Positions 1-64,000 of a stretch of DNA of 64,000 nt are shown one piece after another. How positions within the stretch are numbered: position 1 is the first letter of the stretch; every line of letters begins with the position of its first letter. The stretch spans positions 26,962,340 to 27,026,339 of the forward strand of contig OZ316894.1 of the NCBI GenBank assembly GCA_973895155.1, given 5' to 3'. The translations under genes were made by a program, and so were the position numbers. The notes under the pieces were generated by a model. That model did not search any database and was not told where the DNA came from. It saw only the letters and a list, made by a program, of their open reading frames with translations. Source of the stretch: Marsupella aquatica (taxonomy: Eukaryota > Plantae > Marchantiophyta).

Positions 1-1413
1 GATGATCACGCATTGAGAGAGAACAAAACCAAACCTCAGAATAAAATATATGATAGTCAAAATTGACTCTGTTTTTGCCAAAGAATTGAATTAAGCGAGA
101 GACCATTTGCAACGCTCTCTTTGTGCTTGTCTAATGCAAATAAGCTCGTAACAATTGAAGCATATGATAACCGTCTAAATCCTCTATTAACTAATAACAT
201 TACTCTACTTTGCCCCCACGGAACGAAGCGATTTTCCAGCTCACATTGGACCAGGCTCAAAATACTCTTGAGGACTCTGTGTTATATCGTGCTTCACCTA
301 TAACTCACCAAAGAGTGAAACAATTTTGAGAGCATTAAGAGACGACAGCCCCCAGCCCCTGTCCAACAGTCCAACCTCTCGGGGCTATTTTCATCTGGTT
401 TACAATCTGTGCTGACCAAATCAGGTACATTCACAATAAATTTCTTTTCTTCAGACTTTGCAGAGGGTACTCACCATCAAAGCTCAGTTCGAGTTCAATG
501 CCATAGTGGTTCCACACATCATTGATTTTTGGGGGGTCTTGTGTTGGTCCAAATATCGAATGAGATTATAGTGAAGGGCCCAATGGGCCTGCTCACTAGG
601 GAGAGTTGTCTAGAGAATGGAACAAATGCAGCAAGGGAGCCAACCAGAGCTCCGTAGACATCGGCGAGGAACCGTGGATGTCTCTGCCAAAATTTACTAC
701 CACTCTGCCCACGCTACAGTCGTGGAGACGGCAAGACCCTTGAGGTGAGCATTCACTTGTTTTTCACAAGAAGAGATTGACACTTGGCTTCTGGTTGGTA
801 GTTATGGAGCCTGTATATATCTTCTCTGCACAGCGCGTGCAATGAGGCCGGTCTTCAGGCCATTTCAGGGTATTTAGGGAGCGCGGTGCATGGTCTCCTA
901 CATGCAGTGCACGGTCTCAACGTTTCAACATTTGGACTCCCACAACATTATTATTAAAACCTTTAAACTCCGCTAGTATTGATTAGGGTGACTTACGGGT
1001 GGTTGCCGTAGGCTCCCATAACATTATTTTTTAAGTGTTCATACACCACTAGCATTCATTGTGACTCACTTGTAGTCCCGCACTCCCATAACATTTCCAA
1101 TAAAAGTCTTTTGCAGCTATAACATTCATGTTGAAACCATTGGACTTCGTTAGCATCAAAAGTGTCACCATTCAATTAGGTTCGTGAGAAATACAAAGGA
1201 AACAAAGCTTGGTCAATGCTTCTAGAATTCCTGTACCAGCCTTCAATCTGGTTCAATTCTTTAATGTGCTCGTCACCTTCAAATTCCCTTCTGCATTATT
1301 GTTGGGTCAGTATTTTGGTCGGGAAGCATTGGCCTTCGAGAATTCCTGTTGCTGGCCTTCAATCTGGTCCTTGACTGTGCTCGCCACCTCCAAATTCCCT
1401 TCAATCTGCATCT

Positions 1414-1705
1414 TGAATCTTGCGTCGCTTGGATGGCATACTGATGTCGTCAATAATTGCAGCAAGTGATGGATTAGAGTCGTTGTTGGATGCAATCTTC
1501 GAGCGAAGGCGTTTCCGAATGGTTACGGTTTTTATGCTTACTGGTGGCAGTGCAGCGTGAATCTTGTGTTGCTTGGATGGCGTACTGACGTTGTCAATAA
1601 TTGCAGCAAGTGATGGATTCGAGTCGTTGTTGGATGCAGTCTTCGAGCAAAGGCGTTTCCGAATGGTTGCGTTATTGATGCTTACTGGTGGCAGTGGCGT
1701 GGCGT
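1414..1705. repeat. Tandem duplication, ~144-bp unit x2
   Basis: TGAATCTTG(C/T)GT(C/T)GCTTGGATGGC...TGGTGGCAGTG starts at ~1414 and again at ~1558. Confidence 0.85.
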
Positions 1706-2132
1706 GGTTTCAGGCCGAGTGTGCAGTGATGGAGCTTCTCTTCTATACAACATCCATGGTTGCGGTATTCATGCCTTGCTACTCACCTCCATCTGTGTTA
1801 CAACTCCATTCAGACACTCCTAGGACCCAAATTGCCTTCACTGTCCAACCCACCATACAAGACTCTTATGTAAAGGCTGTGTCTCACATGCAATGCATGG
1901 TATGTCTCCAAGTTTCAGCATATGGACTCCCACAACATTTCTGGTTAAAGTGGAGGCTCCCATAACATTTCCGGTTAAACCGTAGACTCCCATAGCTTTC
2001 ATGTTGAAACCTTTAAACTCCGTTAGCATCAAATGTGTCACCATTCAATTTTGGACGTGGGAAATGAGATACAAATTAAAGAAGACCAGGCTTCCTGACT
2101 AGAACTAATTCACTCTATACAGTTGTGATATA

Positions 2133-3098
2133 TTATTTACTCTCTAGACTCAATGCTAATCCACACCCGGGTCTATGCCCGATCCGCCTCAAACTCTTGG
2201 GCCCGTAATGCCAAGTGTTGTAATTCAGCTTCCTCCCGTTGTTGCTGCTCCTCAGCCTACGCCTGCCAAAAAGCTGCCTTCTGCCTTGCCTTATACTCCA
2301 CCCCTTGGCACACTTGTAGGACCTTGCGATCCGGCCGTTCCTTTTGATGTGTGGGATGTCGAGTTCCTGCTTCACGAATGTTGAATTGTGTTACCAGGTT
2401 GTCAAAATAATGGGGCCGTGATGCAAAACACGCGACCGGTAAGTGCCTGTAGGAGAAGCAAAAACAACACTGACCGTAGATTCCTGCCCACGTAGTCAAA
2501 GAGGATAGTAGACACCTCGGAGTCACTAAGCCGTTGGGAAAATCTTGAGTGTGGATTCCACCAGAGCTGAAATGTGATGATGCTCAACACCGGAGGCTAG
2601 CTTAGCCCGAGTAAATTTACCCACCGGCGCCTCAATGAACTTGATAAATTCATAGATCACCGAGTCGCCCCATTTGATGTAGATAGATTCCAACTGCTTG
2701 AAGTCTGGTTGGTTACACGGGTCAAAGTTTGCTTTGTAGTCATTCACTATGGCATGTTTGTCAAGTGCCTTGAGAGGAGATCTTTGGAGCAGTTGTCGTT
2801 GGATGTCTTCCCCCAAGTTGGCGTTGAATTGAACCACAAAGAGAGCATTACTTAGGCAATTCGTCGTGGAGTCCCAACTTAATCCCATTCTCCTGGTTGA
2901 AAGCTGACAGCCAATCTCTAGCCTGCCAGGAATTGAATTCCGATTCAAAGCCTAGTACCACCTTATTCCTAAAAATCCGTTGGCTACCCAGCTGTAGAAT
3001 CTCCATGGGGGATGCAGAAGATTTCCTCATTGTCGGCCGTGGGAATACTAGGTGGGTTAAGATTCTTCAGGTGGACAGGTCCACGGGAGGTGGCCTCT
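2133..3098 (-). pseudogene. Decayed L1-type LINE ORF1 (DUF4283-like region + CCHC zinc knuckle)
   Basis: Frameshifted pieces: LFVVQF...RQLLQRSPLKALDKHAIVNDYKANFDP (ORF 2526-2948) resembles the plant LINE ORF1 'F..F.....GPW..DKH......FDP' pattern. CCFCFSYRHLPVAC (ORF 2257-2526) is CX2CX4HX4C. Confidence 0.65.
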
Positions 3099-4209
3099 TG
3101 TCACTTGCCTCTCCAACGGTTAATACGTGCAAACCGCACTTTTCTTCGCTTAAACCGTTGGTATCGTATTACGGGGTCGTGGAGGGACGCTATTTGGATT
3201 CTTTTCACACCAGGATGAGTATTTTGGTTTCCGCTCCCGGAAATGTAGGTTTTGATCAAGTCTACCGACTACCCTCACCCCACAGCTTTTGATCAAGTCC
3301 TGCCGACTACCCCACTACACCTTCACTCGGAGTCACCCAAAGAGTGCTGTCACCACCCCTACTCACAAGGCCGACTCAAACCAAGCAAGTTTCTTCAAAT
3401 CATAGAACGGGAGAACACAATTCGGAAAGCGAAAAAGGGAGAAGGAACACACAACAAAAGCCCATCAAGTCAAATGTACAGATCCATATCTCTTGGGAAA
3501 AACGATACACATTGCATGAGTAACCCGGCCTCCTGCCGTCTACTCAACTCCTGCCTCTCCGGACAATGAGTATGGCTCCCCCTCACTACTCTGAACACGC
3601 TTTCAAACTCCTCAGGCTCCACTCTATCCCTCCTTGCTAACTTCACACTGAGTCCCCCTAACTACTTCGGGGCTATCCCCCTAAATACTGAAAAATCACA
3701 CCAAAGCACCCCTCACAGGGTCACAACGGTGGCGGCTACCCTAGCGGCGCCGCTAAAACCTTGCACTAAGAGAAATCCTTAAACTGAAGAGGAGCATGCG
3801 GCACACACATGCTGCTAAAACCCTAAACCCAAAACAAGGGGGCCGACGGTGCCTTCGACGGCGCCCCAACAGTACACGTGAACCCTGAAAGTGAGAGGCA
3901 CCCCAAAATGGCCGAAACTAGGTGCCCTTCCAAGTGCACACCTGAGCTCACCCCTGGATAGCTCTTCTTTTCCTGCTTCCGAATCACTAAGTCGCTCCCT
4001 CAACGGACTTCAGACGCCTGAGTTATGGCCGTTTCCGTACCGCAAAAACATAAGTTCTCCAGGCCATAACTTGCTCATCCTGGCTCCGTTTGAGGAGCGC
4101 CGCCTCTTGTTGGAATCAGCTCCGCGAGCTCATCCCAACAAGCCCATGAGTGACCCCCCACTAAAATGTTGGAAATCTGGAGGCCGTACACCCACGTCCG
4201 TACGCCTAT

Positions 4210-6066
4210 CTAATCCTCCTCTTCTTCTTCGCTCTCGGTGCCCGGACTTGTGCCCCGTGAGTGGTCCTCCTCCTCATCACTCACGGGAGTGAGTGCCACC
4301 GTACTTTTCTTCTTCTTCGACGGAGTACTCTTAGTGCTGCTGCTCCCGCGCTTCCTCAAAGCAGCCAAGGCCTGCCACGCCTTGATGTACCCCTCACCAA
4401 TTGTGTCCTTCCAGAGGGTAGCCTCTTCTCCGGACCGCAACTCCAACGGTAGAACTTGCCCCGTGGCCATGGGAGTCCCGGGGGTGACAGACCTGGGTGG
4501 CATCCCCGTACTGACCTGAGCCTCCCGTAACGATTTCCGTACCTCCCGGAGCTTCTTCTCCAAGCTCTTACTCTTCTCCTGACTCTTCTTGGCTCCATCC
4601 AACAAGGGTCCATACTTCCCACTAACCTCCTTCACCACCATCTCGATAGCTTGGGAGATCACATCCGGGGAAAGTGTGGAGCCAGGTGTGCCGGGACTCT
4701 TCCGTTTCCCTAGACTCAGGGCCTCACTTCTCTTCGCTCGTGTCTCAAAGGCTGCCACCTGACTCCGTAGTGCTCCCACCTGGTTCCTCCACTCCATCAC
4801 TTCTCCAGAATTTTGCTTCTCTTTGGCCAATGCTTGCCTCAACGCTCCTACCTCGTCTGCGTCCTTGGCCTTGGTGGACAAAGCTCCCTTCAAGTTGGTG
4901 ATCTCTACGTGAGCTGCATTGATGTGCCTGACCTTCTCATGAATGGTCTGCTCCTTGGTCTTGATCACCTCCTTCAGTGACAGGATGCTCTGCTCTAACG
5001 TCTCTACTTTGACTGTGGCGTGCTTGAGAGACTCCCTCAATGCGTGGACTAGCTTGAGTCCCTCGTGGACTCCCTCTCTGAAATCCCGTAGCTCTGCCAA
5101 GTAAACATCCGGAATGTTGTATTCCAGAGGCTGTTTCGGATCTCCCACGAGTGATTCAAGCCACTCCAATGTGCAATCATCCTCCTGGTTCTCTTCTTCT
5201 CTATTATCCTCCCCACCAGCAGACAATGATTCCTCCGTGAGCTTCCCTAAAACGGTAGTGGCAATACTCCGGATCTCCGTGGTGAGAGATGATCCCGTGT
5301 CTTCATGCCCCGGAGAACCAATCAACCCTTCTGCCCTGGCCAATACAAATGACCCCATCAAATGTACAGCCCCACCTGGTTTCACACTCCCGGGCTCAGC
5401 GGCCAATAGCTTCTTCAATCCGTAGCACCACCATCCGTACACATGGGCTGGGTAGTTCTTGATGTCCATAGCTACCACGAAATGCTCCTCATTCAGCACT
5501 CCGGATTGCACGTTGCCAAGAACCCGTTGATGCACCTTGGCCAGGAAGCCCTTATACTCAACATCCTTGACAGCAGAAAGAGGGATGGCGGTGGTGGAGG
5601 TAGGATTGGTCACCCAAGTGGCCACCATTTTCAACGTGAGTTCTCCCCTGATATTCCGAGGTGTGAATGAGAATTTCTGATTCTCAAGAAACAATAGCTT
5701 AGCCAACTCCACATGGGGCACTACACGTTTGAGACATTCAAAGTAGATTCCCTCCGTTCGGAACTCCATCCCGGCCTCAATGTCCCAGCTCTTCCCTGAA
5801 GGGATGGTAATCTCCACCTTCATGAATTCTGTAAGCCCGGTGGCTTGGAAAATGTTCCGACAATCCTCCATCACCTTGGTGGAGGTCTTGGGATAAATTC
5901 GACGAAAAATCTTCCTACCCACCGGTGAGGAACCCGCTGCCAATCCCGTGCTCATCATAACTTCTCTCTCTTCCCTTTCCCGTGTAATCCGAGTCTCCAC
6001 GTAGTCACGGTAAGCAGCCTTGTATCTCCGAATGCGTGACGCACTAAACTCTGGTTGATCTAGCAT
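4210..6066 (-). CDS. 618-aa retroelement-associated protein: globular N-terminus, central coiled coil, basic then acidic C-terminal tail
   Basis: Uninterrupted ATG-started ORF. Heptad-like segment VETLEQSILSLKEVIKTKEQ; tail KKKKS...EEEED. Architecture is like the LTR ORF at 9833-13481. Confidence 0.65.
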   Translation of the reverse strand: MLDQPEFSASRIRRYKAAYRDYVETRITREREEREVMMSTGLAAGSSPVGRKIFRRIYPKTSTKVMEDCRNIFQATGLTEFMKVEITIPSGKSWDIEAGMEFRTEGIYFECLKRVVPHVELAKLLFLENQKFSFTPRNIRGELTLKMVATWVTNPTSTTAIPLSAVKDVEYKGFLAKVHQRVLGNVQSGVLNEEHFVVAMDIKNYPAHVYGWWCYGLKKLLAAEPGSVKPGGAVHLMGSFVLARAEGLIGSPGHEDTGSSLTTEIRSIATTVLGKLTEESLSAGGEDNREEENQEDDCTLEWLESLVGDPKQPLEYNIPDVYLAELRDFREGVHEGLKLVHALRESLKHATVKVETLEQSILSLKEVIKTKEQTIHEKVRHINAAHVEITNLKGALSTKAKDADEVGALRQALAKEKQNSGEVMEWRNQVGALRSQVAAFETRAKRSEALSLGKRKSPGTPGSTLSPDVISQAIEMVVKEVSGKYGPLLDGAKKSQEKSKSLEKKLREVRKSLREAQVSTGMPPRSVTPGTPMATGQVLPLELRSGEEATLWKDTIGEGYIKAWQALAALRKRGSSSTKSTPSKKKKSTVALTPVSDEEEDHSRGTSPGTESEEEEED

Positions 6067-6490
6067 CCATGCATCCCGAAATCAATTTCTCAATCACCAA
6101 TCCCGTCACCCGTGGCAATGTCAATTCCCTGGCCCGAAACAGCCCCCGTAGCCCGATCACTTAAATTCTCTCAATTTCCCGTCACTACTCCGTGCGGCCG
6201 CCACTAATGCCTGGAAGAATGACGCCAGCAAGCCCCACTAATCCACCATGAAAGAGAGAGCTTCAAAAATAATTAGAATCTGGAGAGAGCTTCCGGCAAG
6301 AGAGAGAAGAACCCCGTTTTTGCTTTCGGCAATGAGAGGGTCGTGCAAAAGGAAGAGGGAAAGAAAAAGGAAGGAAAAAAAAATAGAACCGAAAAAACTC
6401 CTGGCGCCTTCGCCATGTGCCCCGGCCCATTTCTCGGGCCTTACCCTTGCGTCCTCCTGCGCGCGGCCCTATGCAGGGCGCGCGGCCATT

Positions 6491-6694
6491 CCTCCCGGCT
6501 CGCGGGAGGCCCTTCAACTCCCCCCCGCTCGCGTGATCCTCCCAGCTCGCGGGAGGCCCTTTAACTCCCCCCCGCTCGCGTGATCCTCCCAGCTCGCGGG
6601 AGGCCCTTTAACTCCCCCCCGCTCGCGTGATCCTCCCAGCTCGCGGGAGGCCCTTTAACTCCCCCCCGCTCGCGTGATCCTCCCAGCTCGCGGG
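6491..6694. repeat. 47-bp GC-rich tandem repeat, 4 full units plus a partial
   Basis: Unit CCTCCCAGCTCGCGGGAGGCCCTTTAACTCCCCCCCGCTCGCGTGAT starts at 6491, 6538, 6585, 6632 and 6679. Confidence 0.95.
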
Positions 6695-6699
6695 ACCTC

Positions 6700-6810
6700 A
6701 TTAATTGCCCGGGCACGCAGCCCTATGGGCTCGCGAGGCAGCCCCTTCAGCTCGCGGAGCCCCATTAATCGCCCGGGCACGCAGCCCTATGGGCTCGCGA
6801 GGCAGCCCCT
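6700..6810. repeat. Direct repeat of ~47 bp, period 64
   Basis: ATTAAT(T/C)GCCCGGGCACGCAGCCCTATGGGCTCGCGAGGCAGCCCCT at ~6700 and ~6764. Confidence 0.9.
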
Positions 6811-7611
6811 CTTTCTCTCGGACGGCCACTAATGGGACTCGCCCTCCTGAGGAGGGATTTATTTAAAAAAAAACCCCCCCCTCTCCTGACTTTGCAATGG
6901 GGGTCTCAACAATAGCTCTTGAAGCAAAACGGTAAGTCCTATGGGGCTGGTCCTGGCTAGTTTCAAGGTCCCAAAATATTTGCCCACTTAGGTCGCCGCA
7001 AATCTTAGAACTATTATGAGAGAAAGAATATAAAGTCACCTGGGGCATCATCAACCTATAATGACGGAATTAACTAAAAATTAAAAAATGGCTTATTTAC
7101 ATTGACTATTAACAAGGTATCGGCCTTTGCAACCAGTTATGTGTGACTTCCCGTGACGGGGTACCCGTCACACCTCTGTTGCATGGCGGTGGATTACATT
7201 TGTAGATTTCAATGAGGTTGGTTTAGACTTCCACTGCGAGTGGGCGCTGGCCATACCAAGACAAAACATTTTCATATTTTTTGACAGAGTGTGAAAGCAG
7301 CCTTCAAATTAACTTACTGCCACTTCTGTCGCATTATAGTTCTAGCTCTCCTGCTATCTTCCTTTGTACCCGTCTCTTCTCTCTTCTGGTTGGAATTGCT
7401 GCTCGACTTAGCATTTCCTTCATATCCGCGAGCGATGGCGGGCAATTTGCTCTCTGTAGCCACCGTACCGTAATCTATGCAAACCCCAAAAAGCTAACAA
7501 ACGTCCTGCAAATAGACGAATGCCTTTGGCCTCCCAAGACTGGCCAAGACACAAAAAACTGTTGAGCACCTCACGTCTTGCAATTTTCTTACGAGTTTTT
7601 GCTGGAAATCT

Positions 7612-7820
7612 CTTTCTACGATGACAGACCTTCATGGATACTTCTGTTAATCTGTGCAATTTCCAAGTGGACAGGAAAAATGAATTCAGGAATATATCAA
7701 CTATGTATAACAAGTGATTGTGTAATTCTGTCAAGCATTTTGTCCATAGCTTCCGATGGAGCTTGAGTTCAACGAGCATCACAAGTGCACTATCGGATGG
7801 CTTGTATATAATTATGTGCT
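7612..7820 (+). repeat. Dispersed repeat, second copy at ~14781-14994
   Basis: CTTTCTACGATGACAGACCTT...GGATGGCTTGTATATAATTATGTGCT occurs at both places in the same orientation. Confidence 0.85.
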
Positions 7821-8930
7821 TGAATGTGTGGCTGTTCTGATCATTTGCATTGATTAAAGACAAATTTTTCTCCTATCCCCAGTTCTAACTGAAAAACCCG
7901 TCATGTTAAAAGTCTGATGTCATTGGGTCCGAGGAGGAACAAGGAGTAGGGAATGTCGTCAACATGGAGCATAGTAAGTAACAAACCCAAGCCAAGACAA
8001 AGTGGGACTGAAAGAGTGCATGGCTCTGGCTCTCTGCTCTTCTACCACGACAAACATTTATGTGAGTGTGGGGGTGAAAAAAGATAAGTTCCATGTGTGT
8101 TTGCACTTAACTTTTTGGTTAAATACTCGCTCAACATGAGATTCTAAGTAAAAATAGACATTTGGGCTGTCCGGAACCCCCCTGCGCCTAGTTAATTTTC
8201 TTAGGGTGGGTTATCTTTTCAACTAATCCTATTAAATCAAAAGAAAACAGGCGCAGGGTTCCTGCCGGCTCAGCTCGCACTCGTACTTAAATCTGATAGT
8301 TAAAATCACTAACGATCTCTAGTTAGTGTCCGTCATTTTGCGAGTACTTCACTGGAAAGTTAAGTGCCAAAAATCTTGGAACTTAACTTTTTATAACTTG
8401 TTTCACCCTGCCGTCCTGTGAGTTGTTGTGTGGCAAGGTCAACACACCCACCACAGCAAAACTTTTTAGTTAGCTGCCATTTTGTTCGCTTTCAAGCTCT
8501 GAATCGATGCTTTGAGTTTGGCCCGGGCCAATGACTTGCCCCACCTACATCGTTTCTCCTTCACATAACTGTTTGCAAATTTTTTGGCCAATTCCGTGTC
8601 TTCATGCAACAGCAGAACCGAAGGTAGCTGCGCAACTTCGCAACGAGTGGCTGAGCGAGCCACTTGAAAATTGGCATTGGAATTGTTTGAGTCCTTTTGA
8701 GCAAGCGTTGTCGCAACACCGGTTAGTCAAATTGATGAATACCTCTTTTGATTCTTGCTCATTTGAGTTACCATGGTTGGAAGTTTCTATCGGGCCCCAC
8801 AAGAGCTGTGGAATAAACCAGAGCACACTACTGATTGGAATGAGGAAATTGGGATGGGGCTGCCGGCATTATTATCTACAGTATAAGTCTATCCTTCAAT
8901 TGCTCACGACAACCATTAGAATTGCCACAC

Positions 8931-11900
8931 TTTTGTGCGTCCCATGGCTCCCTAAACCCAAGAAACCCCCCACTCAAGCTGATTCCCGCAGGTTTCGCGC
9001 TTGGTGAGGCCGTTTCCGCGGCTTTTAGCGGCATGGGACGCTGCTAACCTTCTACTACTACTATTAACATTTACACACATATACTGGACAGATCCTTCAT
9101 CGGGTCATGAGATACGTAGCTGGCCTAATCTAGGCCTTCCCTTGTCTTCCCCTCCGTCTTGTTAGGTATGTTTGGATTCCGCCGCTGGAATGATCCCCAA
9201 TAGGCTTGGTTAAGCCGCTAAGACCTCTCTCAGCTCGACACATCCAACTCTCACTCCCCTACTTACTTTCCTTCCTCTATTAGTTGATGTGGGCACTCTT
9301 CACACAAGTTAATGCGACACACAAATAGCAAAATGACTCCTTTTGACTGAGTCATACCATGCACTTGCCATACAAACAGTACATCTCATACACAAGTTCT
9401 GCGAACTAAGCCGTGAGGCCAACTCTATTCAGCTCTTAGGCATGAGGAAACATGAATATACACAAGGGTCACTGTATGACTAACCGAGAGCTTCTCGTAC
9501 TACTTGATCCCAGCCCGGCTGGTGCAAACTAAAAACTTGCTAAAGAAGAGGCCCTGAGGTCCCCGCTGCCCAGGTACTTATCCTGGTAGTGGATCCGCCT
9601 AATTCTTTGCAGCGTAAGCCTAATCTATCCTACCTGAATCTACCTATGTACAGCGAGGCAGGAGCACAAGTGTTGCTCCTGCCAGTGGAACCGCAATCCC
9701 ACAAAGCTAAGTGTCAGGGCCGCTCCTGGTCCTGATCCTAATCCTAAACTTGGAGATCAGCGCCCGCCCTGCCCACTCACGCCTCCTCCCTCCACGTCCG
9801 CCCTTCCTAAAAGGAACGGCGCCCTTGCACCATCACGACACCGGTGGTGGATCCTCAATGGACGCCCCCAACGCTTCCTCCTCAGCCACTGCCGTAGGTT
9901 CGTTTCCTGACAGATTACCTGCCCTTGACTGAGTCAACTCTCCATCGGCCTGACTGGGTCCACCATCGGCATCGGCATCGGCTCGGGCATCATTCTCGGC
10001 TACGGCCTCAACCTCGGCTATGGTCTCCCCAGCTTGCTCAAGAGGCGGATCTGGGATATCGGCCTCATGATTGAGTAGTTCGGCTTGGGCCGCGCCATCC
10101 CCACCCTTGGTGATAGCGGGATCTATTGCCGTGTTCATGCCGGAGGTTGGTGCTGGGTCTACCTCCTTGGTCACCACGGCCAATGGAGTCGTATTACTAC
10201 TTGACCCTGAAGGTTTCCGCTTCTTCTTCTTTTCTGGTTCGGCAGCTGGTCCCTTCCCCTTCCCCCTTACTTTCGGCACTGGTGCAGGTGGTGCGGCTTG
10301 TTCTTCGGCCAGTACCACTCCTGGTAACTTGGTTGCCCCAATTGGAGTTGGGCCTGATGAAGACAAGCACTTAAATACTGCGGCTTGTTTCTTCAGCCGC
10401 TCTGTTTGGTTGTCGGCCCGCCGCTGTAGGTTCTCCATCTTCCTCGTGATTTCCTCCAACTCCTCTTGGGTCTCATCCAGGTCCTTGCACGCCTCCTCTA
10501 GCTCGTTTTTGGCTTCCTCCAATTCCCTCTTGGTGGTAGCCCCCTCCTCCCGGGTTGCTCTTAGCTCCTTGTCGAGCTCCGCTACGACCTCAGACTCCAT
10601 CTGGTTCATCTTGGCGTAAGTCTGATCGAGCATCTCGTCCTTCTCCCGTAGGTCGGCCTTGAAGCTGGCCGTTAGGGATGCAAGCTCCTGCTGTAGCGCA
10701 ATAATCCCTTGATAGGATTTCCCTAACTCGGCCTCCTTCTACTCAAGGGCTCCGCGGATTTTCTCAAGCTCCCCCTTCAACGCCCATTCCTTTCTTTGGG
10801 TCTCCGCCATGGCCCGGTTGTTGGCTGTTATGTGGGCCTCCTCTGCATTCCTCAGCTCCTTCTTCCACTTCTCCCTCTCTTTGATCGCGTCGGCCAATTC
10901 TCCCTGGGTCCGCGTCAATAGATTCTCGATCATCCGATTATCAGCCTGCGCGGTGTCCAACTGGCCCTGCATGATGTTCAGCTCATGCCGTTTAATCCGC
11001 AGCTCATCTTGGGCTTTCTTGGCCACCCTTAGATCTTTGATTTCGGCTTCCCTTTCCCTAAGCCGATGGATGACCTCGTCCTTCTTGCTTCTTTCCAAGG
11101 CCACCGCTTCTTCTAATTTGCGCTTCTCCAACATCTCCCTCTGGAAAAAGGGTCCCTGCTCCAACTCCCCAAATATGCTGAGCGCCAGTTCTCCACACAT
11201 CTCCCCGTACTCCATGGCTCTGTCTTTAGCATAGGTGGAGGAAGTAGAAGTCATCGGCATCATCCACCGCGGCCTCTGCTCCCAAGCCGTCTTGCGGATC
11301 TCTTCAATCGTGGCTAGACGTTTGCCTCCTTTTTCGGCTAGCCGCTTGATGTCCTCCGGCCAATCTCCTCCTGGCAAATCCTTTTCTCTAGCCAGGGCTG
11401 CCTCCTCTTCCTTCCTGATTCGCTCCTGAAATTCCTGCGCCGTCTGTTTTATGCCGTCAAAGCTCGGGGGAGCAACATCTGGTGGGGGAGACTCAGGGCT
11501 ACTCTGCTGGTTGGGGTCCCCTCGTACTACCCTTGGAAGTGTGGGGATAAACCGGCCACAGGTCCTTACTCCTGGAACGTGATGGTCCGACCCATAGCCG
11601 GAGTTATCATGGCTGCAGTCCTCCACTGCCTCCTCTACTTCTTGTACTTCCGGCTTCTTCCTCTTCTCTTCGTCCGTAGGAGCTTCAGGCAATTCTGCCT
11701 CAGATTCAGAGCTTGAGACTCCCACGTACATTCGAACACCCGGCTTGGATTTTGGCCTGATTCTCTCCTTGTCTCCAGTAGAGGGGTTTTCCCTTGTAAG
11801 CCGGTGTAGGCCTACCTCTGCAGCAGTGTCCTGCATTGTTGCCGTTGCCGTTGTCGTTGTCGTCGCCGATGCCGATCTCTTTTCTTTCTCCAGTAGTTTC

Positions 11901-13596
11901 AGCAGATTCTGCATGCCTGGTTGCTGCATCGGCAAGTCCTCCGTCCTTGGCCTAAACACCTGCTCGATCGTAGGGCTAACAGGTGGCTGAGGCTTCTCTG
12001 CTACCGGCCTCGGTGCTGGAGCTTCCTCGGGTGCCCTTACCTGCAGGGGAAGTACTGGGGCAAAGGTCTGACCTCTGGCATACCGGCACAACAGCGGCAT
12101 GTGATAGCCAAGCCGCGACACACTCCCCATGCCGATTACCTGCTGCTCCTCCTTTAAGATCTTCTTCAATTGGTTGAGGAGGTACCCGTTGTAGTCCCGG
12201 CTTGGGTCTGGCCTCTCTGCCAGATAGACCTGTGCCTTGCCGATCTCTGGCCTCGGCAAGTTACAGTGCATGGTCACCTGCAAGAAGTCGATCATCTCTC
12301 CTATGTGTGGGTTGGTGCAGGTGTTCCGGAAGAAGCCATTCTTTGTTGATGGCCCGGGGAACGACCGGAACTCCTTGTCAGCTAGGCAAGGTCTTCCTGG
12401 TATCTACTTTGGTCTTATTGCCTATCGGCAAGCCAAACACTTCAGCAATCACCTTGGGAGTAAGATAGAAATCCTTCCCATATATCCTCGTGCAGTTGGT
12501 CTCGGGTTCCCATGACCCCATGAATTCTAATAGGTCTGAATCCGGTACCTCCGGCTTCAGCCATGGTAATCTTACAAAGGCCTCTAAGCCGGATCCGGCC
12601 ATGAAGCCTTGGTACTTCTTGGTCTGCATGGCCGTAAAGCATGCATCCTCCTCCCGTGCAAAATGTAGTTGCACCTCCACCGGTAGGGTTGCCGCCCAGC
12701 GCTTCCAGGTGTCATCCCTGGTTGGAATGGCGTTAATGGGATCGACCTCCTCCACTTCGGCTTCTCCTTCTCTCCTGCTCTGCTGCTCGGCTGGCTTCTT
12801 TGGTGCCGCCGACCTCGTTCTTTTTGCCGGGGTGGCTTCCTCGTTGACGGCTCCCTTCCTCTTCATCTCTGCTGCCGTGGAGGTTTCTCCTAGCACCGTT
12901 GCCTGGGTCCACCTTTCCGTGCTACCCTTCAATTCCCAGTGTATGTCGTTGCAGTTCTTGATGGCCTCTCGGATGCCGACGACGCTGTCTTTGCAAAACA
13001 GAAGATCGTCGAGTTAATTGGAAGTAGGAGTCCACAAGAACTCATCCTTGATGAGTTCGCCTCCTAAGAAAGCCGTCTTCTGCAGCTCCCACAATCGAGC
13101 GAGCTCCTGCCGTTCTCGAGCTGCCCTTTCTGATTCCTCGTCCTCGTAAGTCTTGATGTACTCAGTTGCCCGTTCGAACAGGCATCCCCAAAAATGTGCC
13201 GCTTGATTGACGTTGCTCATACCCTCCCTAGGTCGATCGTCGGTATCTATTCTCTCCCCGAGTGCTTGCCTAAGCAGCTGACAGTAGTTGGCCTCCCGTA
13301 GTCGTCTGCCAAGTTCGTGCTCACAAATGAGCCACCATCTCCTGCAAGCGCTCCTTACCCCTCTTCTCTTCCGGTCCTTCCTCCCGTTGATCCTTCCTAG
13401 CCGCCGACGCTTAGCGCGCCCTAACCCTAATCGAGTTTTTACCCACAGCGTCCTTACCTCCGGCCTCGGCCCGGGTTCCATGGTTGCCCCTAATTGTTTA
13501 TATTTTCCTTGTTTTGTCCCTATACTAAGGTGTTTCTAAGGTGCATTCCTGCTTTACCCACTTAACTGGCCGAGTGATTCCTGGCTAGGCATCACA
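8931..13596 (-). mobile_element. Solo LTR (4666 bp) of the giant-LTR Gypsy family
   Basis: Reverse-complement match over its length to the LTRs at 31687-35997 and 41973-46632. It starts TGTGATGCCTAG on the minus strand at 13596. 5-bp TSD CACAC at 8926-8930 and 13597-13601. No gag/pol adjacent. Confidence 0.93.
9833..13481 (-). pseudogene. LTR-encoded ~1210-aa ORF (solo-LTR copy), disrupted
   Basis: ORF pieces 13014-13481, 12378-12932, 10739-12295 and 9833-10633 join once TAA (13014), a 4-bp insertion (~12381) and TAG (10739) are corrected using the other LTR copies. Confidence 0.85.
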
Positions 13597-14169
13597 CACA
13601 CAAATGCTTGTAATGCTTGTAGAGCGTTTGAAGCTCATGAGCTGCAATTCGTGTCTCAGGGGCTGCGCACGCTTGATGGGAGGACTACACCAAAAGTTGG
13701 CCGAGGCAAAGCTGATTGTGGTGCACAAGAAGCACTCCAGTTCCAAATTCCAATAGGTGGCGACCCTCACTCCAACTAATTTAAGTTGCTTTAACTTGGG
13801 ACTTAGTGATGTGTCTGAGCACTTTCAGTGATAATTGTCTGAGCACTTTCAGTGATAATTAGGTAGGCCACAACATAGTTAAAAGCTCAAAGTTATTGAG
13901 TTGGCAACTGTCCCCACCAAAACCATTGTACGCTCTGTATTATCAATTCATTGTGCAATTAAATCTTCTTCTCTGTTGCCAAAGGCAACGAGAATATGAA
14001 GTTGGGATAGACACAAACTGTCTCTATTCTTTTTGCAAGCACAATACTTTCGTTCGTCCCACGTTCAATGAATTTCTTCGATATGGTTTGTCTAGCTAAA
14101 GTGGGAACCCACGTCCACGCTTGCTTCACTTGGCAGCAGCCTGGGAACAAGTAATTCAAATTGCCGACA

Positions 14170-14710
14170 GACCCTTCCCTTCTGCACTATGGTTGGGGTG
14201 GTATTTTAGTCGGAAAAGATTGGCTTTCTAGAATTCCTGCCGCCCACCTTCAATCTGGTTCCTTAATGTGCTCTTCACCTTCAAATTCCCTTCTGTGCCA
14301 TGGTTGGGCTGGTATTATGGTTGGGAAGTATTCATTTGGTCTTCTAGAATTCCTATTGCCTATCTGCAATCTGGTTCTTTAATGTGCTCGTCGCTCATAG
14401 GCTCCCATAACATAATTTTCCGGTTAAACATTTTTGCAGCAATAGCATTCATGTTGAAACCTTTAATCTCCGTTAGTATCAAAAGTGTCACCATTCAATT
14501 TTGGACATGGGAAATGGCTGATTAGCTCCCATAACATTTCTGGTTAAACCGTCGTGACTCCCATAACATTTCCGGTTAAACATTTTTGCAGCAATAGCAT
14601 TCATGTCGAAACCTTTAAACTACGTTAGTATCAAAAGTGTTACCATTCAATTTTGGATGTGGGAAATGGCTGATTAGAACTAATTCAATGTGTACGGTCG
14701 TGATATATAG
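14170..14710 (+). repeat. Dispersed repeat family also at ~930-1340 and ~1920-2132
   Basis: Shared blocks CTCCCATAACATT..., ATTCATGTTGAAACCTTTAA...AGTGTCACCATTCAATT and TCTAGAATTCCT...TTCAATCTGGTTC recur several times in each region. Confidence 0.75.
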
Positions 14711-14988
14711 TGCGAGGTATTTACAAATGCTGAACAATTACACCTCCGAGGGAGTGCTCAAAATTGACTTGATGTCATCACTTTCTACGATGACAGACCT
14801 TTATGGATACTTTTGTTAATTTTTGCAATTTCCAAATGGACAGGAAAAATGAACACAAGAATATATCAACTATACAGTATAACAAGTAATTGTGGAATTT
14901 TGTCAAGCAATCTGTCCATAGCTTCCGATGGCAATTTGAGTTCAACGAGCATCACAAGTGCACTATCCGGATGGCTTGTATATAATTA

Positions 14989-15478
14989 TGTGCTGGGGTA
15001 ATGCAAATGTCAATGTGCTCCAAAGGGTATGTTTGTATCAAATTACAATATTTTGAAGGTTGAGGGGTATGAGGGATGGGGTATTCCAAAATGCACAGCC
15101 ACCATGTGCTGGGGTAATGCAAATGCCCATGTGCTCAGATGGGTATGTATGTTTGAAATTACAGTATTTTGAAGGTTGGGGGGTACGAGGGATGGGGTAT
15201 TCCAAAATGCACAGCCAACATGTGTTGGGGTAATGCAAAATAATGTCAAATGTGCACCAAAGGGTATGTATGTTTCAAATTACAGTATTTTGAAAGTTGG
15301 GTGGTATGAGGGATGGGGTATTCCAAAATGCACAGCCAACATGTGTTGGGGTAATGCAAAATAATGTCAATGTGCACCAAAGGGTATGTATGTATCAAAT
15401 TACAGTATTTTGAAGGTTGGGGGTACGAGGGATGGGGTATTCTATAACGCACAGCCACAGTGTGCTCGGGTAATGCAG
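14989..15478. repeat. Tandem repeat of ~115-121 bp, ~4 units
   Basis: TGTG(C/T)TGGGGTAATGCAAA...AAGGGTATGT...TATTTTGAAGGTTG...GAGGGATGGGGTATTCCAAAATGCACAGCC repeated head to tail. Confidence 0.9.
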
Positions 15479-16009
15479 AAGGACTATACAACGCCCTTTA
15501 CCCGAGCACCAACTGTGCACAACTTTGGTGCTTATGGGGTGCTGACAATATAGGAGCATTTTAGTTTGCATCTTCCGGATTCCAGAAAGGTTGGCCGTGA
15601 CTTGGACAAGACGCTTCATAACAAAGGGAACGTTCTTCACAACAAGGAGTTTAAGTTTAAGTACATGGATTGACAGCATCCAATAGAGCAACAAGTAGCT
15701 TTGCAGAAATGGAATCTATCATGTTTTGAGAGGCTCCTTGCGTGTCAATACCCTCCTTCTGTCGAGTAAGCCTCATGAGTTGCTCACCAACAATGATAGG
15801 ATTAGGGTTTACTTAATTGGACTACCTTTCATACGACAGAAGTGAATTTCAAGCACATCAGATCCAAAACATGGAGGACAAGGCAGAGTCACCTTACGAC
15901 GAGGTCCAGCCCTACAAGGAGGTGGAAAAGGAAGGTTTGGATTACAATACTTAATAGTTGGTCGTCATTGCATATAGTTGAATTTTGCATTGCGGTTTAG
16001 TGATGATAT

Positions 16010-18406
16010 GTGGAATATTTTGACAATCCGTGGGTTGGAATTGAAACAGGCGGCACTGGAACGTTGTGGCATTCCTGCACACCGGAACGAATTCGCAGTT
16101 TGGTGGGAGGTGATCCAACTCGATCGTCAATGATTTTCAACCTTGGTCTGCAACAAACTTTTGGGATTGATTACAACATAACAGCCGTATGTGGGGTGAA
16201 GGAGTTTGTGTTGGGATTTGATTATGCATCAAAATCTAGTGAATTCTGAGGATGTTCATTGAAAATCACACAAGATGTGTTACGTGCGGCATTCAAGCTG
16301 CCATCTGGTACATTCGCCAAGTATAGGCAGAGAATGCACTGTCCTGAATTCAATGATTTGTTTGTTTGTCCACGAATAAGAGGGAATCCCTATAGTTTAA
16401 AGCTTTTGAGAGCTCCGTATGATAGATGGTCTGGGGCAATTAGAGTGGTGTAGGAAATTCTGTTGGGTAAGGAGAAGCCTTCACAGTTATCAGCGAAACA
16501 ATTGAGTTATTTCTACTGGTATTTGTGTGGTACTTTGCCAAAGGGAAAAAGACTAGCAGGCCCTGTGCCAAAATTGCTACCAGATTGGAGTGATTTAGTT
16601 TACGATGAATTGGCTTTGGAAATAAATAAATTCAAGAAACACCTTCAGGGTATGAGGAATGTTCATGAGTCAAAGGCGTTCCCCGCTTATTGTGGGACTG
16701 CTATTACACAGTTGCTGCTACATTGGGGATTTTCATGGGAAAGCCTTATATCGGGGCCAAATGTAAGCAACGAGGGTACTACAAGAAGGGAAACCCAACC
16801 TCAACCTATTCAATGTAAACTTCAGTCATCGGAATCAAAGTTAGAAGGCAGGATTGATGACCTTGAAGGGGAGTTGACGGCACAGACAATGCGAAATGAC
16901 GAATACAAAGATGCTGGAGAAGGTTGGAATGAGAACCAATCGTGCATGGCAAATTTGAGTGTTGAACAAGAAATGTGCAATGCAGGACGAGATGCGATCA
17001 CCAGAGAATTTGAGGTGTTCAAATTGCAGTCACAATGCAGGTTGGAAGACCTTGAAGAAAAGCTTGTGCAGGTGACAATGCGCAATGACGAATACCAAGC
17101 TACTGAACAAGGTTGGAAGGAGGACCAATCACGCATGGCAGAATTGAGTGTTGAACTTCAAATGGGCACTACAGGACGAGATGCGATCACCAACAAATTT
17201 GAAGAGTTCAAATTGCAGTCACAATGCAGGTTGAAAGACCTTGAAGAAAATCTTGTGCAGGTGACAAAGCGCAATGACGAATACCAAGCTGTTGAACAAG
17301 GTTGGAAGGAGGACCAATCGCGCATGACAGAATTGAGTGCTGAACTTCAAATGGGTACTGCGGAACGAGATGCGGTCACTAGCAAATTTGAAGAGTTCAA
17401 ATTGCAGTCAGAGTCCAGGTTGAAAGACCTTGAAGAAAAGCTTATGCAAGTGACAATGCGCAATGATGAATACCAAGCTGCTGAACAAGGTTGGAAGAAG
17501 GACCAATCGCGCATGGCAGAATTGAGTGTTGAACTTCAAATGGGCACTGTAGGACGAGATGCTATTGCCAGCAAATTTGAAGAGTTCAAATTGCAGTCAC
17601 AATGCAAGTTGAAAGACCTTGAAGAAAAGCTTGTGCAGGTGACAAAGCGCAATGACGAATACCAAGCTGCTGAACAAGGTTGGAAGGAGGACCAATCACA
17701 CATGGCAAAATTGAGTGTTGAACTTCAAATGGGCACTGCAGAACGAGATGCGGTCACCAGCAAATTTGAGGAGTTCAAATTGCAGTCGCAATGGAAGTTG
17801 AAAGACCTTGAAGAAAAGCTTGTGCAGGTGACAAAGCGCAATGACAATTACCAAGCTGCTGAACAAGGTTGGAAGGAGGACCAATCGCGCATGGCAGAAT
17901 TGAGTGCTGACCTTGAAAGGTGTGTTGCAGGACGAGATGCCGCGATCAATGAACTTGAGTTGTTGAAATTGTCGTCAGAAAGCAAGTTTGAAGATGTTCA
18001 ATGGAAGCTTGTAGAGCAGGCAGTGCGCATGGAATCATGTTTAGGTGTTGAATGTGCTTTGAAGGATATCCAAATGCGCATGGAAGAATTGGAAAGTGAA
18101 CTTGCAGGGTGCTCTAAACAACGAGATGATGTGAGCACACAACTTCAGTTGTTCAGATTAGAGTCACAGAGCAAGTTGGAAGACCTTCAACGAGCACTTG
18201 TAGAACAAACAAGGCTGAAGGCGGAATACGCAATTGCTCACAAAGCTTTGAAGGAGAAAGAAATGTGCATGGGGGAACTAAGAAATGAGGTAGCAAAGTG
18301 CACTGCCAAATGCAATACTCAGCACACTAACGTGGAGTCTTTGAAATTGGACTTAGAGCGTACAATGGCAGAGCTGGGGAATTTACAAACGACAGCAAAC
18401 AGATAA
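16010..18406 (+). pseudogene. TE-associated coiled-coil protein with 63-aa tandem repeats; two in-frame stops in the N-terminal part
   Basis: ORFs 16010-16249, 16259-16453 and 16463-18406 share one frame, separated by single stops. The N-terminal part includes KEFVLGFD...ITQDVLRAAFKLP. Confidence 0.7.
16820..18240 (+). repeat. 189-bp (63-aa, 9-heptad) coding tandem repeat, ~5 similar and 2-3 diverged units
   Basis: AAATTGCAGTC at 17021, 17210, 17399, 17588 and 17777. Peptide KLQSQCRLKDLEEKLVQVTKRNDEYQAAEQGWKEDQSRMAELSVELQMGT..RDA.T.KFEEF. Confidence 0.95.
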
Positions 18407-19084
18407 CAGTAACAGGAAACAGATTCTGGTACCAGTTAAAAGGAGCTGTTACCAGTGAACAGTGTTTGGATGGTCGTGAACAGTGATCTTAAAAAAAGGT
18501 CTCAAAATCTCCATTTGAAAGTACAAGAATAGAAAACAAAACCACCAAACCCTCGTGATAAATAAAAGAACAACAAGGAAACAATTTTTTGAAACATAAA
18601 AGACGGCTGCCAATTGAGATACACAAAATCCAAGACAAATACAAGTAGAAAAGAAAGGCCGGAAAAAACATTCGCATATATTATTGCAAAATAGAAAACG
18701 CGCTCGGCTTAAGTGATACAAAATGCAGTTATCAACATCAACAATCTGGCCTAAAAATCCCATCCATGAAGTCACGGTCGACACCGTCGAAGGTTTTCGA
18801 CTAATACATGAACAGCGCTCGGCGCTAGCCAAAAACTAACTAGAAAACTAGTCGTTTCTTGGAGACAAGATGCGTCCAAACCTAGACAACATAGTCAAGA
18901 TCCATTCCCTCCCACAAAATCTGTTGTCGTTTCAATAGCGCCCGGCGCTAGCCAAAACCTAAATAGTAGACAACCGGGAAAACTCTAACGCCAGAGCTGA
19001 GGTCGACTTCAATGCCACAAAATCCGGAAAACTTTAGCAGCGCCCGGCGCTAGCTTAAAGCGATCAGCAAAAGAAAATTTCCAT

Positions 19085-19546
19085 CTAGCTTTCCGAGTTG
19101 CAATCATCATCCACTCCTGCTGCTTCTCTCCGCCGATCTTTCTTGAAGCCGAGACCACGCAAACGAACGTATTCCTCTGAAGGTCCTCGACGAACAGCCC
19201 TCGTAAAATGTTCATTAGGAATATTACTGTCCTTAAAATCAACTCGCCCGAACATTTCTTGTACTCTTTGATCGATTGGGAGTACCCCATCAACAAGAAC
19301 TCCCGGGTGAGACGAAAACCGACTAGAGAACGGAGGCGCAGGGGAATTGACAATCCAAGGGATGTTCTTCTCTCCAGGACTAATAGCCTCATCATACGGG
19401 AGAGCATGACGGTTCCGAAAAGTGGAAGTTTTAGTTTCTTCAGTCTCCATCTGCGATTCAAAAGAGCTGAAATGGCTCTCTTCCGGACGCACACGAGAAG
19501 GACGAAAAGCTGCCTCCCAATCCATTGGCTCATACTCACTCGCCAT
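19085..19546 (-). CDS. Hypothetical ORF or first exon in the unclassified outer element
   Basis: 153-aa ATG-started ORF lying among AGCGCCNGGCGCT palindromes. No domain recognised. Confidence 0.35.
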   Translation of the reverse strand: MASEYEPMDWEAAFRPSRVRPEESHFSSFESQMETEETKTSTFRNRHALPYDEAISPGEKNIPWIVNSPAPPFSSRFSSHPGVLVDGVLPIDQRVQEMFGRVDFKDSNIPNEHFTRAVRRGPSEEYVRLRGLGFKKDRRREAAGVDDDCNSES

Positions 19547-19694
19547 GTTTCAAAGATCCCGATCTAATATGTAACCTCTCCTCCCGTAAGAACATCGTCC
19601 GCGAGTGCTATAGCCGACAAAGGTCAAAGAAAGGTCCGCGAAGACTAAGACGCCAGATAAAGGTCCGCGTACACTACCGTTCCGAAATGACCAT

Positions 19695-19995
19695 CAAACT
19701 ATCATCATCCCGTTCTATTGCCTCCCGAAACTATCTTCGCCTTGGTAACAGGTATCATCCCATTCTATCGCCCTGCTCTAACGTCCCGTTCTATCATCTT
19801 CCCAAAACAAAGTCTTCCCAAACGAACTATCGTCCTGTTCTATCGTCCCGTTCTATCGTCCTCCCAAAACTATCGTTGTCCTCAACTATCGACGTCCCCA
19901 ACTCTCGTCGTCCCGAACAAACCTAAACTGAAACTATAGTCGTCCCTTCCGCCCGATCCCTAAACTATGGAATCATCGTCCCGAAACTATGGTCC
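19695..19995. repeat. Degenerate short-motif array (AACTATCGTCCC / TTCTATCGTC)
   Basis: About a dozen imperfect copies of (A/T)CTATC(G/A)TC in 300 bp. Confidence 0.7.
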
Positions 19996-21062
19996 CCAAT
20001 GGCTTTCCGACGACTGACTAAAGAACACAATCCAAATGGCAGTTGGTATCCAATGACGATGACCGTTGACAGGAAACGACAAAGACTAAACGGCCATTTA
20101 GAGATTCCATTTGGCGAGCGCCGGGCGCTTGTAAAGAACAGAAGTCAAAAGTAATCAACAAGTAGAGAGAAATCAACAATTTAAAAGGACCCTCAACAGA
20201 GGGAAATAATACAGATGTTATAAGCGCCGGGCGCTGCTAAAAGATTTAGCCTCAACTACCCACTACTTCTCACGGTTCTGAAGATTCTGAGTCGGAACCA
20301 GAATCTGTACTCTGGGATCTGTCCGTGGACATAGCCTCATCATCTACGTACTGGCTGCGGGAGAAGTCATCAACATAAGGATGTTTAATGAACTTTTGGT
20401 CAACACCCCTTCGTAACCGAAGACCTTTGTTTTCCCAGCAAAGTGTCCTTGCACTTTCTGCTTTCCTTGCGGCTTTCTCTGCATAGGAGGGAAGAACAAA
20501 CGGTTTTTCCGGTGTTTCTACGTTGTGTCTCCCGATCTTCCTCCGCAGTTTGAATCGTCTCCTTGCATTCCACTCTGACTTGATATAACAAAGTCCATTT
20601 TGTAAGGCGCCTTTCCCCAAAACAATAAAAGAAATGTTATGAATTGACGGGAATGGAGAAAGAAGCTTACGAGTTTATGAACATTACTCGGAAGAGTCAT
20701 CACTACACAACTACATTTCACTACGTCATGACTTCCTTTCGCGTCATGTGACACGACGTTACTCCCCAGTACATCTCCCTCTACGTCGTAACCCAAAATG
20801 GGTTTACCCATTTGACTTTCCTTCCCATTTTACGTCGTCTAGAGGGTCTTTAATTTAACGTATCTCCCAATAGGGCTATTTACGTCTTTTATAACAAGGC
20901 AAACATGTAGACGTCGTCCCAGACGGTGTAGCAGAATAGGGTTGGGTCGACGTATAGATGTACGTCGTTTCAGACGTGGCTATAACGGATACTATGCTAT
21001 GACGACATATAATGGATGTTGGGCGATGTTAGATGTATATGACCAATGTGGGAAACGACGTT

Positions 21063-21775
21063 AATGGAATCCAATTGGCATGCGTAAGGTTTTTTGCGGG
21101 AGTTTTTGCGGCAAGGCTACTGGGACCTCACTGCACAGATCATTCGTGATTTCAGATGTCCTACGGGTACGATAGTGCACAAAATTTGCAGAGTGAGATT
21201 GAAAGTCTTCAGCTATGGTACGTAAGATATTCAAGGATGTCCACTGTTGTTTTCTTCCGCTAGGTGAAGAAGACAAGACTGTTTGTGGCTTTTTTTGTCG
21301 TGGAGGTGTGATAGACAAGTTTTGTAACTCAAAGACGGAATACTTGCTTGCCAATACCTGGAAACAAGTCACAGAGCACTTCAGTGACTATCCTGGATTG
21401 ATCGAGCACTTTGCAGAGTCCGTGCATTTCATCTCGATTTGTTGGGTACAGTACTCCATTCTGGGCAATAAGGAGTTGGACCCAGAAGAGTTTTTGCTGC
21501 ATCCAGGGGACGATTTGATGCTGGATGATACGCCCAAGGATGATGATGGTGAGGCTTGTCCACCAAAGTTGGCTAAATGTCAGTTGTCATCGACTGAACT
21601 TGATATTGTGATGTATGACTATAAGGAAAGCTGTGCAGCTGAGATTGAGGCTGAAAGGCTGAAGGTTGGTGAAGCAGTGGTCCGCAAGAAATGGAATGCC
21701 AGCAATAGGCGTGATTCGTACAAAAAGAGGAAGGCAGATGAGGAGTACTACTGGTCTGGTGAAGGGACCCCTTAA
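21063..21775 (+). pseudogene. Unidentified cargo ORF inside CACTA-1
   Basis: 186-aa ORF 21215-21775 with protein-like composition. An upstream ATG at ~21064 is in a disrupted frame. It is convergent with the transposase. Confidence 0.4.
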
Positions 21776-22411
21776 GCTACACTAGTGCCAAGGTCAGCTG
21801 GAGACGGAGGAGCATCATTTGCCTAGGATTGGAATCAGTTTAGACTGGAGTCAGACTCATGCCTTATGTGCACGTTGTATGTTTCTGAGCGCATGAATAA
21901 AAAGTCCCTCCCAGGCAATTTATATTTGTAATGTGTTTTGTGAGTAACGTCGATTGAAACTTTGAACGTCATCAGAAGAATGGTTAAATAAACGTTTACG
22001 TCGTTTAAGACACGGTAACACAATCTACGTCATCTACTACGAGGTAAACCAAGGACGTACTATGTATACGTCGTTTGTACAACGTATCTACGACGTAACT
22101 ATAGATTAACGTCTTCATTATGGGTATAAGGGACCTTTGATTGTCTAATGACGTTGAAGTTGACGTTAATAAGTTTGAAGTGTCAATTGGCCTACGTGAT
22201 AAGGGTTTATGTGCTAGGACCCATTGAAGGTTGTTCGAAGGCCGAGGTTTAATGCTTTTTAATGTGTTCTTAGCTATAAAGTGAGGAAAGAAGAAACTTT
22301 GCACAACTCTCCCTCCAGTTTGCCAGATCTCAAACGTCGAAACATATGTCAATATATATGTGGAAGGTGGGCATAGCCAATACATATAAATGGAGGGTGT
22401 GAAGGATAGTG

Positions 22412-25400
22412 TCAGTCCGCATCGTCTGCAAGGACAGATGCCATGAAGCCCTTCCTTCGCCGAGGGAAAATTGGTATGACAATGGGCCATCCTCTCATGG
22501 TCTGCATCGGAACCATAATGCACTGATCCACCTGGCTAGGAAAAACTATGGTGTCACTAAACTCAGTCCCTGTGGGTGCAACTCGGGTTGTGTCCACGCG
22601 ATAAAAACCACACTCATCCGCAACCATCGTAGCTCTCGCTGGGGGTGACATGATCGACTTGTGCCACCTCACCTCTAGTACAGTGGTGACAAATGACCCA
22701 AAATGAACATCTAAAATGTCCACAACTGTCCCACAATAAGGAACCTCTACATCATCTACATCAGTCATCATGAAGATTCCAGAGTTACAAGTACTCTTCT
22801 TCATATGGTCTGTCCTCCAAGTCCGAAAGTGATGCCCTGACTCATACATGTGTGTATGAGTCGTGGCCCGCATCCCTGGCCCTCTAATGATGTTTTGTAC
22901 ATCAATGGGAATGGATGTAGACCCATGCACAGCCAAGAGCCTCTCCATGCGCTCCAAAGCCCAGACACGAAATGATGCAATGCCACGACCTGCTTGCGCA
23001 ACTCCCACTTGAAGCTCCAACCATGCACTGCCAAATACGTTGTCACAAGATTGTTAGAGATTTGCAGCCTTCTCAAATCCAATTCACAATCGATTAAAAT
23101 TTTAGAGTACCATACCTATACATCTCCCTCCAATCAGACATCTTCGGTCGATTCCCCAACACATAATTATGGATCTGTCGATGAAAGATGTCATCATCCA
23201 ATGATCGCTTCTTGGCCGCACCCATCAATCGCAGCCCACCATTGTCATCATCTTGTGCCTCTTCCCAAGTTGTGGGAGCTTTGCTATCCAAACTCCCTAT
23301 CACCCCCCCGGAATAGAAAAGACACTCTGACATAATGAACCCTGTTGCCATACTTCCCTCAGGTCGAGCGGGTTGACGCACCCAACCCTTGAGCACCTTC
23401 ATATATCGCTCAACCCAATACATCCATCAGGCATGGACTGGGCCTGCAATGGCAACTTCATCCACCAGGTGACATAGCAAATGCATTTGCATGTCAAACA
23501 GTGTTGGGGGGAACACTCGCTCCAAATTGCACATCACTTGCGCCGTCCTCTCCCTCATCAAAGGAATCTCTGACTCCTTGATCTCCTTGGCACATACCCA
23601 CCTATGAGGCACTCAAAAACATGACAGGAATAAATATCACCGCCCAATCTGAAAGTGGGCTAAGATGGTTACCAATTCAATGCCTACTAACATTCCCTCT
23701 ACTAAGATTCCTACAAACGTCGCTCTGCAGGACGTTCCTGAAGAGGGGTGACTTATACGACCTTGAATACGTCATATGTGGAGTCGTATTTTTACATTAC
23801 CTAGTTATAGATGACGTAAAGTATTAAGAGACTACGTATCCTCTCTAGAATGTCGTTTGAGACACCATAAATTTATGGTCCCATAACACCACAAAATCCA
23901 CGAGTAAGATATTTCCAACCTGAAAATGGAGCACAACTCGTACACTGTGAGTCGGAGTAGGTGGCGCTCTCTAGAATCATCGCAACAACGCAACACTGCA
24001 GGGAGCACATGCTGTATCAACTTGTGATAATCGTGGGACTTCAACCCTATCGGGGGGATGTACTCATTCCTCGTTGTGCACCCACGGAATCCAGCTCCGT
24101 AATGGCTCGGGAACTTCATCTCACAAATCATCCCATTCACATCCTTCAGAATGTCTCGAGGCAAAATCCAAGGGGCTGGTGGTGTCACCCCAGTACATGC
24201 TGTCCAATAATTAAAGAGAATCAACTTGTTAGGGTTTGGGGTTTCAGGCAAATCCGGGCAACTTCTTACAAATTAAGGGTTGATCGATGTTTTATCATGT
24301 ACCTGATATCCAACAGCTCTTCACAACTCCTACATTCTTTGCATCCACACGAACTCCACGAGTATCATTCTCACCATACATGTGCTTCACCAAATTCTTT
24401 GCGACATTCACTTCAATGTGCATGGGGTCCAGTAGCCACCGGATCTTGAGCATCTGCTTGCACAACATGGTAATCAAGTGAAAAACTCTAGCATTATGAG
24501 AGTTGATGAAAAAATCTATACACAACATTTGATAGGTGTATTGTACCTACCCTCCAATAAGGCAAGTCCCACAAGGCTGAGCGTCGGTTTACTCCACAAT
24601 CTTTGGGTTTCAGCAGCTTAGCCTCCACCATCTCTGCCATTTGAATTTGAGCTTCTGCTGAAGGCGCATTAGGACATGGTCTTAACTCAGTCTGTGCCCA
24701 ATGTCTTGTGTTACATCGCATGGGGTCATCCATTGACAATCTCATCCTGCTGCCCTCATATGTGGTTTTGTGCAATAGTACTGAGTACCTCCCATGCAAC
24801 TCAGGGCCACATGAAGGGCAACCTGAGTACCCAGCCACCTTCAAGCCTGATATTGTGCCCATGCCTGCCAAGGAAACCCCATCATATTCCCACAATAAAA
24901 GAAGCCAAATGAAGACATAAAGTCATTTAGCACAATATAATCACATTTTGTAAGGTTTTTGAATTACCGGGCCCATCAGTGGTGCAATGGGTGATCATGA
25001 CTCTCATGTTGAATGTCCTCCCATTGTCCGGTGCACGGGTGACATCTGTTGTTGGAGCCCCAATTTCCCACAAGTCATGTAGCTCTTCATAAGCTGGGGC
25101 CAAGCAAACATCTGGATTCTTGCAAGCCTCGGGACCGGGAATGATAGCTAGGAGGAGAACATGACCTTTTTTCATCGCCAACCATGGAGGGATGTTCTGA
25201 TTTATCAAAAGAACTGGCCAAATGGACTTTGGTTTCCGTCGCTGCTTGTATGGGTTTACCCCATCTATGGCCAACCCCAACCGAACGTTCCGTGGCTCTA
25301 CAGCAAAATCTGGCCATGTGGCATCAATGTGCTTCCAGGCTGGACTATCTTGGTGATACCGCATTATCCATGCTGGGGATTTGGTCTCGGCATGCCAAGT

Positions 25401-26172
25401 CTGTAGGGAGGATAGGTGTCTTCGCCGGTATAGATGCTGCAATCGGGGTGTGATTGGAAAATACCTCAGTACCTGAATGTACAACAACCATGAGGCGGCA
25501 TTTCGTCGTTAACATCACAAATACATTGACGATAACTACGTTCCAAAAATCTTTACGATGTTCAATACGACGTATTACTTCTGTATTGAACATAACTACG
25601 TATCCTAAAAGTGAACGTTGTCCAGAACGACGTTATAGTTTCATGTTGAGCAGATCTACGTTCTCTAAACTTTTACGTTGCAAAAATCGACGTTGGACTA
25701 AAAAACGTCGTATGGAAAGACGTAAAAATCACAAGGGAGACGTTAGGGTTATTTACTTCTAGTTGAAAGACGTACTACTCACGAGGGCAACGTTAAGGGA
25801 CACAAAACGCCGTAAAGTACGTCAAAAATTACTAAAATATAGATGTGGTACAGAGAGGATGTCACCTTCTCAGCAATCTTGTCTCCAATGGTATCAGGAC
25901 GATACCGTGGAAGGCCACATCGCTCAATTGGGCAATGGGTGAGGTCCAAGTACGGTCCTCTATACAAGATGCACCCATGAGGGCACATATGTATAGTCTC
26001 TAACGCCAGTCCGATAGATGATAACAACTTCTTAGCCTCCCTCACACTTCATGGAAGGTTGTTAGGTTGAGGCAAGAGTTTGTTGTGGAACAACGCAAAG
26101 AGTGCATCTGTATGGACATCTGATCCATTGAAAACCCCCTGTAAATTCAACATCAAGAGTGTGGCTCCCAAC
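22412..26172 (-). pseudogene. CACTA-1 transposase (TnpD-like), downstream exons: Transposase_21, DUF4218, DUF4216
   Basis: IHMCPHGCILYRG, FAVEPRNVRLGLAIDGVNP, LDPMHIEVNV, GLKSHDYH, FPPTLFDMQMHLLCHLVDE, WMYWVERYM, PARPEGSMATG, DTIVFPSQVDQ. GT-AG introns. In-frame TGA at ~26049 and 23427. Confidence 0.95.
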
Positions 26173-27088
26173 CTGCATTTGCATTGAAAACCACAAAGAA
26201 ACCAGCTTTTTAATTAGTTTAAGGCATGCCATTGAGGATGGTCCAATTGGGGACTTAGGGTTCACTAGTAGAAACCGGGGGGTATTTAGACCCCATTAAA
26301 CGACTATTCAGTACCGTATAGGACTTGGAAACGACTGGGAAGGACTCTAGTCCTTTATAGGACTGCGAGTCGTATGTTTTGTTACTATAATCAACTGAGT
26401 CCTTTATAGAACTGGTTTATAAGTCGTTTAATAGACTGGATTTTCAGTCTATTTTAGTCTTTGTGTGGGTAGCTTTGGTGAGTCGTTTTTAGTCTTTTAT
26501 GGGCTGCGATGATGAGTCGTTGGGAACGACTAAAAAGGTTATGGAGGGTAGTCTTTAAATATACTTTGTGGGGTATGTATAAGTCTTTTATGTCAACTGG
26601 ATATGAGTGATGAAGACCCCACTATACTACTTGGAATGAACCCACTCTTGTGCACAAATAACATATTGCATTCATGTTTTATTGTGTACTTGGAATGAAC
26701 TCACTCTATAAGTTCACCATTCATCATGTTAACATTAGAATACATAGTTTCAGAAAGCCATCTTCTATACCATGTACACTAATATGAATTCACAGATTCA
26801 AACTTCATAGACTACAAAGAAGGTCACAAAGTATTCCTCTATACCATACACACTAATACTGAAATGATAAAATAGATTCAAGTATCATAGACAATCACCA
26901 TAGAGCCATAGTTTGACATCAATCACTTGTTTCATACATACAGAATTCAGAAATATCAATGTCACACACAACGTCTCCTTCATCCTCTTTACCAAATGGA
27001 AAAATTGGTACAAATATTTCTTGGATCTTTCCAAGGCAATGTCAAAATGTGACACAATTCACATGATGCTATCTACACTTGCATTCAG

Positions 27089-30000
27089 TCACTGCAGACT
27101 AACACACTCTGATGGCCAGAGCACAAGAGATCCTACTGCATCTGCAATTATTTCCTGAGGTGGATCATCGTCTCTATTCGGAAGTGGCAAATTACAATCA
27201 GATACAATCACTGTAGTCAACAACACTACTACATGGTCATCCGGGACCACTTTGCCATGGAATTTTGCATGATCCGGTCGCAAAATGCCTGTACCCACAC
27301 ATACCTGCGAGTCATCCTCCCATGATAGAAGATTATGGACTGGCTCTGCTGTGGCTATCACCTCCACCTTACCCTGGCTGTTTTTCTTGGCTTTCCTGGG
27401 TGGCTTATACATGACATTATTCATACCTTGGTTGCGAGTCATGACTTTGGCACGAGTGTTTTGTGCTGGTGATCGAGAATTGGCTACACTCTTCTTCAAA
27501 GAATCTGCATCCATATTTGACACTTCTGATTGTGTAGCAGGATTTCCCTGCGACATCATCTCAGTATCTGCCAACATTGTACTTGCTTCAATTGAAGCAT
27601 CTACAATCTTACTTGCATCCAATGTTGCTCCCAAGTTTCGACGTCGCTTCACCCTACTCCCACTTGGTTGAGAGTCTGTCAACTCTGCATCAACTACAAT
27701 TCAGTGTCATGTCCAACATAAGTCAATCACTCATCACATGTGCTAAATGTACATGTCACCAACCACAAAGTTGTCACTATCTCCTTACCATTATGAACAG
27801 CCTTCTTCCCCTTCTTTGCCATTGCCATATGCTCCATGTCTGCTTCTGTTGATCAATAAACACACCACAATATTCAGGTTGAATCTATTAACCACTGAAT
27901 TGTTGCTCAACATTCATATAGAGGAATTTAAAGCATCAGCTTACCTGATACCTCCTTGGCTATGGTCACTGAGGCACTGGGCACATCTTTTTCATTATTG
28001 CTCTTTGAATCACCTGATACATCAATCATGATGTCACTTCAGATCCCCGTTGATCCAACCAGTTCCGAGACCAGTTCTTACATAAAAGATTACCTCCAAC
28101 TTGCTTAAGCTTCACAAACTCCATGCACTTTTCAAATGATTCATACTGGATTATAGCAGGTTACCTGTCTCATCAACCTTCTTGCCCTTCTGCTTACTGA
28201 TTACAGGGTCCTTCTCTGCCTCCACTCTTCCTGCATTCAAACCATTCACTCAATTCATGAAAACTTACTTCTAACATTTGAACATAGGACACAATGAACA
28301 ATGGGCCGGTGTCATTTCCATACCTGTGTCAGATTTGCCAATTCCCTTTTTTGTTAACAAGGGCACACTTTGTACAATGTTGCCCTCATTGTTTGGTTGG
28401 GAACCACCCAATTTTTCAATCACAAGCTTGAAATTAGATTCCACTGATGCAAGAAGGTTCGCTACAGATGCCTCCACAATATCCAAACGATCAGCCAATT
28501 TACTTTCCACTCGAGGGAGTCCACACTCTAATGACTTCAACCGTTCACACATCTCTGTGAGAGTTGTAACAGTTCCCTGTCATAACACAGCTTACATATC
28601 TCAGATAACTGTCCCCAAGAACTGGTTGCTTACTTCCTACTACATTTCTTTCTGATGCTCAAGGCCAAATAGTCATAGAACATACAGAATTACAACATAA
28701 TCACCTGTTTGGAAGTTACACTTGTCACCTCACTCCTTTGTTTCATGAACTCCTCTCTCACTTCTTGTGCTGATGGTTCTTCACCTGTCAATTTCTTCTG
28801 CAGTCCACATCAACATACATATGAATGAAACCAAGTGTTGATTGTCAATGAAAATGTAATAATGGTAGCAAGATGATAAGTTTGAGCCTTACTATCAGGC
28901 ATGTCACTGCCTTACCAATTGTTCTTTCACTGGAGCATAACTTCCTCTCCCAGCCTGTGAAAGGTGTTTCACTTTGCCTCGAGCATTTGACATCAGTTCA
29001 CTCTTGCTCTGTCCAGCCTCCGACATGAACCCTTTGATTAACCGTGTCCATTGATCCAGTTCCAATGATGGGGGTGGTGGCATTCTCCTGTTAGAACCAT
29101 TGTCTATCCACATCCTTTTCAACCTATGCCTCTCTTGTTTCAAAATCCTCATTGCATAATCTGATATGCAATCTTCAACTGGGCCCTTACCATCATTACC
29201 AACATACTCCCACCGTTCAAGAATGTCCTTGCAGATAGCAGCCCAATCAGCTTTGTTCTGACTCCTAAACTCTGTAATGCTCAAATCTAACCAACGCAAT
29301 ACTTCTCCTCTTAGGTCAGAATGCCAACGGTTCTTACCATCACATGTGGGAGTTATCCAACCTTCGGAATTCACTTCTACTTTACCAAATTTGTTACTGT
29401 CTCCTGCCTTGGTACTCCCTGAAGCGCTACTAGGTGTCCCTCCACGGCCTGGTGTCCCCCCACGGCCTGGGGTCCCTCCACGGCCTGATCTCCCCCCACG
29501 GCCTGGATTGCATTGTCCAAACCTCCCTGGAGTCCCTGCACATTTACAGGATCCATTTATAGTCACTTACATTAGGTAAGTATGAATCATAAATCCCGCT
29601 GCCAAATATACAGTGGACTTCAGAGCAATTCTGCAATGACCAAGTTACCTCTCCCTTGGCGCATAGATGGTTCTGGACCACCTGTCCTATTGCTTTGTCT
29701 TGATGAATTAGGGGCGTTTCTCCCGCCTGTGAATGATTGCCTCCTATCTGAACGTGGATGGCCTTTGTTATTTTCGTGATTGTCCCAATCAGAGTCTGCA
29801 TACCAATAGGTACATGCCACACTCATGGACCTGTAAGATAAACTCTTTGCCCTAGCTACACATCAGATAAGTGCATATTGAGCTAAATCTCTACTACCAT
29901 CACAAAATCACTAGCACAAGGCACTTACTTGTCCAATCATCCTCCTCACCTTTCCATTGCCCTCTGTACCCGTCTCTACCACGCTCTGGGTGTTCATATT

Positions 30001-30271
30001 CATCCCATCCATCTTCTACTCCATCATAGTCATCATCATAATCATCAGGCGTCCCTTGCCAATAACTCTGGCTCCTTCTAGGGTATGGATTATGTGATTT
30101 CTCTCTAGCTGCCCACCTACCTGGGACTTGATGAGGGCCCTGTGCATCTTGCACAGGTGCATTTTTCTGTGAGCCCCCTGCATCTGGGTCTCCATCCATA
30201 TCCAATCTTTCCTCTTCACCCCACTCTCCAAGCCCCATGTCTGTCTCCATGTCATCACCCTCTTCCCCCAT
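27089..30271 (-). CDS. CACTA-2 second gene (TnpA/TNP1-like), multi-exon; exact structure uncertain
   Basis: Transposase_24-like segment (ILKQERHRLKRMW...LDQWTRLI...KSELMSNARGKVKHLSQAGRGSY) in 28904-29566. C-terminal Transposase_23-like FHGKVVPDDHVVV...LPLP...IADAVGSLVLWP in 27089-27682. GGTPGR 18-bp repeats at ~29437-29507. Confidence 0.7.
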
Positions 30272-30448
30272 AGCTTCTGCACAACACCCACAACCAAACA
30301 GGGAGAATCAGCACACTAAATTCAAAGTATCAATCAATTTCATGCATATCCAACTATCCTAAACATCATTCCAGGCAGCAATTCCCGTTATGTGACTCTG
30401 TGCAGGTAGTCATCCTCAACCTCATACTTGCCAATCGCCAGCTGTTGC

Positions 30449-31686
30449 CTATTGCAAATCATCAACCTCATCATATTCCATTTGCCCAGGTTCATCATAT
30501 GTCTCTCTCAATGTTAAGGGGATGTAGTCAGTCCCTGCCCGAGTTGGAAGTACAGTCTCATGACTAGGATGCTCGAATGCAGCATGGTCATCCAAACTGA
30601 ACTCTACTTTACTTCCATCCATCCGCCTGTTCCGTGCTTGGCTATGGCATACCACCCTCCAGCCATGTGACTCCGCCACATCTGCAAAGAAAGCCTGTTC
30701 AACTTGGCTAGGGAAAACAAAAGGCTCAGACCATTCTGGTACTCTGGACCTAAAATTGGCCAACAAGAACCCATCATGATCACGCTTCATGGTGGCCCTT
30801 GGTCTCTGCCACTCTGATTTCACCCATGATCCCTTCATCAATATCACTGGGACACTTGTGTTACCATAATTCAACACCCAAATGTCGGTCAACTCCCCCA
30901 CGTAACCCATCTTCATCCACCCCCTCTATTCTTCAGAGGTTCTCTGCTCAAACACAGAAATCAAACCACAATCATATGATACACAATGGTCACCCTGCTC
31001 ATCCCTCACTCGATAATGATTTCCATAAGCTCTCATCCATTTGTAGGTCAGAATAGACAATCGTGGTGGCACAGATAGAAGATACAAATCCTTCTCCATA
31101 TCTGGGTGATGTCTACTATGCTCTCGAATTGTCACCCGAATCCACTGCTCGAACTGTGGGAAGGGATCCTGCTGCCCAGAGTGTGCAGCTTTTTGCATAT
31201 CATATTCCCTGCATTATGAGGTACAGGCATAGTTAGGTCTAAACAACACATGACAACCTAAGATCACCCTTGGAACAGACAAGAAGCATCACAACAAAGG
31301 CAAGTCAATTCAATCACTCACCTCCACCATGGTTGCATAGGCTCTGTGTTTGCCAGCACATATGAATGAGCCTTGTCTCGAATCGCAACAGGCAGCTGAA
31401 CAGCACGTCCCACACCTTCAACAACCTCGCCACTCACTCCATCATCTTCACCAGATTTCCAAACTCTTGTCATAGCTTCACCAGACCCAGCCATGTACTC
31501 TGTTAGGAATCCCAACGTCTCATCCTTAATGTACCCCAATGCCATGGAAGCCTCTGGCCTGTAGTATGTTCTCACATGACCTTTCAACAACTTCATGTAT
31601 CGCTCCATAGGGTACATCCATCTGGTACTGACTGGCCCATACTGCCCTAGCTCTTCTACCACATGGATTAGGAGATGAGTCATAAC
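30449..31686 (-). pseudogene. CACTA-2 transposase, C-terminal part only (DUF4218/DUF4216)
   Basis: MTHLLIHVVEELGQYGPVSTRWMYPMERYMKLLK, RPEASMALGY, AYGNHYRV, EPFVFPSQVEQAFF. Cut off at 31686 by the LTR; the upstream part is not seen. Confidence 0.92.
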
Positions 31687-34600
31687 TGTGATGCCTAGAC
31701 AGGAATCACTCGGCCGGTTAAGTGGGTAAAGCAGGAAGGCACCCTAGGAACACCTTAGTATAGTGACAAAACAAGGAAAATATAAACAATTAGGGGCAAC
31801 CATGGAACCCGGGCCGAGGCCGGAGGTAAGGCTAAGGGTGAAAACCCGATTAGGGTTAGGGCGCGTTAAGCGTCGGCGGCTAGGAAGGATCAACGAGAAG
31901 AAGGACCGGCAAAGGAGAGGGGTAAGGAGCGCTTGCAGGAGATAGTGGCTCATTTGCGAGCACGAACTAGGCAGACGACTACGGGAGGCCAACTACTGTC
32001 AGCTGCTTAGGCAAGCACTCGGGGAGAGAGTAGATACCGACGATCAACCTAAGGAGGGTATGAGCAACGTCAATCAAGCGGCACATTTCTGGGGATGCCT
32101 GTTCGAACGGGCAACTGAGTACATCAAGACTTACGAGGACGAGGAATCAGAAAGGGCAGCTCGAGAACGGCAGGAGCTCGCTCGATTGTGGGAGCTGCAG
32201 AAGACGGCTTTCTTAGGAGGCGAACTCATCAAGGACGAGTTCCAGTGGACGCCTACTTCCAATCAACTCGACGATCTTCTGTTTTGCAAAGACAGCGTCG
32301 TCGGCATCCGAGAGGCCATCAAGAACTGCAACGACATACACTAGGAATTAAAGGGTAGCACGGAAAGGTGGACCCAGGCAACGGTGCTAGGAGAAACCTC
32401 CACGGCAACAAAGATGAAGAGGAAGGGAGCCGTCAACGATGAAGCCACCCCGGCAAAAAGAACGAGGTCGGCGGCACCAAAGAAGCCAGCCGAGCAACAG
32501 AGCAGGAGGCAGGGAGAAGCCGAAGAGGAGGAGGTCGATCCCATCAAGGCCATTCCAACCAGGGATGACACCTGGAAGGGCTGGGCGGCAACCCTACCGG
32601 TGGAGGTGCAACTACATTTTGCACGGGAGGAGGATGCATGCTTTACGGCCATGCAGACCAAGAATACCAAGGCTTCATGGCCGGATCCGGCTTGGAGGCC
32701 TTTGTAAGATTACCATGGCTGAAGCCGGAGGTACCGGAGTCAGACCTATTAGAATTCGTGGGGTCATGGGAACCCGAGACCAATTGCACGAGGATATATG
32801 GGAAGGATTTCTATCTTACTCCCAAGGTAATTGCCGAAGTGTTTGGCCTGCCGATAGGCAATAAGACCAAAGTTGATACCAGGAAGACCTTGCCTGACAA
32901 GGAGTTCCGGTCGTTCCCCGGGCCATCAACGAAGAATGGCTTCTTCCGGAACACCTGCACCAACCCGCACATAGGAGAGATGATCGACTTCTTGCGGGTG
33001 ACCATGCATTGTAACTTGCCGAGGGCAGAGATCGGCAAGGCACAGGTCTATCTGGCATCGGCAACAACAACGGCAACGGCAACAATGCAGGACACTACTA
33101 CAGAGGTAGGCCTACACCGGCTCACAAGAGAAAACCCCTTTGCTGGAGACAAGGAGAGAATCAGGCCGGAATCCAAGCCAGGTGTTCGAATGTACGTGGG
33201 AACCTCAAGCTCCGAATCTGAGGCAGAATTGCCTGAAGCTCCTACCGACGAAGAGGAGAGGGAGAAGCCGGACGTCCAAGAGGTAGAGGAGGCAGTGGAG
33301 GACTGCAGCCATGATAATTCCGGCTATGGGTCGGACCATCACGTTCCAGGAGTAAGGACCTGTGGCCGGTTTGTCCCCACACTTCCAAGGGTAGTGCGAG
33401 GGGACCCCAACCAGCAGAGTAGCCCTGAGTCTCCCCCACCAGATGTTGCTCCCCCGAGCTTCGACGGCATAAAACAGACGGTGCAGGAATTTCAGGAGCG
33501 AATCAAGCAGGAGGAGGAGGCCGCCCTGGCTGAGGAAAAGGATTTACCAGGAGGAGATTGGCCGGAGGACATCAGGCGGCTAGCCGAAAAAGGAAGCAAA
33601 CCTCTAGCCACGATTGAAGAGATCCGCAGGACGGCTTGGGAGCAGAGGCCACGATGGGCGATGCCGATCACTTCTACTTACTCCACCTACGCTAAGAATA
33701 GAGCCATGGAGTATGGTGAGATGTGTGGGGAACTTGCGCTCGGCATCTTTGGAGAGGAGTTGGAGGTAGGACCCTTTTTCCATAGGGAGCAGTTGGAGAA
33801 GCACCAATTAGAAGAAGCGGTGGCTTTAGAGAGAAGCAAGAAGGACGAGGTCATTCGGCGGCTTAGGAGGATGGAAGCCGAGATTGAAGATCTAAGGGCG
33901 GCCAAGAAAGCCCAAGATGAACTGCGGATTAAACGACATGAGCTGAACATCATGCAGGGGCAGTTGGACACCGCGCAGGCTGATAATCAGAATATCAAGG
34001 ATAAACTGACTCAGACGCAGGAAGAGTTGGCCGACACGATCAAAGAGAGGGAGAAGTGGAAGCAAGAGCTGAAGAATACAGAGGAGGCCCACATAACAGC
34101 CAACAGCCGGGCCATGGCGGAGACCCAAAGAAAGGAATGGGCGTTGAAAGGGGAGCTCGAGAAAATCCGCGGAGCCCTTGAGCAGAAGGAGGCCGAGTTA
34201 GGGAAATCCTATCAAGGGATTATGGCGCTGCAGCAGGAGCTTGCGTCCCTGACGGCCAGCTTCAAGGCCGACCTAAGGGAGAAGGACGAGATGCTCGAAC
34301 AGACTTACGCCAAGATGAACCAGATGGAGTCTGTCATCATTGCAGAGCTCGACAAGGAGCTAAGAGCAACCCGGGAGGAGAGGGCTACCTTGAAGAAGGA
34401 ATTGGAGGAAGCCCACAGGGAGCAGGAGGAGGCCAAAAACGAGCTGGAGGGGGCACGTAAGGACCTGGATGAAACCCAAGAGGAGTTGGAGGAAATCACG
34501 AGGAAGATGGAGAACCTACAGCGGCGGGCCGACAACCAAACAGAGCGGCTGAAGAAACAAGCCGCAGTATTTAAATGCTTAGCTGCAGCAGGTCCATCTC

Positions 34601-35997
34601 CCGTTGGGACAAACCAGTTACCAGGGGTGGTAATTGCCGAAGGACAAGCCGCGCCACCTGCACCAGTGCCGGAAGTAAGTGGGAAGGGGAAGGGACCAGC
34701 TGCCGAGCCACCAACGAAGAAGAAGCGGAAACCTTCAGGGTCAAGGAGTAATACGACTTCACAGGCCGTGGTGATCAAGGAGGTAGACCCAGCACCGACC
34801 CCAGACAGGGTCACGGCTAAGGATCCAACTACCCTAGGGGAAGGGGAGGCCGAAGCCGAGGGAGTGGCCGAAGCCGAAGCCGTGGGAGTGGCTGAGGCCG
34901 AAGCCGTGGGTATTGCCGAGGCCGGTGTTGAGGCTGAAGTCGAAGGTGGACCCAGTCAGGCCGAGGGAGAGTTGACTCGGTCAAGGGCAGGTAATCTGTC
35001 AGTAGGCGGGCCAACGGCAGTGGCTGAGGAGGAAGTGTTGGGGGCGTCCATTGAGGATCCACCACCGGTGTCGTGACGGTGCAATGGCGCCGTTCCTTTT
35101 AGGGAGGGCGGACGTGGAGGGAGGAGGCGTGAGTGGGCAGGGCGGGCGCGGATCTCCACGTTTAGGATTAGGATTAGAACCAGGAGCGGCCCTGACACTT
35201 AGCTTAGTGGGATTGCGGTTCCACTGGTAGGAGCAACACTTGTGCTCCTGCCTTACTGTACATAGGTAGATTCGGGCAAGTAGATTACTGTCAGGTAGAT
35301 TAGGCTTACGATGCAAAGAATGGCGGATCCACTACCAGGATAAGTACCTGGGCAGCGGGGAGCTCAGGGCCTCTTCTTTAGCAAGTTTTTAGTTTGCACC
35401 AGCCGGGCTGGGATCAAGTAGTACGAGAAGCTCTCGGTTAGTCATACAGTGACCCTTGTGTATATTCATGTTTCCTCATGCCTAAGAGCTGAATAGAGTT
35501 GGCCTCACGGCTTAGTTCGCAGAACTTGTGTATGAGATGTACTGTTTGTATGGCAAGTGCATGGTATGACTCAGTCAGAATGAGTCATTTTGCTATTTGT
35601 GTGTCGCATTAACTTGTGTGAAGAGTGCCCACATCAACAGAAGGAAGGAAAGTAAGCAGGGGAGTGAGAGTTGGATGTGTCGAGCTGAGAGAGGTCTTAG
35701 CGGCTTAACCAAGCCTATTGGGGATCATTCCGACGACGGAATCCAAACATACCTAACAAGACGGAGGGGAAGACAGGGGAAGACAGGGGAAGGCCTATAT
35801 TAGGCCGGCTACGTATCTCATGACCCGATGAAGGATCTGTCCAGTATATGTGTGTAAAATGTTAATAGTAGTAGTAGAAGGTTAGCAGCGTCCCATGCCG
35901 CTAAGCCGCGGAAACGGCCTCGCCAAGCACGAAACCTGCGGGAATCGGCTTGAGCTGGGGGGTTTCTTGGGTTTAGGGAGCCATGGGACGCACCACA
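31687..35997 (+). repeat. 5' LTR (4311 bp), with a 348-bp in-frame internal deletion relative to the 3' LTR
   Basis: TGTGATGCCTAGAC...GGGACGCACCACA, near-identical to 41973-46632. The segment equivalent to 43344-43691 is missing at ~33057. Confidence 0.96.
31802..35076 (+). pseudogene. LTR-encoded ORF (5' LTR copy)
   Basis: Starts MEPGPRPEV. Stops at 31943 and 32342, a frameshift at ~32665, then an open 812-aa frame to 35076. Confidence 0.85.
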
Positions 35998-36001
35998 TTT
36001 T

Positions 36002-36019
36002 TGGCGCTAGATGGAGGGG
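36002..36019 (+). other. Primer binding site, tRNA-Asn-like
   Basis: TGGCGCTAGATGGAGGGG lies 4 nt after the 5' LTR. It is complementary with one mismatch to the plant tRNA-Asn 3' end as I recall it (...CCCCTCCTTCTAGCG-CCA). Confidence 0.7.
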
Positions 36020-36066
36020 GCATTTCTTAAGCCGTGAGATATGAAGTTAGAACGGAAGCGTAGGTA

Positions 36067-38679
36067 ATGACTGACCTTACGCCGAGGGAAGAAAGAGTGA
36101 TTCAACGGGAGAGAGCTCGACTGCAGCAGCTCGCCGGGTGGCATGATACACAGCGACTGAGAGGGGCAGAAAGAGCTGGTAGCTCCGAAACTGGAAGTGG
36201 CGTCGAAGAAGACATACCAGAAGAAGAGTCGGTAAGGAGAAGTGAGTCTACAACCGACATGGGGGAACCAGAGGCACGGCCAGACGAGAGGTCAGGGACC
36301 AGATTGAGCCAGCGGTCGCGCATACATTACAAGGCATTTCATGGGAGAGGAGATGAGGATCCGGACGAATGGTTGGATGATTTCGAGGGAACCGCTGCAG
36401 CAAATGGAGAATCGGCCATCAAGATGCAGATTCTTCCCGGCCTGTTCAAGGGTGAGGCTAGGCCTTGGTACAGAGCATTAGATGTGGAAGATCAAGCCAT
36501 CTGGGATATCTTCAAAACACTCTTTGTTAAGGAGTTTCGACCCATTGGAACTTCAGAACTAGCAGTGCTGAAGTTGGGACAACTTCGGTTCAAGGAGAAC
36601 AAATCCTTCAGAAAGTTCTTGCAACGCTTTCAGAAACTGGTAAGACGTACAAAGACCAATGCATCTGAAGGTATGCAACTTCAATGGTTGGTGAATGCTT
36701 TGCCACAGAAGATGAGTTTTGCAATTAGGAAGGAGAACCCGGAGACTTTAGCCGAAGCAATTAAGGATATTCAATTATACATTAATGCAGATATCACAAG
36801 CCGGAAGAAACAGCTTAAGTCTGAGAGTTCCTCATCAGAGGAGGGATCACCCCATAAGAAAAAAGATAAGAAGAAGAAACATTCCAAGAAGTCTAGAAGT
36901 GATAAGTCAAGCTCGGATAGTGGGAGTAGCAAGAGTGAGTCATCTTCTAGTTCTGAAGAAGAAAAAACTAGGAAAAGGAAGGGCAGAAGGAGAGGGAAGA
37001 CGAAAGTCAAGATGGAGGCTAAGCCACCAGATAACATCGTAGCCCTTACCGAGCAACTTAAGGCTATCATTGCAGAGGTAAAACCAAAGAAGAAGGTAGT
37101 ACAGGAGGATAGCTCTGTATGGTGTGCCTTATGTTATAAAACCGGACACCATAAAGATGCTTGTCCTAAGCTTAATACTAATCATGTTCGGCATGTGGCC
37201 GAGATCAGACCATGTCAGGGAGAAGTAGAGTACTTTTTAGGAGATGCCGCTGATAGTGTTTTCGGCATCAGTGAGATTGGAGCACGAGACCTATCCAACA
37301 GACCTGCATCTCTGTGGTCAGGGTTAAGGAACAATCCAGGAGAGATGTATCCTCGGATTATTCAGAACCCGTCAGTACCTCCTAGGCCGAATGTGCAAAG
37401 ATTTGCGGCGTGCTATAATTGTGGTCAACCTGGCCATTTTGCTAGAGAATGCCCGAATGCACGCAAATAGGGTGATGGACAACCAGCTCAGCTATGTATG
37501 GGATGCCGACAGGAAGGTCATATGCTAGGGCAATGTCCTACTTGGTTGGCAGGCCTGGCCGCAAATCATAAGCTTTTGCCGATCAAGATCTTACCGCCAG
37601 GTACTACCCCCGGAGGAGTTCAAATCAACCACATCGAACTAGGATGGCAAGAGGATGCCGAGGCAGAGTTCGTACCATCTGATGATGAGGCCGAAGCCCT
37701 ATCAACCTTCTCAGAGGAGGATTTAGATCATGATTGCTATCGGGTCTCTACTCGATCTACCAGAAGGAAGGAAAGGTGGGATGGGCTGGCCAAAAATAAA
37801 GGGAAGGTTACGGAGGAAAGGATCGACTCTTCGTCAACATCAACAGAAGGAGAAGGGAGGGCTCCGGCAATACAGGTAAGCCATGAGCCCACCAGTGAAA
37901 CCAATCCTTCACAAGATAGCGACTTCAATCGAGATCATCCTAAGTTGTTCTACCCCTCTGTTACGGCTAGTGTTAAGGAACAACTAAGAGAATTAGAAAC
38001 CCTGGAGAATACCGAAGCCATTGCCAAAGATGTAAAACGAGCAAAAGCATTGTTTGCTTCGGAAGACCCAACAGCTGTGGAGACTAGCGTGGCAAAACTG
38101 GCCGAATCCAAGGAAACACCACCAGAGGAGAAGCCGATTGTTCCCTATGACCTGGCTAAAGATGTACTAGAATCTAGAGTCTCGGCAACAGTAGGTCAAC
38201 TATTGAAAAATAGCCCGTACTTCCGGAAGCAATTAAGGAAGGCTATTCTCGGCAAGCCGAGATTACCCAAGGTAGCAACCAGATCCGACGTACTAATGAT
38301 AGAAGAAGATCAAGGAGCCCCAGCATTACCATTAATGATTCAAGGAGAATTATTACTACAGGTACCCATCGATGGAGGATCAGGGGTATGTATTATGATT
38401 GATTCAACAGCAAAAGGGTGGGGTCTAACACCGGAGATGACTGGAAGAGTGTTGAACATGGCCAATGGATATCAGGTCATTCCTACGGGAGTGTTAACCG
38501 GCATCAAGACAGAGATAGGAGGTATCTTCTTTAGCATTAACTATGTAGTAATGAAGCCGGTAAACCCTACGTCATTCCGACTATTGATTGGTAGGCCATG
38601 GCTGTACCTAGCCGAGGTAATAGAAGATTGGGGTAAAAAGCAGTTCACTTTCGGGACCCCCTCTATCACAGTATCCTAG
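36067..38679 (+). pseudogene. gag: gag with three CCHC knuckles, plus aspartic protease
   Basis: FHGRGDEDPDEWLDDF...FKGEARPWY capsid motif. Knuckles CALCYKTGHHKDAC, CYNCGQPGHFAREC and CMGCRQEGHMLGQC. Protease IDGGSG and LLIGRPWL. In-frame TAG at 37468 and 38677. Confidence 0.92.
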
Positions 38680-38963
38680 GACACTAAGGATGACCGTAGG
38701 AAAAGCATAAGGGAAGTAGATGGGTACGACAGTGGACTGGAGTCAGCCGATGAAGTACGTTGGTTAGAATGCCTCACTAACCTAACCGAAGAAGGTGTCT
38801 TTGGACCAGAGGTACCCCCCAGCGGATTATGGCAAGAACCAATGGAAGGTGACTTGGAAGAAGAAGACGAAGAGGTCGAGGACTGCTTTACAATAGAATC
38901 CACCTTTTTAGCTGCAATTCCGGAGGAAGTAAAGGATGTAGACCAATTGGATGAAACGGCTAA

Positions 38964-41900
38964 GTGGGGAGCAGTAGCAGGGACAATGAATTTTCTGCAG
39001 GCGTTGTGGTAGAGCCGGCAGGGTTCACAACGCCATCGATCATCGGCAAGGAACTAAATACCAAGGGATCGGCATACAAGCCGATTACAAGGGCAGAACA
39101 AATTGAGGCCCTATTAGAAGCCGAGAGAGCACAGCGGCCTAACTCTCAGGAGCAAGAGGTGGATGAGATGGACAGACACGATCTAGAGCCAAGGCAGGAA
39201 GGGGAGCCGACCACTAATTCAAAACCGAATAGACCGGTAAGGGGACAATCTATGGACACCAAGGAAGGGACCGACTCGGCTAGTCCAGCCGAAATCCCAG
39301 TTTATGGAGGTATGAGATTAGAGAGACTGGAAGCCGAACTGGACCCGAATTTGAAGAAGCAGATTAATATGATCCAAGCACGGCAATATCGGAAGCTCGA
39401 CTTAGGAGAGGGAAGAGAACTGAACTTAGGGAGAAACCTAGCACCTGAGCTCGAGAAAGAGATTAGTGACTTATTGATTGAATTTCAGGATGTGTTTGCA
39501 TGGAGTCACCAAGATCTAAAGGGAGTAGATCCAACACTAGGGGAACATCGAATTGATCTCATGTTAGGAGCCAAATCATTCCGACAACCAATTCGAAGGA
39601 TGAACCCGAAGTATTCCCTGCTGGTCAAAACAGAAATCGACAAACTAGTGGAAGCTGGATTCATCACTCCAGTCCTGCATTCAGACTGGGTGTCTCCAAT
39701 TGTGATAGTTCCCAAGAAAGCTGGACCCGATGGTAAAACCAAGATCCGGGTTTGTCAGGATTACAGGAAGCTGAATGAAGCAACATTAAAAGACCATTTT
39801 CCTTTACCGTTTACTGATATGGTACTAGACATGGTAGCCAGTCATGAACTATATTCATTCATGGATGGATACTCTGGTTATAACCAAATCAGGATTCGGC
39901 AGGAAGACCAAATCAAGACGGCCTTCATCACGGAATGGGGGATCTATGTCTTCAATCGTATGCCGTTTGGACTCTGCAACGCACCAGCTATGTTCCAACG
40001 ATTAATGGTGAACATTTTTCATGATTACTTGAGAAAGTTCATGGAAATCTTCATTGATGACTTTGCAGTATTCGGGAAGGCATCGAAACATGCTAAATAC
40101 CTCAGGAAAACCTTCATAAGATGTAGAGAGGTGGGTCTCAAGTTACACCCAGATAAATGTTTTTTTGCAGTAACCGAGGGGGTGCTACTAGGTCACAAGG
40201 TATCAAGGAAGGGCATTGAGATTGACAAAGATAAGCTAGCAGTATGGCTAGATATCATGCAACCTAAGAACATAAAGGATGTAAGATCCTTCTTGGGATG
40301 CATTGGTTACTGTCGCCGGTTCATCAAGGATTTTGCCAAGCTAGCTTTACCATTAACCAATATGCTCAAGGCAGGAGCAGACTTCGAACCCACACCCGAA
40401 CGAGTCACAGCGGTGGTAGAATTGAAGCAGATGTTAGTAGAGGCCCCAGTCATGATAGCACCGGACTGGAACAAAGATTTTCATGTTTTTGTAGATGTCT
40501 CGGGCTTCTGTATTGGCTCAGTACTAAGTCAGTTGGATGAGAAAGGAAGGGACCATCCCATATACTTCGCAAGCCGTCAGCTTGCCGATGCCGAACGGAA
40601 CTACTCTACCACGGAAAGAGAAGCATTAGGAGTCATTTATTCTTGTAAAAAGTTTAGGCATTATTTACTAGGGTACAAGGTAATCTTTCATACTGATCAT
40701 GAAAGTTTGAAGTACCTAGTCAATAAGCCGGACCTTACAGGCAGAGTAGCAAGATGGATTTTGCTATTACAGGAGTTTGACTATGAGCTGAGGATCAAGC
40801 CGGGAATCAACGGCACGATTCAAAGATGTTTGGAAAAGAGAGAGGTAAAACGAGTCCTACGGGCCATGCATGGAGAGGAGGCCGGAGGACATTTTGCCCC
40901 AGTAACCACGTCTAAGAAGATATTAAATGCCGGTTACTGGTGGCCCACCTTGCACAAAGATGTCTATCAGTTTATCAAACAATGCGATCCTTGTCAATGA
41001 GCGGGAGGACCAAGGGCGTCCACCAGGCATCCACTGCACCCTATTCTACCTCTGGCACCATTCGAGAAGTGGGGTATTGATTACATTGGACCTCTGAAAC
41101 CACTGACCCACCCTCGACGGAACAAGTACATAATCCCGGCTACGGATTATGCAACTAAATGGGTAGAGGCCAGACCAACAACGAAGGATGATGCAATTAC
41201 TACGGCTAGATTCATGTATGAGCAGATCTTCACCAGGTATGGAGCACCCCTAGAATTAGTTAGTGATAGAGGAACCCATTTTTTGAATGATATAATTAGT
41301 CGTTTAAATGAGCAGTATTTAGTTAAACATAGGCCTACTACTCCCTACCATCCAAAGGCAAACGGGTTGACAGAACGAGCAAACGGAATTATAGGAAAGA
41401 TATTGAACAAGACAGTAGCTCAGAACAAACTCGATTGGGATGATAAATTGTTTGCTGCTGTTTTTGCTTACAATCTTGCCTATAAATCCACTACCGGTCA
41501 TACACCCTTCTTCTTAACCTTTGTACAAGAAGCCCTGGTACCCATGCAACTTGAGATACCGACATTTCAAGTTACAATTGAGGAAAGAGCCTCAGCGGAG
41601 GAGAGCCTAAAGGAGCGAGAATATAGGTTAGAAGCTTTAGAGGAAGTGAGAATGATTTCAGCCGAGAGAGTAGAATATAGACAGAATATCATGAAGCAGC
41701 AGTATGATAAAAGGTTAAAAGTAGTTAGTATTCATACCAGTGATCTTGTGCTACTTTATGGCAGTAGGTATAGTAGGTTTCCAGGAAAGCTTTACACTCG
41801 CTGGTTAGGACCCTTTAGAGTAACCATGATGTTCCCCAATGGCTCCGTACAATTGGCCAACATTACGGGAGAGGTATATCCAGTTCGCATCCATTATGAC

Positions 41901-41984
41901 CGCCTCAAGAAATACTATATGGACGAAGATGAAGTTGTTCGCGAGGACACTTCACAATTAAGTGGGGAGCTATGTGATGCCTAG
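38964..41984 (+). pseudogene. pol: pol: reverse transcriptase, RNase H, integrase
   Basis: WVSPIVIVPKK, DYRKLN, DGYSGYNQI, MPFGLCNAP, FIDDF. RNase H DVSG..IGSVLSQ and YSTTEREALG. Integrase H..H/CDPC, LVSDRGTHF, YHPKANGLTER, WLGPF. TGA at 40998 and an apparent deletion after IKPG (~40805). Confidence 0.96.
41960..41972 (+). other. Polypurine tract
   Basis: AAGTGGGGAGCTA directly precedes the 3' LTR TG and lies inside the last integrase codons. Confidence 0.75.
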
Positions 41985-44900
41985 ACAGGAATCACTCGGC
42001 CGGTTAAGTGGGTAAAGCAGGGAGGCACCCTAGGAACACCTTAGTATAGTGACAAAACAAGGAAAATATAAACAATTAGGGGCAACCATGGAACCCGGGC
42101 CGAGGCCGGAGGTAAGGCTAAGGGTGAAAACCCGATTAGGGTTAGGGCGCGTTAAGCGTCGGCGGCTAGGAAGGATCAACGGGAAGAAGGACCGGCAAAG
42201 GAGAGGGGTAAGGAGCGCTTGCAGGAGATAGTGGCTCATTGGCGAGCACGAACTAGGCAGACGACTACGGGAGGCCAACTACTGTCAGCTGCTTAGGCAA
42301 GCACTCGGGGAGAGAGTAGATACCGACGATCAACCTAAGGAGGGTATGAGCAACGTCAATCAAGCGGCACATTTCTGGGGATGCCTGTTCGAACGGGCAA
42401 CTGAGTACATCAAGACTTACGAGGACGAGGAATCAGAAAGGGCAGCTCGAGAACGGCAGGAGCTCGCTCGATTGTGGGAGCTGCAGAAGACGGCTTTCTT
42501 AGGAGGCGAACTCATCAAGGACGAGTTCCAGTGGACGCCTACTTCCAATCAACTCGATGATCTTCTGTTTTGCAAAGACAGCGTCGTCGGCATCCGAGAG
42601 GCCATCAAGAACTGCAACGACATACACTAGGAATTAAAGGGTAGCACGGAAAGGTGGACCCAGGCAACGGTGCTAGGAGAAACCTCCACGGCAGCAAAGA
42701 TGAAGAGGAAGGGAGCCGTCAACGATGAAGCCACCCCGGCAAAAAGAACGAGGTCGGCGGCACCAAAGAAGCCAGCCGAGCAGCAGAGCAGGAGGCAGGG
42801 AGAAGCCGAAGAGGAGGAGGTCGATCCCATCAAGGCCATTCCAACCAGGGATGACACCTGGAAGGGCTGGACGGCAACCCTACCGGTGGAGGTGCAACTA
42901 CATTTTGCACGGGAGGAGGATGCATGCTTTACGGCCATGCAGACCAAGAATACCAAGGCTTCATGGCCGGATCCGGCTTGGAGGCCTTTGTAAGATTACC
43001 ATGGCTGAAGCCGGAGGTACCGGAGTCAGACCTATTAGAATTCGTGGGGTCATGGGAACCCGAGACCAATTGCACGAGGATATATGGGAAGGATTTCTAT
43101 CTTACTCCCAAGGTAATTGCCGAAGTGTTTGGCCTGCCGATAGGCAATAAGACCAAAGTTGATACCAGGAAGACCTTGCCTAACAAGGAGTTCCGGTCGT
43201 TCCCCGGGCCATCAACGAAGAATGGCTTCTTCCGGAACACCTGCACCAACCCGCACATAGGAGAGATGATCGACTTCTTGCGGGTGACCATGCATTGTAA
43301 CTTGCCGAGGGCAGAGATCGGCAAGGCACAGGTCTATCTGGCAGAAAGGCCAGACCCAAGCCGGGACTACAACGGGTACCTCCTCAACCAATTGAAGAAG
43401 ATCTTAAAGGAGGAGCAGTAGGTAATCGGCATGGGGAGCGTGTCGCGGCTTGGCTATCACATGCCACTGTTGTGCCGGTATGCCAGAGGTCAGACTTTTG
43501 CCCCGGTACTTCCCCTACAGGTAAGGGCACCCGAGGAAGCTCCAACGCCGAGGCCGTTGGCTGAGAAGCCTCAACCACCTGTTAGTCCTACGATCGAGCA
43601 GGTGTTTAGGCCCAGGAAGGAGGACTTGCCGATGCAGCAACCAGGCATGCAGAGTCTGCTGAAACTACTGGAGAAAGAAAAAAAATCGACATCGGCAACA
43701 ACAACGGCAACGGCAACAATGCAGGACACTACTACAGAGGTAGGCCTACACCGGCTCACAAGAGAAAACCCCTTTGCTGGAGACAAGGAGAGAATCAGGC
43801 CGGAATCCAAGCCAGGTGTTCGAATGTACGTGGGAACCTCAAGCTCCGAATCTGAGGTAGAATTGCCTGAAGCTCCTACCGACGAAGAGGAGAGGGAGAA
43901 GCCGGACGTCCAAGAGGTAGAGGAGGCAGTGGAGGACTGCAGCCATGATAATTCCGGCTATGGGTCGGACCATCACGTTCCAGGAGTAAGGACCTGTGGC
44001 CGGTTTGTCCCCACACTTCCAAGGGTAGTGCGAGGGGACCCCAACCAGCAGAGTAGCCCTGAGTCTCCCCCACCAGGATGTTGCTCCCCCGAGCTTCGAC
44101 GGCATAAAACAGACGGTGCAGGAATTTCAGGAGCGAATCAAGCAGGAGGAGGAGGCCGCCCTGGCTAAGGAAAAGGATTTACCAGGAGGAGATTGGCCGG
44201 AGGACATCAGGCGGCTAGCCGAAAAAGGAAGCAAACCTCTAGCCACGATTGAAGAGATCCGCAGGACGGCTTGGGAGCAGAGGCCACGATGGGCGATGCC
44301 GATCACTTCTACTTACTCCACCTACGCTAAGAATAGAGCCATGGAGTATGGTGAGATGTGTGGGGAACTTGCGCTCGGCATCTTTGGAGAGGAGTTGGAG
44401 GTAGGACCCTTTTTCCATAGGGAGCAGTTGGAGAAGCACCAATTAGAAGAAGCGGTGGCTTTAGAGAGAAGCAAGAAGGACGAGGTCATTCGGCGGCTTA
44501 GGAGGATGGAAGCCGAGATTGAAGATCTAAGGGCGGCCAAGAAAGCCCAAGATGAACTGCGGATTAAACGACATGAGCTGAACATCATGCAGGGGCAGTT
44601 GGACACCGCGCAGGCTGATAATCAGAATATCAAGGATAAACTGACTCAGACGCAGGAAGAGTTGGCCGACACGATCAAAGAGAGGGAGAAGTGGAAGCAA
44701 GAGCTGAAGAATACAGAGGAGGCCCACATAACAGCCAACAGCCGGGCCATGGCGGAGACCCAAAGAAAGGAATGGGCGTTGAAAGGGGAGCTCGAGAAAA
44801 TCCGCGGAGCCCTTGAGCAGAAGGAGGCCGAGTTAGGGAAATCCTATCAAGGGATTATGGCGCTGCAGCAGGAGCTTGCGTCCCTGACGGCCAGCTTCAA

Positions 44901-46632
44901 GGCCGACCTAAGGGAGAAGGACGAGATGCTCGAACAGACTTACGCCAAGATGAACCAGATGGAGTCTGTCATCATTGCAGAGCTCGACAAGGAGCTAAGA
45001 GCAACCCGGGAGGAGAGGGCTACCTTGAAGAAGGAATTGGAGGAAGCCCACAGGGAGCAGGAGGAGGCCAAAAACGAGCTGGAGGGGGCACGTAAGGACC
45101 TGGATGAAACCCAAGAGGAGTTGGAGGAAATCACGAGGAAGATGGAGAACCTACAGCGGCGGGCCGACAACCAAACAGAGCGGCTGAAGAAACAAGCCGC
45201 AGTATTTAAATGCTTAGCTGCAGCAGGTCCATCTCCCGTTGGGACAAACCAGTTACCAGGGGTGGTAATTGCCGAAGGACAAGCCGCGCCACCTGCACCA
45301 GTGCCGGGAGTAAGTGGGAAGGGGAAGGGACCAGCTGCCGAGCCACCAACGAAGAAGAAGCGGAAACCTTCAGGGTCAAGGAGTAATACGACTTCACAGG
45401 CCGTGGTGATCAAGGAGGTAGACCCAGCACCGACCCCAGACAGGGTCACGGCTAAGGATCCAACTACCCTAGGGGAAGGGGAGGCCGAAGCCAAGGGAGT
45501 GGCTGAAGCCGAAGCCGTGGGAGTGGCTGAGGCCGAAGCCGTGGGTATTGCCGAGGCCGGTGTCGAGGCTGAAGCCAAAGGTGGACCCAGTCAGGCCGAG
45601 GGAGAGTTGACTCGGTCAAGGGCAGGTAATCTGTCAGTAGGCGGGCCAACGGTAGTGGCTGAGGAGGAAGTGTTGGGGGCGTCCATTGAGGATCCACCAC
45701 CGGTGTCGTGACGGTGCAAGGGCGCCGTTCCTTTTAGGGAGGGCGGACGTGGAGGGAGGAGACGTGAGTGGGCAGGGCGGGCGCGGATCTCCACGTTTAG
45801 GATTAGGATTAGAACCAGGAGCGGCCCTGACACTTAGCTTAGTGGGATTGCGGTTCCACTGGTAGGAGCAACACTTGTGCTCCTGCCTTACTGTACATAG
45901 GTAGATTCGGGCAAGTAGATTACTGTCAGGTAGATTAGGCTTACGATGCAAAGAATGGCGGATCCACTACCAGGATAAGTACCTGGGCAGCGGGGAGCTC
46001 AGGGCCTCTTCTTTAGCAAGTTTTTAGTTTGCACCAGCCGGGCTGGGATCAAGTAGTACGAGAAGCTCTCGGTTAGTCATACAGTGACCCTTGTGTATAT
46101 TCATGTTTCCTCATGCCTAAGAGCTGAATAGAGTTGGCCTCACGGCTTAGTTCGCAGAACTTGTGTATGAGATGTACTGTTTGTATGGCAAGTGCATGGT
46201 ATGACTCAGTCAGAATGAGTCATTTTGCTATTTGTGTGTCGCATTAACTTGTGTGAAGAGTGCCCACATCAACAGAAGGAAGGAAAGTAAGCAGGGGAGT
46301 GAGAGTTGGATGTGTCAAGCTGAGAGAGGTCTTAGCGGCTTAACCAAGCCTATTGGGGATCATTCCGGCGGCGGAATCCAAACATACCTAACAAGACGGA
46401 GGGGAAGATAGGGGAAGACAGGGGAAGGCCTATATTAGGCCGGCTACGTATCTCATGACCCGATGAAGGATCTGTCCAGTATATGTGTGTAAAATGTTAA
46501 TAGTAGTAGTAGAAGGTTAGCAGCGTCCCATGCCGCTAAGCCGCGGAAACGGCCTCGCCAAGCACGAAACCTGCGGGAATCGGCTTGAGCTGGGGGGTTT
46601 CTTGGGTTTAGGGAGCCATGGGACGCACCACA
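41973..46632 (+). repeat. 3' LTR (4660 bp)
   Basis: TGTGATGCCTAGAC...GGGACGCACCACA, a direct repeat of the 5' LTR. Confidence 0.96.
42088..45711 (+). pseudogene. LTR-encoded ORF (3' LTR copy)
   Basis: Same protein. Stops at 42229, 42628 and 43419; frameshifts at ~42951 and ~44076. Confidence 0.85.
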
Positions 46633-46759
46633 CAACTCCTCCGTTGTCCTCACATGTACTGCCTCTGCACGTACATCCATGACCATATCAGAGTCCAATC
46701 ATGTATAGTCATAGACACAGGTGCCAGGTGCGAGACCGGTGTGAGATGTCCTCATCTTA

Positions 46760-47329
46760 CTACCACATCAAATACGGATACCAATCCTGTTGTCGATGCC
46801 ACTCAGCCCTGAGGTACTCAGGCATGTACATTAAGTCATCAAGGTCTAAACCCTGCTCATGCCATCGTGGTCTTCGATCCGTGCCTACAAGCAGTGGCAG
46901 CAGTGCCCTCCATGGTGCACATGTTGCTACCAAGTCCCTCCACTGGGTACTAATTAGTCTATATTTGCAGATATCTTGTGCGCCAGACACCACAAGAACC
47001 CTCGGCCAGACATGTGTAAGAACTATATCATCTGCCAAATCAGGCAACAAGGAACCACCTACAGCATCGTGCTTGTCTAACTCATCTGCTGAAAAGTAAA
47101 TGTCCTCTTCCGACTGTGCATCCTCATTCACCACAGCATTCACAACACATCCAAGGTCTGCAGGCATTATCTCGGATGGAGCTACACTCTGTCTGGTTAC
47201 CAATCCACACAAGTAAGCCCAAGCAGTAGCCATGCACGATGCAACCCGTAGGAGGACCCTACATAGGGCCTGACGGTCTGGAAGAGGCAGCATACCCACC
47301 AAAGTCTTCAGCCAAACAGAGCCCAGCAA
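46760..47329 (-). CDS. F-box-like cargo ORF in CACTA-2, probably decayed
   Basis: LLPDLADDIVLTHVWPRV......ICKYRLISTQWRDLV fits the F-box pattern LP.LPDDI...IL.R.....R.VCK.WR.L. Confidence 0.65.
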   Translation of the reverse strand: MLGSVWLKTLVGMLPLPDRQALCRVLLRVASCMATAWAYLCGLVTRQSVAPSEIMPADLGCVVNAVVNEDAQSEEDIYFSADELDKHDAVGGSLLPDLADDIVLTHVWPRVLVVSGAQDICKYRLISTQWRDLVATCAPWRALLPLLVGTDRRPRWHEQGLDLDDLMYMPEYLRAEWHRQQDWYPYLMW

Positions 47330-47469
47330 GTAGATTCACAGTCACACCCCACGCAGCAGGAAACAACAATCACTTCAACTGCGACCAACCATGACAAGAT
47401 GAGTTAGTTCAAGGATCACATTTATTACAAAATTGTGTTTTATACAAAAATATGAGGGACTCCTACTCC

Positions 47470-48225
47470 TCACTCTCTCCCACCTTTGCTAAGCATACAT
47501 CTCCGCTGAATCTTGGAGGGCCAGGCCTCAAAAATATCAAAGTCCCAAGCATTCTGTCGCTTCCCTCTAGCTACTGATTCCAGAAGCCAATCAGGGGAAA
47601 GCACCCAAAGATTGTTGTTCATGACAAAATCACGCACTGTTGTCTTAAAGAATTTTCTGCATATTTTCATGTATGACAGACCTACAACATGAGTGGAGGT
47701 TTCTGTTAGACTCTCCTCCACTGTCCCACCTAGCTCAACAACTATAGACTTGTACAGTCTGCACTTAGTCTCCCCAATTCCTTCTTCTGCAAATACCACA
47801 CTGAACCCCTTCATAATGGTATTTCTCTCCTTGCCATGCTCATTCAATATAGCATCTGCACGCATAGGATGGTGTCCTATGTTGACAACAGGTCCATATT
47901 GGACAGAAGCAAAGTTGGGTTTCTCTGCCGCTGCTTCATAGGCTTCCTTTTCAGCCAAAGCCTCTGCAGTGGCCTCCTCACTCTCCCACAACTCATATTG
48001 CTCAGTACTCTGTACACACCTATGTTTAACAGAATCGGTCAGCCAAGAGACTTCAACTACTTTTAGACCTTGGTTGGTAATGGCAGAAACAATGAAGGAC
48101 CATGACCACTTGTTCATCACATCCAGCCATGTCCCCGCAACAACATGTGTAGTCTGTGGAGTGATGTCCTTGACTTCAGTCCCATGGAACTCTGAGAATC
48201 GTTTTTGTACGATTGGCCAACTCAC
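47470..48225 (-). CDS. Tandem BRCT protein, similar to the plant DNA polymerase lambda N-terminal BRCT; start uncertain
   Basis: Two units: ITPQTTHVVA...VVEVSWLTDSV and MKGFSVVFAEEGI...IVVELGGTVEESLTETSTHVVG...VLSPDWLLESVARGKR. Confidence 0.8.
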   Translation of the reverse strand: MSWPIVQKRFSEFHGTEVKDITPQTTHVVAGTWLDVMNKWSWSFIVSAITNQGLKVVEVSWLTDSVKHRCVQSTEQYELWESEEATAEALAEKEAYEAAAEKPNFASVQYGPVVNIGHHPMRADAILNEHGKERNTIMKGFSVVFAEEGIGETKCRLYKSIVVELGGTVEESLTETSTHVVGLSYMKICRKFFKTTVRDFVMNNNLWVLSPDWLLESVARGKRQNAWDFDIFEAWPSKIQRRCMLSKGGRE

Positions 48226-48911
48226 TTGGGTGAACCCTAAACCCTAAACCCTAAGCTTTGATTCCAGCCAACAGAGGCGGGTGGTCAACCTTTGTACGTT
48301 TCCTAGAGGCCATGTACACACGGGCCACCTAATCACTGCAGACCGGAAGATAATGCGTTCACCTGATAATCGGAGGGCCCTTAAAATGCTGCGTTTATAA
48401 CTTGGTCCAGTCCAGTCGTCTGGTGAGTCTCTGCTCCGATTCCAAATGGGAGAAATATTGGGACAAACGTACTAGACACCTGCAAGCATGCACCTCATAG
48501 TTTGAATATGTGCCTTCACAATATTGAAGGTGACAAGTGCAATTGTTTTGTGATGCCACATACAGATGTTGTAAATGGGCAGACATTCAATGAGAATACA
48601 AAATGTTGGTACACTTTAAGGGAATTCTCGCAAATTAAATAGCCTTGTAACTTATATGCTCATAATGAGAAGTCCTGATTTAATTTAAGCATTGTCATGT
48701 AAGTCGTGATCAAAATGATTGCAGAGTTAAAAAAGTTCCTAGAAGGCTTAAGGGCAGTTTTTGAAGGCATGTACCCAGGAACAAGTAATGAACTTAGGGT
48801 ACTTGTTGCCTAAGCATCCTCTCCTACAGAGGTCCTTCTTCTCAAAATTGGAATGTCTGCAATCTCCAAGGTATCCACATCAGGTGCACTATGCATGTAT
48901 ATTATTCAGGT

Positions 48912-49592
48912 TCAAAGCCAAGAAATGTGATCTCTCATGGGAGTGTGCAAAGTAGGATCTATGGCATGGCGATGACAATAGAAGATCCATCGATCAACAC
49001 CATGTGCAGAGTGATCATAGATGTGTCTGTCACAAGCATAGCCTTCTGCTTGACGCTCCTTCAAACAATGAAAGTGCCACATGGTGGGACACCTAACACA
49101 GTGGACTATGTCCACCCAGAAATCTTCATCGTGCTGACCACATGCCTTGCACTTATGAAGTGGGCAAGCTGTGGCAAGATCGGGAAAACATGAAAAACAA
49201 AAGAACCTCACACAATATCTGTCAGGGCATTTCCTAACAAGTGGTGGAGCATCAACAGAGCCCTCATAAGACCCCAACTTCCCACACTGTGCACACTTAG
49301 CCTGCTTCTCCAAACAATCAGTGCACATCCAGCCTCCCTGGTGTGCTGACGGGAGGCCCACCCCTGGACAGTTGTTTTCTGCAGCAAGGTCAGACTCCGG
49401 GTTGAGGTGGAAATGCCTCATGCAAGGGCCCTCACATATGGCTAAGCCACCACCATCGTCACAAATGGCACAACAATGAGCTGCCTTCTGGAAAATCTGA
49501 CTTGCGGAGAAGTTACTACCATCTGGCCCAACTACACCTGTGTTGCTCACCTCTGTCCCCCGCTTCTTGGCTCGGATTTTAGGGCGTGCCAT
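48912..49592 (-). CDS. Stand-alone EDM2/NSD-type composite PHD finger protein (226 aa)
   Basis: CAICDDGG.L..CEGPCMRHFH, CTDC....KCAQCGKLGS, CPLHKC..C, CVRCP..WH..CL, FYCHRHAIDPTLHTPMRDH follow the EDM2 PHD cluster in order. Intact ORF with a basic N-terminus and a splice-acceptor-like site just before the ATG. Confidence 0.88.
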   Translation of the reverse strand: MARPKIRAKKRGTEVSNTGVVGPDGSNFSASQIFQKAAHCCAICDDGGGLAICEGPCMRHFHLNPESDLAAENNCPGVGLPSAHQGGWMCTDCLEKQAKCAQCGKLGSYEGSVDAPPLVRKCPDRYCVRFFCFSCFPDLATACPLHKCKACGQHDEDFWVDIVHCVRCPTMWHFHCLKERQAEGYACDRHIYDHSAHGVDRWIFYCHRHAIDPTLHTPMRDHISWL

Positions 49593-50261
49593 GCCTACGC
49601 ATGAGACAGATAGTACAATTTAGCAGAGTGCACGGACAATACAATTTAGTGCAGTGTACAAAAAGTACAGTGTAGCATATAGACTAGAGTGGCAATTGCT
49701 ACTGCAATGAAATGTTCACACACATGTGCAGAGTAGACATACTTTTTGGTTTGTTGAGCCCACACTAAAAACTGATCCCCTCGTACAATAGCTCCACCTA
49801 CACCTCAATTTTGTGGCTATGATTCACCAAAGGAGATCTGCAACAAGATTTAATGCATTTGAATCACATATAACAGTCGTGACATGTAAAACAGGCATTT
49901 TTTGAACAGGATTGGTATCAAGCACTGTGATCAGGGTTGTAATTTATACATCCTAAATAGGCTATGATAGTGAATGAGACAAATAAGTTAGGCAGAAATC
50001 ACTTTTTCCAGGTTATCACATGGCCCATTAATTCCAGTCTTTGAAAGGAGACTTTTAAGTGAGCTTGCTAGCCTCTTAAATTAGGATATTGTACTTAGTG
50101 CAGCCATAATAGGATAAGTTATGTACTGTTGACCCTAAACCCTGGACCCAAAATTGGTCATAATTCAAAATCTTAAGTAAATATCCTCTCTGTTCAAGTC
50201 AAAGTGTTAAGTTATAGGTCAATGGTCTCTGGTTTGTGCATGCGGTGTGACAAGTGGTCCT

Positions 50262-50711
50262 CTAGAGCGTGTGATCCAAACATGTGTAGACACCAAAGTG
50301 ACCGGTGGTGGGGTCTGGGAGGGCAGGACAAGTGACATCGCCAGGCACACTGCAGGATGGCGAGTGGTTCCAGATGATACATTGTGCTCTGTGAAAAAAC
50401 CGACATCCAAGAGAACGGTCATCCAACTCTAGGCCAGAAGCCCTATAGGCAGGACAGTCATATTGGCAACTGTGCACACACCCTTGGGCCCTAATTTGTG
50501 GCGGGTCATGTATGAGAGACAGAAATACCAAGGATGTTGGGAAGGGTGGAGAAGCAGGTACAGGCCGGCTGTAGTTGTTCCTGGCAACAACTGGGTACTC
50601 AAAGTACCATGCAGACTGGGCTGGAAGGATCCCAAGTCTGACATACTCAAGGCGCAACATCTCTGCCTTGCGTGCAAGCCGCACATGTTCAGCGTTGCGG
50701 GTCCTCACCAT
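50262..50711 (-). CDS. Small Cys/His-rich hypothetical cargo protein
   Basis: 149-aa ATG-started ORF on the same strand as neighbouring cargo genes. CVHSCQYDC, CRFFHRAQC, HSPSC...C...H....C..H. Confidence 0.45.
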   Translation of the reverse strand: MVRTRNAEHVRLARKAEMLRLEYVRLGILPAQSAWYFEYPVVARNNYSRPVPASPPFPTSLVFLSLIHDPPQIRAQGCVHSCQYDCPAYRASGLELDDRSLGCRFFHRAQCIIWNHSPSCSVPGDVTCPALPDPTTGHFGVYTCLDHTL

Positions 50712-53700
50712 AAGTGTTGCTTTTGTGGAGATGTCGTGTGTTCACGTCCTCTGATAAGCACCTTCGATCAGCAAGGTGAGCAGGAGCTGTACTTGCCTCA
50801 CCAACAGCAACCAACCTTAAATTATCAGTTCCCACTCACTGTGTCATTCCATTGGTTCCAGCTAGGGGTCACAGTGTAAACATAGCATGAAACACTCCTA
50901 ATCAACTTGCTTACAAACTACAATATCCAGAAAGAGTGAAAGTCTCACCCTCCAGTGAGCAGCAGAGAGGTAGTTCACTAGATGTGTTGATGTGCAGTTA
51001 AACCTCCACTATTGCTTACTTCTGGTGTATGCTGCTCAGAAGAAGACATATTAGTAGCAGCAAATTGCAAATAATGGCCATAAGCAAACCGTGAGAGTTT
51101 GCAGAATGCTACGACAAATCCATCACAGCAGTGCTCCACAGGAATGAAACCAAGCAAAATTTGGTGACCTCGGCCAATGACAAGGCCAATGTAGTGAACA
51201 ATCCTTGACCGATCAGGATATGGATTGGAATTACAATTAGTCAGCTCTTCTTCTTTGTTTTCTAACTCTGGGGGAAATGAGCATGACCAGGGAATTCTTT
51301 GAGAAATAGAAGTGCACAGGGAAAATGAAATTGGCTCATTCAGCTGCGCAAGACCGGCCATTGCAGCAAACTTGGACAGTTGTTCCGCAATACATAAAAT
51401 ACCCTGACTTACATGCAATCGATACAATCTGCTTCTGTTGGCTGTCCTATAGCTCACGGTAGTGCCGTTGGGATAGGGTAAGTGAATATTGCCATAGCTG
51501 AAGCACATTGAGCTTGCAGCAAGAAGTGAAGGAGCATGGCCAAAAGCAGAAAAGACAGACAGGTTTTACAAGAAGAAACTAACAACCGCCAATCTGCTCA
51601 AATCCGCTGCATAGATCAAACCCTCCAAACTACACAGCCCTCCTTTGAAAACAATCCAATGTGCTTTGGCTGGTGGATGACAAGGACTGGGAGAAGAGGA
51701 AACGTCTACACAATCAATCCCAATGACGGGACATAGAGACCAGGCACAGAGAGGATTTGTGCTTAGACAAAAACCACAAATTGTAGCATGGGCGCCATAG
51801 CATTGGGCGGCAATGGGAAGAATTACATCAAATGAGTGGACAGAGAATGAACAGTCCGGTTATAGGCAAACAGCGACTGATGCCCTGATGCAATGAAACA
51901 CGCATTGACATAGCGGAGGGACATAAAAACTACATAAGCCAACTTACTGACCTTTTAAGGCCCACAATTTCAAGGGGAGGGACAAAGACAGCAATAACAG
52001 ACGCAGAGACAAAGTTGTACTCTGTCAATTGAGTAGGCAAGTGGGTGGGTGAAGATCAACAACCAATGTAGCAGCGCAACCAGAGTAGCAACAAAGAAGC
52101 AGGTTGCCCTCAGTCTCCTATTTTTCAAGCAGCTCGTGCTCGCGGTCAATCTCCTATTCTGCAAGCAGCTCACGCTCGTCCCTCTTGTTCTGCAAGCAGG
52201 TCATTCTTGTCGGCGATGGTGCAAGCTGTCCTCCTAAACTCTGACACTCAAAATGAAAAGACCAAGCACCTCCAATCTGTTTGATCCCTTCCGCAAGCAG
52301 CCGAGCGGCAGACGATAATGTAGGGATCAAGAACCAAGTGCCAGGCGGACATTGCACAAAATGAGGACCGGGGGCAGAGACAAAATCTACCGAAATCTAC
52401 CGAAATCTACTTCTTGGGGTCCAGCCCACGGATGGACATCATGCAAGGTGGTCAAAAATGGTAAGTGCAATTGTTGGAGAGCTGTACTCGCGATTACTAA
52501 CGGTGCATCCACAAAATGCGTCATCAAGTTGTCAGTGCGGCCACAACAATTTTGACAGTCTCAGGATCACAGGTCCACAAACAAGTTGCAAATGAAGACA
52601 CACAACGTCCAGGAGGGAAAGTCCGCAACACTAACCCTTTGTAAAGCCCCCGAGCTTACCTTCTAGCTGCCGACGCAAAGAGAAAACCTACTCAGACACT
52701 AAAGCAACCCTAAACTCAAAGTCTCACCTTAGCGCAACAACTCCTGGATTGGATTCAGCTAGCTCAGGCTCAATGAAGCATGTCGCCTCGGGCTCTCCGG
52801 ATCCTCCCAAGGCAGCAAACAAGTTAGGGTCCACGGTCCTTGTACCTTCACCGCACCGTTGTGTCCTTCCCAATGCCTCCTCTGTAGTTGCGTCTTGTCT
52901 GCAACTCTACAGCTCCCCGTGTTGCTCTGCCGCACTTAGTTATATTCCAACGCCCGATCGTGACCAAAAAGAGTTTTCTCCTGCTGGACAGCACTAGGCA
53001 TTTGTTCAATCTCTTGATCACGCGTAAGCAGCTACAGGTATGAATCACTCAGTTGGCAGCTCAATACGCTTACAGCAAGAGGGCGCAATAGGTAGAAGCT
53101 CGCGCTACCTAGACCAGCACAAGGACAAAGCATTAACATTGAAACTGTACCATGGAGCTGGAGAAAACCACAGAGTAATTGAAGCCTAACAATACCCTTC
53201 TTAGCTCCCGACTCCAAACTCTCGGCTCCCAGTTTGCAAGAACAAGCACTATGAAAATATGGATTCCCACATTGACTGTGTCCGCAGAACAGATGCAACC
53301 CGCATGCAACTTCACCAGCTCAACGGCAGCTTGACAACTGAAGGACCTCCCAATGAGCCTCACGGCCTCCCGATGCTCGTTATGGGTGCAGCAAAAGGGT
53401 CTATACCACAACTGTGACCGAGATTGTCACCCAAAACCTTGAAGAAACCCCAACCTCCGACTCCTCAAACTCCGACAAGCTCCTCACGAACGTTGCAGCA
53501 GCCACAACCTTCTTCGCCCTACCAGCCAAAAACTAAATGTCCCTAAAGGAGATCGAGCAGGAATGCAGGTCTATGAGTAGACTGCAAGCGCAAGGTTAGA
53601 TCACTGCAACTGCCTGAACACTGCTCCTCGAGAGCATAAACAAGCACATAACGCGAGGGAAGTTCACTCCGCAATGGTCGCAAAAAGTGGGCAACACTGA

Positions 53701-55172
53701 AAGGAAAACCCTACGTAAAACCCCGAACACTCCACCCCTCACGTTCTAAGTTCAATGACAATGGCGAAAACTCCAAAGAGACTCCCAAAGTGAAGTTTAG
53801 TGCCTGAAACCGAATTAGGGGAAGCCACTCAGCCTTACCGTTTGAGTGAGCCGTTGAGTGTCACCCAAAGTGGGACAAAGCTACAAAGTGTTACTGCATG
53901 GCCAACTTAGGCAATGAATGGTCATATTTGCACATACATGGTCGGTAGTGACATTTTATTGCACGCCGTAATCAGGATTAAGGTTGCCCAACATTATATC
54001 CGGTCCTAAAATGCAATATTCCCGGTGCAAGAATGTGACCTAGCTCTAATGTATGAAAAAGGACCGGTACAAATCTACCTTTGTGCATCTTGACCTTTTA
54101 TAGATGGATTTAGTAATGGCCAAGAATATCTTGACCATCCCTCCATGGTCCAACCTCCATGAACCCCACTTCATTAAACCCAAAACCTTTTTGGTCACAA
54201 ATAAGGACATTTAATGAGTTATGCCCCTTGCTATCACCCTCTTTATAGATTTATTTTTTTGTTTGAAATTTTACATTTATTCCGCGTGAACCCCACGGAT
54301 GGGGGAACCAGTAGGCCAAATGGCATCATAAAACCTCAACACCCAAAGGAGGCAATAACAAAGAGTTACTCAACCAGGGTCATCAGATCAGGCAAAGATT
54401 GCGAAGCCGTTCTTCTAGTGGTCCATGCAACAAGTAACAACTAGGGAATAAGCACTAGAAGGCGCAGTAGGTCAGCATAGTGTAAGTGTAAAGTGTCAAA
54501 GCATTGTCTAGTACTAAATTAATCCACCTGATTAGTAAGAAGGGGGTGTATACTGTAATGGGAAAAAGAAAAAAAAACCAAGGCATGAGCAAGGGCCACC
54601 AAGAGTGGTGCAGCTATAAGCTATAGGGATTGAACACAATGCGGGGGGGCAGTGGCACTATGTATGAGGAAATCACGGGAGTATCGGTGTCAAATGAGTC
54701 GACAAAACTCCCAGATAGCCACACAGTATAAATCAATCTCACAGAAGGCTGCCATCAATGGAGGAAACAATTTGACACGACCCACATCTGAGAGTGTGAA
54801 TTCGCTCGATCTCCAGCAGTTCTTTGGCACTCGATAGACGTCGGTGCTTTCGGCTCAAAGATGAAGGAGAATTACCCCTCCTCAACATAGAGTGAACATT
54901 ACCCATGATGTGCTAGACTATTCACCCTTCACAAAGTAGCAAGGTTACTTCTCATAGTCTTTTAGTGAACCATAAAACTCTCATAGTCTTTTCTAGTCTT
55001 CAACAAAACCGGTGCAATGGGTGCGAGTTGTTTTAAGTATGGAAAAAGGACTTAGTGGGCATAGTCCTATAAGGTATGGTCTAAATTGCCCCGGTTTCTA
55101 CTAGTGGGTTTATGCACACCCTTAAGCAACATTACAGTAGAAAAACTATAATAGCACCTCAGAGAAATGTAC

Positions 55173-55546
55173 CGTGAGGTTGGGGAACCCTGGAATAGCG
55201 GAGTCCTGGATTCAGTTTCCAATTGGTCCCAATCATCTTCGTCTAGTTCCATGACAGGAGGGTCACCCTCAGGTACATGAGGTCCAAAGTGGATGTCCAC
55301 AAGGTGCGCAAAAGCATCCTCTTCAACAATAGGTGCATCCATATCATCCTCTACATCTTCATCAAAATCGTCATCATGTGCATCATGGTACTCATTCACA
55401 TCCTCGTCCACATCCTCATCCTCATGCACATGATCACTCTCAACATCTTCGTCGTCAGAAAAAGATAATGTGGCTCGCATGTGGAACGAACGGGCTGACT
55501 CCGTCATCATCGATGGATGAGGTGTAGGTGTTATATTTGGACCATC
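55173..55546 (-). CDS. CACTA-1 transposase acidic exon
   Basis: Acceptor TTGCATAG|GAT at 55547. D/E-rich, ends ESRTPLFQGSPTSR at donor GTAC (55172), in frame with the exon starting at 26172. Confidence 0.85.
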
Positions 55547-55689
55547 CTATGCAAGACGTCAATATTAGATAAGGTCATCCCCAAATTAGACAATGTGTTC
55601 CCAATAGTGCATGAGGTAATGAAGGTCAAAGAATCCAATATAAGTCTCACTCTGAGTAATGAATAAGTGATCAATAACATATATAATCT

Positions 55690-56505
55690 TCAATGCCAAT
55701 CATAGTCTACAAATATCTCATCCCCTGCTCGAATGGTGCGGGTGGCATGTGTCAGGATGTAGTGACTGCATCCCAAGGGCAAACGAGGGTGACTTTGGTC
55801 ATGGTACTCATGCCACTCAGCGTTGGGGCGGAACCCCAAACGCCGACACCCCACTGTGCTATTGATGTAACCCGCCAAGTTTCCAGTACGAGGGGGGTAA
55901 CCATCCATCTGAGTATACCTAGGGTCCAACTTTAGTGACATGCCATACCGACCAAAGGTTGGGCATTGGCGAGACAAGATACGCCATCTATGGGCCGAAT
56001 ACTTTGGCCCATAAAATGGAATCAACTCGGGCAGGTCCTCAGGTGCACAACCTTCCGGCACCACAATATCCACGAGTGCAAATAATCCAAGACCTACGTT
56101 GTCTCCCAATGTGGATGGGAGGAGGACCCATGGCCTATCCCAAACTACAATAGGCTCCCGAACAAGCAGGACCATAGGGAGGCCAAACTGGGTTGGGAAT
56201 GAGTCCTTTATGATGTCCAAGGCTCTCCCTCTTAACTCTCTTGGTGCTCGGGAAAAAGAGGCATCAAGAAAAGGACAGTGTGGCGGCACCGTCCTAGGGG
56301 TACGAGACGTAATGGACCGAGGTCTAGTGGTGACCTCTACTCCCCTCTCAATAGGGTGACTCTGAATGACCCTCCTCCTCCTATCAAAAACACGGTCTAT
56401 TGCCCTTAACGTGGCATCGAGTGCTGATGGGGGAACTAGTGCTGTGAGCGCGCGATGTGCAACCTGTCTCATGTGGTCCAAGGGCGGAGAGACCACACAC
56501 AAAAT
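55690..56505 (-). CDS. SET-domain exon (putative lysine methyltransferase) within the CACTA-1 transposase gene
   Basis: PSTLGDNVGLGLFA, FYG, GNLAGYINS, PNAE, ATRTIRAGDEIFVDY are canonical SET motifs. Open frame; acceptor AAACAG|ATT at 56506 after a pyrimidine tract. Confidence 0.88.
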   Translation of the reverse strand: MLCVVSPPLDHMRQVAHRALTALVPPSALDATLRAIDRVFDRRRRVIQSHPIERGVEVTTRPRSITSRTPRTVPPHCPFLDASFSRAPRELRGRALDIIKDSFPTQFGLPMVLLVREPIVVWDRPWVLLPSTLGDNVGLGLFALVDIVVPEGCAPEDLPELIPFYGPKYSAHRWRILSRQCPTFGRYGMSLKLDPRYTQMDGYPPRTGNLAGYINSTVGCRRLGFRPNAEWHEYHDQSHPRLPLGCSHYILTHATRTIRAGDEIFVDYDWH

Positions 56506-56652
56506 CTGTTTCACATGTGAACAAGAGAACTTCAGAAATCAGGGAAAAAACCATTCCAACTAAACACTCAAGAAACTCAAGAAACCCAAACATGTTATAT
56601 TCAAAAATGGACTTAATGAATTGAATAGTGTCAATAAAGGTTTATGAATTAC

Positions 56653-57171
56653 CTGATGTGTCGGGGGTACGTAACGGCCGTGGAGGCCTAAATGGCTAAG
56701 GACAGTGGTCCTCTCGTGGGAGACGACGCCCTTGCATCTACTACATGGGCAGGGCATCTTTCGGACTGGGCCAATCCCCTGAAGGGCAGCCATGGCCTCT
56801 CCAAACCTATCCTCATCCTCCGGCATGGGTGATTGGTGTCGGGGTGTGTGGTCATCAGAGGGAGACCTGGACCGGCGGTGGCGGTGGGACTGTCGATGGG
56901 ACCTCCTATGCCTTCGTCGCTCCCGATGTCGATGATCCCTAGATCGGTACTCCCTATCTGAAGACTGATCCCAACTCCTCTCAGACGAATGGTGCCTGCT
57001 CCTATCAGATGATAAGTCCCTCCTCCTCTTGGTCGAGTGGTATCTCGACCTCGCAGGTGAGTGCTCCCTCCTCCTCTCCCTCCCCCTATCATGAGAGCGG
57101 TACCTGTCTCGGTGATGTGCACCTCCATCATAGCGATCATCAGATGACCACTCCGATGAGCACGAGGCCAT
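56653..57171 (-). CDS. CACTA-1 first coding exon: RS/RH-rich region + transposase-associated zinc-binding domain
   Basis: ATG at 57171, then RSRSPS-type repeats and MPCPCSRCK........VLSHLGLHG (Transpos_assoc pattern CPC..C...HL...G). Donor CAG|GTAATT at 56652. Confidence 0.85.
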
Positions 57172-57689
57172 GGCCTGCAATAGTACACACACATATACAC
57201 GCAAACTTGCAAACTCAGCCTTGGAAATGGAACGTCGGGACCACTATAGTACCACAATATTTACGTCAAGTAAAACAAAGTACTTTCACTTTACGTCGCC
57301 GAGAACACAATACACGATGTATTTCTTAAACCCTACGTCATGTACCGTACCCCACACGACGTTACAGTAAACCCTACCTTTTAACGGTGTACAGAACAAC
57401 GTTTAAATGAAAACATTGTCTAGCACAACGTATTACTAATCGATCAATTAGGGCATCATCGTGAAAAATGACGTAAATAGACAGAGAACGGCGGAAACAC
57501 ATTGTTGCGAACTCTGCCGCATTCTATTCGGAAAATACCGGGGCATAGTGTCGAATGTGAGTCATTCGACCATTCCGCACACACCTCACCCCACATCTAG
57601 TGTTCTGTTCTGTTCGTGGCTCTAGTGAAGCTCTAGTGAAGCTCTAATCTTTGTGAAGGTCATCTACATTTGCTCCAAGTCTCGCCTCA

Positions 57690-59854
57690 ATGTCACGTCC
57701 AGCTTATCTGCCCCTCAGTATCAACTTTGATGTTGTGAAAGTTTCCATGGAAGACCCAGAGGAGGTGGAGAAGGTTCGAACAGCTTTGCGGTCAGCACAT
57801 TCACTGATTGATGCTTTCAATCAGAGTTGGCAATTCATGGGAGGAACTGGGACGAAGGAGTCACGATTTTTGGAATACCTTCAGAACATAGAAGAGAACG
57901 CTCCAGCATCCGACGTTGAGCCCGACATTCAAGCACCAGAGTTCTTGCGCGACCTTCCGGGGGCATCACTTGATCCTCTTGCTTCCTTCCCGCCCTTGAT
58001 GGACTCAGTCTGGGACTATCCCTCGTTCTCTGGGATGGAGCCGGATTCACAACCACCCTGTGTTACTCCCATCAAGAGCCAAGTGAGGATTCAGAGATAT
58101 GAGCCTGATGATTCAAGTACAGAGTTGCGGACACACAGAAGGCGACATCATTCCCGTTCTTTGAGTAGCAATAGTAGCATTGAGAGGAGACAAAAAAGGG
58201 GAAGGGAAAGGAGCGCAGAGAAAGAGACAGCCACAGCACACACAAGAGAAAAAGGGCTGAACGAGATTCGAGGGTGGACAGAGATAGGAGAGGTCGAAGG
58301 TCACATCGACATTCACATTCAATCGGAGGAGGTCATCGGCGAGCTTCTCCTCACCAAACCGTTGCTACTCCTGCCAGCAAAGAACAACTGCCGGTCATCA
58401 GCCTGGCTGCTTTTGATGCGAAGCCAGAGGTGCTTGATGAGAAGGCGCTAACGAATCGAGTGCAGGTCTGCTGTACGAAACACTGCCCTGGGTGGACGAC
58501 TTGGAAGGACCTCATGCACAATACAAAGAAGTTTCAAGTACTCCTCAATGACATACAGGCCGGATTCAAGAATGGCAGAGAGATTGATTTTCGACACATC
58601 AGGCAGAAGATTGTGAGTTTCCTTGCTGACAGAAGATTCAGGTGGAGAAGCAAGGTCCGAGCAATGAAATGCGAGAAGACAGGGCAGTACCGTAAGCCTG
58701 AAGGGATGGCCGAGTCGGACTTCAACTTGATCGTGTCTGAACTTGAAGCACCCCCAGACACCCCAGTAGGAAAACGAGTGCACATGGGTGACAAAGTCAC
58801 TGCAGCTCGAAAGAATAGTGGACGCCTTCTAGTAACCAATTTCTGGGGGCAAGGAGGATGGCGAGGGTTCCTCGCAACCTACGTAAGTCTCGGACCCAAC
58901 TTCCATGTTTTCATTTCGCTGCTCCGGTGTAAACCATAGTGTAACGTCGAGATTTTGAAATTACGTCGCCTGATTCATTCATAACGTCATCCATAACAAC
59001 GTTAACTTTGATTTGTAACTTCATCTGAGACGTACCTTAGGAAGAACGTCGTCCTTGAGACGTTACATGTACCGCTTTAGTGAAAACGTCATTAGAGCGA
59101 CGTTAACTAGATATGCAACGCATGGAACGACGTTAGCACCGATGCTGAGAGGGTTGAATACGTGCTTAGGAACGACGTTCTTTTGCTTTCTCGCAGAAAC
59201 GCAAGTTTGGTGTCGATGCTGAGCCGTCGGAGGAGGAGCGGCTGTACTCGAAACGGTATGGCCCGGCAGCGCTATGGGCCAAGTTGGCCTCAGTCCCGGA
59301 GGATCACCGGGTAAGAGCTAAAGTGATTGCTAGGTTGTAGTTGACTTTAGGCCTACTCTGTGACATTAACTGACCAGAATGCTATCATGCAGGTGGAGGA
59401 TTGGACTCCTCCGGAGGGCTTGGTTGCACGGGCCATCCCTGAGGATCACTTGCCAGCCAGGGTACCGCCCGAGGAGGGTTTGCAGGAGGAGGCTCACGTA
59501 GATTGCGGGCAGGAGGAGGCAGAGACTCATGGGGGGCGTACTAGTGGCCAAGGCCGGAGGGAGAGAGAGAGAGCCAAGGGAGGGAGAGAGAGGGAGATAG
59601 GGAGAGATAGGTCAGATAGACAGAGGGGGAGGGAGAGGGAGAGGAGGAGGAGGGATGACACTAGGCGACCTCCACACAGTAAGGGGAGTAGGCCAGTGAC
59701 TACTCATAGGGCTGCAACACAGGCAGATACGTTGTCCCCCAGTACCACTAGCTTAGAGGAGGATGACTCCAGGTACGAGTTGCGCCCGAGAGGCGTACAA
59801 CCCACTTCTACACGCAGGTCTGGACGTGATACCAGGCGGACTGAGCGTGACTAG
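57690..59854 (+). pseudogene. CACTA-1 TnpA-like gene, divergently oriented; exons ~57690-58882, 59197-59310, 59393-59854; one frameshift in exon 1
   Basis: Transposase_24-like features: TTWKDL, IVSFLADRRFRWRSKV, KPEGMAESDFNLIV, AARKN....FWGQGGW. In-phase GT-AG junctions. Confidence 0.65.
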
Positions 59855-60602
59855 GGTATAGCCTATTTTACTTGCCCGACTTCATCCTCCATTTTGTACA
59901 TATTTGGCCCATAACAATATTATCTAATACGACACTTTTCGCGGATTACAACGTCTATACCATATGCATATTGAATGTGTATCCCTAAACCCCAACTGCC
60001 TACCCAAATAATGCTCACCCCATTGTAACCCTAGCTTAAGTGTGTTTATAACCTCCAATAAGGTTGTATGGCAGGGTCCGACATAATATACGGGGCGTCG
60101 TTCATTCATAAAGTTACCAAGCATCTCACAAGGTATGACCCAGACGTAGTCTTCCACTTTCACACAACGTCGTTCATGACATCGATATATGATAACAACG
60201 TCTTATCACACCACGTAAACCAATGAACGAATTCACATTACATCAAACGGAACGGTGTCCCAGACATCGTTACAAACACTGACGTTGTCTTATACGAGGG
60301 AGTCAACGTCGTCAATCACGACGTTTTGTTTGTATTAACGTCACTCCGTGCGACGTTCAATGGACATGGAAATCTACATTAGCCCAGTACTCTAACGATG
60401 CATAGGACGTCGTGCACACAAAGAACCACGTTGGCGGTGTGGCAATGTGCGTTGTGTGAGACGACGTAAGAAACCACGTCAATATAGACGTCCAGAACGT
60501 TGCCAATTTTACCTTGGGGATTCCGTGTTTCCGTTTAGAGTTTCATACGTCGAGATTAGCCTGTTGTGAGGCAACGTTAAGTTGAGTCAAAATGTAGTTG
60601 TG

Positions 60603-63600
60603 CTATCGGTTTCATCTGCAGCTGCACGACGCTCTTCCTTTTCCTCCTCGGAGTTTGTTGTACCTTGTTCCTCTCCACCTTCACTCGATTCATCATCAGA
60701 ATCAAAATTGAGAACCGACCGAAGCTTATCTCTCTTTTTTCTGTCGGCAGTAGGAACAGGTGGAGGTAACACTGCAATCTCTTTGGGAGACAACAAATCC
60801 ATGAAAACCTATGAAGCGGTTTCAATAAATTCTTTCCGGTGTTCTATCTCGAGTACAAATCGTCCAAAGAAGTCGCCAGCAATGTAAGAGCTTCCAGCCC
60901 CAACAGTCCAATCCATAAAAATATCACGAGGCCGTGTGACAAGCTCTATAACAAATTGCATAAAACCCATAGACAGACGAGCATTTCCAGCAAACTCCAT
61001 TTGCGGGAATGGATCTGATTTGAGCGAAGAGAGTCCGATCAAATTGGTAACCGAAGGGTCCTCACTGATGGACAGCGGCCGAAATTTGGGGTCTTTGGGA
61101 ATTTTACATTTCCCATTAATTCGGCCAAATATGTCGAGCCTGAGGGTAAACATCTCTCGGTCTGTCTTTGCCGCATACATCGGGTCAGACATCACAACAT
61201 TATGCGAGCATATACACTGAAATTTCCTTGACTCCTGACAGGCAGCAATGACTTGCGACATGGGATCGTACTCCCCACTGTGTAGAATTACAAGGAACCC
61301 ATCATCTGATAAAAATGGATCCATGGATTTGAAAAAAGATCTAGCCATTGAGTGATCTGGAATGTTCCATTTAGGAACCTTCTTATCAATGATAGATGGT
61401 TTGAACCCGGTCGGTAGGTAAATGAAGCCGGCATCCACTCCAAACGATCTTACTTTTCCCCCCGAACAACTCCCTTCTCTTTAAATCCCAACTTAACGAG
61501 GTCTTTTCCCCATTTCTCCACATCACTAACCCACTCGGGCTTCTCCTCCTTGTTGAACGTCGAGTCAAAAAATTCAGAAAGGCTTGTCTCAACCATGCAA
61601 TGGCGAGACACAGTTGTTTTGAAGTTTCCAACTTCACGTTGGAAACCAGAAGCTATAACACTCTCCCTTAAAGATTGTCCACCTTCGACAGCTCTCTTTC
61701 GTTTCTTCCTGGTACTCGTGGCGTCGATAGGAACTATAACCTTCCCTTTGTCAACTGGAGTAATGGGGTCCGATCGAGATCCCGTGTTTGCCTCGGAAAC
61801 TTCAGGTGTAGCATCCTTTTTCGTATCTCCCATTCCCACCGTATTAGACTTCCTCCCTCCTAAAATATAACCAGGTCGTAGTTAGAATAAGTACTTTTAA
61901 AGTATTGAAAGAAGCTAGCGCCTGGCGCTAACCAAATGCAATTCACTTAAGTCGCAACCGAAGCCTAATAACCAAGAAAGAGAATACCCTCAACAGAATA
62001 TTTTTTGCCAGCGCCTGGCGCTGGCAAAATCATGGATAGCAATACTTACTCTTCTTTCCAGATTTAGTAGACTCGTTCGGTGCTGCTAGCTCCGCTTTGG
62101 CTTTCGCGCGAGGTTTGCGACTCCGGTCCACATGCACAACAGTTGTTTCACAGATAGTTTGCAAGTTTGTGGCAGACTTGTCTACATCGTCAAGTAGACC
62201 CTGCTTCATGTCGGACACAAGTTTTGCTGGCATCTGAGACTTTGAAAGCTTATGGAAGGCATCTTTTTCCCTTTGATCAAAAGGAGAATCCCACTATCTG
62301 TATCTAGATACCAGGGGCAGTGAGTTCTCTCCCATTCTGTCATTGGTCTCGGAGGAAATATGCCCTCCGTGGGGTACATAGAGTACAAATCAGCCAAGGC
62401 ATCATCTTCACTTATTGAAATCCACTTCATAAAAGCTGCAGGATATGCCCAGAAGTAATCAGGTTTGTTTACCTCCATGTGCATGTAGAACCTATACACA
62501 AACCTCTTCGCTCGCTTCTGGTTTCTCCGGGTGTAATCTTCTTTGTCAGGGTACTTTGAAGGCCACATAGTGTGAAAGAACTTATTCTTCACGGAATCAC
62601 CAAATCTCTTGAATTCATTTGTAACAAACTGAACTAGATCATCAAACGAACTACAATTCCACTCTTCCAATCTATTCGCGGGCATGGTTTGCTCAACTTC
62701 ACATAGACATGAATGTAACATGCCAGCAGCAATTCCCTCCACACTATTCCAAGTGATCCAAGTGTGGCACCACTGTTTGACTGGATCATCGTTAACACTT
62801 GCTGGGTGAAAAAACTGTCTCCGCAGCTCAGGATTGCAATGTGCCACAAGTAAAGTGCTTCGTAACTTTGGGTCTAGAGCAGAAACAGCGGTGAACAATC
62901 GTGCGCGGTCCATCGTACATACAACGGTGTCAGGCTTCTTCTCTCTCTTGTTTCTCTCTGTGATAGCATACATTTCTGCACATGTACTGAGGAAATCTTC
63001 AAATTCAGGACTTAATAAGGGCGTAATTTTTGAAGACTTCACTGCCCAATCTTTGGTTGCGTCTTTCATCATGGCCGCATGCCGTTTTGAAATCTCGTCC
63101 GCCGACCATGGACTCCCTTGAGCCTCCGCTGCCTCCATGTCGAGTTTGAATTGATGCGAGTACGACTTTATCTTATTCTCACAAAGAATGTAAACAAGTG
63201 CTTCTTGTGGCATCTTCTTTGTATACCATGACCCCTTCCGAGTTTTCAGCGGAATGCTTTCAAACTTCTTGAAATTACCCGGGTCAATCAGTTTACTGTA
63301 ATACTCAAGGTCATGTGCCAGAATTCGTTTGATTCTGTCCGCATCCAGGATCCAGGAAGGCTCTACAACTGCTTGGCCAAGCCTACACGAACAAACGTTG
63401 AGAGTACAAGTCAATGAAAAACAATTCATGTATAAGCAGCGCCAAGCGCAAGTAAATACAGCACTCGCAAGATTTAAGGAAAGAATTGGAAATCATGAGA
63501 ACTTACTGATTCACGGTGTGCATAGCTGCCTCAATTTCAATGAGAGATCCCTTGTCTCCTTTAAATATTGTACAGAGCACACGAGGATGATATTTTGGAT

Positions 63601-63750
63601 TGTCCGGGTTCTCCTCTGTTACAAACTCCAGGAGTACAGCCTGTGATTTCCATCAAATACAGAGAACATCTTATCCTTCAAGACGAGAAAATCCGGGTCA
63701 GCCTCGCATTCAGCCTCAAACTTCTCGTTCTCCAATTGCCATATTCCTTG
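60603..63750 (-). pseudogene. ParB-like + helical region + beta-class N4C/N6A DNA methyltransferase-like multi-exon gene, frameshifted
   Basis: FSVFDGNHRL at 63640-63654 (ParB/Srx DGxHR motif). Intron 63506-63383 joins it in frame to ORF 62206-63429. FVIELVTRPRDIFMDWTVGAGSSYIAGDFFGRFVLEIE (60809-61438) matches the N6_N4_Mtase 'li...t.pgd.VlDpF.GsGtt..aa...gR..igiE' pattern. Confidence 0.7.
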
Positions 63751-63756
63751 GAATGG

Positions 63757-64000
63757 TTTTTTTAATAAATTTTAATACCGTGAAAGACCCCACGGATAGG
63801 GGGAACAACAGCCCTTAATACAGGGACAGCAACAGCACACTAGTGAGCCACAAAGAGAGCCCAAAAGCACAAAAGAGAGCATCAAAGCCCCAGGAAGAGC
63901 CCCCCCTCAAAGAAGGGAAATAACACCGATCAAGAGAGCATATTGCCATATTGGATCCCATGAATCACGAATGTCCTGGGTACAGGTCAGAACAATTCCG
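63757..64000 (-). mobile_element. Probable poly(A)-ended retroposon 3' end interrupting the ParB exon
   Basis: T-run at 63757 followed by CGTGAAAGACCCCACGGATAGGGGGAAC. A related T-run + CGTGAACCCCACGGATGGGGGAAC lies at ~54250-54310. Confidence 0.4.

Follow-up and report, generated by a model that had tools for sequence, protein, structure and literature searches.

The accessory open reading frames (ORFs) of plant LTR retrotransposons lie, in the accessible portions of the papers that describe them, in the internal region of the element (PMC7264820, PMC4408406, PMC11728184), and their function is treated there as an open question (the same papers; also PMC6317226). In the Ogre, Tat and Athila elements these extra ORFs carry PMD with a coiled coil, and Transposase_28 (accessible text of PMC4408406, PMC6317226 and PMC7264820), whereas Tat-like elements of mosses are reported, in the accessible part of PMC4408406, without extra ORFs. 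LTRs as long as ~5-6.5 kb have been described, and the portions available of PMC6317226 and PMC6431247 regard them as non-coding. The VANC proteins bind short words that are piled up in the transposon encoding them and that vary from family to family (PMC5735166, accessible portion), and PMC13547354 describes VANC as confined to dicots and as a descendant of MAIN-like proteins. A search of the open-access literature, subscription papers being outside its scope, found neither a plant retrotransposon whose LTR contains an entire gene nor a retrotransposon protein resembling VANC. The locus described here, contained in a 64,000-nt stretch of DNA (the window), carries such a gene inside its LTRs.

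Architecture of the element and its LTRs

Self-comparison of the window reveals three copies of one repeat, two of them flanking gag and pol and the third forming a solo LTR (Table 1). The giant 3' LTR that had been proposed from the sequence at 41973..46632 is borne out, with its coordinates, by self-BLAST and alignment. The 5' and 3' LTRs differ by 23 substitutions over 4,311 aligned bases, by the 348-bp in-frame deletion and by a 1-bp insertion. The primer-binding site is presumably of the tRNA-Asn type, and gag-pol of the full element carries three stops in total in addition to its ~80-codon deletion. The 3' junction is likewise as originally described: the integrase frame stops at 41982-41984, within the 3' LTR, only three integrase codons entering it, and the PPT (41960-41969), 3 nt ahead of the LTR, is read through as integrase coding sequence, with no 3' spacer.

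Independent contigs pass into unrelated DNA precisely at 41973 and at 46632, thus supporting 4.66 kb as the LTR length of the family; these junctions, together with the solo copy and its 5-bp TSD, uphold the view that the family LTR is truly long and not a shorter one. The 921-bp tail that follows the coding part is likely to contain the main promoter, R and U5. Contig depth over the LTR is 3-4 times that over pol in runs X1 and X2, which would fit extra solo LTRs, although depth is not the same as copy number.

The accessory frame begins with an ATG at LTR nt 116 and ends at a stop (45709-45711) common to all three copies; its 3,624 nt (1,211-1,215 codon columns) make up 77.8% of the LTR, in agreement with the initial description of one sense ORF of ~1200 codons that starts 115 bp into the LTR and fills ~78% of it. 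The sag protein of MMTV is roughly four times shorter. A TATA-like box lies only 21 nt ahead of the ATG. The basic N-terminus, coiled coil, KKKRK and acidic tail noted earlier are all present, and KKKRK is likely a nuclear localization signal; a transmembrane segment, as in env-like ORFs, is absent (maximum 19-residue hydropathy 0.98 in three pieces spanning the frame). All three copies are broken. The sequence-only reading had assigned them different lesions, which is true in that the 3' and solo LTRs have private breaks (two more in the 3' LTR, at 43419 and 44076, and three in the solo LTR), but the 5' and 3' LTRs also share two stops (3' LTR 42229 and 42628) and one frameshift (42950), so that the gene was already dead when the full element inserted.

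Table 1. Positions in the window of the element, its LTR copies and the LTR-borne frame
Feature	Position	Strand	Evidence or remark
3' LTR, TG...CA, 4,660 bp	41973..46632	+	Self-BLAST and alignment; contig X8 starts at 41973 with unrelated flank
5' LTR, 4,311 bp, 348-bp in-frame deletion	31687..35997	+	Self-BLAST and alignment
Solo LTR	8931..13596	-	5-bp TSD at 8926-8930 and 13597-13601
Primer-binding site, begins TGG, 4 nt past 5' LTR	36002..36019	+	
gag (capsid, CCHC) and protease frame, two internal stops	36067..39009	+	
RT-RNase H-integrase frame, one internal stop, ~80-codon in-frame deletion near 40800	38964..41984	+	
Conserved ~45-nt cassette (upstream motif, PPT 41960-41969, LTR start)	41936..41979	+	Shared with relatives
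LTR-borne accessory frame in 3' LTR, ~1,210 codons; breaks 42229, 42628, 42950, 43419, 44076	42088..45711	+	
Same accessory frame in 5' LTR, three breaks common with 3' LTR, and deletion	31802..35076	+	
Accessory frame in solo LTR	13481 to 9833	-	Three breaks: 13016, ~12382, 10741
Conserved globular domain, remotely VANC/DUF1985/PMD-like	42951..43500	+	Most constrained part (dN/dS 0.11)
Long coiled-coil region, limits approximate	44400..45200	+	Sequence and sub-threshold coiled-coil Pfam matches
KKKRK	45352..45366	+	Sequence
Non-coding LTR tail, 921 bp	45712..46632	+	3.6% diverged from solo LTR
CpG word AAGCCG/TGCCGA, element-wide	35998..46632	.	55 sites in 10.6 kb versus 13 in ~44 kb of window outside element copies

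Relatives and the origin of the layout

Relatives were taken as the best 80 of 389 metagenome loci by integrase alignment, and their downstream ORFs alone served to build an HMM, which comprises 40 pieces from 39 loci. This HMM matches the window domain at E 6e-6, compared with 0.057 for the best reversed decoy (321 targets); two further ORFs of the window (4210-6081 and 16454-18406) gave no match to the family HMM. An alignment search found 13 homologues, none of which carries a Pfam label, and open homologues of 630-1,190 codons occur among the relatives. Searches with the domain by a word-based protein method (60 candidates) and by a metagenome scan (384 stretches) returned none, a result explained by the fact that the relatives are less than 20% identical.

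The ~45-nt cassette is found in 7/80 loci (best 80 of 389). In six of them (L002, L003, L004, L006, L007 and L008) it directly follows integrase, as in the window, and the gene lies behind it in five, the sequence of L003 ending too soon. The bases past the PPT in L002 and L008 form an inverted repeat of the 5' LTR end (9/9 and 10/11), which confirms the LTR start there; the LTR end in L004, L006 and L007 is putative. In L005 the cassette (84% over 45 nt to that of the window) comes after the gene and ahead of an LTR of 1.3 kb; at the end of integrase there is another, dissimilar PPT-like run. In L074 and L079 pol (integrase) continues in frame into the gene, with the PPT after the gene, and in 13 further loci the LTR begins after the gene. 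Relatives with the same ORF outside a short LTR, for which a search had been suggested, therefore exist, L005 being one example. The layouts among the best 80 of 389 loci are 16 internal versus 5 LTR-borne, the remainder not being callable. In sister families integrase stops ahead of the cassette, from which it follows that the location of the PPT inside integrase in the window is incidental.

In an RT+integrase tree of 29 rows picked by hand (19 loci, 9 proteins and the window), the window clade joins the LTR-borne clade (UFBoot 78), the L005 clade is next (100), and other internal-type elements fall outside; a tree of integrase only gave no resolution, which weighs against a single origin. 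Because the internal-type relatives fall outside the LTR-borne clade, the internal position is likely the ancestral state of the gene. The piece that moved was rather probably the ~45-nt PPT/LTR-start cassette, relocated in a shared ancestor, since it stands ahead of the gene in the window and six relatives and behind it in L005, a distribution that recombination fits better than a switch to a spare PPT. The earlier proposal that a PPT shift pulled the gene into U3 thus retains its direction, from internal region to LTR, as likely, but relocation of the cassette fits better than a plain PPT switch.

The gene might instead have entered the U3 of a short LTR by separate capture from another family, with no cassette movement in the common ancestor, a history that we regard as possible but rather unlikely. 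It would account for the domain tree (17 rows), in which grouping of the window with L002/L004/L006/L007 is rejected (AU p 0.04), although the window branch in that tree is very long (2.0), which makes the AU test unreliable, and the sister clade by RT+integrase has the same layout. Separate capture would also accommodate the extra ~290-residue N-terminal helical part of the window protein, for which an Atlas search gave no match, the failure to find a relic PPT cassette behind the window gene (120/300 shuffles reach the score), and the total of 1,036 bp for the non-coding LTR parts, which is near the 1.3-kb LTR of L005. This alternative bears on origin only and is compatible with the VANC-like function proposed below.

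Domain, CpG word and proposed function

The globular part had been described from the sequence as PMD/Transposase_32-like, and of this assignment at most a remote likeness is left, with no Pfam match on any piece. No match to PMD, Transposase_32 or DUF1985 exceeds the gathering score in any of three sets of relevant proteins (0/24, 0/18 and 0/6); the best sub-threshold match is that of L074 to Transposase_32 (E 0.09), and remote profile comparison to PMD/Transposase_32/DUF1985 gives an hhalign E of 0.0018 at a probability of 15%. The Atlas feature likeness to the same three families is 0.85-0.90, and the fold predicted for the domain of a relative bears a tentative resemblance to VANC (PDB 9LNK) at an identity of 10%. 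Foldseek gave no match in PDB or BFVD, and PDB sequence searches gave none under E 0.05. The structure predicted for the relative's domain and the Atlas likeness, each independently of the other, suggest the VANC/DUF1985/PMD group by way of a remote link.

The word AAGCCG/TGCCGA ranks top in the interior and in the LTR, each taken separately, and spans gag, pol and LTR, integrase itself having none. Coding DNA contains 47 sites, compared with a mean of 15.2 and a maximum of 24 in 300 synonymous-codon shuffles, a result that is no clean p-value because the word was picked from the same data. The CpGs inside the word are only marginally better preserved (p 0.09), and a motif search in the non-coding tail alone is borderline, the signal appearing only element-wide. 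Other families have words of their own (TCCGGA in L002 and L006, CCCGAA in L074, GTCGAC in L079), each above all 200 shuffles, and the window shows no excess of TCCGGA or GTCGAC; the words differ among families and from the neighboring region of the same genome. The gene is present and a strong CpG word absent in L013, L044 and L050, and the word of L005 does not exceed codon shuffles. In L035, the single negative control, both the domain and the three tested words are absent.

Our main reading, to which we assign a probability of roughly 55%, is that the LTR gene encodes a nuclear DNA-binding protein of VANC/PMD fold that would recognize the CpG word of its family and shield the element from silencing. 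In the mechanism proposed, the ancestor would have had the order integrase, gene, PPT cassette and short LTR; recombination would have put the cassette ahead of the gene, whereupon plus-strand synthesis would start upstream of the gene and the gene would become U3. The main transcription start would lie in the 921-bp tail, the gene being read via a subgenomic RNA from the 3' LTR or driven by a short promoter within the initial 115 bp of the LTR. The protein would oligomerize by its coiled coil, enter the nucleus, bind the word and act in trans, and each solo LTR would retain gene and target words alike. Action in trans would explain the insertion of an element whose own copy of the gene was already dead.

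A real gene with a role other than anti-silencing (integration targeting, particle nuclear import or RNA handling), the CpG word then arising from a host factor or mutation context, is a doubtful alternative. Differences in the words between families, and between them and the neighboring region of the same genome, argue against it, as do the separate indications of the VANC/DUF1985/PMD group from structure and Atlas; in its favor are the remoteness of the fold link, the gene-bearing relatives that have no strong word, and the in-frame fusion of the gene to integrase in L074 and L079, which is the arrangement of targeting domains.

The accessory frame was under purifying selection in the past, as a comparison of dN/dS across copies, suggested at the outset, makes plain. 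The 3' LTR and the solo LTR, compared with each other, give a dN/dS of 0.37 (CI 0.29-0.48) over 1,188 codons and of 0.28 over codons 1-1060; for the latter stretch, 500 neutral permutations that preserve trinucleotide context average 0.62 and never fall below 0.43. By part, codons 290-450 stand at 0.11 and the acidic tail at 0.76, and third codon positions hold 104/202 differences. Synonymous divergence climbs from 0.085 to 0.28 along the gene, compared with 3.6% in the non-coding tail, so that the copies are probably mosaics, or else the tail is constrained. Eight of 15 public runs were examined, and the figures on breaks are those of the four best-matching runs, taken first (four organism codes; one of these runs may be the source of the window). 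At each of the three 3'-LTR stops, 96-100% of contig depth in these four runs reads another letter, and contigs free of each of the two 3'-LTR frameshifts are present in 4/4; the breaks are largely private to the window copies.

These results bear directly on the dead-passenger view, in which the frame, after a single capture, was copied only by virtue of lying in the LTR; such a history would be in keeping with the breaks in 3/3 window copies, with the dead copy carried by the inserted element, and with the neutral pattern of differences between the 5' and 3' LTRs within the frame (12 nonsynonymous, 3 synonymous). For the past of the lineage this view is largely refuted, and it is very improbable in view of the dN/dS of 0.28, the third-position changes, the near absence of the stops from family contigs in four runs and the open homologues of the relatives; we have little doubt that the LTR-borne gene is or was functional. 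That the 4.66-kb repeat arose in assembly, or combines a short LTR with an internal segment that was duplicated, is scarcely credible, for although the full element has no perfect TSD (flanks ATAAC and CAACT; 3/4 match if 4 bp), the solo copy bears one, the TG...CA ends have PPT and primer-binding site immediately beside them, a second PPT cassette is absent, contigs meet other DNA exactly at both ends, and L002 and L008 have the same layout.

Lineage and comparison with known systems

The element is of the Ty3/gypsy type, with GAG-PR-RT-RH-INT order between LTRs and with primer-binding site and PPT present. As for the mark of chromoviruses, a chromodomain or CR motif behind integrase, there is no Pfam chromodomain match, and integrase ends ~20 residues past the GPY/F region. 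The best RT matches are metagenome proteins (74%), with Riccia sorocarpa the best named source (59-60%) and angiosperms at 39-51%; the host is probably a bryophyte. Membership of Athila or Tat is not established: with no 3' spacer, the element does not have the sense extra ORF between pol and 3' LTR that marks Athila; angiosperm RTs form a separate long branch in the RT+integrase tree, which is without a curated Athila reference; and the archaeal-type RNase H (aRH) that marks Tat is missing from P0012, the closest relative (tether ~80 aa), and from the window element too, but this copy has its deletion at that very place.

A broader reading, which we hold only tentatively, is that a bryophyte gypsy lineage runs VANC-like, sequence-specific anti-silencing with its own protein and CpG word in each family, and that one branch moved the gene into the LTR, making solo LTRs gene-plus-target units that would unsilence the family in trans. 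If so, VANC-type systems would not be limited to the DNA transposons of dicots but would occur in retrotransposons and in early land plants too, the long-unexplained extra ORFs of plant retrotransposons would gain a function, and solo LTRs, which are as a rule inert remnants, would hold a gene that likely serves self-defence. The case offers a named domain, one candidate target word for each family and naturally occurring pairs of families whose words differ. The LTR boundary appears to have moved past a whole gene, both states being alive in one lineage; since annotation tools take LTRs as non-coding, surveys restricted to the flanks of the polyprotein could record such elements as having no extra ORF.

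The non-chromovirus Phygy elements of Physcomitrium (accessible portion of PMC6317226) resemble the window element in that the polyprotein (36067-41984 here) fills nearly all of the internal region (35998-41972); however, Phygy elements are small, carry no extra ORF and show a preference for NCGN target sites, whereas the window element is 15 kb long, with an extra gene and a 5-bp TSD at its solo LTR. The polyprotein frame also runs into the 3' LTR in the centromeric retrotransposons of CRM group A, but there, in the accessible text of PMC3059260, the LTR (0.3-1.2 kb) encodes the integrase tail, whereas here three integrase codons are followed by a separate gene. MMTV sag/naf is alike in that an entire accessory gene lies within the LTR, at both ends and in solo LTRs; MMTV is, however, a retrovirus with an unrelated protein, and its U3 promoter is demonstrated in the portion available of PMC9412291, whereas a U3 promoter here is putative.

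The Ogre/Tat/Athila extra ORFs, as described in accessible parts of PMC4408406, PMC6317226 and PMC7264820, share with the LTR-borne gene a non-chromovirus gypsy setting, an accessory protein with globular domain and coiled coil, and a likely nuclear signal, but those ORFs are internal, placed either ahead of gag or in the interval from pol to the 3' LTR, whereas the gene described here lies in the LTR and its domain below Pfam cut-offs. The likeness to VANDAL/VANC of Arabidopsis (PMC5735166, accessible portion; PDB 9LNK) consists in the predicted, tentatively VANC-like fold of a relative's domain and in a family-specific word that differs between related families; VANC21, like the LTR-borne protein, has a coiled coil (PMC13547354). 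VANDAL is, however, a MuDR DNA transposon, whereas here the gene lies in the LTR of a gypsy retrotransposon and the identity is 10%; VANDAL words are tandem in non-coding DNA in the accessible text of PMC5735166, whereas the words here are dispersed through coding DNA and their binding and demethylation are presumptive. If bryophyte retrotransposons have a related fold, this would be relevant to the origin of VANC.

Plus-strand priming sites in the element and its relatives

The PPT cassette of the window element, a stretch of about 45 nt that comprises an upstream motif, the PPT and the LTR start, recurs on many contigs of two public sequencing runs (X7 and X12) whose remaining sequence is unrelated, and it therefore constitutes a cis-element conserved across families and species codes. 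Among metagenome loci of relatives (the best 80 of 389 by integrase alignment), 13 have no purine tract ahead of what appears to be the start of the LTR. That position is occupied by a sequence that nearly matches the reverse complement of the primer-binding site (the site used for comparison is the one present in 8 loci of this group); judged from sequence, these loci look as though priming of the plus strand took place at a second tRNA site in inverted orientation. In L005 and L074, two further relatives, the internal accessory gene is flanked on either side by a PPT-like run, the upstream one of which lacks the TG start and may act as a central PPT in the synthesis of a long plus strand.

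In-frame fusion of pol with the accessory gene was observed in L074 and in another relative, L079. The L074 frame unites gag, pol and accessory gene in 2,992 codons and runs across a spare PPT-like run.

Coordinates of features in the window and in relative loci
Feature	Location	Strand	Remarks
Open frame, 623 codons	window 4210-6081	-	globular part, coiled coil, KKKK, acidic end
GC-rich tandem repeats	window 6490-6810		adjoin 623-codon frame
Open frame, 650 codons	window 16454-18406	+	5.6 copies of 189-bp coiled-coil repeat
Piece upstream of 650-codon frame	window 16250-16450		E 0.34 only
ACGTCG enrichment	window 20000-31600		19 vs 1.2 expected
En/Spm-type transposase match	window 28904-29566		weak
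PPT cassette	window 41936-41979
Exon-like pieces	window 47470-56538	-	BRCT, NSD-type PHD, SET matches
Open frame, 428 codons	window 62206-63492	-	Pfam searched, no match
No purine tract	L013:6162, L022:4442, L023:8461, L029:9928, L038:5016, L040:8822, L044:5470, L045:5485, L050:11171, L052:9205, L055:6447, L067:8697, L068:10310
PPT-like runs	L005:3757, 6560; L074:7002, 9827
pol-accessory fusion	L074:765-9740; L079:1-4710

Other frames and a second CpG word in the window

The layout of the 623-codon frame resembles that of the LTR-borne accessory gene, and searches with Pfam and with the family HMM (the profile grown from downstream ORFs of relatives) gave no match; the frame is possibly the accessory gene of another element. 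By eye, the start of the 650-codon frame looks like the C-terminal half of the accessory-gene domain family.

ACGTCG, a CpG word different from that of the window element, is enriched near the transposase match, and this region is perhaps another transposon with a word of its own.

Probable neighbouring host gene

The exon-like pieces probably belong to a host histone methyltransferase gene, as read from their domain matches, the start of which lies less than 1 kb from the 3' end of the window element.

Follow-up and report, generated by a model that had tools for sequence, protein, structure and literature searches.

The window, the whole 64,000-nucleotide stretch analyzed, contains a CACTA (En/Spm) element, CACTA-2, with terminal inverted repeats (TIRs) at 26263..26292 and 55077..55106. 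The left TIR starts with CACTAG and is the 3' end relative to the element genes, while the right TIR closes with CTAGTG and is the 5' end. Their first bases match at 20 of 25 positions (CACTAG at 26263 versus the complement at 55106). The left flank ends and the right flank starts with GGTT; in this one insertion, which has no empty site for comparison, the flanks have these 4 bases in common, or GTT displaced by one base. A clean 3-base duplication was looked for in the flanks and was not found. The wider CMCT clade makes target duplications of 2-5 bases according to the available text of the source (PMC12730594). CACTA-2 is nested within the transposase gene of another CACTA, in a predicted intron, and the outer flanks are continuous across the insertion. 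The ends of this neighboring CACTA were looked for and were not found. A SET frame is located between its predicted transposase exons.

Four compact genes were previously described in CACTA-2 on the same strand as the transposase and upstream of it. The strand was confirmed, since DUF4218, DUF4216, and a weak Transposase_24 frame all lie on the same strand as the four genes. However, the transposase is a 3' remnant only, with a 14.9-kb LTR retrotransposon between it and the cassette. The TnpD-type remnant (30449..31686, minus strand) contains part of DUF4218 and DUF4216 (Pfam 6e-18 and 6e-6), which show 37 and 28% identity, respectively, to those of the neighboring CACTA; no counterpart of the neighbor's Transposase_21 frame was found in CACTA-2. 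Likely TnpA-like exons lie at 27089..29566 (minus strand), where 28904-29566 weakly matched Transposase_24 (E 0.014) and the other frames had no assignment. The LTR element (31687..46632, plus strand; LTRs at 31687-35997 and 41973-46632) sits at the point where the transposase lacks its 5' part. Its flanks are unlike each other (ATAAC and CAACT), and its removal in silico did not restore the transposase frame. On the other side of the cassette, the 4.3-kb 5' region (50742..55076) has no recognized gene; its frames are short apart from one of 195 aa, which lacks a convincing family. It is likely to be promoter or leader sequence plus inserted or subfamily-specific DNA, and other copies have deletions across it (contigs of the X1, X2, and X4 set). 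No Rfam family was matched in 46600-55200. The idea that the cassette is located in the first transposase intron is unsupported because a search upstream of the cassette detected no Transpos_assoc-like first exon. No element combining the cassette with a whole transposase was seen. Judging from its sequence, this CACTA-2 copy is dead: the start of its BRCT gene is cut off, and beside the LTR insertion the transposase has lost its catalytic part.

The presence of four minus-strand open reading frames within the TIRs was confirmed. The stop-to-stop frames (50262-50741, 48912-49619, 47470-48243, and 46760-47335) are all inside one CACTAG...CTAGTG pair (26263-55106), and their number is beyond chance. 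Dinucleotide-preserving resampling of 3952 bases yielded a mean of 0.07 frames of at least 145 aa, and four frames in 0 of 2000 trials. The genes are unrelated, intron-free, run from Met to stop, and have a single orientation. Relatives were sought within 0.55-1.75 times the query length, fused forms beyond that range being outside the search. Short, whole relatives were found for each frame (5 proteins for PHD, 1 for BRCT, 2 for Cys/His, and 12 for F-box), with identities of 35-81%. These relatives begin at a common Met (MARP/MARC, MVRTR for Cys/His, MAP/MAS, and MLS/MLP). No relative more than 81% identical to the PHD, BRCT, or Cys/His protein was detected in ~5.8 billion clusters, with not all lengths covered. 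The relatives (P0001-P0027) are proteins without genomic context, and part of this conservation may reflect host selection.

Accessory gene 1 (50262..50711, minus strand) is open in this copy and encodes a Cys/His protein of 149 aa whose family was not recognized. It matched no Pfam family and nothing in the Atlas or PDB sequence searches, and its AlphaFold model (pLDDT 44) was unusable. The two relatives are 55 and 53% identical across 97% of the length, and 9 of 15 Cys/His positions are invariant among the three sequences. The protein is likely a zinc-binding module.

Accessory gene 2 (48912..49592, minus strand), also open, encodes a stand-alone EDM2-type PHD cluster of 226 aa. The EDM2-type identity suggested in the preliminary description was upheld by a conserved Cys/His array and the EDM2-type C-terminal motif CxxHxI...TPxRDHI, which aligns with L001-L003; it applies to the PHD cluster and not to full EDM2. 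In Pfam, the frame matched NSD-type PHD below the cut-off (E 1e-5 and 4e-4). Matches to the PHD region of NSD2/NSD3 (E 5e-11) end before the C-terminal motif. Of the Cys/His columns common to L001 and L002, 23 of 28 are kept in the window protein versus 36 of 163 other columns. Across the five relatives (217-245 aa, 81-38% identity), 22, 22, 20, 20, and 18 of 22 zinc cysteines are kept versus 82-33% of other residues (Fisher p 0.03 to 6e-7), with none of the 22 lost between the window protein and P0001 or P0002. In 2000 runs of a neutral simulation, none kept 22 cysteines at 75% identity and none kept more than 18 at 53%. The N-terminal region and the C-terminal methyltransferase-like region of full EDM2 are absent, and the protein stops after DHISWL, as do 4 of 5 relatives; L002, which we take to be EDM2 from its architecture and not from a database label, extends to 1305 aa. 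EDM2-like PHD proteins that are likewise short and lack the long C-terminal part occur in the grass-like contigs L001 and L003. In the phylogeny, the cassette proteins form their own clade apart from 4 grass EDM2/EDM2-like rows (100/100), with ~30% identity to them and a common deletion of ~21 aa, in a tree with no host EDM2 of this lineage among its rows. Because the zinc cysteines are kept and identity to grass EDM2 is this low, the protein is not a near-identical host fragment. A metagenome scan returned 9 loci, comprising grass-like EDM2/EDM2-like proteins and one distant PHD protein, and none of the cassette clade; viral contigs scanned with PHD and BRCT alignments yielded no relative. 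All six clade members lack the acidic residues ahead of the first PHD cysteine. The position of AIRE D297, which binds H3K4 in the accessible account (PMC2261226), is His or Gln, whereas the acidic residue at the AIRE D312 position is retained. Canonical histone-tail reading is not assured, given the loss of acidic residues and the change at the D297 position.

Accessory gene 3 (47470..48313, minus strand) encodes a tandem BRCT protein. PF00533 matched in two stretches (E 8e-15); repeat 1 is weakly like BRCA1/LIG4, repeat 2 is like TdT/Rtt107, and the linker is ~50 aa. The two repeats proposed earlier are present; however, the frame is not intact in this copy, as telomere-like filler cuts off its start. 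The ATG is at 48313 and, 20 codons on, a stop occurs within a TTTAGGG-repeat patch (approximately 48236..48254, minus strand). Loose ends at 48255 were found in X1, X2, X4, and X7. The main X5 and X7 contigs have 5 extra bases at the break, giving a 26-codon leader as in the relative P0006 (61%, 294 aa), and their BRCT frame is unbroken. A neutral simulation left the BRCT frame open in 3 of 2000 runs at 61% identity. Pol lambda as the donor of the BRCT pair is unsupported: it did not appear among 18, 26, and 10 listed matches, in a comparison that included no plant Pol lambda.

Accessory gene 4 (46760..47293, minus strand) likely encodes an F-box protein of 177 aa. The assignment is carried by the family, in which 11 of 13 members match PF00646 and 9 match PF12937 (E up to 0.5; best F-box-like 1e-5), whereas the window protein alone reached E 0.08, below the cut-off. 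The family, with 12 relatives of 100-190 aa at 35-56% identity, shares the motif LLPxLPDD...W, followed by a short C-terminal tail of ~50 aa with no known domain, including any known substrate-binding domain. Weak matches to FBXL5, FBXW11, and FBXO2 were obtained; the structural model (pLDDT 67, pTM 0.37) had no Foldseek match.

The cassette also occurs outside this copy. Contigs from six runs, representing three organisms, tile it, and all 30 cassette bins are covered in X1, X2, and X4 and in X5 and X7; BRCT bins are uncovered in X6 and X8, which is not informative on absence. X1 contigs measuring 410 and 421 bases carry 1 difference at a depth of ~1770, read depth not being taken as copy number. 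The order from BRCT to F-box is bridged by X7 record 16, which spans both genes. It recurs in a diverged X7 subfamily (record 18, ~80% alike), where joints at depth 186.1, assigned to one contig by inference from this equal depth, step from BRCT to the F-box end. Across copies, the order was seen to be conserved for this pair. The BRCT gene is whole in the main X5/X7 contigs and broken here, and other copies have deletions. In the X1/X2/X4 set, a 774-base skip removes most of gene 1 and a 123-base skip cuts into the F-box core. The F-box gene also has a 43-base deletion in its 5' portion that shifts the frame; it is found in the main X5 and X7 contigs and in X2, though an in-frame Met persists 19 codons ahead of the F-box motif. 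Among 12 of 101 and 12 of 27 listed small indels, those in genes are net +3, +3, and, at the BRCT break, +5, and those that shift the frame fall in the spacers between genes or ahead of the F-box ATG. Coding variants among close copies comprised 16 synonymous and 26 non-synonymous changes (expected share 0.236, p 0.025, omega ~0.5; best 40 of 789 plus best 40 of 393 places). The X5/X7 set alone gave 10 and 21, respectively (p 0.18; best 40 of 393 places). An omega of about 0.5-0.65 among the listed close variants indicates weak selection. No stops were present among the 42 listed coding variants, which is weak evidence as ~4% per change is expected. In X6, another organism, diverged high-depth matches with in-frame loose ends, read by eye, cover the PHD and the F-box core; one loose-end consensus, also read by eye, runs into a stop within the PHD frame.

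The view that these are maintained accessory genes is supported, because the cassette occurs beyond this copy and its proteins are not near-identical fragments of host genes. We slightly favor the reading that the four passengers are accessory genes in their own right, conserved as proteins and carried by a many-copy CACTA family, and likely act as non-enzymatic adaptors or decoys that keep the element expressed and help it withstand the cuts it makes. Each gene would be translated separately, as its relatives share the start Met and stop, from transcripts that are likely alternatively spliced or separately started, as in En/Spm. The PHD-only protein, as EDM2 reduced to its PHD cluster, would therefore occupy or redirect the host EDM2-ASI1-AIPP1 pathway, which lets transcription run through heterochromatin according to the available text (PMC7472560); this diversion may favor full-length element RNA. 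The twin BRCT may engage repair or checkpoint proteins where excision and insertion leave breaks, the F-box protein may bind SKP1 as an SCF adaptor or decoy, and the Cys/His protein is likely a zinc-binding module. The functional host-manipulation kit proposed in the preliminary description is, at this stage, an inference from the sequence. We speculate, with considerable doubt, that the four proteins of this land-plant CACTA lineage form a host-manipulation cassette akin to viral accessory genes, in which a mini-EDM2 hijacks heterochromatin read-through to benefit the RNA of the element, a BRCT adaptor steers how its breaks are repaired, a minimal F-box protein captures SKP1, and a new fold binds zinc, and which moves between related elements as a unit.

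Three other explanations were weighed against maintained accessory genes. These may be old, once useful accessory genes under relaxed selection, decaying in present-day copies that are non-autonomous and moved by a transposase from elsewhere. The omega values, the 43-base deletion in a main subfamily, the larger deletions in others, and the loss of the catalytic domain and BRCT start from this copy are consistent with decay. However, the whole BRCT gene in the main X5/X7 contigs, the in-frame indels within genes and, weakly, the absence of stops point away from it, and raised dN/dS is reported to be normal for accessory TE proteins in the available text (PMC13547354). We regard relaxed selection as unlikely. 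Capture of small host genes (PHD-only EDM2-like, BRCT, short F-box), copied whole or processed, is less probable. In this case, conservation would reflect the host genes, with no protein-level benefit and at most siRNA camouflage. Pack-CACTA elements, as described in the accessible part of the source, similarly have non-transposase coding DNA between CACTA ends, and the process is known (PMC13317346); the short EDM2-like proteins of L001 and L003 and the relatives' missing genomic context also fit. In contrast to the near-identical host fragments without conserved frames that are typical of Pack-CACTA, the CACTA-2 cargo is whole, intron-free, far removed in sequence from known host genes, and conserved at the protein level, with best relatives at 55-81%, although a close host paralogue may exist. 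Four unrelated Met-to-stop genes in one orientation, the 22 cysteines kept relative to P0001 and P0002, the diverged X6 matches, and the lack of closer relatives in the clusters searched further disfavor capture. The earlier rejection of random gene-fragment capture is supported by the presence of the cassette beyond this copy and by the divergence, separate clade, and kept cysteines of the PHD protein, but less so by selection among close copies, which is weak. In our assessment, it is very improbable that the four frames are spliced together into a single multi-domain protein or act as alternative exons attached to the first transposase exon. AG acceptor-like sites shortly before the ATGs (2 bases before that of PHD) and the neighbor's SET frame between predicted transposase exons are compatible with exons. 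However, internal exons are disfavored because the relatives share both the stop (DHISWL) and the initial Met, and no first transposase exon was detected upstream.

To our knowledge, few transposon-encoded counter-silencing factors are known, and the tested case in plants is VANC. The following comparisons are confined to the available portions of the sources. VANC of VANDAL elements is similarly a transposon-encoded accessory protein acting on host silencing; however, it belongs to Mutator-like elements, binds DNA sequence-specifically, and has a tested function (PMC5735166, PMC10398659), and it was compared with CACTA-2 by description and not by sequence. Giant Plavaka elements of red algae, in the same EnSpm/CACTA superfamily, carry accessory cassettes (PAG1-PAG3). 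They are also large and multi-gene, with a fixed cassette of chromatin-related domains plus one unknown gene and mostly degenerate copies (10.1101/2025.02.11.637652). Their cargo is enzymes (N6-methylase/SET, 2OG oxygenase), whereas that of CACTA-2 is adaptors (PHD, BRCT, and F-box) beside a plant-type TnpD (DUF4218/DUF4216). Fungal EnSpm and Plavaka elements carrying TET/JBP likewise have an extra gene thought to counter silencing, but a single enzymatic eraser rather than four non-enzymatic modules (PMC12730594). Platyfish Zisupton, of another superfamily, has an F-box as a fused isoform and not as a separate frame (PMC12062965). Arabidopsis EDM2, of the ASI1-AIPP1-EDM2 complex, has the same PHD cluster with the C-terminal motif (PMC7472560, PMC10241880); the cassette protein differs in being transposon-borne and PHD only, in its ~30% identity and ~21-aa deletion, and in lacking an acidic run before PHD1. 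Nothing was found on CACTA elements with PHD and BRCT in the literature searched, with subscription journals and Repbase (e.g., Chondrus EnSpm families, PMC6431247) outside the search. No transposon-borne EDM2 appeared by title or abstract start in the listed CACTA and EDM2 literature, and BRCT was not mentioned in that on EnSpm accessory genes. Accessory cassettes are thus known in the superfamily; the PHD/BRCT/F-box/Cys-His set was not found in this literature, and an earlier description is possible.

If confirmed, a transposon-borne PHD-only EDM2 relative would represent an element re-using a host heterochromatin reader. The cassette offers small, directly testable proteins, with histone peptide binding, SKP1 binding, and intronic-heterochromatin polyadenylation as accessible assays. 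Combined with the neighboring CACTA's SET frame, it suggests that chromatin genes are common cargo of CACTA elements in this plant group.

The four minus-strand frames of the CACTA-2 cassette claimed in the preliminary description are present, with genes at 50262-50711 (gene 1, Cys/His protein), 48912-49592 (gene 2, EDM2-type PHD), 47470-48313 (gene 3, tandem BRCT), and 46760-47293 (gene 4, likely F-box); none of 2000 resamplings yielded four frames of at least 145 aa (mean 0.07). Pfam recognized BRCT in two stretches (8e-15), while the NSD-type PHD was sub-threshold, the F-box was weak (0.08), and gene 1 had no Pfam match. Searches limited to lengths of 0.55-1.75 times the query found five short whole relatives of the PHD protein among 90 candidates (81, 75, 53, 39, and 38%), one of the BRCT protein among 495 (61%), and two of gene 1 among 8 (55 and 53%). 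Twelve short whole relatives of the F-box protein were found in a library of cluster representatives (35-56%). Start positions are common to the cassette proteins and their relatives, as is the stop for PHD.

Under neutral substitution to 53%, the PHD frame remained open in 6 of 2000 runs; at matching identity, BRCT remained open in 3, gene 1 in 84, and the F-box core in 55 of 2000. Cysteine retention is a fairer test because the simulation comprised substitutions only and databases list open frames only. Against the five relatives, 22, 22, 20, 20, and 18 of the 22 PHD cysteines were retained, exceeding other residues in every pair (p 0.03 to 6e-7). In neutral simulations (2000 runs each), at most 21 of the 22 survived at 75% identity and at most 18 at 53%. 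On these sequence comparisons, we consider the cassette frames to be genes, with relatives known as protein sequences alone.

A 10-row tree, which took four of nine loci from a metagenome scan (the other five were partial, redundant, or distant), separated a clade of six PHD-only proteins from four grass-like EDM2/EDM2-like rows (100/100), with 26-32% identity between the two. The clade has a common deletion of about 21 aa and retains the EDM2-type tail. An AG lies 2 bases upstream of the PHD ATG. The acidic run ahead of PHD1 is missing and the AIRE D297 position is His or Gln; the D312 position is still acidic (the roles of both residues are described in PMC2261226). These losses appear to speak against a simple reader role. 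However, the full-length EDM2-like row L002 is likewise without Asp at the exact D297 position, and the losses thus suggest caution rather than refutation. A PHD cluster lacking the long C-terminal part also occurs in short EDM2-like proteins of grass-like contigs (L001 at 541-1660, L003, L004, L005, and L007); these proteins parallel the cassette gene but fall outside its clade.

The BRCT pair weakly resembles BRCA1/LIG4 and TdT/Rtt107 repeats, and no likeness to Pol lambda was seen among the matches listed. Its gene starts at 48313, and in this copy a TTTAGGG-repeat patch introduces a stop after codon 20. Contigs have loose ends at 48255 (runs X1, X2, X4, and X7) and the main X5 and X7 contigs have five extra bases, which shows an unbroken 26-codon leader in other copies, as in the 61% relative. 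Gene 4 is named F-box because its family as a whole matches (11 of 13 members); with scant room for a substrate domain, the protein may be an SKP1 decoy. A 43-base deletion in its 5' part (X2, X5, and X7, joint tables) leaves an in-frame Met upstream of the motif, and several relatives begin near the same point. X1 has a 123-base skip within the F-box core. In gene 1, 9 of 15 Cys/His are invariant and no known fold was matched; a 774-base skip crosses it in X2 and X4. In X6, a more distant organism, the BRCT/F-box spacer (47330-47467) had high-depth matches, unlike the BRCT bins; this spacer is possibly a conserved cis element.

Words of the stretch were found in eight runs of five organisms, and contigs covered all 30 bins in X1, X2, X4, X5, and X7. 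X7 record 16 joins BRCT to F-box, and in a diverged contig (about 80% alike) joints of equal depth follow that same order. The order of gene 1, PHD, and BRCT comes from tiling only, with no contig covering all four genes. Two X1 contigs of the F-box/BRCT part (410 and 421 bases) have one difference at a depth of about 1770, versus 420-450 for 5'-region contigs. Depth is not copy number, and this contrast fits recent amplification with several 5' types. Deep diverged X6 matches lie on PHD and the F-box core; their loose ends, read by eye, are mostly in frame, and one runs into a stop.

Selection between close copies is modest. None of the coding variants listed introduces a stop; 16 are synonymous and 26 non-synonymous, against an expected synonymous share of 0.236 (p 0.025), giving an omega of about 0.5. 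These variants come from two listings of the 40 places with the best support, out of 789 and 393 respectively, and are non-independent and enriched for changes private to the damaged window copy. The second contig set alone, which includes X5, X6, and X7, gave 10 and 21 (p 0.18). Small indels among those listed are in frame inside genes and frame-shifting in spacers. The window copy of CACTA-2 is dead. We regard the multi-copy, protein-conserved accessory cassette carried by a CACTA element as real, judging from sequence.

The window consists of nested mobile DNA of plant type. A land-plant host is suggested by the EDM2-type PHD, the transposase domains of plant type, and the TTTAGGG repeats. 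CACTA-2 runs from 26263 (CACTAG) to 55106 (CTAGTG), an inverted-repeat pair, and GGTT flanks both ends (26259-26262 and 55107-55110; four bases, the usual being three) at this one insertion. It is predicted to lie in an intron of an outer CACTA transposase because the frames on either side continue one protein (acidic N-terminal exon, 55546-55067; Transposase_21, 25508-24494; DUF4218, 23426-23094). Since the outer flanks are continuous, the cassette and transposase remnant belong to one insertion. The transposase described alongside the cassette is here a 3' remnant only (30449-31686, minus strand), and the outer Transposase_21 frame had no match within CACTA-2. The remnant abuts a 14.9-kb LTR retrotransposon (31687-46632) whose flanks differ and, when joined, do not restore the transposase frame, which suggests deletion or recombination. 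X1 and X2 contigs run on beyond 46633 into other sequence.

Accessory cassettes are already known in the CACTA/EnSpm superfamily. Examples are three accessory genes in the giant Plavaka of Bostrychia (10.1101/2025.02.11.637652), TET/JBP cargo in fungal EnSpm (PMC12730594), and 4-5 frames in Chondrus EnSpm (PMC6431247). In another superfamily, an F-box isoform is known in Zisupton (PMC12062965). Searches of the openly accessible literature gave no report that combines EDM2-type PHD, BRCT, and F-box. The four conserved frames would yield separate proteins, perhaps through alternative acceptors such as the AG ahead of the PHD ATG. According to PMC7472560 and PMC10241880, EDM2 PHD fingers bind H3K9me2, and EDM2 acts with ASI1 and AIPP1 to promote full-length transcription through intronic heterochromatin. 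The PHD-only protein is predicted to act as a mimic or decoy of this pathway, serving a 14-kb heterochromatic element.

The window has other features as well. The outer CACTA has a SET-domain frame (55690-56538, minus strand; Pfam SET E 6e-5, above the cut-off). A Transpos_assoc-like exon (57243-56560) lies on one side of this frame and the acidic N-terminal exon on the other, and GT and AG sites are suitably placed. The LTRs of the 14.9-kb element (4.3-4.7 kb) contain long coding frames of up to 835 aa with coiled-coil; a third, solo-like LTR (91% identical) lies in the opposite orientation at 8935-13596. A 223-aa frame (60809-61480, minus strand) faintly matches N6/N4 DNA methylase (E 0.057) and adjoins a 428-aa frame of no family (62206-63492, minus strand), possibly as part of another cargo-bearing element. 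A 650-aa frame (16454-18406, plus strand) consists of seven 189-base (63-aa) coiled-coil repeats. Related sub-terminal-like repeat arrays (921-2075 and 14148-15480) flank a 12-kb block with a 623-aa frame and the solo-like LTR, and possibly represent the termini of an additional element.

Follow-up and report, generated by a model that had tools for sequence, protein, structure and literature searches.

An EDM2-Type PHD-Only Gene inside a CACTA Transposon of the Liverwort Marsupella aquatica: A Candidate Accessory Chromatin Adaptor

Nested Transposons at the Locus

The window, a stretch of 64,000 nucleotides from Marsupella aquatica, was identified as a stack of nested transposons (Table 1). 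An inner CACTA/EnSpm element contains three open reading frames (ORFs), coding for PHD, BRCT and F-box-like proteins, and a transposase region of which the 3' half is present. Its terminal inverted repeats, CACTA...TAGTG, match at 17 of 17 positions, and the 4-bp repeat GGTT is present on both sides, versus 3 bp at the outer element; for the wider CMCT group, the accessible part of the source gives target duplications of 2-5 bp (PMC12730594). In the inner transposase region, DUF4218 was detected above the Pfam cut-off, DUF4216 and Transposase_24 were detected below it, and the Transposase_21 part is absent. The element thereby carries the TnpD/TnpA-type coding sequence by which CACTA/EnSpm elements are recognized. 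The original prediction had placed the PHD ORF inside a transposon, which was borne out by the perfect termini and GGTT repeats that flank it.

The same prediction placed this transposon in an intron. A GT..AG intron is indeed present; however, it belongs to the dead transposase gene of an outer EnSpm element and not to a host gene. When the insert is left out and the intron spliced, the exons of the outer transposase join in a single reading that runs on into Transposase_21 and contains one internal stop. The outer element contains the Pfam domains Transposase_21, DUF4218 and Transpos_assoc, and is itself inserted in the tail of an ORF that belongs to a third repeat. A host-gene intron was considered and rejected, since all ORFs annotated in the window are of the transposon type and the intron reads as transposase. 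No host exon was found in the window, where ORFs below 100 amino acids were included within 46633-55106. Because the intron lies in the transposase gene of another transposon, the nesting is no sign of a function of the EDM2/AAE type at host introns.

Inside the inner element, a Ty3/Gypsy element separates the transposase remnant from the PHD, tandem-BRCT and F-box-like ORFs, which all lie to its right on the transposase strand. A 5-bp target duplication, CACAC, is present at a solo LTR of the same Gypsy family (about 8931-13596). In other copies, the sequence to the left of 46633 is different. We read the Gypsy element as the mark of a deletion or recombination junction in the inner CACTA element, where the deletion would have taken part of the inner transposase. 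Since the Gypsy junction is devoid of a target duplication, no continuous native sequence links the PHD module to the transposase half.

Additional frames were noted in the surrounding repeats. The outer EnSpm element contains a frame of 282 residues (55690-56538, minus strand) with a SET domain (E 6e-5, above the Pfam cut-off), located between the Transpos_assoc exon and the transposase exons. The outer element is thereby the second of the CACTA type to carry a chromatin gene, here for a possible writer. In the third repeat, one ORF (60809-61480, minus strand) has a faint N6/N4 DNA-methylase match (E 0.057), and another (62206-63492, minus strand) belongs to no family. Related palindromic repeats were located at 18811-19073 and near 61920-62020. 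The Gypsy-family LTRs (31687-35997, 41973-46632 and 8931-13596; 4.3-4.7 kb each) carry long coiled-coil ORFs of up to 835 amino acids with no clear family, and their contig depth is very high. A frame of 650 residues (16454-18406, plus strand) consists of seven 189-bp (63-amino-acid) tandem repeats, is coiled-coil-like and has no credible family.

Table 1. Positions of the features identified in the window.
Feature	Position	Strand	Characteristics
Outer EnSpm element	20706..60602	.	13-bp TIR beginning CACAA; 3-bp target duplication CTA
GT..AG intron, outer transposase gene	26173..55172	-	29,000 nt with insert, 152 nt without
Inner CACTA/EnSpm element	26263..55106	-	perfect 17-bp TIR pair; 4-bp direct repeat GGTT
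Remnant transposase region, inner element	28904..31686	-	DUF4218, DUF4216, weak Transposase_24
Ty3/Gypsy element	31687..46632	+	LTRs 99.4% alike; without target duplication
Weak F-box-like ORF	46760..47335	-	Pfam F-box E 0.1, below cut-off; lead only
Tandem-BRCT ORF	47470..48313	-	basic N-terminus; Pfam BRCT E 8e-15
Intact PHD ORF	48912..49592	-	basic N-terminus; three EDM2/NSD-type PHD fingers; TPxRDH-ISWL end
Splice-acceptor-like site	49595..49625	-	CTAAAT, pyrimidine-rich stretch, TAG; ends 2 nt 5' of PHD ATG

The PHD Open Reading Frame

The PHD ORF is a single uninterrupted frame from ATG to TGA, coding for a protein of 226 amino acids (P0001). The N-terminus, MARPKIRAKKRG, has K or R at 6 of its 12 residues and is a likely NLS. 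The C-terminus is TPMRDHISWL, directly followed by the stop codon. An intact ORF with a basic N-terminus, covering the composite PHD through the TPxRDH motif, had been predicted and is thus present.

In the alignment, all 24 expected Cys and His zinc ligands were found, including the terminal His. By alignment, C41/C44/C53/C57/H62/C75/C90/C93 are assigned to finger 1, C100/C103/C122/C127/C132/C135/C143/H146 to finger 2 and C148/C151/C165/C168/H173/C176/C206/H209 to finger 3. With three units, 24 ligands and the terminal His, P0001 belongs to the PHD cassettes of the EDM2/NSD type; the Pfam NSD-type PHD models matched with E-values of 1e-5 and 3e-4, both under the curated cut-off. An AlphaFold2 model from an alignment of 78 rows reached a mean pLDDT of 86.5, with about 90 from residue 31 onward and a disordered basic N-terminus. 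With 6 rows, the mean pLDDT was 55.2 and the fold search from that model was uninformative. For the 78-row model, Foldseek identified local PHD/PZP matches only (best E 5e-5, query TM 0.2-0.3), and no EDM2 PHD was among the matches of the search against solved structures. The best match in the ESM Atlas was a streptophyte NSD-type PHD cluster with a score of 0.93.

The acceptor-like 3' splice site upstream of the ATG makes an N-terminal coding extension of the ORF possible, and an additional upstream coding exon is a possibility. Five majority variants were identified in the ORF (2 silent, 3 conservative), which are too few for a selection test.

A Family of Short PHD-Only Proteins

A phmmer search identified five relatives of P0001 among 90 candidates, with 217-245 amino acids and 38-81% identity. 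By hmmsearch, 548 proteins were found at E <=0.001, the best 150 of which were listed; among the matches listed, short unnamed ORFs came on top, followed by EDM2-type proteins. A word-based search for longer relatives had found none among 342 candidates, a false negative, since hmmsearch then recovered the EDM2 proteins. Ten short relatives are Logan, JGI or ENA records, none with a functional name; for the nine unnamed ones no NCBI or UniRef record was found (0 of 9), and the tenth is named just "hypothetical protein".

In a tree of 80 of the 156 rows, in which long-branch rows were kept, 14 stand-alone rows formed one clade (support 100/92) with a long stem and 36-81% identity. Across 12 members (37-81% identity), 17 zinc ligands are invariant and five more are at least 90% conserved; these 17 ligands are among 28 invariant columns. 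The distance from the terminal motif to the end of the protein is 3-11 residues in the eight members in which the motif was found, versus 867 in EDM2, and 13 of 20 members carry M[AT]R among their N-terminal 30 residues. It had been considered that the ORF might be one exon of a longer host-like gene. The stop position is common to the family, so the C-terminus is not an exon boundary and the ORF is not an internal exon. Judged from this comparison of sequences, the PHD ORF appears to be an old gene kept by selection, since the members of its clade have a common start and stop at such low identities.

It could be argued that the ORF is passive cargo of the Pack-CACTA kind, a piece of the host that was captured and amplified but does nothing for the element. 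CACTA elements are described to capture host DNA in the accessible text of PMC13317346, and several relatives are broken (L001, P0008, P0012 and P0014). The family members were taken from gene callers, so that broken copies, of which L001 is one, are under-counted. Neutral cargo should show high similarity to a host fragment and no constraint, and neither was found: identity to any host protein is 29-36%, the stem branch is long and family-specific residues are invariant. The conservation of ligands, start and stop among members as little as 36% alike is unexpected for neutral cargo, which makes this explanation very improbable.

Relationship to EDM2

For EDM2, binding of H3K9me2 and the promotion of full-length transcripts are described in the accessible parts of three sources (PMC7529245, PMC11265718, PMC5364540); further sources on EDM2 biology, likewise accessible in part, are PMC3632883 and PMC3776765. 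P0001 aligned to residues 225-432 of Arabidopsis EDM2 (P0163, EDM2_ARATH) with 29% identity over 211 columns and a pairwise E-value of 5e-25. No match to the other EDM2 regions was found in this pairwise alignment, in agreement with the prediction that none of them is present. Among the traits of an EDM2 ortholog, P0001 has the composite PHD with the TPxRDH end and is devoid of the methyltransferase-like ELP domain, the RFD-like N-terminus and the acidic and proline-rich regions.

With an NSD-like outgroup, the clade was sister to six liverwort EDM2-like proteins with a C-terminal PHD, with moderate support (80/88). Grouping of the clade with 14 EDM2-proper rows was rejected by an AU test on 36 chosen rows (p 0.020), with groups that were defined after the 80-row tree and a long stem that brings a long-branch caveat. 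The WxH motif before the last ligand pair was found in 5 of the 6 liverwort paralogs and in 9 of 20 family members, several of them fragments, and in 1 of 72 methyltransferase-bearing EDM2 proteins. In PHD2, the His ligand is replaced by Cys in all 13 scored family members, versus His in 68 of 71 scored EDM2 proteins, and the helix insertion of EDM2 is lost.

The 12 residues before PHD1 contain on average 1.3 D or E in the family (19 of 20 members, range 0-2) and 5.7 in EDM2 (64 of 72 proteins, range 3-8). In PHD fingers of the AIRE type, acidic residues before the finger contact the H3 N-terminus. Since this acidic stretch is lost, the binding specificity of the family may differ from that of EDM2; by analogy, the loss may weaken or change H3 binding.

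The Marchantia protein P0057 is a PHD-only host protein of 280 amino acids, so that a reader-only composition is not unique to the transposon. In the mosses Ceratodon and Sphagnum, EDM2-like proteins with a terminal PHD were also observed (P0043, P0075, P0108), and a further short PHD-only clade was located among the seed-plant EDM2 proteins (P0031, P0033, P0039, P0055). From these sequences, the loss of the methyltransferase-like half seems to be recurrent in EDM2-like proteins.

The designation of P0001 as an EDM2 mimic can therefore be retained in part. The homology to the composite PHD stands; against it, the grouping with EDM2-proper is rejected, the acidic stretch is absent and PHD-only host proteins exist. 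A true mimic would bind the H3K9me2 tail, compete with EDM2 or join an AAE-like complex, and shift poly(A) choice in transcripts of transposons or of introns containing them. Besides the homology, such a role would be in line with the binding of H3K9me2 and promotion of full-length transcripts by EDM2 itself, as given in the accessible parts of PMC7529245, PMC11265718 and PMC5364540, and the predicted long multi-ORF transcript of the element could profit from read-through. However, the AU test speaks against it within its long-branch caveat, as do the loss of the acidic stretch and of the PHD2 helix insertion, the exchange of His for Cys in PHD2 and the identification of the intron as a transposase intron. 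We consider a true mimic distinctly unlikely.

Neighbouring ORFs and Copies of the Module

The tandem-BRCT ORF is frameshifted in the window at three TTTAGGG repeats (48230-48256, near 48240), and an intact homolog (P0179, 61%) was identified. At this site, most contigs of the runs X1, X4 and X5 differ by small insertions. TTTAGGG is the plant telomere repeat, and the repeats breaking the frame resemble telomere-type repair of a break. A short distance upstream of their basic starts, the PHD ORF and the BRCT ORF each show an acceptor-like AG, and donor-like sites are present in the 5' arm of the inner element; together, these sites would imply alternative splicing from one promoter. An ORF of 149 amino acids (50262-50711, minus strand), starting with MVRTRN, lies in the deepest part of the module and is a possible fourth accessory gene. 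No credible family was found for this ORF or for the one at 50978-51508.

The observed/expected CpG ratio is 0.28 in the PHD ORF; taken over the three ORFs (PHD, BRCT and F-box-like) it spans 0.26-0.38, and the inner transposase half has 0.30. By comparison, ratios of 0.54-0.71 were obtained for the right arm, the SET ORF and the Gypsy element. The depletion in the PHD ORF and the inner transposase half is as in long-methylated transposon DNA.

Between 46600 and 55300, 254-3024 contigs with many variants were placed per run, in four runs. In X1, the depth of near-identical contigs was about 1770 over the BRCT/F-box part versus 420-450 over the right arm, the module being about four times deeper than this arm, and 120-160 over the outer element. 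The contrast was smaller in X5 (14-20 versus 6), where the module was only 2-3 times deeper than the outer element. Contig depth is not copy number, by the tool's own warning, so that depth was taken as a sign of a repeated module only; it suggests that the PHD module is present in many copies. The location of the PHD ORF within CACTA ends was demonstrated for the copy in the window only, and no second long locus was found. The related locus L001 (1867 bp, one of 147 pattern matches) has an in-frame stop near the start and ends with DHISWL, and no transposase or BRCT neighbour was found over its 1867 bp. Viral contigs were not confirmed as carriers in any of 252 pattern matches.

The higher depth over about 46633-51800 compared to the right arm, and a left boundary hidden by the Gypsy junction, would also suit a PHD-BRCT-F-box module that does not belong to the CACTA element itself but is another mobile element inserted in its arm. 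However, the depth falls gradually between 50965 and 52100, and no shared loose end was found at the right edge of the module among the rows listed (657 further loose-end rows exist). No second TIR pair around the module was found in a search for one; a 15-bp inverted match (46777/49919) is within chance. Moreover, one contig of X3 joins 47336 to 52054, a weak junction with a 25-letter side, and strand and CpG depletion match those of the inner transposase half. That the depth declines gradually toward the arm is better explained by diverged CACTA subfamilies than by a nested insertion with sharp borders. A separate nested element, partly compatible with a role as adaptor or in targeting, appears quite improbable.

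A Possible Role as Accessory Chromatin Adaptor

The PHD ORF is proposed to code for an accessory chromatin adaptor of the transposon, most likely favouring the element's own expression as an anti-silencing factor; on the present sequence comparisons, we give this proposal about an even chance. The gene would go back to an old capture of an EDM2-like gene of the bryophyte type, namely a liverwort-type paralog in which the PHD was already C-terminal. Its transcript would start at the element's 5' promoter and be spliced, with a predicted leader from the 5' arm entering at the acceptor before the PHD ATG. The protein would be imported into the nucleus by its basic N-terminus and would bind H3 tails or nucleosomes, where the mark that is read need not be H3K9me2. 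The adaptor would probably help the element to remain transcribed in silenced chromatin. In the most speculative step, this binding to H3 tails or nucleosomes would shield the chromatin of the element from host silencing readers or titrate these readers.

Precedents for such genes are found in other transposons. In the accessible text of PMC13547354, VANC of MuDR is thought to derive from a captured host chromatin factor (MAIN-like proteins), and that of PMC12730594 reports TET/JBP genes carried by fungal EnSpm elements.

The same proteins might instead serve in targeting or repair. BRCT pairs are readers of phosphopeptides, and targeting by chromodomains or the RAG2 PHD is known. The PHD and tandem-BRCT proteins would anchor the transposase at certain types of chromatin or at damage-marked nucleosomes, and would choose insertion sites or manage excision breaks, without an anti-silencing role. 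Both ORFs have the same design, with an acceptor-like site, an ATG, a basic N-terminus and reader domains only, and the inner element is nested in sequence consisting of transposons only, inside other elements. However, in a genome rich in repeats, elements will come to lie inside one another by chance, and we regard this alternative as rather unlikely.

The proposal of an accessory adaptor can be extended to a bryophyte CACTA family with a toolkit of three separately spliced chromatin genes, for an EDM2-derived triple-PHD histone reader, a phospho-reader with tandem BRCT and an F-box adaptor, acting as a counter-silencing or insertion-steering system. This extension is doubtful. If true, the three products would together locate chromatin that is silenced or damaged, and would either eliminate a silencing factor of the host or guide insertion; the toolkit would provide counter-silencing based on histone marks, unlike the sequence-specific VANC.

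To our knowledge, few plant transposon accessory genes acting on chromatin are known, the best known being the sequence-specific VANC, and an old transposon-borne family of EDM2-type reader-only proteins would suggest a second route, via histone marks. The PHD-only protein further provides a small, natural probe of the binding partners of the composite EDM2 PHD. In addition, the finding draws attention to EDM2-like host genes with a terminal PHD in liverworts and mosses, which are unstudied.

Comparison with Known Systems

Chromatin-related accessory genes in DNA transposons are of a known kind. In the literature searched, which did not extend to Repbase-type annotations or subscription journals, no EDM2-type PHD gene carried by a transposon was found, nor a CACTA element in which an EDM2-type triple PHD forms a gene of its own beside BRCT and F-box-like ORFs.

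Among host proteins, Arabidopsis EDM2, which forms AAE with ASI1/IBM2 and AIPP1/EDM3, is similar to P0001 in the composite PHD of three units, the C-terminal C..H ligands and TPxRDH, at 29% identity. The RFD-like N-terminus, acidic stretch, ELP domain and proline-rich tail of EDM2 are missing in P0001, which in addition has a shorter PHD2, is intronless, lies inside a transposon and belongs to a separate clade. The liverwort EDM2-like proteins with a terminal PHD (P0013, P0016, P0018, P0028, P0030 and P0057; MARPO_0005s0286 and MARPO_0172s0021 from Marchantia, and proteins from Calypogeia and Riccia) end 5-49 residues past RDH, like the family, and share the R[HY]FH, RCPxxW and WxH motifs. Unlike the family, they are encoded by annotated host genes, have mostly long N-termini and keep the His in PHD2, with identities of 29-36%. 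The PHD1-3 cassette of NSD1/2/3 is of the same domain class, as seen from the phmmer match to NSD2 659-794 (E 0.005), the Pfam NSD-type PHD models and local Foldseek matches to NSD PHD-C5HCH. However, P0001 is without SET or PWWP, and its TPxRDH tail is of the EDM2 type.

Among transposons, VANC of VANDAL/MuDR is likewise an accessory gene from a captured host chromatin factor, according to the accessible text of PMC13547354. VANC is described as sequence-specific in the accessible part of PMC10398659, whereas the PHD protein is a predicted histone reader in a CACTA element. The TET/JBP genes of fungal EnSpm elements and the PHD-bearing CR1 and Gypsy elements are also chromatin-related extras in transposons, as far as the accessible parts of PMC12730594 and PMC9940879 describe them. 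There, however, TET/JBP is an enzyme, and the PHDs of CR1 and Gypsy are parts of larger transposon proteins and not a separate gene of the EDM2-type triple-PHD kind.

Follow-up and report, generated by a model that had tools for sequence, protein, structure and literature searches.

A bryophyte family of CACTA transposons carries a conserved SET exon in intron 1 of its transposase gene, and exon 1 is probably spliced either to the SET exon or past it. This reading grew out of a 64,000-nt stretch of Marsupella aquatica DNA (the window), which is transposon-rich plant sequence. The host element is a CACTA/EnSpm DNA transposon that extends from 20701 to ~60603 and has a nine-exon transposase gene. 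Splicing of exon 1 to the proximal acceptor would produce a predicted zinc-motif-SET protein of ~444 aa, from a transcript that would end in the AT-rich spacer behind the SET stop (55547..55689), and splicing past the SET exon would produce the transposase, with a predicted length of ~1183 aa. The features of the element are given below.

60591..60603, minus strand: left end CACAACTACATTT, matching the right end with 13 nt in common; the outermost CACTA is lost
57657..59854, plus strand: divergent second gene, lying on the left-end side of exon 1
56653..57171, minus strand: coding exon 1, 519 nt/173 aa, low-complexity N terminus and CxCxxC...H, Transpos_assoc-like
56506..56652, minus strand: intron between exon 1 and SET, 147 nt, GT-AG, 31% GC
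55690..56505, minus strand: SET exon, 271 codons and stop; helical N-terminal part, linker, and SET fold at ~residues 99-271
55547..55689, minus strand: AT-rich spacer, 143 nt, 34% GC, candidate 3' UTR/poly(A) region
55173..55546, minus strand: transposase exon 2, acidic, ending PLFQGSPTS, 374 nt, phase 0 in and phase 2 out
26263..55106, no strand assigned: nested CACTA element in transposase intron 2, 18-nt identical inverted ends, AACC on both flanks
22412..26172, minus strand: span of the seven later transposase exons, GT-AG and phase-consistent (26172-25866, 25472-24968, 24864-24551, 24453-24303, 24199-23920, 23601-23116, 23027-22412)
20701..20718, plus strand: terminal inverted repeat CACTACACAACTACATTT, the element's 3' (right) end, intact
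22001-22500, 25501-26000, 57001-57500 and 59001-59500: internal blocks dense in ACGT

The transposase coding sequence totals 3552 nt in nine exons, with GT-AG junctions and consistent phases throughout. As the first-pass annotation had proposed, minus-strand exon 1 (57171-56653) closes at a phase-0 donor (CAG/GTAATTCA, 56652), and the two downstream acceptors, GAAACAG at 56506 and TTGCATAG at 55547, are both phase 0 and in frame with it. The intact SET exon it had described was also confirmed, as an open frame of 271 codons from the proximal acceptor to a TGA at 55690. The distal acceptor leads, again as proposed, into the transposase, that is, into the acidic exon and then, 29 kb farther on and behind the nested element, into the remainder of the gene from 26172. 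Exon GC is 46-58%, that of the six uninterrupted transposase introns is 33-40%, and a change point fitted to the GC profile is 5 nt away from the SET acceptor as proposed. Contigs of seven sequencing runs (six typed '?' and one 'DNA?') include several that span introns. A clean exon-exon joint appears in none of the joints listed (15 of 36 and 6 of 6), and these contigs, of unrecorded kind, are evidence neither way. One joint in a contig of run X7 (55353-56486, with a 30-nt side, a depth of 4, and ends other than GT-AG) was dropped.

Exon 1 carries the motif CPCSRC...H and gave a match to Transpos_assoc (PF13963) at E 7.7e-4 and 20 bits, below the 27.7 cut-off. Its description as RS-rich did not hold, as the stretch is unconserved and the relatives are Ser-rich. 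In the downstream exons, the frame 24930-25508 gave a Transposase_21 (PF02992) match of 130.7 bits against a cut-off of 28.6. The exon translations contain IDG, TDG, CPSC, HLLCH, and VERY, and the acidic-triad residues are presumably those expected from the usual motif. The accessible text of PMC12730594 places C(2)C and H(3-4)H features between D2 and E in CACTA transposases, and that of PMC4158355 gives general CACTA features. In-frame TGA stops interrupt the downstream exons at 26051 and 23429, and the copy in the window is decaying. The contrast drawn in the first-pass annotation between an open SET frame and a broken transposase is real but is no more than chance would give: the probability of zero stops in the 813-nt SET exon, given two in 3552 nt, is 0.63-0.87. 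Because of this, and because 10 of the 22 related loci have a disrupted SET frame, the open frame says nothing of separate selection.

The damaged left terminus means that the flanks of the element cannot be paired for a 3-bp target site duplication. In three related loci (L007, L009, and L021), CACTACAACAAC is present 3.7-4 kb upstream of SET. Counts of the tetramer ACGT per 500 nt reach 11 at one end of the element and 15 at the other, against a mean of 1.3, and the tetramer clusters in the introns too. The ACGT-rich end motif is dense (8-14 per 500 nt, the mean being 1.3) in the introns and the promoter region, as expected of internal binding-site clusters. The divergent second gene occupies the same place in five related loci (L006, L007, L009, L012, and L021) and is detectably similar to the gene in L006 (tblastn, E 0.004). 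It had no Pfam match and no match to the TnpA-like frame of the nested element; by its position and by eye, it is a candidate TnpA-like gene. Close to the right terminus, within the element's 3' end, a 190-aa open frame (21203-21775, plus strand) runs convergent with the transposase and has no Pfam match; its identification as BRCT was not supported (E 0.42). Two Sphagnum-type loci (L011 and L021) have a convergent frame in the same place, with no similarity detected.

The nested CACTA element itself contains an LTR retroelement. A contig of run X1 tracks 55106-55555 with 3 differences and then diverges at the insertion point, which fits the presence of near-identical copies that would lack the nested insertion. 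The flank repeat of the nested element, AACC, is 4 bp and not 3 bp. Among the frames of the nested element are a twin BRCT (47473-48243) with E 8e-15, an F-box-like one (46763-47335) with E 0.08, and NSD-like PHD fingers (48915-49619) with E 1e-5, which is short of the cut-off. A Transposase_24-like frame lies at 28907-29566, and 30452-31743 codes for the 3' half of a transposase. The 5' half of its transposase and any SET exon of its own were not found within the window. A Gypsy-like element lies at ~31687-46600, with gag/pol frames at 36064-41984 and direct repeats of ~4.6 kb that hold long coiled-coil frames; a third copy of the repeat, inverted, is near 9000-13600. At 16454-18406 (plus strand), a 650-aa open frame contains seven 63-aa tandem repeats (189-nt period) and is coiled-coil-like. 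Just outside the left end, at 60812-63492 (minus strand), are two frames, one of 428 aa and one of 223 aa. The shorter has a weak match to an N6_N4 DNA methylase (E 0.057), a domain of interest here since it accompanies SET in Plavaka PAG2; this methylase-like frame seems to belong to a neighbouring element.

To place the SET exon in its family, 25 relatives were recognised among 1440 candidates, and the family forms 172 clusters at the 50% identity level; the viral contigs searched held no relative. The loci surveyed were 23 metagenome loci, most of them copies of one Sphagnum-type family, and the independent count is therefore five lineages: the window, L001, L002, L003, and the Sphagnum-type L006/L007. 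These five are not fully independent either, because of shared descent. SET cores of the other lineages are 33-47% identical to that of the window (33-37% for the Sphagnum-type loci). The CxCxxC exon is found in 12 of the 15 loci that extend at least 460 nt upstream of the SET core, the three misses being a pair of SET fragments truncated at the 5' side and a single match that is both weak and distant. A transposase exon lies just downstream of SET in 15 of the 23 loci (including the query's own), and seven of the remaining eight stop within 514 nt. The donor and the SET acceptor are phase 0 in all five lineages, across an AT-rich intron of 111-156 nt, and 6 of 6 sequences place the GC change point 1-11 nt from that acceptor. 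The three lineages with coverage of the transposase acceptor all keep it in frame. Lineages differ in how long the intron before SET is and in how far the SET core lies from its acceptor, and the frame is constant. Indeed, contigs of runs X2 and X7 from a diverged subfamily keep the same order of exon 1, SET, and acidic exon. The first-pass annotation had been open to the objection that other copies might lack the SET exon; instead, the SET and CxCxxC exons recur in five lineages, and, as judged from these alignments, the SET exon is a family trait and not a one-off capture. In a quick tree of 81 sequences (26 redundant rows of 107 having been removed), the SET exon of the window falls in a group of nine rows (SH-aLRT 96) in which the only labels are those of Calypogeia fissa, a liverwort, so that a bryophyte host is likely. 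Distant members of the SET family were seen in Ginkgo biloba and as other Calypogeia proteins with unrelated N termini (P0126, P0081/P0184, and P0097); these could represent additional transposon lineages or else copies that were domesticated. At 10001-10213 of L023, a SET match of low significance (E 8e-5) on a 504-kb metagenome contig has neither zinc exon nor transposase and is probably an unrelated SET gene.

The rate of substitution in the SET exon depends on the depth of the comparison. Between L003 and five Sphagnum-type copies, where dS is ~0.45, the dN/dS of the SET core is 0.28-0.34. Comparison of the window with L001 and L002, where dS approaches saturation, gave 0.27-0.29, and the deepest pairs, where dS is saturated, gave 0.17-0.70. 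Copies within one family gave 0.3-1.1, often ~1, as expected of copies decaying after insertion. In the linker before the core, pN is about equal to pS (0.33-0.35 versus 0.34-0.38), and among variants inside the SET exon, 12 of 21 and 4 of 7 are synonymous when only the best-supported rows are taken. On these ratios, the SET core is under purifying selection between families, with a dN/dS of ~0.3 where dS is unsaturated. The comparison of copies suggested in the first-pass annotation thus favours a conserved SET exon that belongs to the element family, exon order and phases being kept in five lineages in addition.

The SET exon was recognised by the PF00856 profile at 24.0 bits against a cut-off of 22.4, in agreement with the first-pass annotation. 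Its predicted structure (pLDDT 85) clearly has a SET fold, which it has in common with the catalytic domains of SET8/KMT5A, Set1/MLL, and EZH2 (Z ~12-12.6); against SET8 and Set1, the model superposes with Z 12.6 and an rmsd of 2.2-2.8 over 122-128 residues. The matches to SET8, Set1, MLL, and EZH2 are all tied, so that no substrate can be assigned. An atlas search gave a top match of 0.96 to a streptophyte SET cluster, with a recognition score under the bar of the tool, and a sequence search of the PDB with the SET exon found no close solved SET (best E 0.076). Like the SET8, Set1, and EZH2-type domains, the window domain has GxG, Asn, and the final Tyr, the last in an E-x-x-x-x-Y motif; it differs from SET8, Set1/MLL, and EZH2 in being only 16%-26% identical, in reading NS at the NH position, and in lacking the post-SET cysteines. 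Across 26 aligned sequences, G140, E263, and Y268 are invariant and G138 is nearly so, and Asn215 together with Tyr268 is kept in 26 of 26. The H/RxxNHxC motif is absent, GYINS being present where RFINH is expected. The NS reading of the first-pass annotation is thus real, and it is family-wide: in 81 sequences, the position is NS in 65, QS in 5, NN in 3, and NH in none, with 8 unmatched by the pattern, which indicates a family signature and not damage. The chain stops three residues past the last Tyr. Characterised SET domains close the cofactor pocket with C-terminal segments. PRDM9 is one such case, its C-terminal segment closing the pocket in the available text of PMC4146578. When a natural zinc-SET model was folded as a whole, the zinc region had a pLDDT of 35-56, and the model is uninformative on domain packing for that reason. 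Taken together, we lean slightly toward lysine-methyltransferase activity for the SET product.

Gene models from other genomes bear on how this product may arise. NCBI predictions in five Sphagnum species and Calypogeia fissa include a type that joins exon 1 to SET, and in the joined models examined, the junction is the site derived from the DNA; similar gene models are predicted in Riccia sorocarpa. Two proteins, P0050 (Logan, 2141-nt contig) and P0188 (ENA, 1528-nt contig), carry the zinc motif and a full SET in a single chain; they are 55% identical to each other, with the linker conserved. Protein calls on short contigs are assumed to have been made without splicing, and on that assumption these two come from cDNA or from intron-less copies. 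In three further predictions (P0040, P0190, and P0104), pieces of SET are fused to transposase. Alternative splicing from exon 1 appears the likeliest route to the SET product. Hundreds of Sphagnum and metagenome entries named 'SET domain-containing' (one cluster has 360 members) are probably transposon genes, an origin that matters for counts of host methyltransferases.

The single zinc-SET chains of P0050 and P0188 also speak against an account that we regard as unlikely, in which SET is a nested gene with its own Met, expressed either from a start within the intron or through a non-coding leader exon spliced past exon 1, and the zinc exon serves the transposase only. An in-frame Met is found 0-33 codons past the SET acceptor in all five lineages, and one is common to the clade of the window; a SET-only protein from this internal Met is possible as far as its position goes, and other models in the same genomes, 263 aa long, do have their start within the SET exon. 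Just 3 nt ahead of the exon 1 ATG, the acceptor-like sequence TTGCAG suggests a non-coding leader exon upstream and would suit such skipping. A nested gene has no need of an in-frame acceptor, yet 5 of 5 lineages have one; P0009 lacks the Met, and an intron of 111-156 nt would hardly accommodate a promoter. Capture of pieces of genes is known from CACTA elements, and passive, Pack-CACTA-like capture of a host-gene fragment, functionless in the intron, would agree with the BRCT, PHD, and F-box-like frames of the nested element and with the within-family dN/dS that is often ~1. Such capture is very improbable, and largely refuted, given a position and phase that are constant across lineages at 33-47% identity, the 172 clusters, the between-family dN/dS, and the failure of the sequence search of solved structures to return a close host SET.

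It is distinctly unlikely, in our estimate, that the SET exon is a stop-containing cassette spliced to exon 1, or a dead, reader-like SET, that diverts transcripts from the transposase and binds without methylating. A donor-like GTGAGAC at 55650, in the 3' flank of SET and 104 nt before the transposase acceptor, means that the exon may be a cassette and not a terminal exon, and the canonical poly(A) signal AATAAA is absent from the 143-nt spacer after the SET stop. The R and H of H/RxxNHxC are also replaced, and PR domains, which lack many of the SET catalytic residues, include inactive members according to the accessible text of PMC4146578; the same text lists several active ones, among them PRDM9. 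GxG, Asn215, and Tyr268 are nevertheless invariant throughout the aligned family, and purifying selection acts on the core protein, which rules out a pure poison exon.

Under the preferred reading, splicing of exon 1 to SET or past it, the final and most speculative step is that the SET protein would methylate histones on the element's own chromatin and so counter silencing, a role that we put forward tentatively and consider less than likely. The complete scheme, a CACTA-encoded histone lysine methyltransferase made as a splice isoform of the transposase, directed to the element by the zinc module and writing an activating mark, is doubtful as a whole. If it were true, the choice of splice site would decide whether the element writes chromatin or transposes. 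The presence of a small, multicopy SET with the NS motif in many moss and liverwort CACTA lineages makes a transposon-written histone mark directly testable, and the lineages with the SET exon include sequenced Sphagnum, Calypogeia, and Riccia genomes.

SETMAR/Metnase is a single domesticated host gene in which SET is fused by splicing to a mariner transposase. The window locus resembles it in combining SET and a DNA transposase; unlike SETMAR, its SET exon is multicopy, element-borne, and closed by a stop before the transposase. A nearer parallel is Plavaka, of the EnSpm/CACTA superfamily, in the red alga Bostrychia, whose accessory gene PAG2 carries SET PF00856 in the available text of bioRxiv 10.1101/2025.02.11.637652. 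In both cases, a SET domain sits on an EnSpm-superfamily DNA transposon. As described there, however, PAG2 is a separate gene that also has the DNA methylase PF01555, whereas here the SET exon is inside a land-plant Transposase_21 gene; Pfam searches found no PF01555 in exon 1 and the SET exon and no Plavaka family for the transposase at E 0.5. The accessible part of PMC12730594 cites SET genes in HarbingerS and in MuDR families of oomycetes, and that of bioRxiv 10.1101/2025.02.11.637652 cites Helitrons with SET. As far as those texts go, these transposons, like the window element, carry a SET methyltransferase with a proposed role in silencing, but they belong to other superfamilies and hosts and have SET as an accessory gene, not as an alternative exon sharing the N terminus of the transposase.

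Maize En/Spm and Arabidopsis ENSPM3/7 make TnpA and TnpD by alternative splicing, and Spm3 TnpA has anti-silencing activity, as given in the available texts of PMC13547354 and bioRxiv 10.64898/2026.08.24.746577; mention of a SET domain was not found in the main texts of these two. By that account, one CACTA gene there yields a transposase and a regulator by splicing, as is predicted here for two products, but their second product is the DNA-binding TnpA and not an enzyme fold, and the TnpA-like candidate here is a separate divergent gene. Transposon-borne SET genes and two-product CACTA splicing are thus already in print; a SET exon within a land-plant CACTA transposase gene, with its shared-exon layout, was not found in a literature search whose scope lay outside Repbase Reports, most subscription journals, and supplements. 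Catalogues of SET genes on transposons exist for oomycetes and red algae, and the accessible accounts treat the function of these genes as untested. The plant anti-silencing factors VANC and TnpA, in the portions of the literature available, bind DNA and lower DNA methylation; the family described here, if the proposal is true, would be a land-plant transposon anti-silencing system that writes histone marks.

Follow-up and report, generated by a model that had tools for sequence, protein, structure and literature searches.

Proteins that join a ParB-like domain to an amino-DNA methyltransferase domain are known from phages, where ParB-N6_N4_Mtase fusions have been described (PMC12704722), and have already been reported as transposon accessory proteins in brown and red algae. 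The Ectocarpus protein of Sola1-1_Ec32, a ParB-like plus N4/N6 DNA methyltransferase accessory protein of 1104 amino acids, is encoded within a delimited Sola-1 element of 21.5 kb. It has been predicted to be catalytically active as a methylase and proposed to bind its own transposon (PMC12477816). In red-algal Plavaka elements PAG2 combines PF01555 with SET, and PAG3 combines a ParB-like domain with a 2OG oxygenase; the ParB assignment in PAG3 is weak (HHpred E 0.29), inverted-repeat arrays lie beside the gene, and the PAG cassette moves among transposon superfamilies (bioRxiv 10.1101/2025.02.11.637652). ParB plus amino-methyltransferase cargo is described in only two or three papers, all on algae; its function there is predicted, and methylation of the element by its own protein is assumed. 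The original prediction for the locus described here treated the architecture as having phage and bacterial precedent, and missed the algal transposons. β-Class enzymes are also found as host genes: MpDN4MT1a/b of Marchantia and N4CMT of bdelloid rotifers are active, low-copy host genes with a (T)SPPY motif, and MpDN4MT1 is without extra domains. In CcrM the tyrosine of DPPY stacks the flipped base (PMC6787082). The VANC proteins of Arabidopsis VANDAL transposons are proven anti-silencing proteins (PMC5735166).

The window, by which we mean the whole 64-kb stretch of Marsupella aquatica DNA analyzed, contains a copy of a gene of related architecture on its minus strand. The upstream part of exon 1 (63953..64000) is open at the window edge, shares the frame of the DGNHR part if the 207-bp insertion described below is discounted, and matches the corresponding exon of a metagenome locus, L001. 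The remainder of exon 1 (63507..63745) encodes a ParB/Srx-like segment with an FDGNHR (GxxR) motif at about 63658-63641, and its frame is continuous in L001. Intron 1 (63383..63506; 124 nt, GT-AG, phase 2) joins this exon in frame to exon 2 (62050..63382), which encodes a conserved, unclassified, probably helical domain and a linker. The position of intron 1 is common to L001, where the intron is ∼815 nt long and of different sequence. Exon 2 is 49% identical to the relative P0078, which is one open reading frame across both frames and has the same exon borders. Intron 2 (61860..62049; 190 nt, GT-AG, phase 1) is followed by exon 3 (60603..61859), encoding a basic/disordered linker, a β-class methyltransferase-fold domain (about 61600-60800), and an acidic tail. 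The prediction of a DGNHR exon spliced in frame to a helical region, within an intron-bearing eukaryotic gene, was therefore correct. The span given for the gene, 60603..63750, was not: the frame crosses an insertion in exon 1 and continues off the window at 64000, so that 63750 is not the gene start, and 60603 is the edge of a 39.9-kb insertion rather than the gene end. The coding length is at least ∼950 codons, with the start beyond 64000.

The 39.9-kb insertion (20706..60602) is a CACTA-like complex with 13-bp terminal inverted repeats, CACAACTACATTT, and CTA duplicated on both sides. It is the sole 13-bp inverted end pair with a 3-bp duplication within the 64-kb window. The insertion site is in the last codons of the gene, and the 3′ end has been displaced to 20.7 kb, where the frame resumes at 20702; the loose end of an X4 contig at 60603 equals 20695-20702. 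The displaced continuation of exon 3 (20684..20702, minus strand) ends at a TAA (20686-20684) or at a putative third intron. A same-frame open reading frame (20270..20674, minus strand) has the LPSYAE and VDDE motifs common to the C termini of Riccia relatives and gave BLASTP matches to P0063 (35% over 63 amino acids, E 0.010) and P0066 (E 0.22). Judged by these matches it is probably the last coding part of the gene. Transposase_21, DUF4218, DUF4216, Transposase_24, and Transpos_assoc domains were found inside the CACTA-like insertion. Because the insertion interrupts the gene, the neighboring CACTA and SET genes are not its carrier, and we rejected the idea that the gene is cargo of an adjacent CACTA/SET element: the CACTA parts are a later insertion into it. 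Within the 64-kb window we found neither a transposase nor a terminus of the carrier element itself.

The predicted amino-DNA methyltransferase-like domain of exon 3 is supported as β-class. The best matches in the Atlas were all to PF01555 (10 of 10, at about 0.94), and a family profile compared with the PDB matched M1.HpyAVI (9e-8) and CcrM (3e-6) over positions 143-327. A structural model of the homolog P0003, which is 40% identical to the domain in the window (mean pLDDT 76, core above 90), matched CcrM with a Foldseek E of 8e-14 and aligned to it with a Z-score of 20.1 and an rmsd of 3.5 over 228 residues. A single-sequence model of the window's own domain was unusable (pLDDT 34). Against the PF01555 gathering score of 26.7 bits the window piece scored 13.8 bits, and the threshold was passed by 1 of 13 relatives (P0058, 27.6 bits); the relative P0046 covers positions 2-212 of the 221 in the family. 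As originally read, the SAM-binding motif I is DWTVGAGS (60890..60913, minus strand), which aligns with DPFMGSG of M1.HpyAVI, and the motif IV position reads YLPT instead of DPPY/SPPY (61409..61420, minus strand; FIYLPTG in context, 61426-61406) and aligns with DLPF of phages. Motif IV is N-terminal to motif I, confirming the proposed β-order. Kinship with the rotifer and Marchantia 4mC enzymes had also been suggested. We rejected it since the sequence is best matched by two 6mA enzymes, M1.HpyAVI and CcrM (E 1e-7 to 3e-6), as against E 0.035 for rotifer N4CMT, and the least eroded family members read DPPT or DLPS at motif IV, not SPPY.

Conservation differs sharply between the motifs. Among 44 relatives the Asp of motif I is present in 41, its first and second Gly in 35 and 38, respectively, and the Glu/Asp of motif II in 36. 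At motif IV, in an alignment of 42 rows that include near-duplicates and one misaligned row, the second Pro is present in 41 and Asp or Ser at position 1 in 12, but Tyr, Phe, or Trp at position 4 in none. The YLPT of the window is unchanged in other copies, in which all changes at that point are synonymous. On this alignment the degeneration of motif IV is a trait of the family and not a lesion of the window copy. The family is without the usual catalytic residues and, as had been predicted, is likely to be catalytically altered; we predict that it is non-catalytic. It is decidedly improbable that intact copies still methylate amino groups by means of an unorthodox active site and place 6mA or 4mC on the element that carries them, for example at the CCNGG core of the palindromes described below. 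The conserved SAM motifs I and II, the intact fold of the homolog model, the Asp kept at position 1 by Riccia members (8 of 42 rows), the DLPF of some phage enzymes, and the proposal that the algal counterparts are DNA modifiers are consistent with such an enzyme, but the absence of the base-stacking aromatic from all 42 rows argues against it, as does a position 1 that is neither Asp nor Ser in 30 of 42 rows and varies freely among Tyr, Phe, Ala, and Cys.

The methyltransferase fold has probably kept its dimer surface, as judged by structure prediction. The core of the homolog P0003 scored 0.45 as a dimer against 0.00 for the best control (individual runs 0.46, 0.45, and 0.19). Of 30 solved pairs, 20 attain the mark applied, as does 1 of 23 single chains; because β-class dimers are already solved, the pass may reflect structures known to the predictor. 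Contact agreement in the dimer models was at least 13%, and pLDDT was at least 74.

The N-terminal domain is likely of ParB type. The Box II motif of ParB/Srx proteins is defined as GxxR (PMC12704722), and it follows a hydrophobic strand both in the window (MFSVFDGNHR) and in L001 (MFAIFDGNHR). Profile searches with the L001 segment gave three sub-threshold ParB matches, including phrog_1033 (E 0.34) and TIGR03187 (E 0.13), and no match to PF02195 or in the PDB; the window's own exon 1 pieces gave no ParB match. The predicted ParB-like part has the motif, and its profile matches stay below threshold. The N terminus of the domain, with any Box I (C motif), lies beyond 64000. For the helical domain (360 residues) there was no Pfam family, and the best Atlas match was 0.84 with low recognition. 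A fungal DUF3723-like architecture was rejected as there was no Pfam match. We identified neither a helix-turn-helix nor any other DNA-binding domain in the gene.

The Marsupella aquatica copy in the window is a pseudogene; the gene family itself is real. Contigs from public runs depart from the window at exactly four lesions, and other copies read through all four. Three are frameshifts: one in the DGNHR exon at 63626, where all contigs of X1-X3 have an extra base; one in exon 2 at 62293; and one in exon 3 at 61457, where contigs of other copies differ. The fourth is a premature TAG stop (60811-60809), also in exon 3. Homopolymer assembly errors were rejected as a general explanation of the lesions, since only 61457 sits in a run. 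Exon 1 is also split by an insertion (63735..63952) consisting of 196 bp plus an 11-bp direct duplication (63735-63745 / 63942-63952), 207 bp in total, which is absent from L001 and skipped by contigs of X1 and X2 (63734-63942). An intact DGNHR exon was rejected. All 8 of the listed near-universal contig substitutions relative to the window are non-synonymous, as expected if the window copy is dead. This copy itself makes no DNA-binding protein of the kind that had been proposed. Low-depth contigs with internal deletions are likewise decayed. Summed contig depth across the gene was several times that of the 57-60.5 kb interval, a figure that is not an estimate of copy number.

HMMER searches gave 73 matches, of which 72 were retained as relatives and one, a spurious 4783-amino acid repeat protein, was dropped. 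Organisms were looked up for 30 of the 73, and the 11 that carry an organism name are all from the liverworts Calypogeia and Riccia, with no alga among them. Calypogeia fissa has 5 proteins on 5 contigs and Riccia sorocarpa has 10 proteins on 4 contigs; the 44 contigs of one sequencing run fell into four classes by identity over 141 bp. Over the motif IV stretch, X5 and X7 each gave one contig and X6 gave none. The family is multi-copy, dispersed, and intron-bearing, as originally supposed, and not a single-copy gene. The searches gave no relative that spans the full length as a single protein, and a word-index protein search of a collection made up mostly of exon fragments found no longer relatives; what joins the N-terminal half to the C-terminal half is the window, together with a match of 14 residues to P0075 (E 0.013). 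A metagenome scan with the methyltransferase piece found no relatives among 40 candidate stretches, and scans of viral and prokaryotic contigs found no close relative (0/31, 0/1, and 0/62). In the wide alignment no stretch was sufficiently conserved to be used for scanning.

Intact members of the family are under purifying selection. Of the 11 differences listed around motif IV between other copies, 9 are synonymous, and comparison of exon 2 with L001 gave pS 0.84 and pN 0.34 over 249 codons. Strong selection, conserved intron positions, the predicted dimer surface, and the failure to find a carrier transposase in the window would also suit a domesticated or passively amplified host family spread by neighboring repeats. 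METTL14, a pseudo-methyltransferase partner of METTL3, exemplifies such a role, and Marchantia has active β-class MpDN4MT1 enzymes that could be partnered. We regard a host family as quite unlikely, however, because there are many divergent dispersed copies per genome, mostly annotated as fragments, because the window copy and the deleted low-depth contigs have decayed, and because the same architecture is described inside curated algal transposons.

An unbiased scan of the window identified the palindrome AGCGCCNGGCGCT as the most frequent, with 7 sites against 0.09 expected. Two copies, AGCGCCTGGCGCT, are in intron 2 (61917-61929 and 62010-62022), and five lie past the 3′ end of the gene in non-coding sequence (18814..20235, at 18814, 18937, 19039, 20117, and 20223). 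Intron 1 of L001 contains a different palindrome-like tandem array, AGCCCNNGGGCT (11 matches against 0.10 expected), which could be an unrelated inserted repeat. The palindrome patterns were chosen after the sequence had been viewed, at the two loci examined (the window and L001). CTAG is the 3′ end of Helitrons, and several of the palindromes end in it. This ending, the lack of an identified DNA-binding domain, and an association resting on two loci would favor an accessory protein that acts through protein partners or chromatin, the palindromes being unrelated hairpins, Helitron-type signals, or small insertions. We consider that reading unlikely, given that all 7 sites fall within the gene or shortly past its 3′ end, with none in the other 55 kb, and that the ParB-like PAG3 is likewise flanked by inverted-repeat arrays.

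On balance we lean toward the view that the window holds a decayed copy of a gene whose intact copies encode non-catalytic, DNA-binding transposon accessory proteins, made up of ParB-type, helical, and dead methyltransferase-fold domains. The ancestor of such a protein would be a ParB-methyltransferase of the 6mA (DPPY) type, either prokaryotic or carried by an algal transposon. The methyltransferase fold would mediate a dimer and probably still hold SAM or SAH, the dimer would bind the palindromes of the element as candidate targets, and the GxxR domain may be a nucleotide-dependent switch. Once bound, the protein would tag or protect the element that encodes it without adding methyl groups, either to counter 5mC silencing by the host or to provide a scaffold during transposition. 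That fold, SAM site, and probable dimer are kept under purifying selection with catalysis lost suggests that binding is the selected function. An extended version, which we think improbable, is a VANC-like liverwort anti-silencing factor: a nucleotide-gated ParB loaded at family palindromes, with a dead SAM-binding methyltransferase dimer that shields cytosines or captures a DN4MT1-type host enzyme, and with protein and palindromes co-evolving through liverwort history.

What is new here is the land-plant lineage and the family-wide loss of the catalytic motif, with conservation spanning two distant liverwort groups. The liverwort family was not described in the literature searched; Iyer et al. 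2011, a BioEssays 2023 review, and the Bostrychia supplements may bear on novelty. If the accessory-protein reading is correct, it adds a further β-class pseudo-methyltransferase to the METTL14-type subunits, in a plant group with sperm 4mC. With a candidate palindromic target and genetically tractable liverworts, an anti-silencing role for such cargo becomes testable.

Of the systems compared, the Ectocarpus Sola1-1_Ec32 protein is like the liverwort family in combining both domains within a single eukaryotic protein of comparable length, carried by a repeated element, but it is predicted to be active and comes from a brown alga, whereas the liverwort family has lost motif IV; the likeness rests on the published domain description. 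PAG2 and PAG3 have the same PF01555 and ParB-like domains as the liverwort family, carried as cargo by transposons, and the ParB-like domain is weakly detected in both systems. They are two genes with SET and oxygenase partners, whereas the liverwort protein comes from a single fusion gene whose methyltransferase looks dead, and the SET reading frame of the window, unlike that of PAG2, belongs to the later insertion. Inverted repeats beside a ParB-like gene, as described for the algae, are represented by dispersed single palindromes in the window and by a tandem array in L001. CcrM (PDB 6pbd) and M1.HpyAVI (PDB 5hfj) share the fold, motif order, SAM motifs, and predicted dimer. Relative to prokaryotic PF01555 proteins, the liverwort family has a YLPT-like sequence for DPPY, an insertion of ∼35 residues before motif IV, the 360-residue helical domain, and spliceosomal introns. 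MpDN4MT1 and N4CMT likewise have a β-class fold of prokaryotic origin, and MpDN4MT1 is also from a liverwort; the present family is without (T)SPPY and is set apart from MpDN4MT1 by the description of the latter. With VANC, an unrelated protein, the analogy is functional only: an element-encoded protein together with repeated non-coding motifs specific to its family.

The ParB-like/methyltransferase-like gene at the 3' end of the window lies on the minus strand; the surrounding eukaryotic DNA is rich in repeats and includes CACTA transposase parts and a Gypsy element. Exon 1, which contains FDGNHR, runs from beyond 64000 to 63507, exon 2 occupies 63382-62050, and exon 3 starts at 61859. The two intervening introns (124 and 190 nt) are both GT-AG, and the reading frame is preserved across both splices, in agreement with the original prediction of an intron-containing gene with an in-frame DGNHR exon. 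The exon borders are independently supported because they are matched in two relatives: in the metagenome locus L001 a different intron separates exons 1 and 2, which end and start, respectively, at the same positions, and the homologous protein P0078 (49% identity across the first 363 residues) is a single ORF with the exon 2 borders. We hold the anatomy, decay, and fold of the gene with high confidence.

The proposed ParB-like part has its motif and sub-threshold profile support. GxxR was found in both the window gene and L001; profile matches of the L001 exon, translated with X at its stop, were all sub-threshold (ParB-like phrog_1033, E 0.34; DGQHR TIGR03187, E 0.13; phrog_5732, E 0.04), and its searches against Pfam and the PDB gave nothing relevant. 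Because of algal precedent (discussed below), the exon 1 segment is likely a ParB domain. Pfam and Atlas searches assigned no family to the 360-residue middle domain.

The window methyltransferase piece alone gave weak matches to PF01555 (E 0.057) and M1.HpyAVI (E 0.011); its 10 best Atlas matches were all PF01555. HMMER over 1.84 billion representatives returned 73 matches, one spurious. The family profile matched M1.HpyAVI (9e-8) and CcrM (3e-6) first, with rotifer N4CMT at 0.035, and the homolog P0046 covers almost the entire Pfam model. A model of the homolog P0003 (69-row alignment) matched CcrM with a Foldseek E of 8e-14 and Z of 20.1 (rmsd 3.5, 228 aligned), and its top 20 structure entries were all beta-class amino-methyltransferases, bearing out the predicted domain. 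The P0003 core was predicted as a homodimer with a score of 0.45 versus 0.00 for the best control, one of three runs giving 0.19 (among solved pairs 20 of 30 attained the mark, among single chains 1 of 23; contact agreement ≥13%, pLDDT ≥74). Since solved beta-class dimers exist, this score would indicate likeness to such dimers only.

The predicted degeneracy of the catalytic DPPY/SPPY position (motif IV) extends across the family. Where a phage enzyme reads VDLILTDLPFG, the window gene reads VDAGFIYLPTG. Among 78 family rows, near-duplicates and one misaligned row included, 42 cover motif IV: position 4 is Y/F/W in none, position 1 is D in 8 and S in 4, and the second proline is kept in 41. 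In the 44 rows covering the SAM-binding motifs, motif I retains D in 41 and motif II E/D in 36. The DPPY tyrosine of CcrM stacks the flipped adenine (PMC6787082). In other copies, 9 of the 11 listed differences at 61340-61480 are synonymous, including all three within YLPT, and exon 2 compared with L001 has pS 0.84 and pN 0.34. By this synonymous bias, the family-wide counts, and the exon 2 values, the change in motif IV is a trait of the family under selection. The family is probably catalytically inactive; the protein resembles a DNA-binding beta-class methyltransferase scaffold, and its catalytic motif is not that of an active enzyme.

The window copy is a dead one: its reading frame is shifted at 63626, 62293, and 61457 and stopped at 60811-60809, and contigs of four public runs depart from the window at all four lesions. 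Among the best-supported substitutions where nearly all contigs depart (8 listed, 846 further rows beyond them), 8 of 8 are amino-acid changing. Exon 1 is split by 207 bp of extra sequence, skipped by contigs of two runs and missing from L001, which comprises a 196-bp insert (63746-63941) and an 11-bp duplication; the insert, matched by several contigs, has an A-rich end and resembles a non-LTR retroelement 3' tail. Two deletions within the methyltransferase domain (60882-60937 and 60995-61235) are common to low-depth contigs of runs X1 and X4, which represent another decayed copy.

CACAACTACATTT, which begins at 20706, is matched by its reverse complement ending at 60602, and each is bordered externally by CTA; they form the sole 13-nt inverted pair in the window starting CAC with identical 3-nt flanks. 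An X4 contig departs from the window at 60603, its 8 departing letters are those of 20695-20702, and the gene's frame picks up again at 20702. The 20.7-60.6 kb content is therefore a later insertion, which displaced the gene's 3' end. The same-frame ORF 20674-20270 resembles the C terminus of the Riccia relative P0063 (35% over 63 aa, E 0.010) and, more weakly, the homolog P0066. The CACTA transposase pieces of this interval, like its SET, PHD, and BRCT genes, belong to a later insertion into the gene and were rejected as its carrier, the transposon proposed to bear it; carrier ends were looked for within the 64-kb window and not found.

The 20706-60602 insertion is a nested CACTA-like complex of giant size, whose ends are non-canonical (5'-CACAA). 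It has internal CACTA starts at 20719 and 57242 and two or more sets of transposase parts. It holds a SET ORF (55690-56538; PF00856, E 6e-5) between two pieces of one transposase gene, NSD-like PHD fingers (48912-49619), twin BRCT (47470-48243), and a weak F-box ORF (46760-47335). ACGT-rich tracts at 20000-26000 and 57000-60600 (10-17 per kb versus 0-4 elsewhere), with raised CpG observed/expected, lie at the ends and in introns of CACTA-like elements. A Gypsy element (31687-46632; gag, RT, RNase H, and integrase at 36-42 kb) has terminal repeats of 4.3-4.7 kb, each encoding a long coiled-coil ORF, with an inverted solo-like copy at 8935-13596.

AGCGCCNGGCGCT, the commonest palindrome in an unbiased scan, has 7 sites in the window (6 exact) versus 0.09 expected: 2 in intron 2, 5 downstream of the displaced 3' end, and 0 elsewhere. 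L001 intron 1 holds 11 matches (≤1 mismatch) to a different pattern, AGCCCNNGGGCT; both patterns were picked after inspecting the sequence. The palindromes may serve as protein-binding sites. A degenerate AAGCCC...GGGCTT and GAGCT-type palindromic repeat array fills this intron (L001 420-1000). In the window, a 153-aa ORF of no family (19085-19546 and 19698-19918 region) has palindromes on its flanks and, upstream of it, a cluster of short CTATCGTC-type repeats; the same carrier probably bears it as a second gene. At 14988-15477 and 16454-18406 there are a 116-121-bp tandem array and a decayed coiled-coil gene that contains 189-bp repeats and is convergent with the palindrome region.

A named organism was found for 11 of 30 looked-up matches (of the 73): 5 Calypogeia fissa proteins on 5 contigs, and 6 from Riccia sorocarpa, which with 4 further cluster members lie on 4 contigs. 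Viral and prokaryotic contig scans gave no close relative; the best phage matches were ordinary methyltransferases (E about 0.002).

A literature search, with Iyer et al. 2011 outside its reach, found no account of the liverwort family. We consider it probable that the gene is transposon cargo, and the whole mechanism, including putative DNA binding, somewhat better than an even bet. In red algae, Plavaka elements bear inverted-repeat arrays together with PF01555-SET and ParB-oxygenase genes (bioRxiv 2025.02.11.637652), ParB-N6_N4_Mtase fusions are common in phages (PMC12704722), and Iyer et al. 2016, in the passages covered, list ParB-linked and inactive transposon methyltransferases, with none of the liverwort kind in land plants (PMC4738411). 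Marchantia DN4MT1 differs in having a TSPPY motif and no extra domains. The gene is real, and represents a variant, associated with liverworts, of a known, itself putative, kind of transposon cargo.
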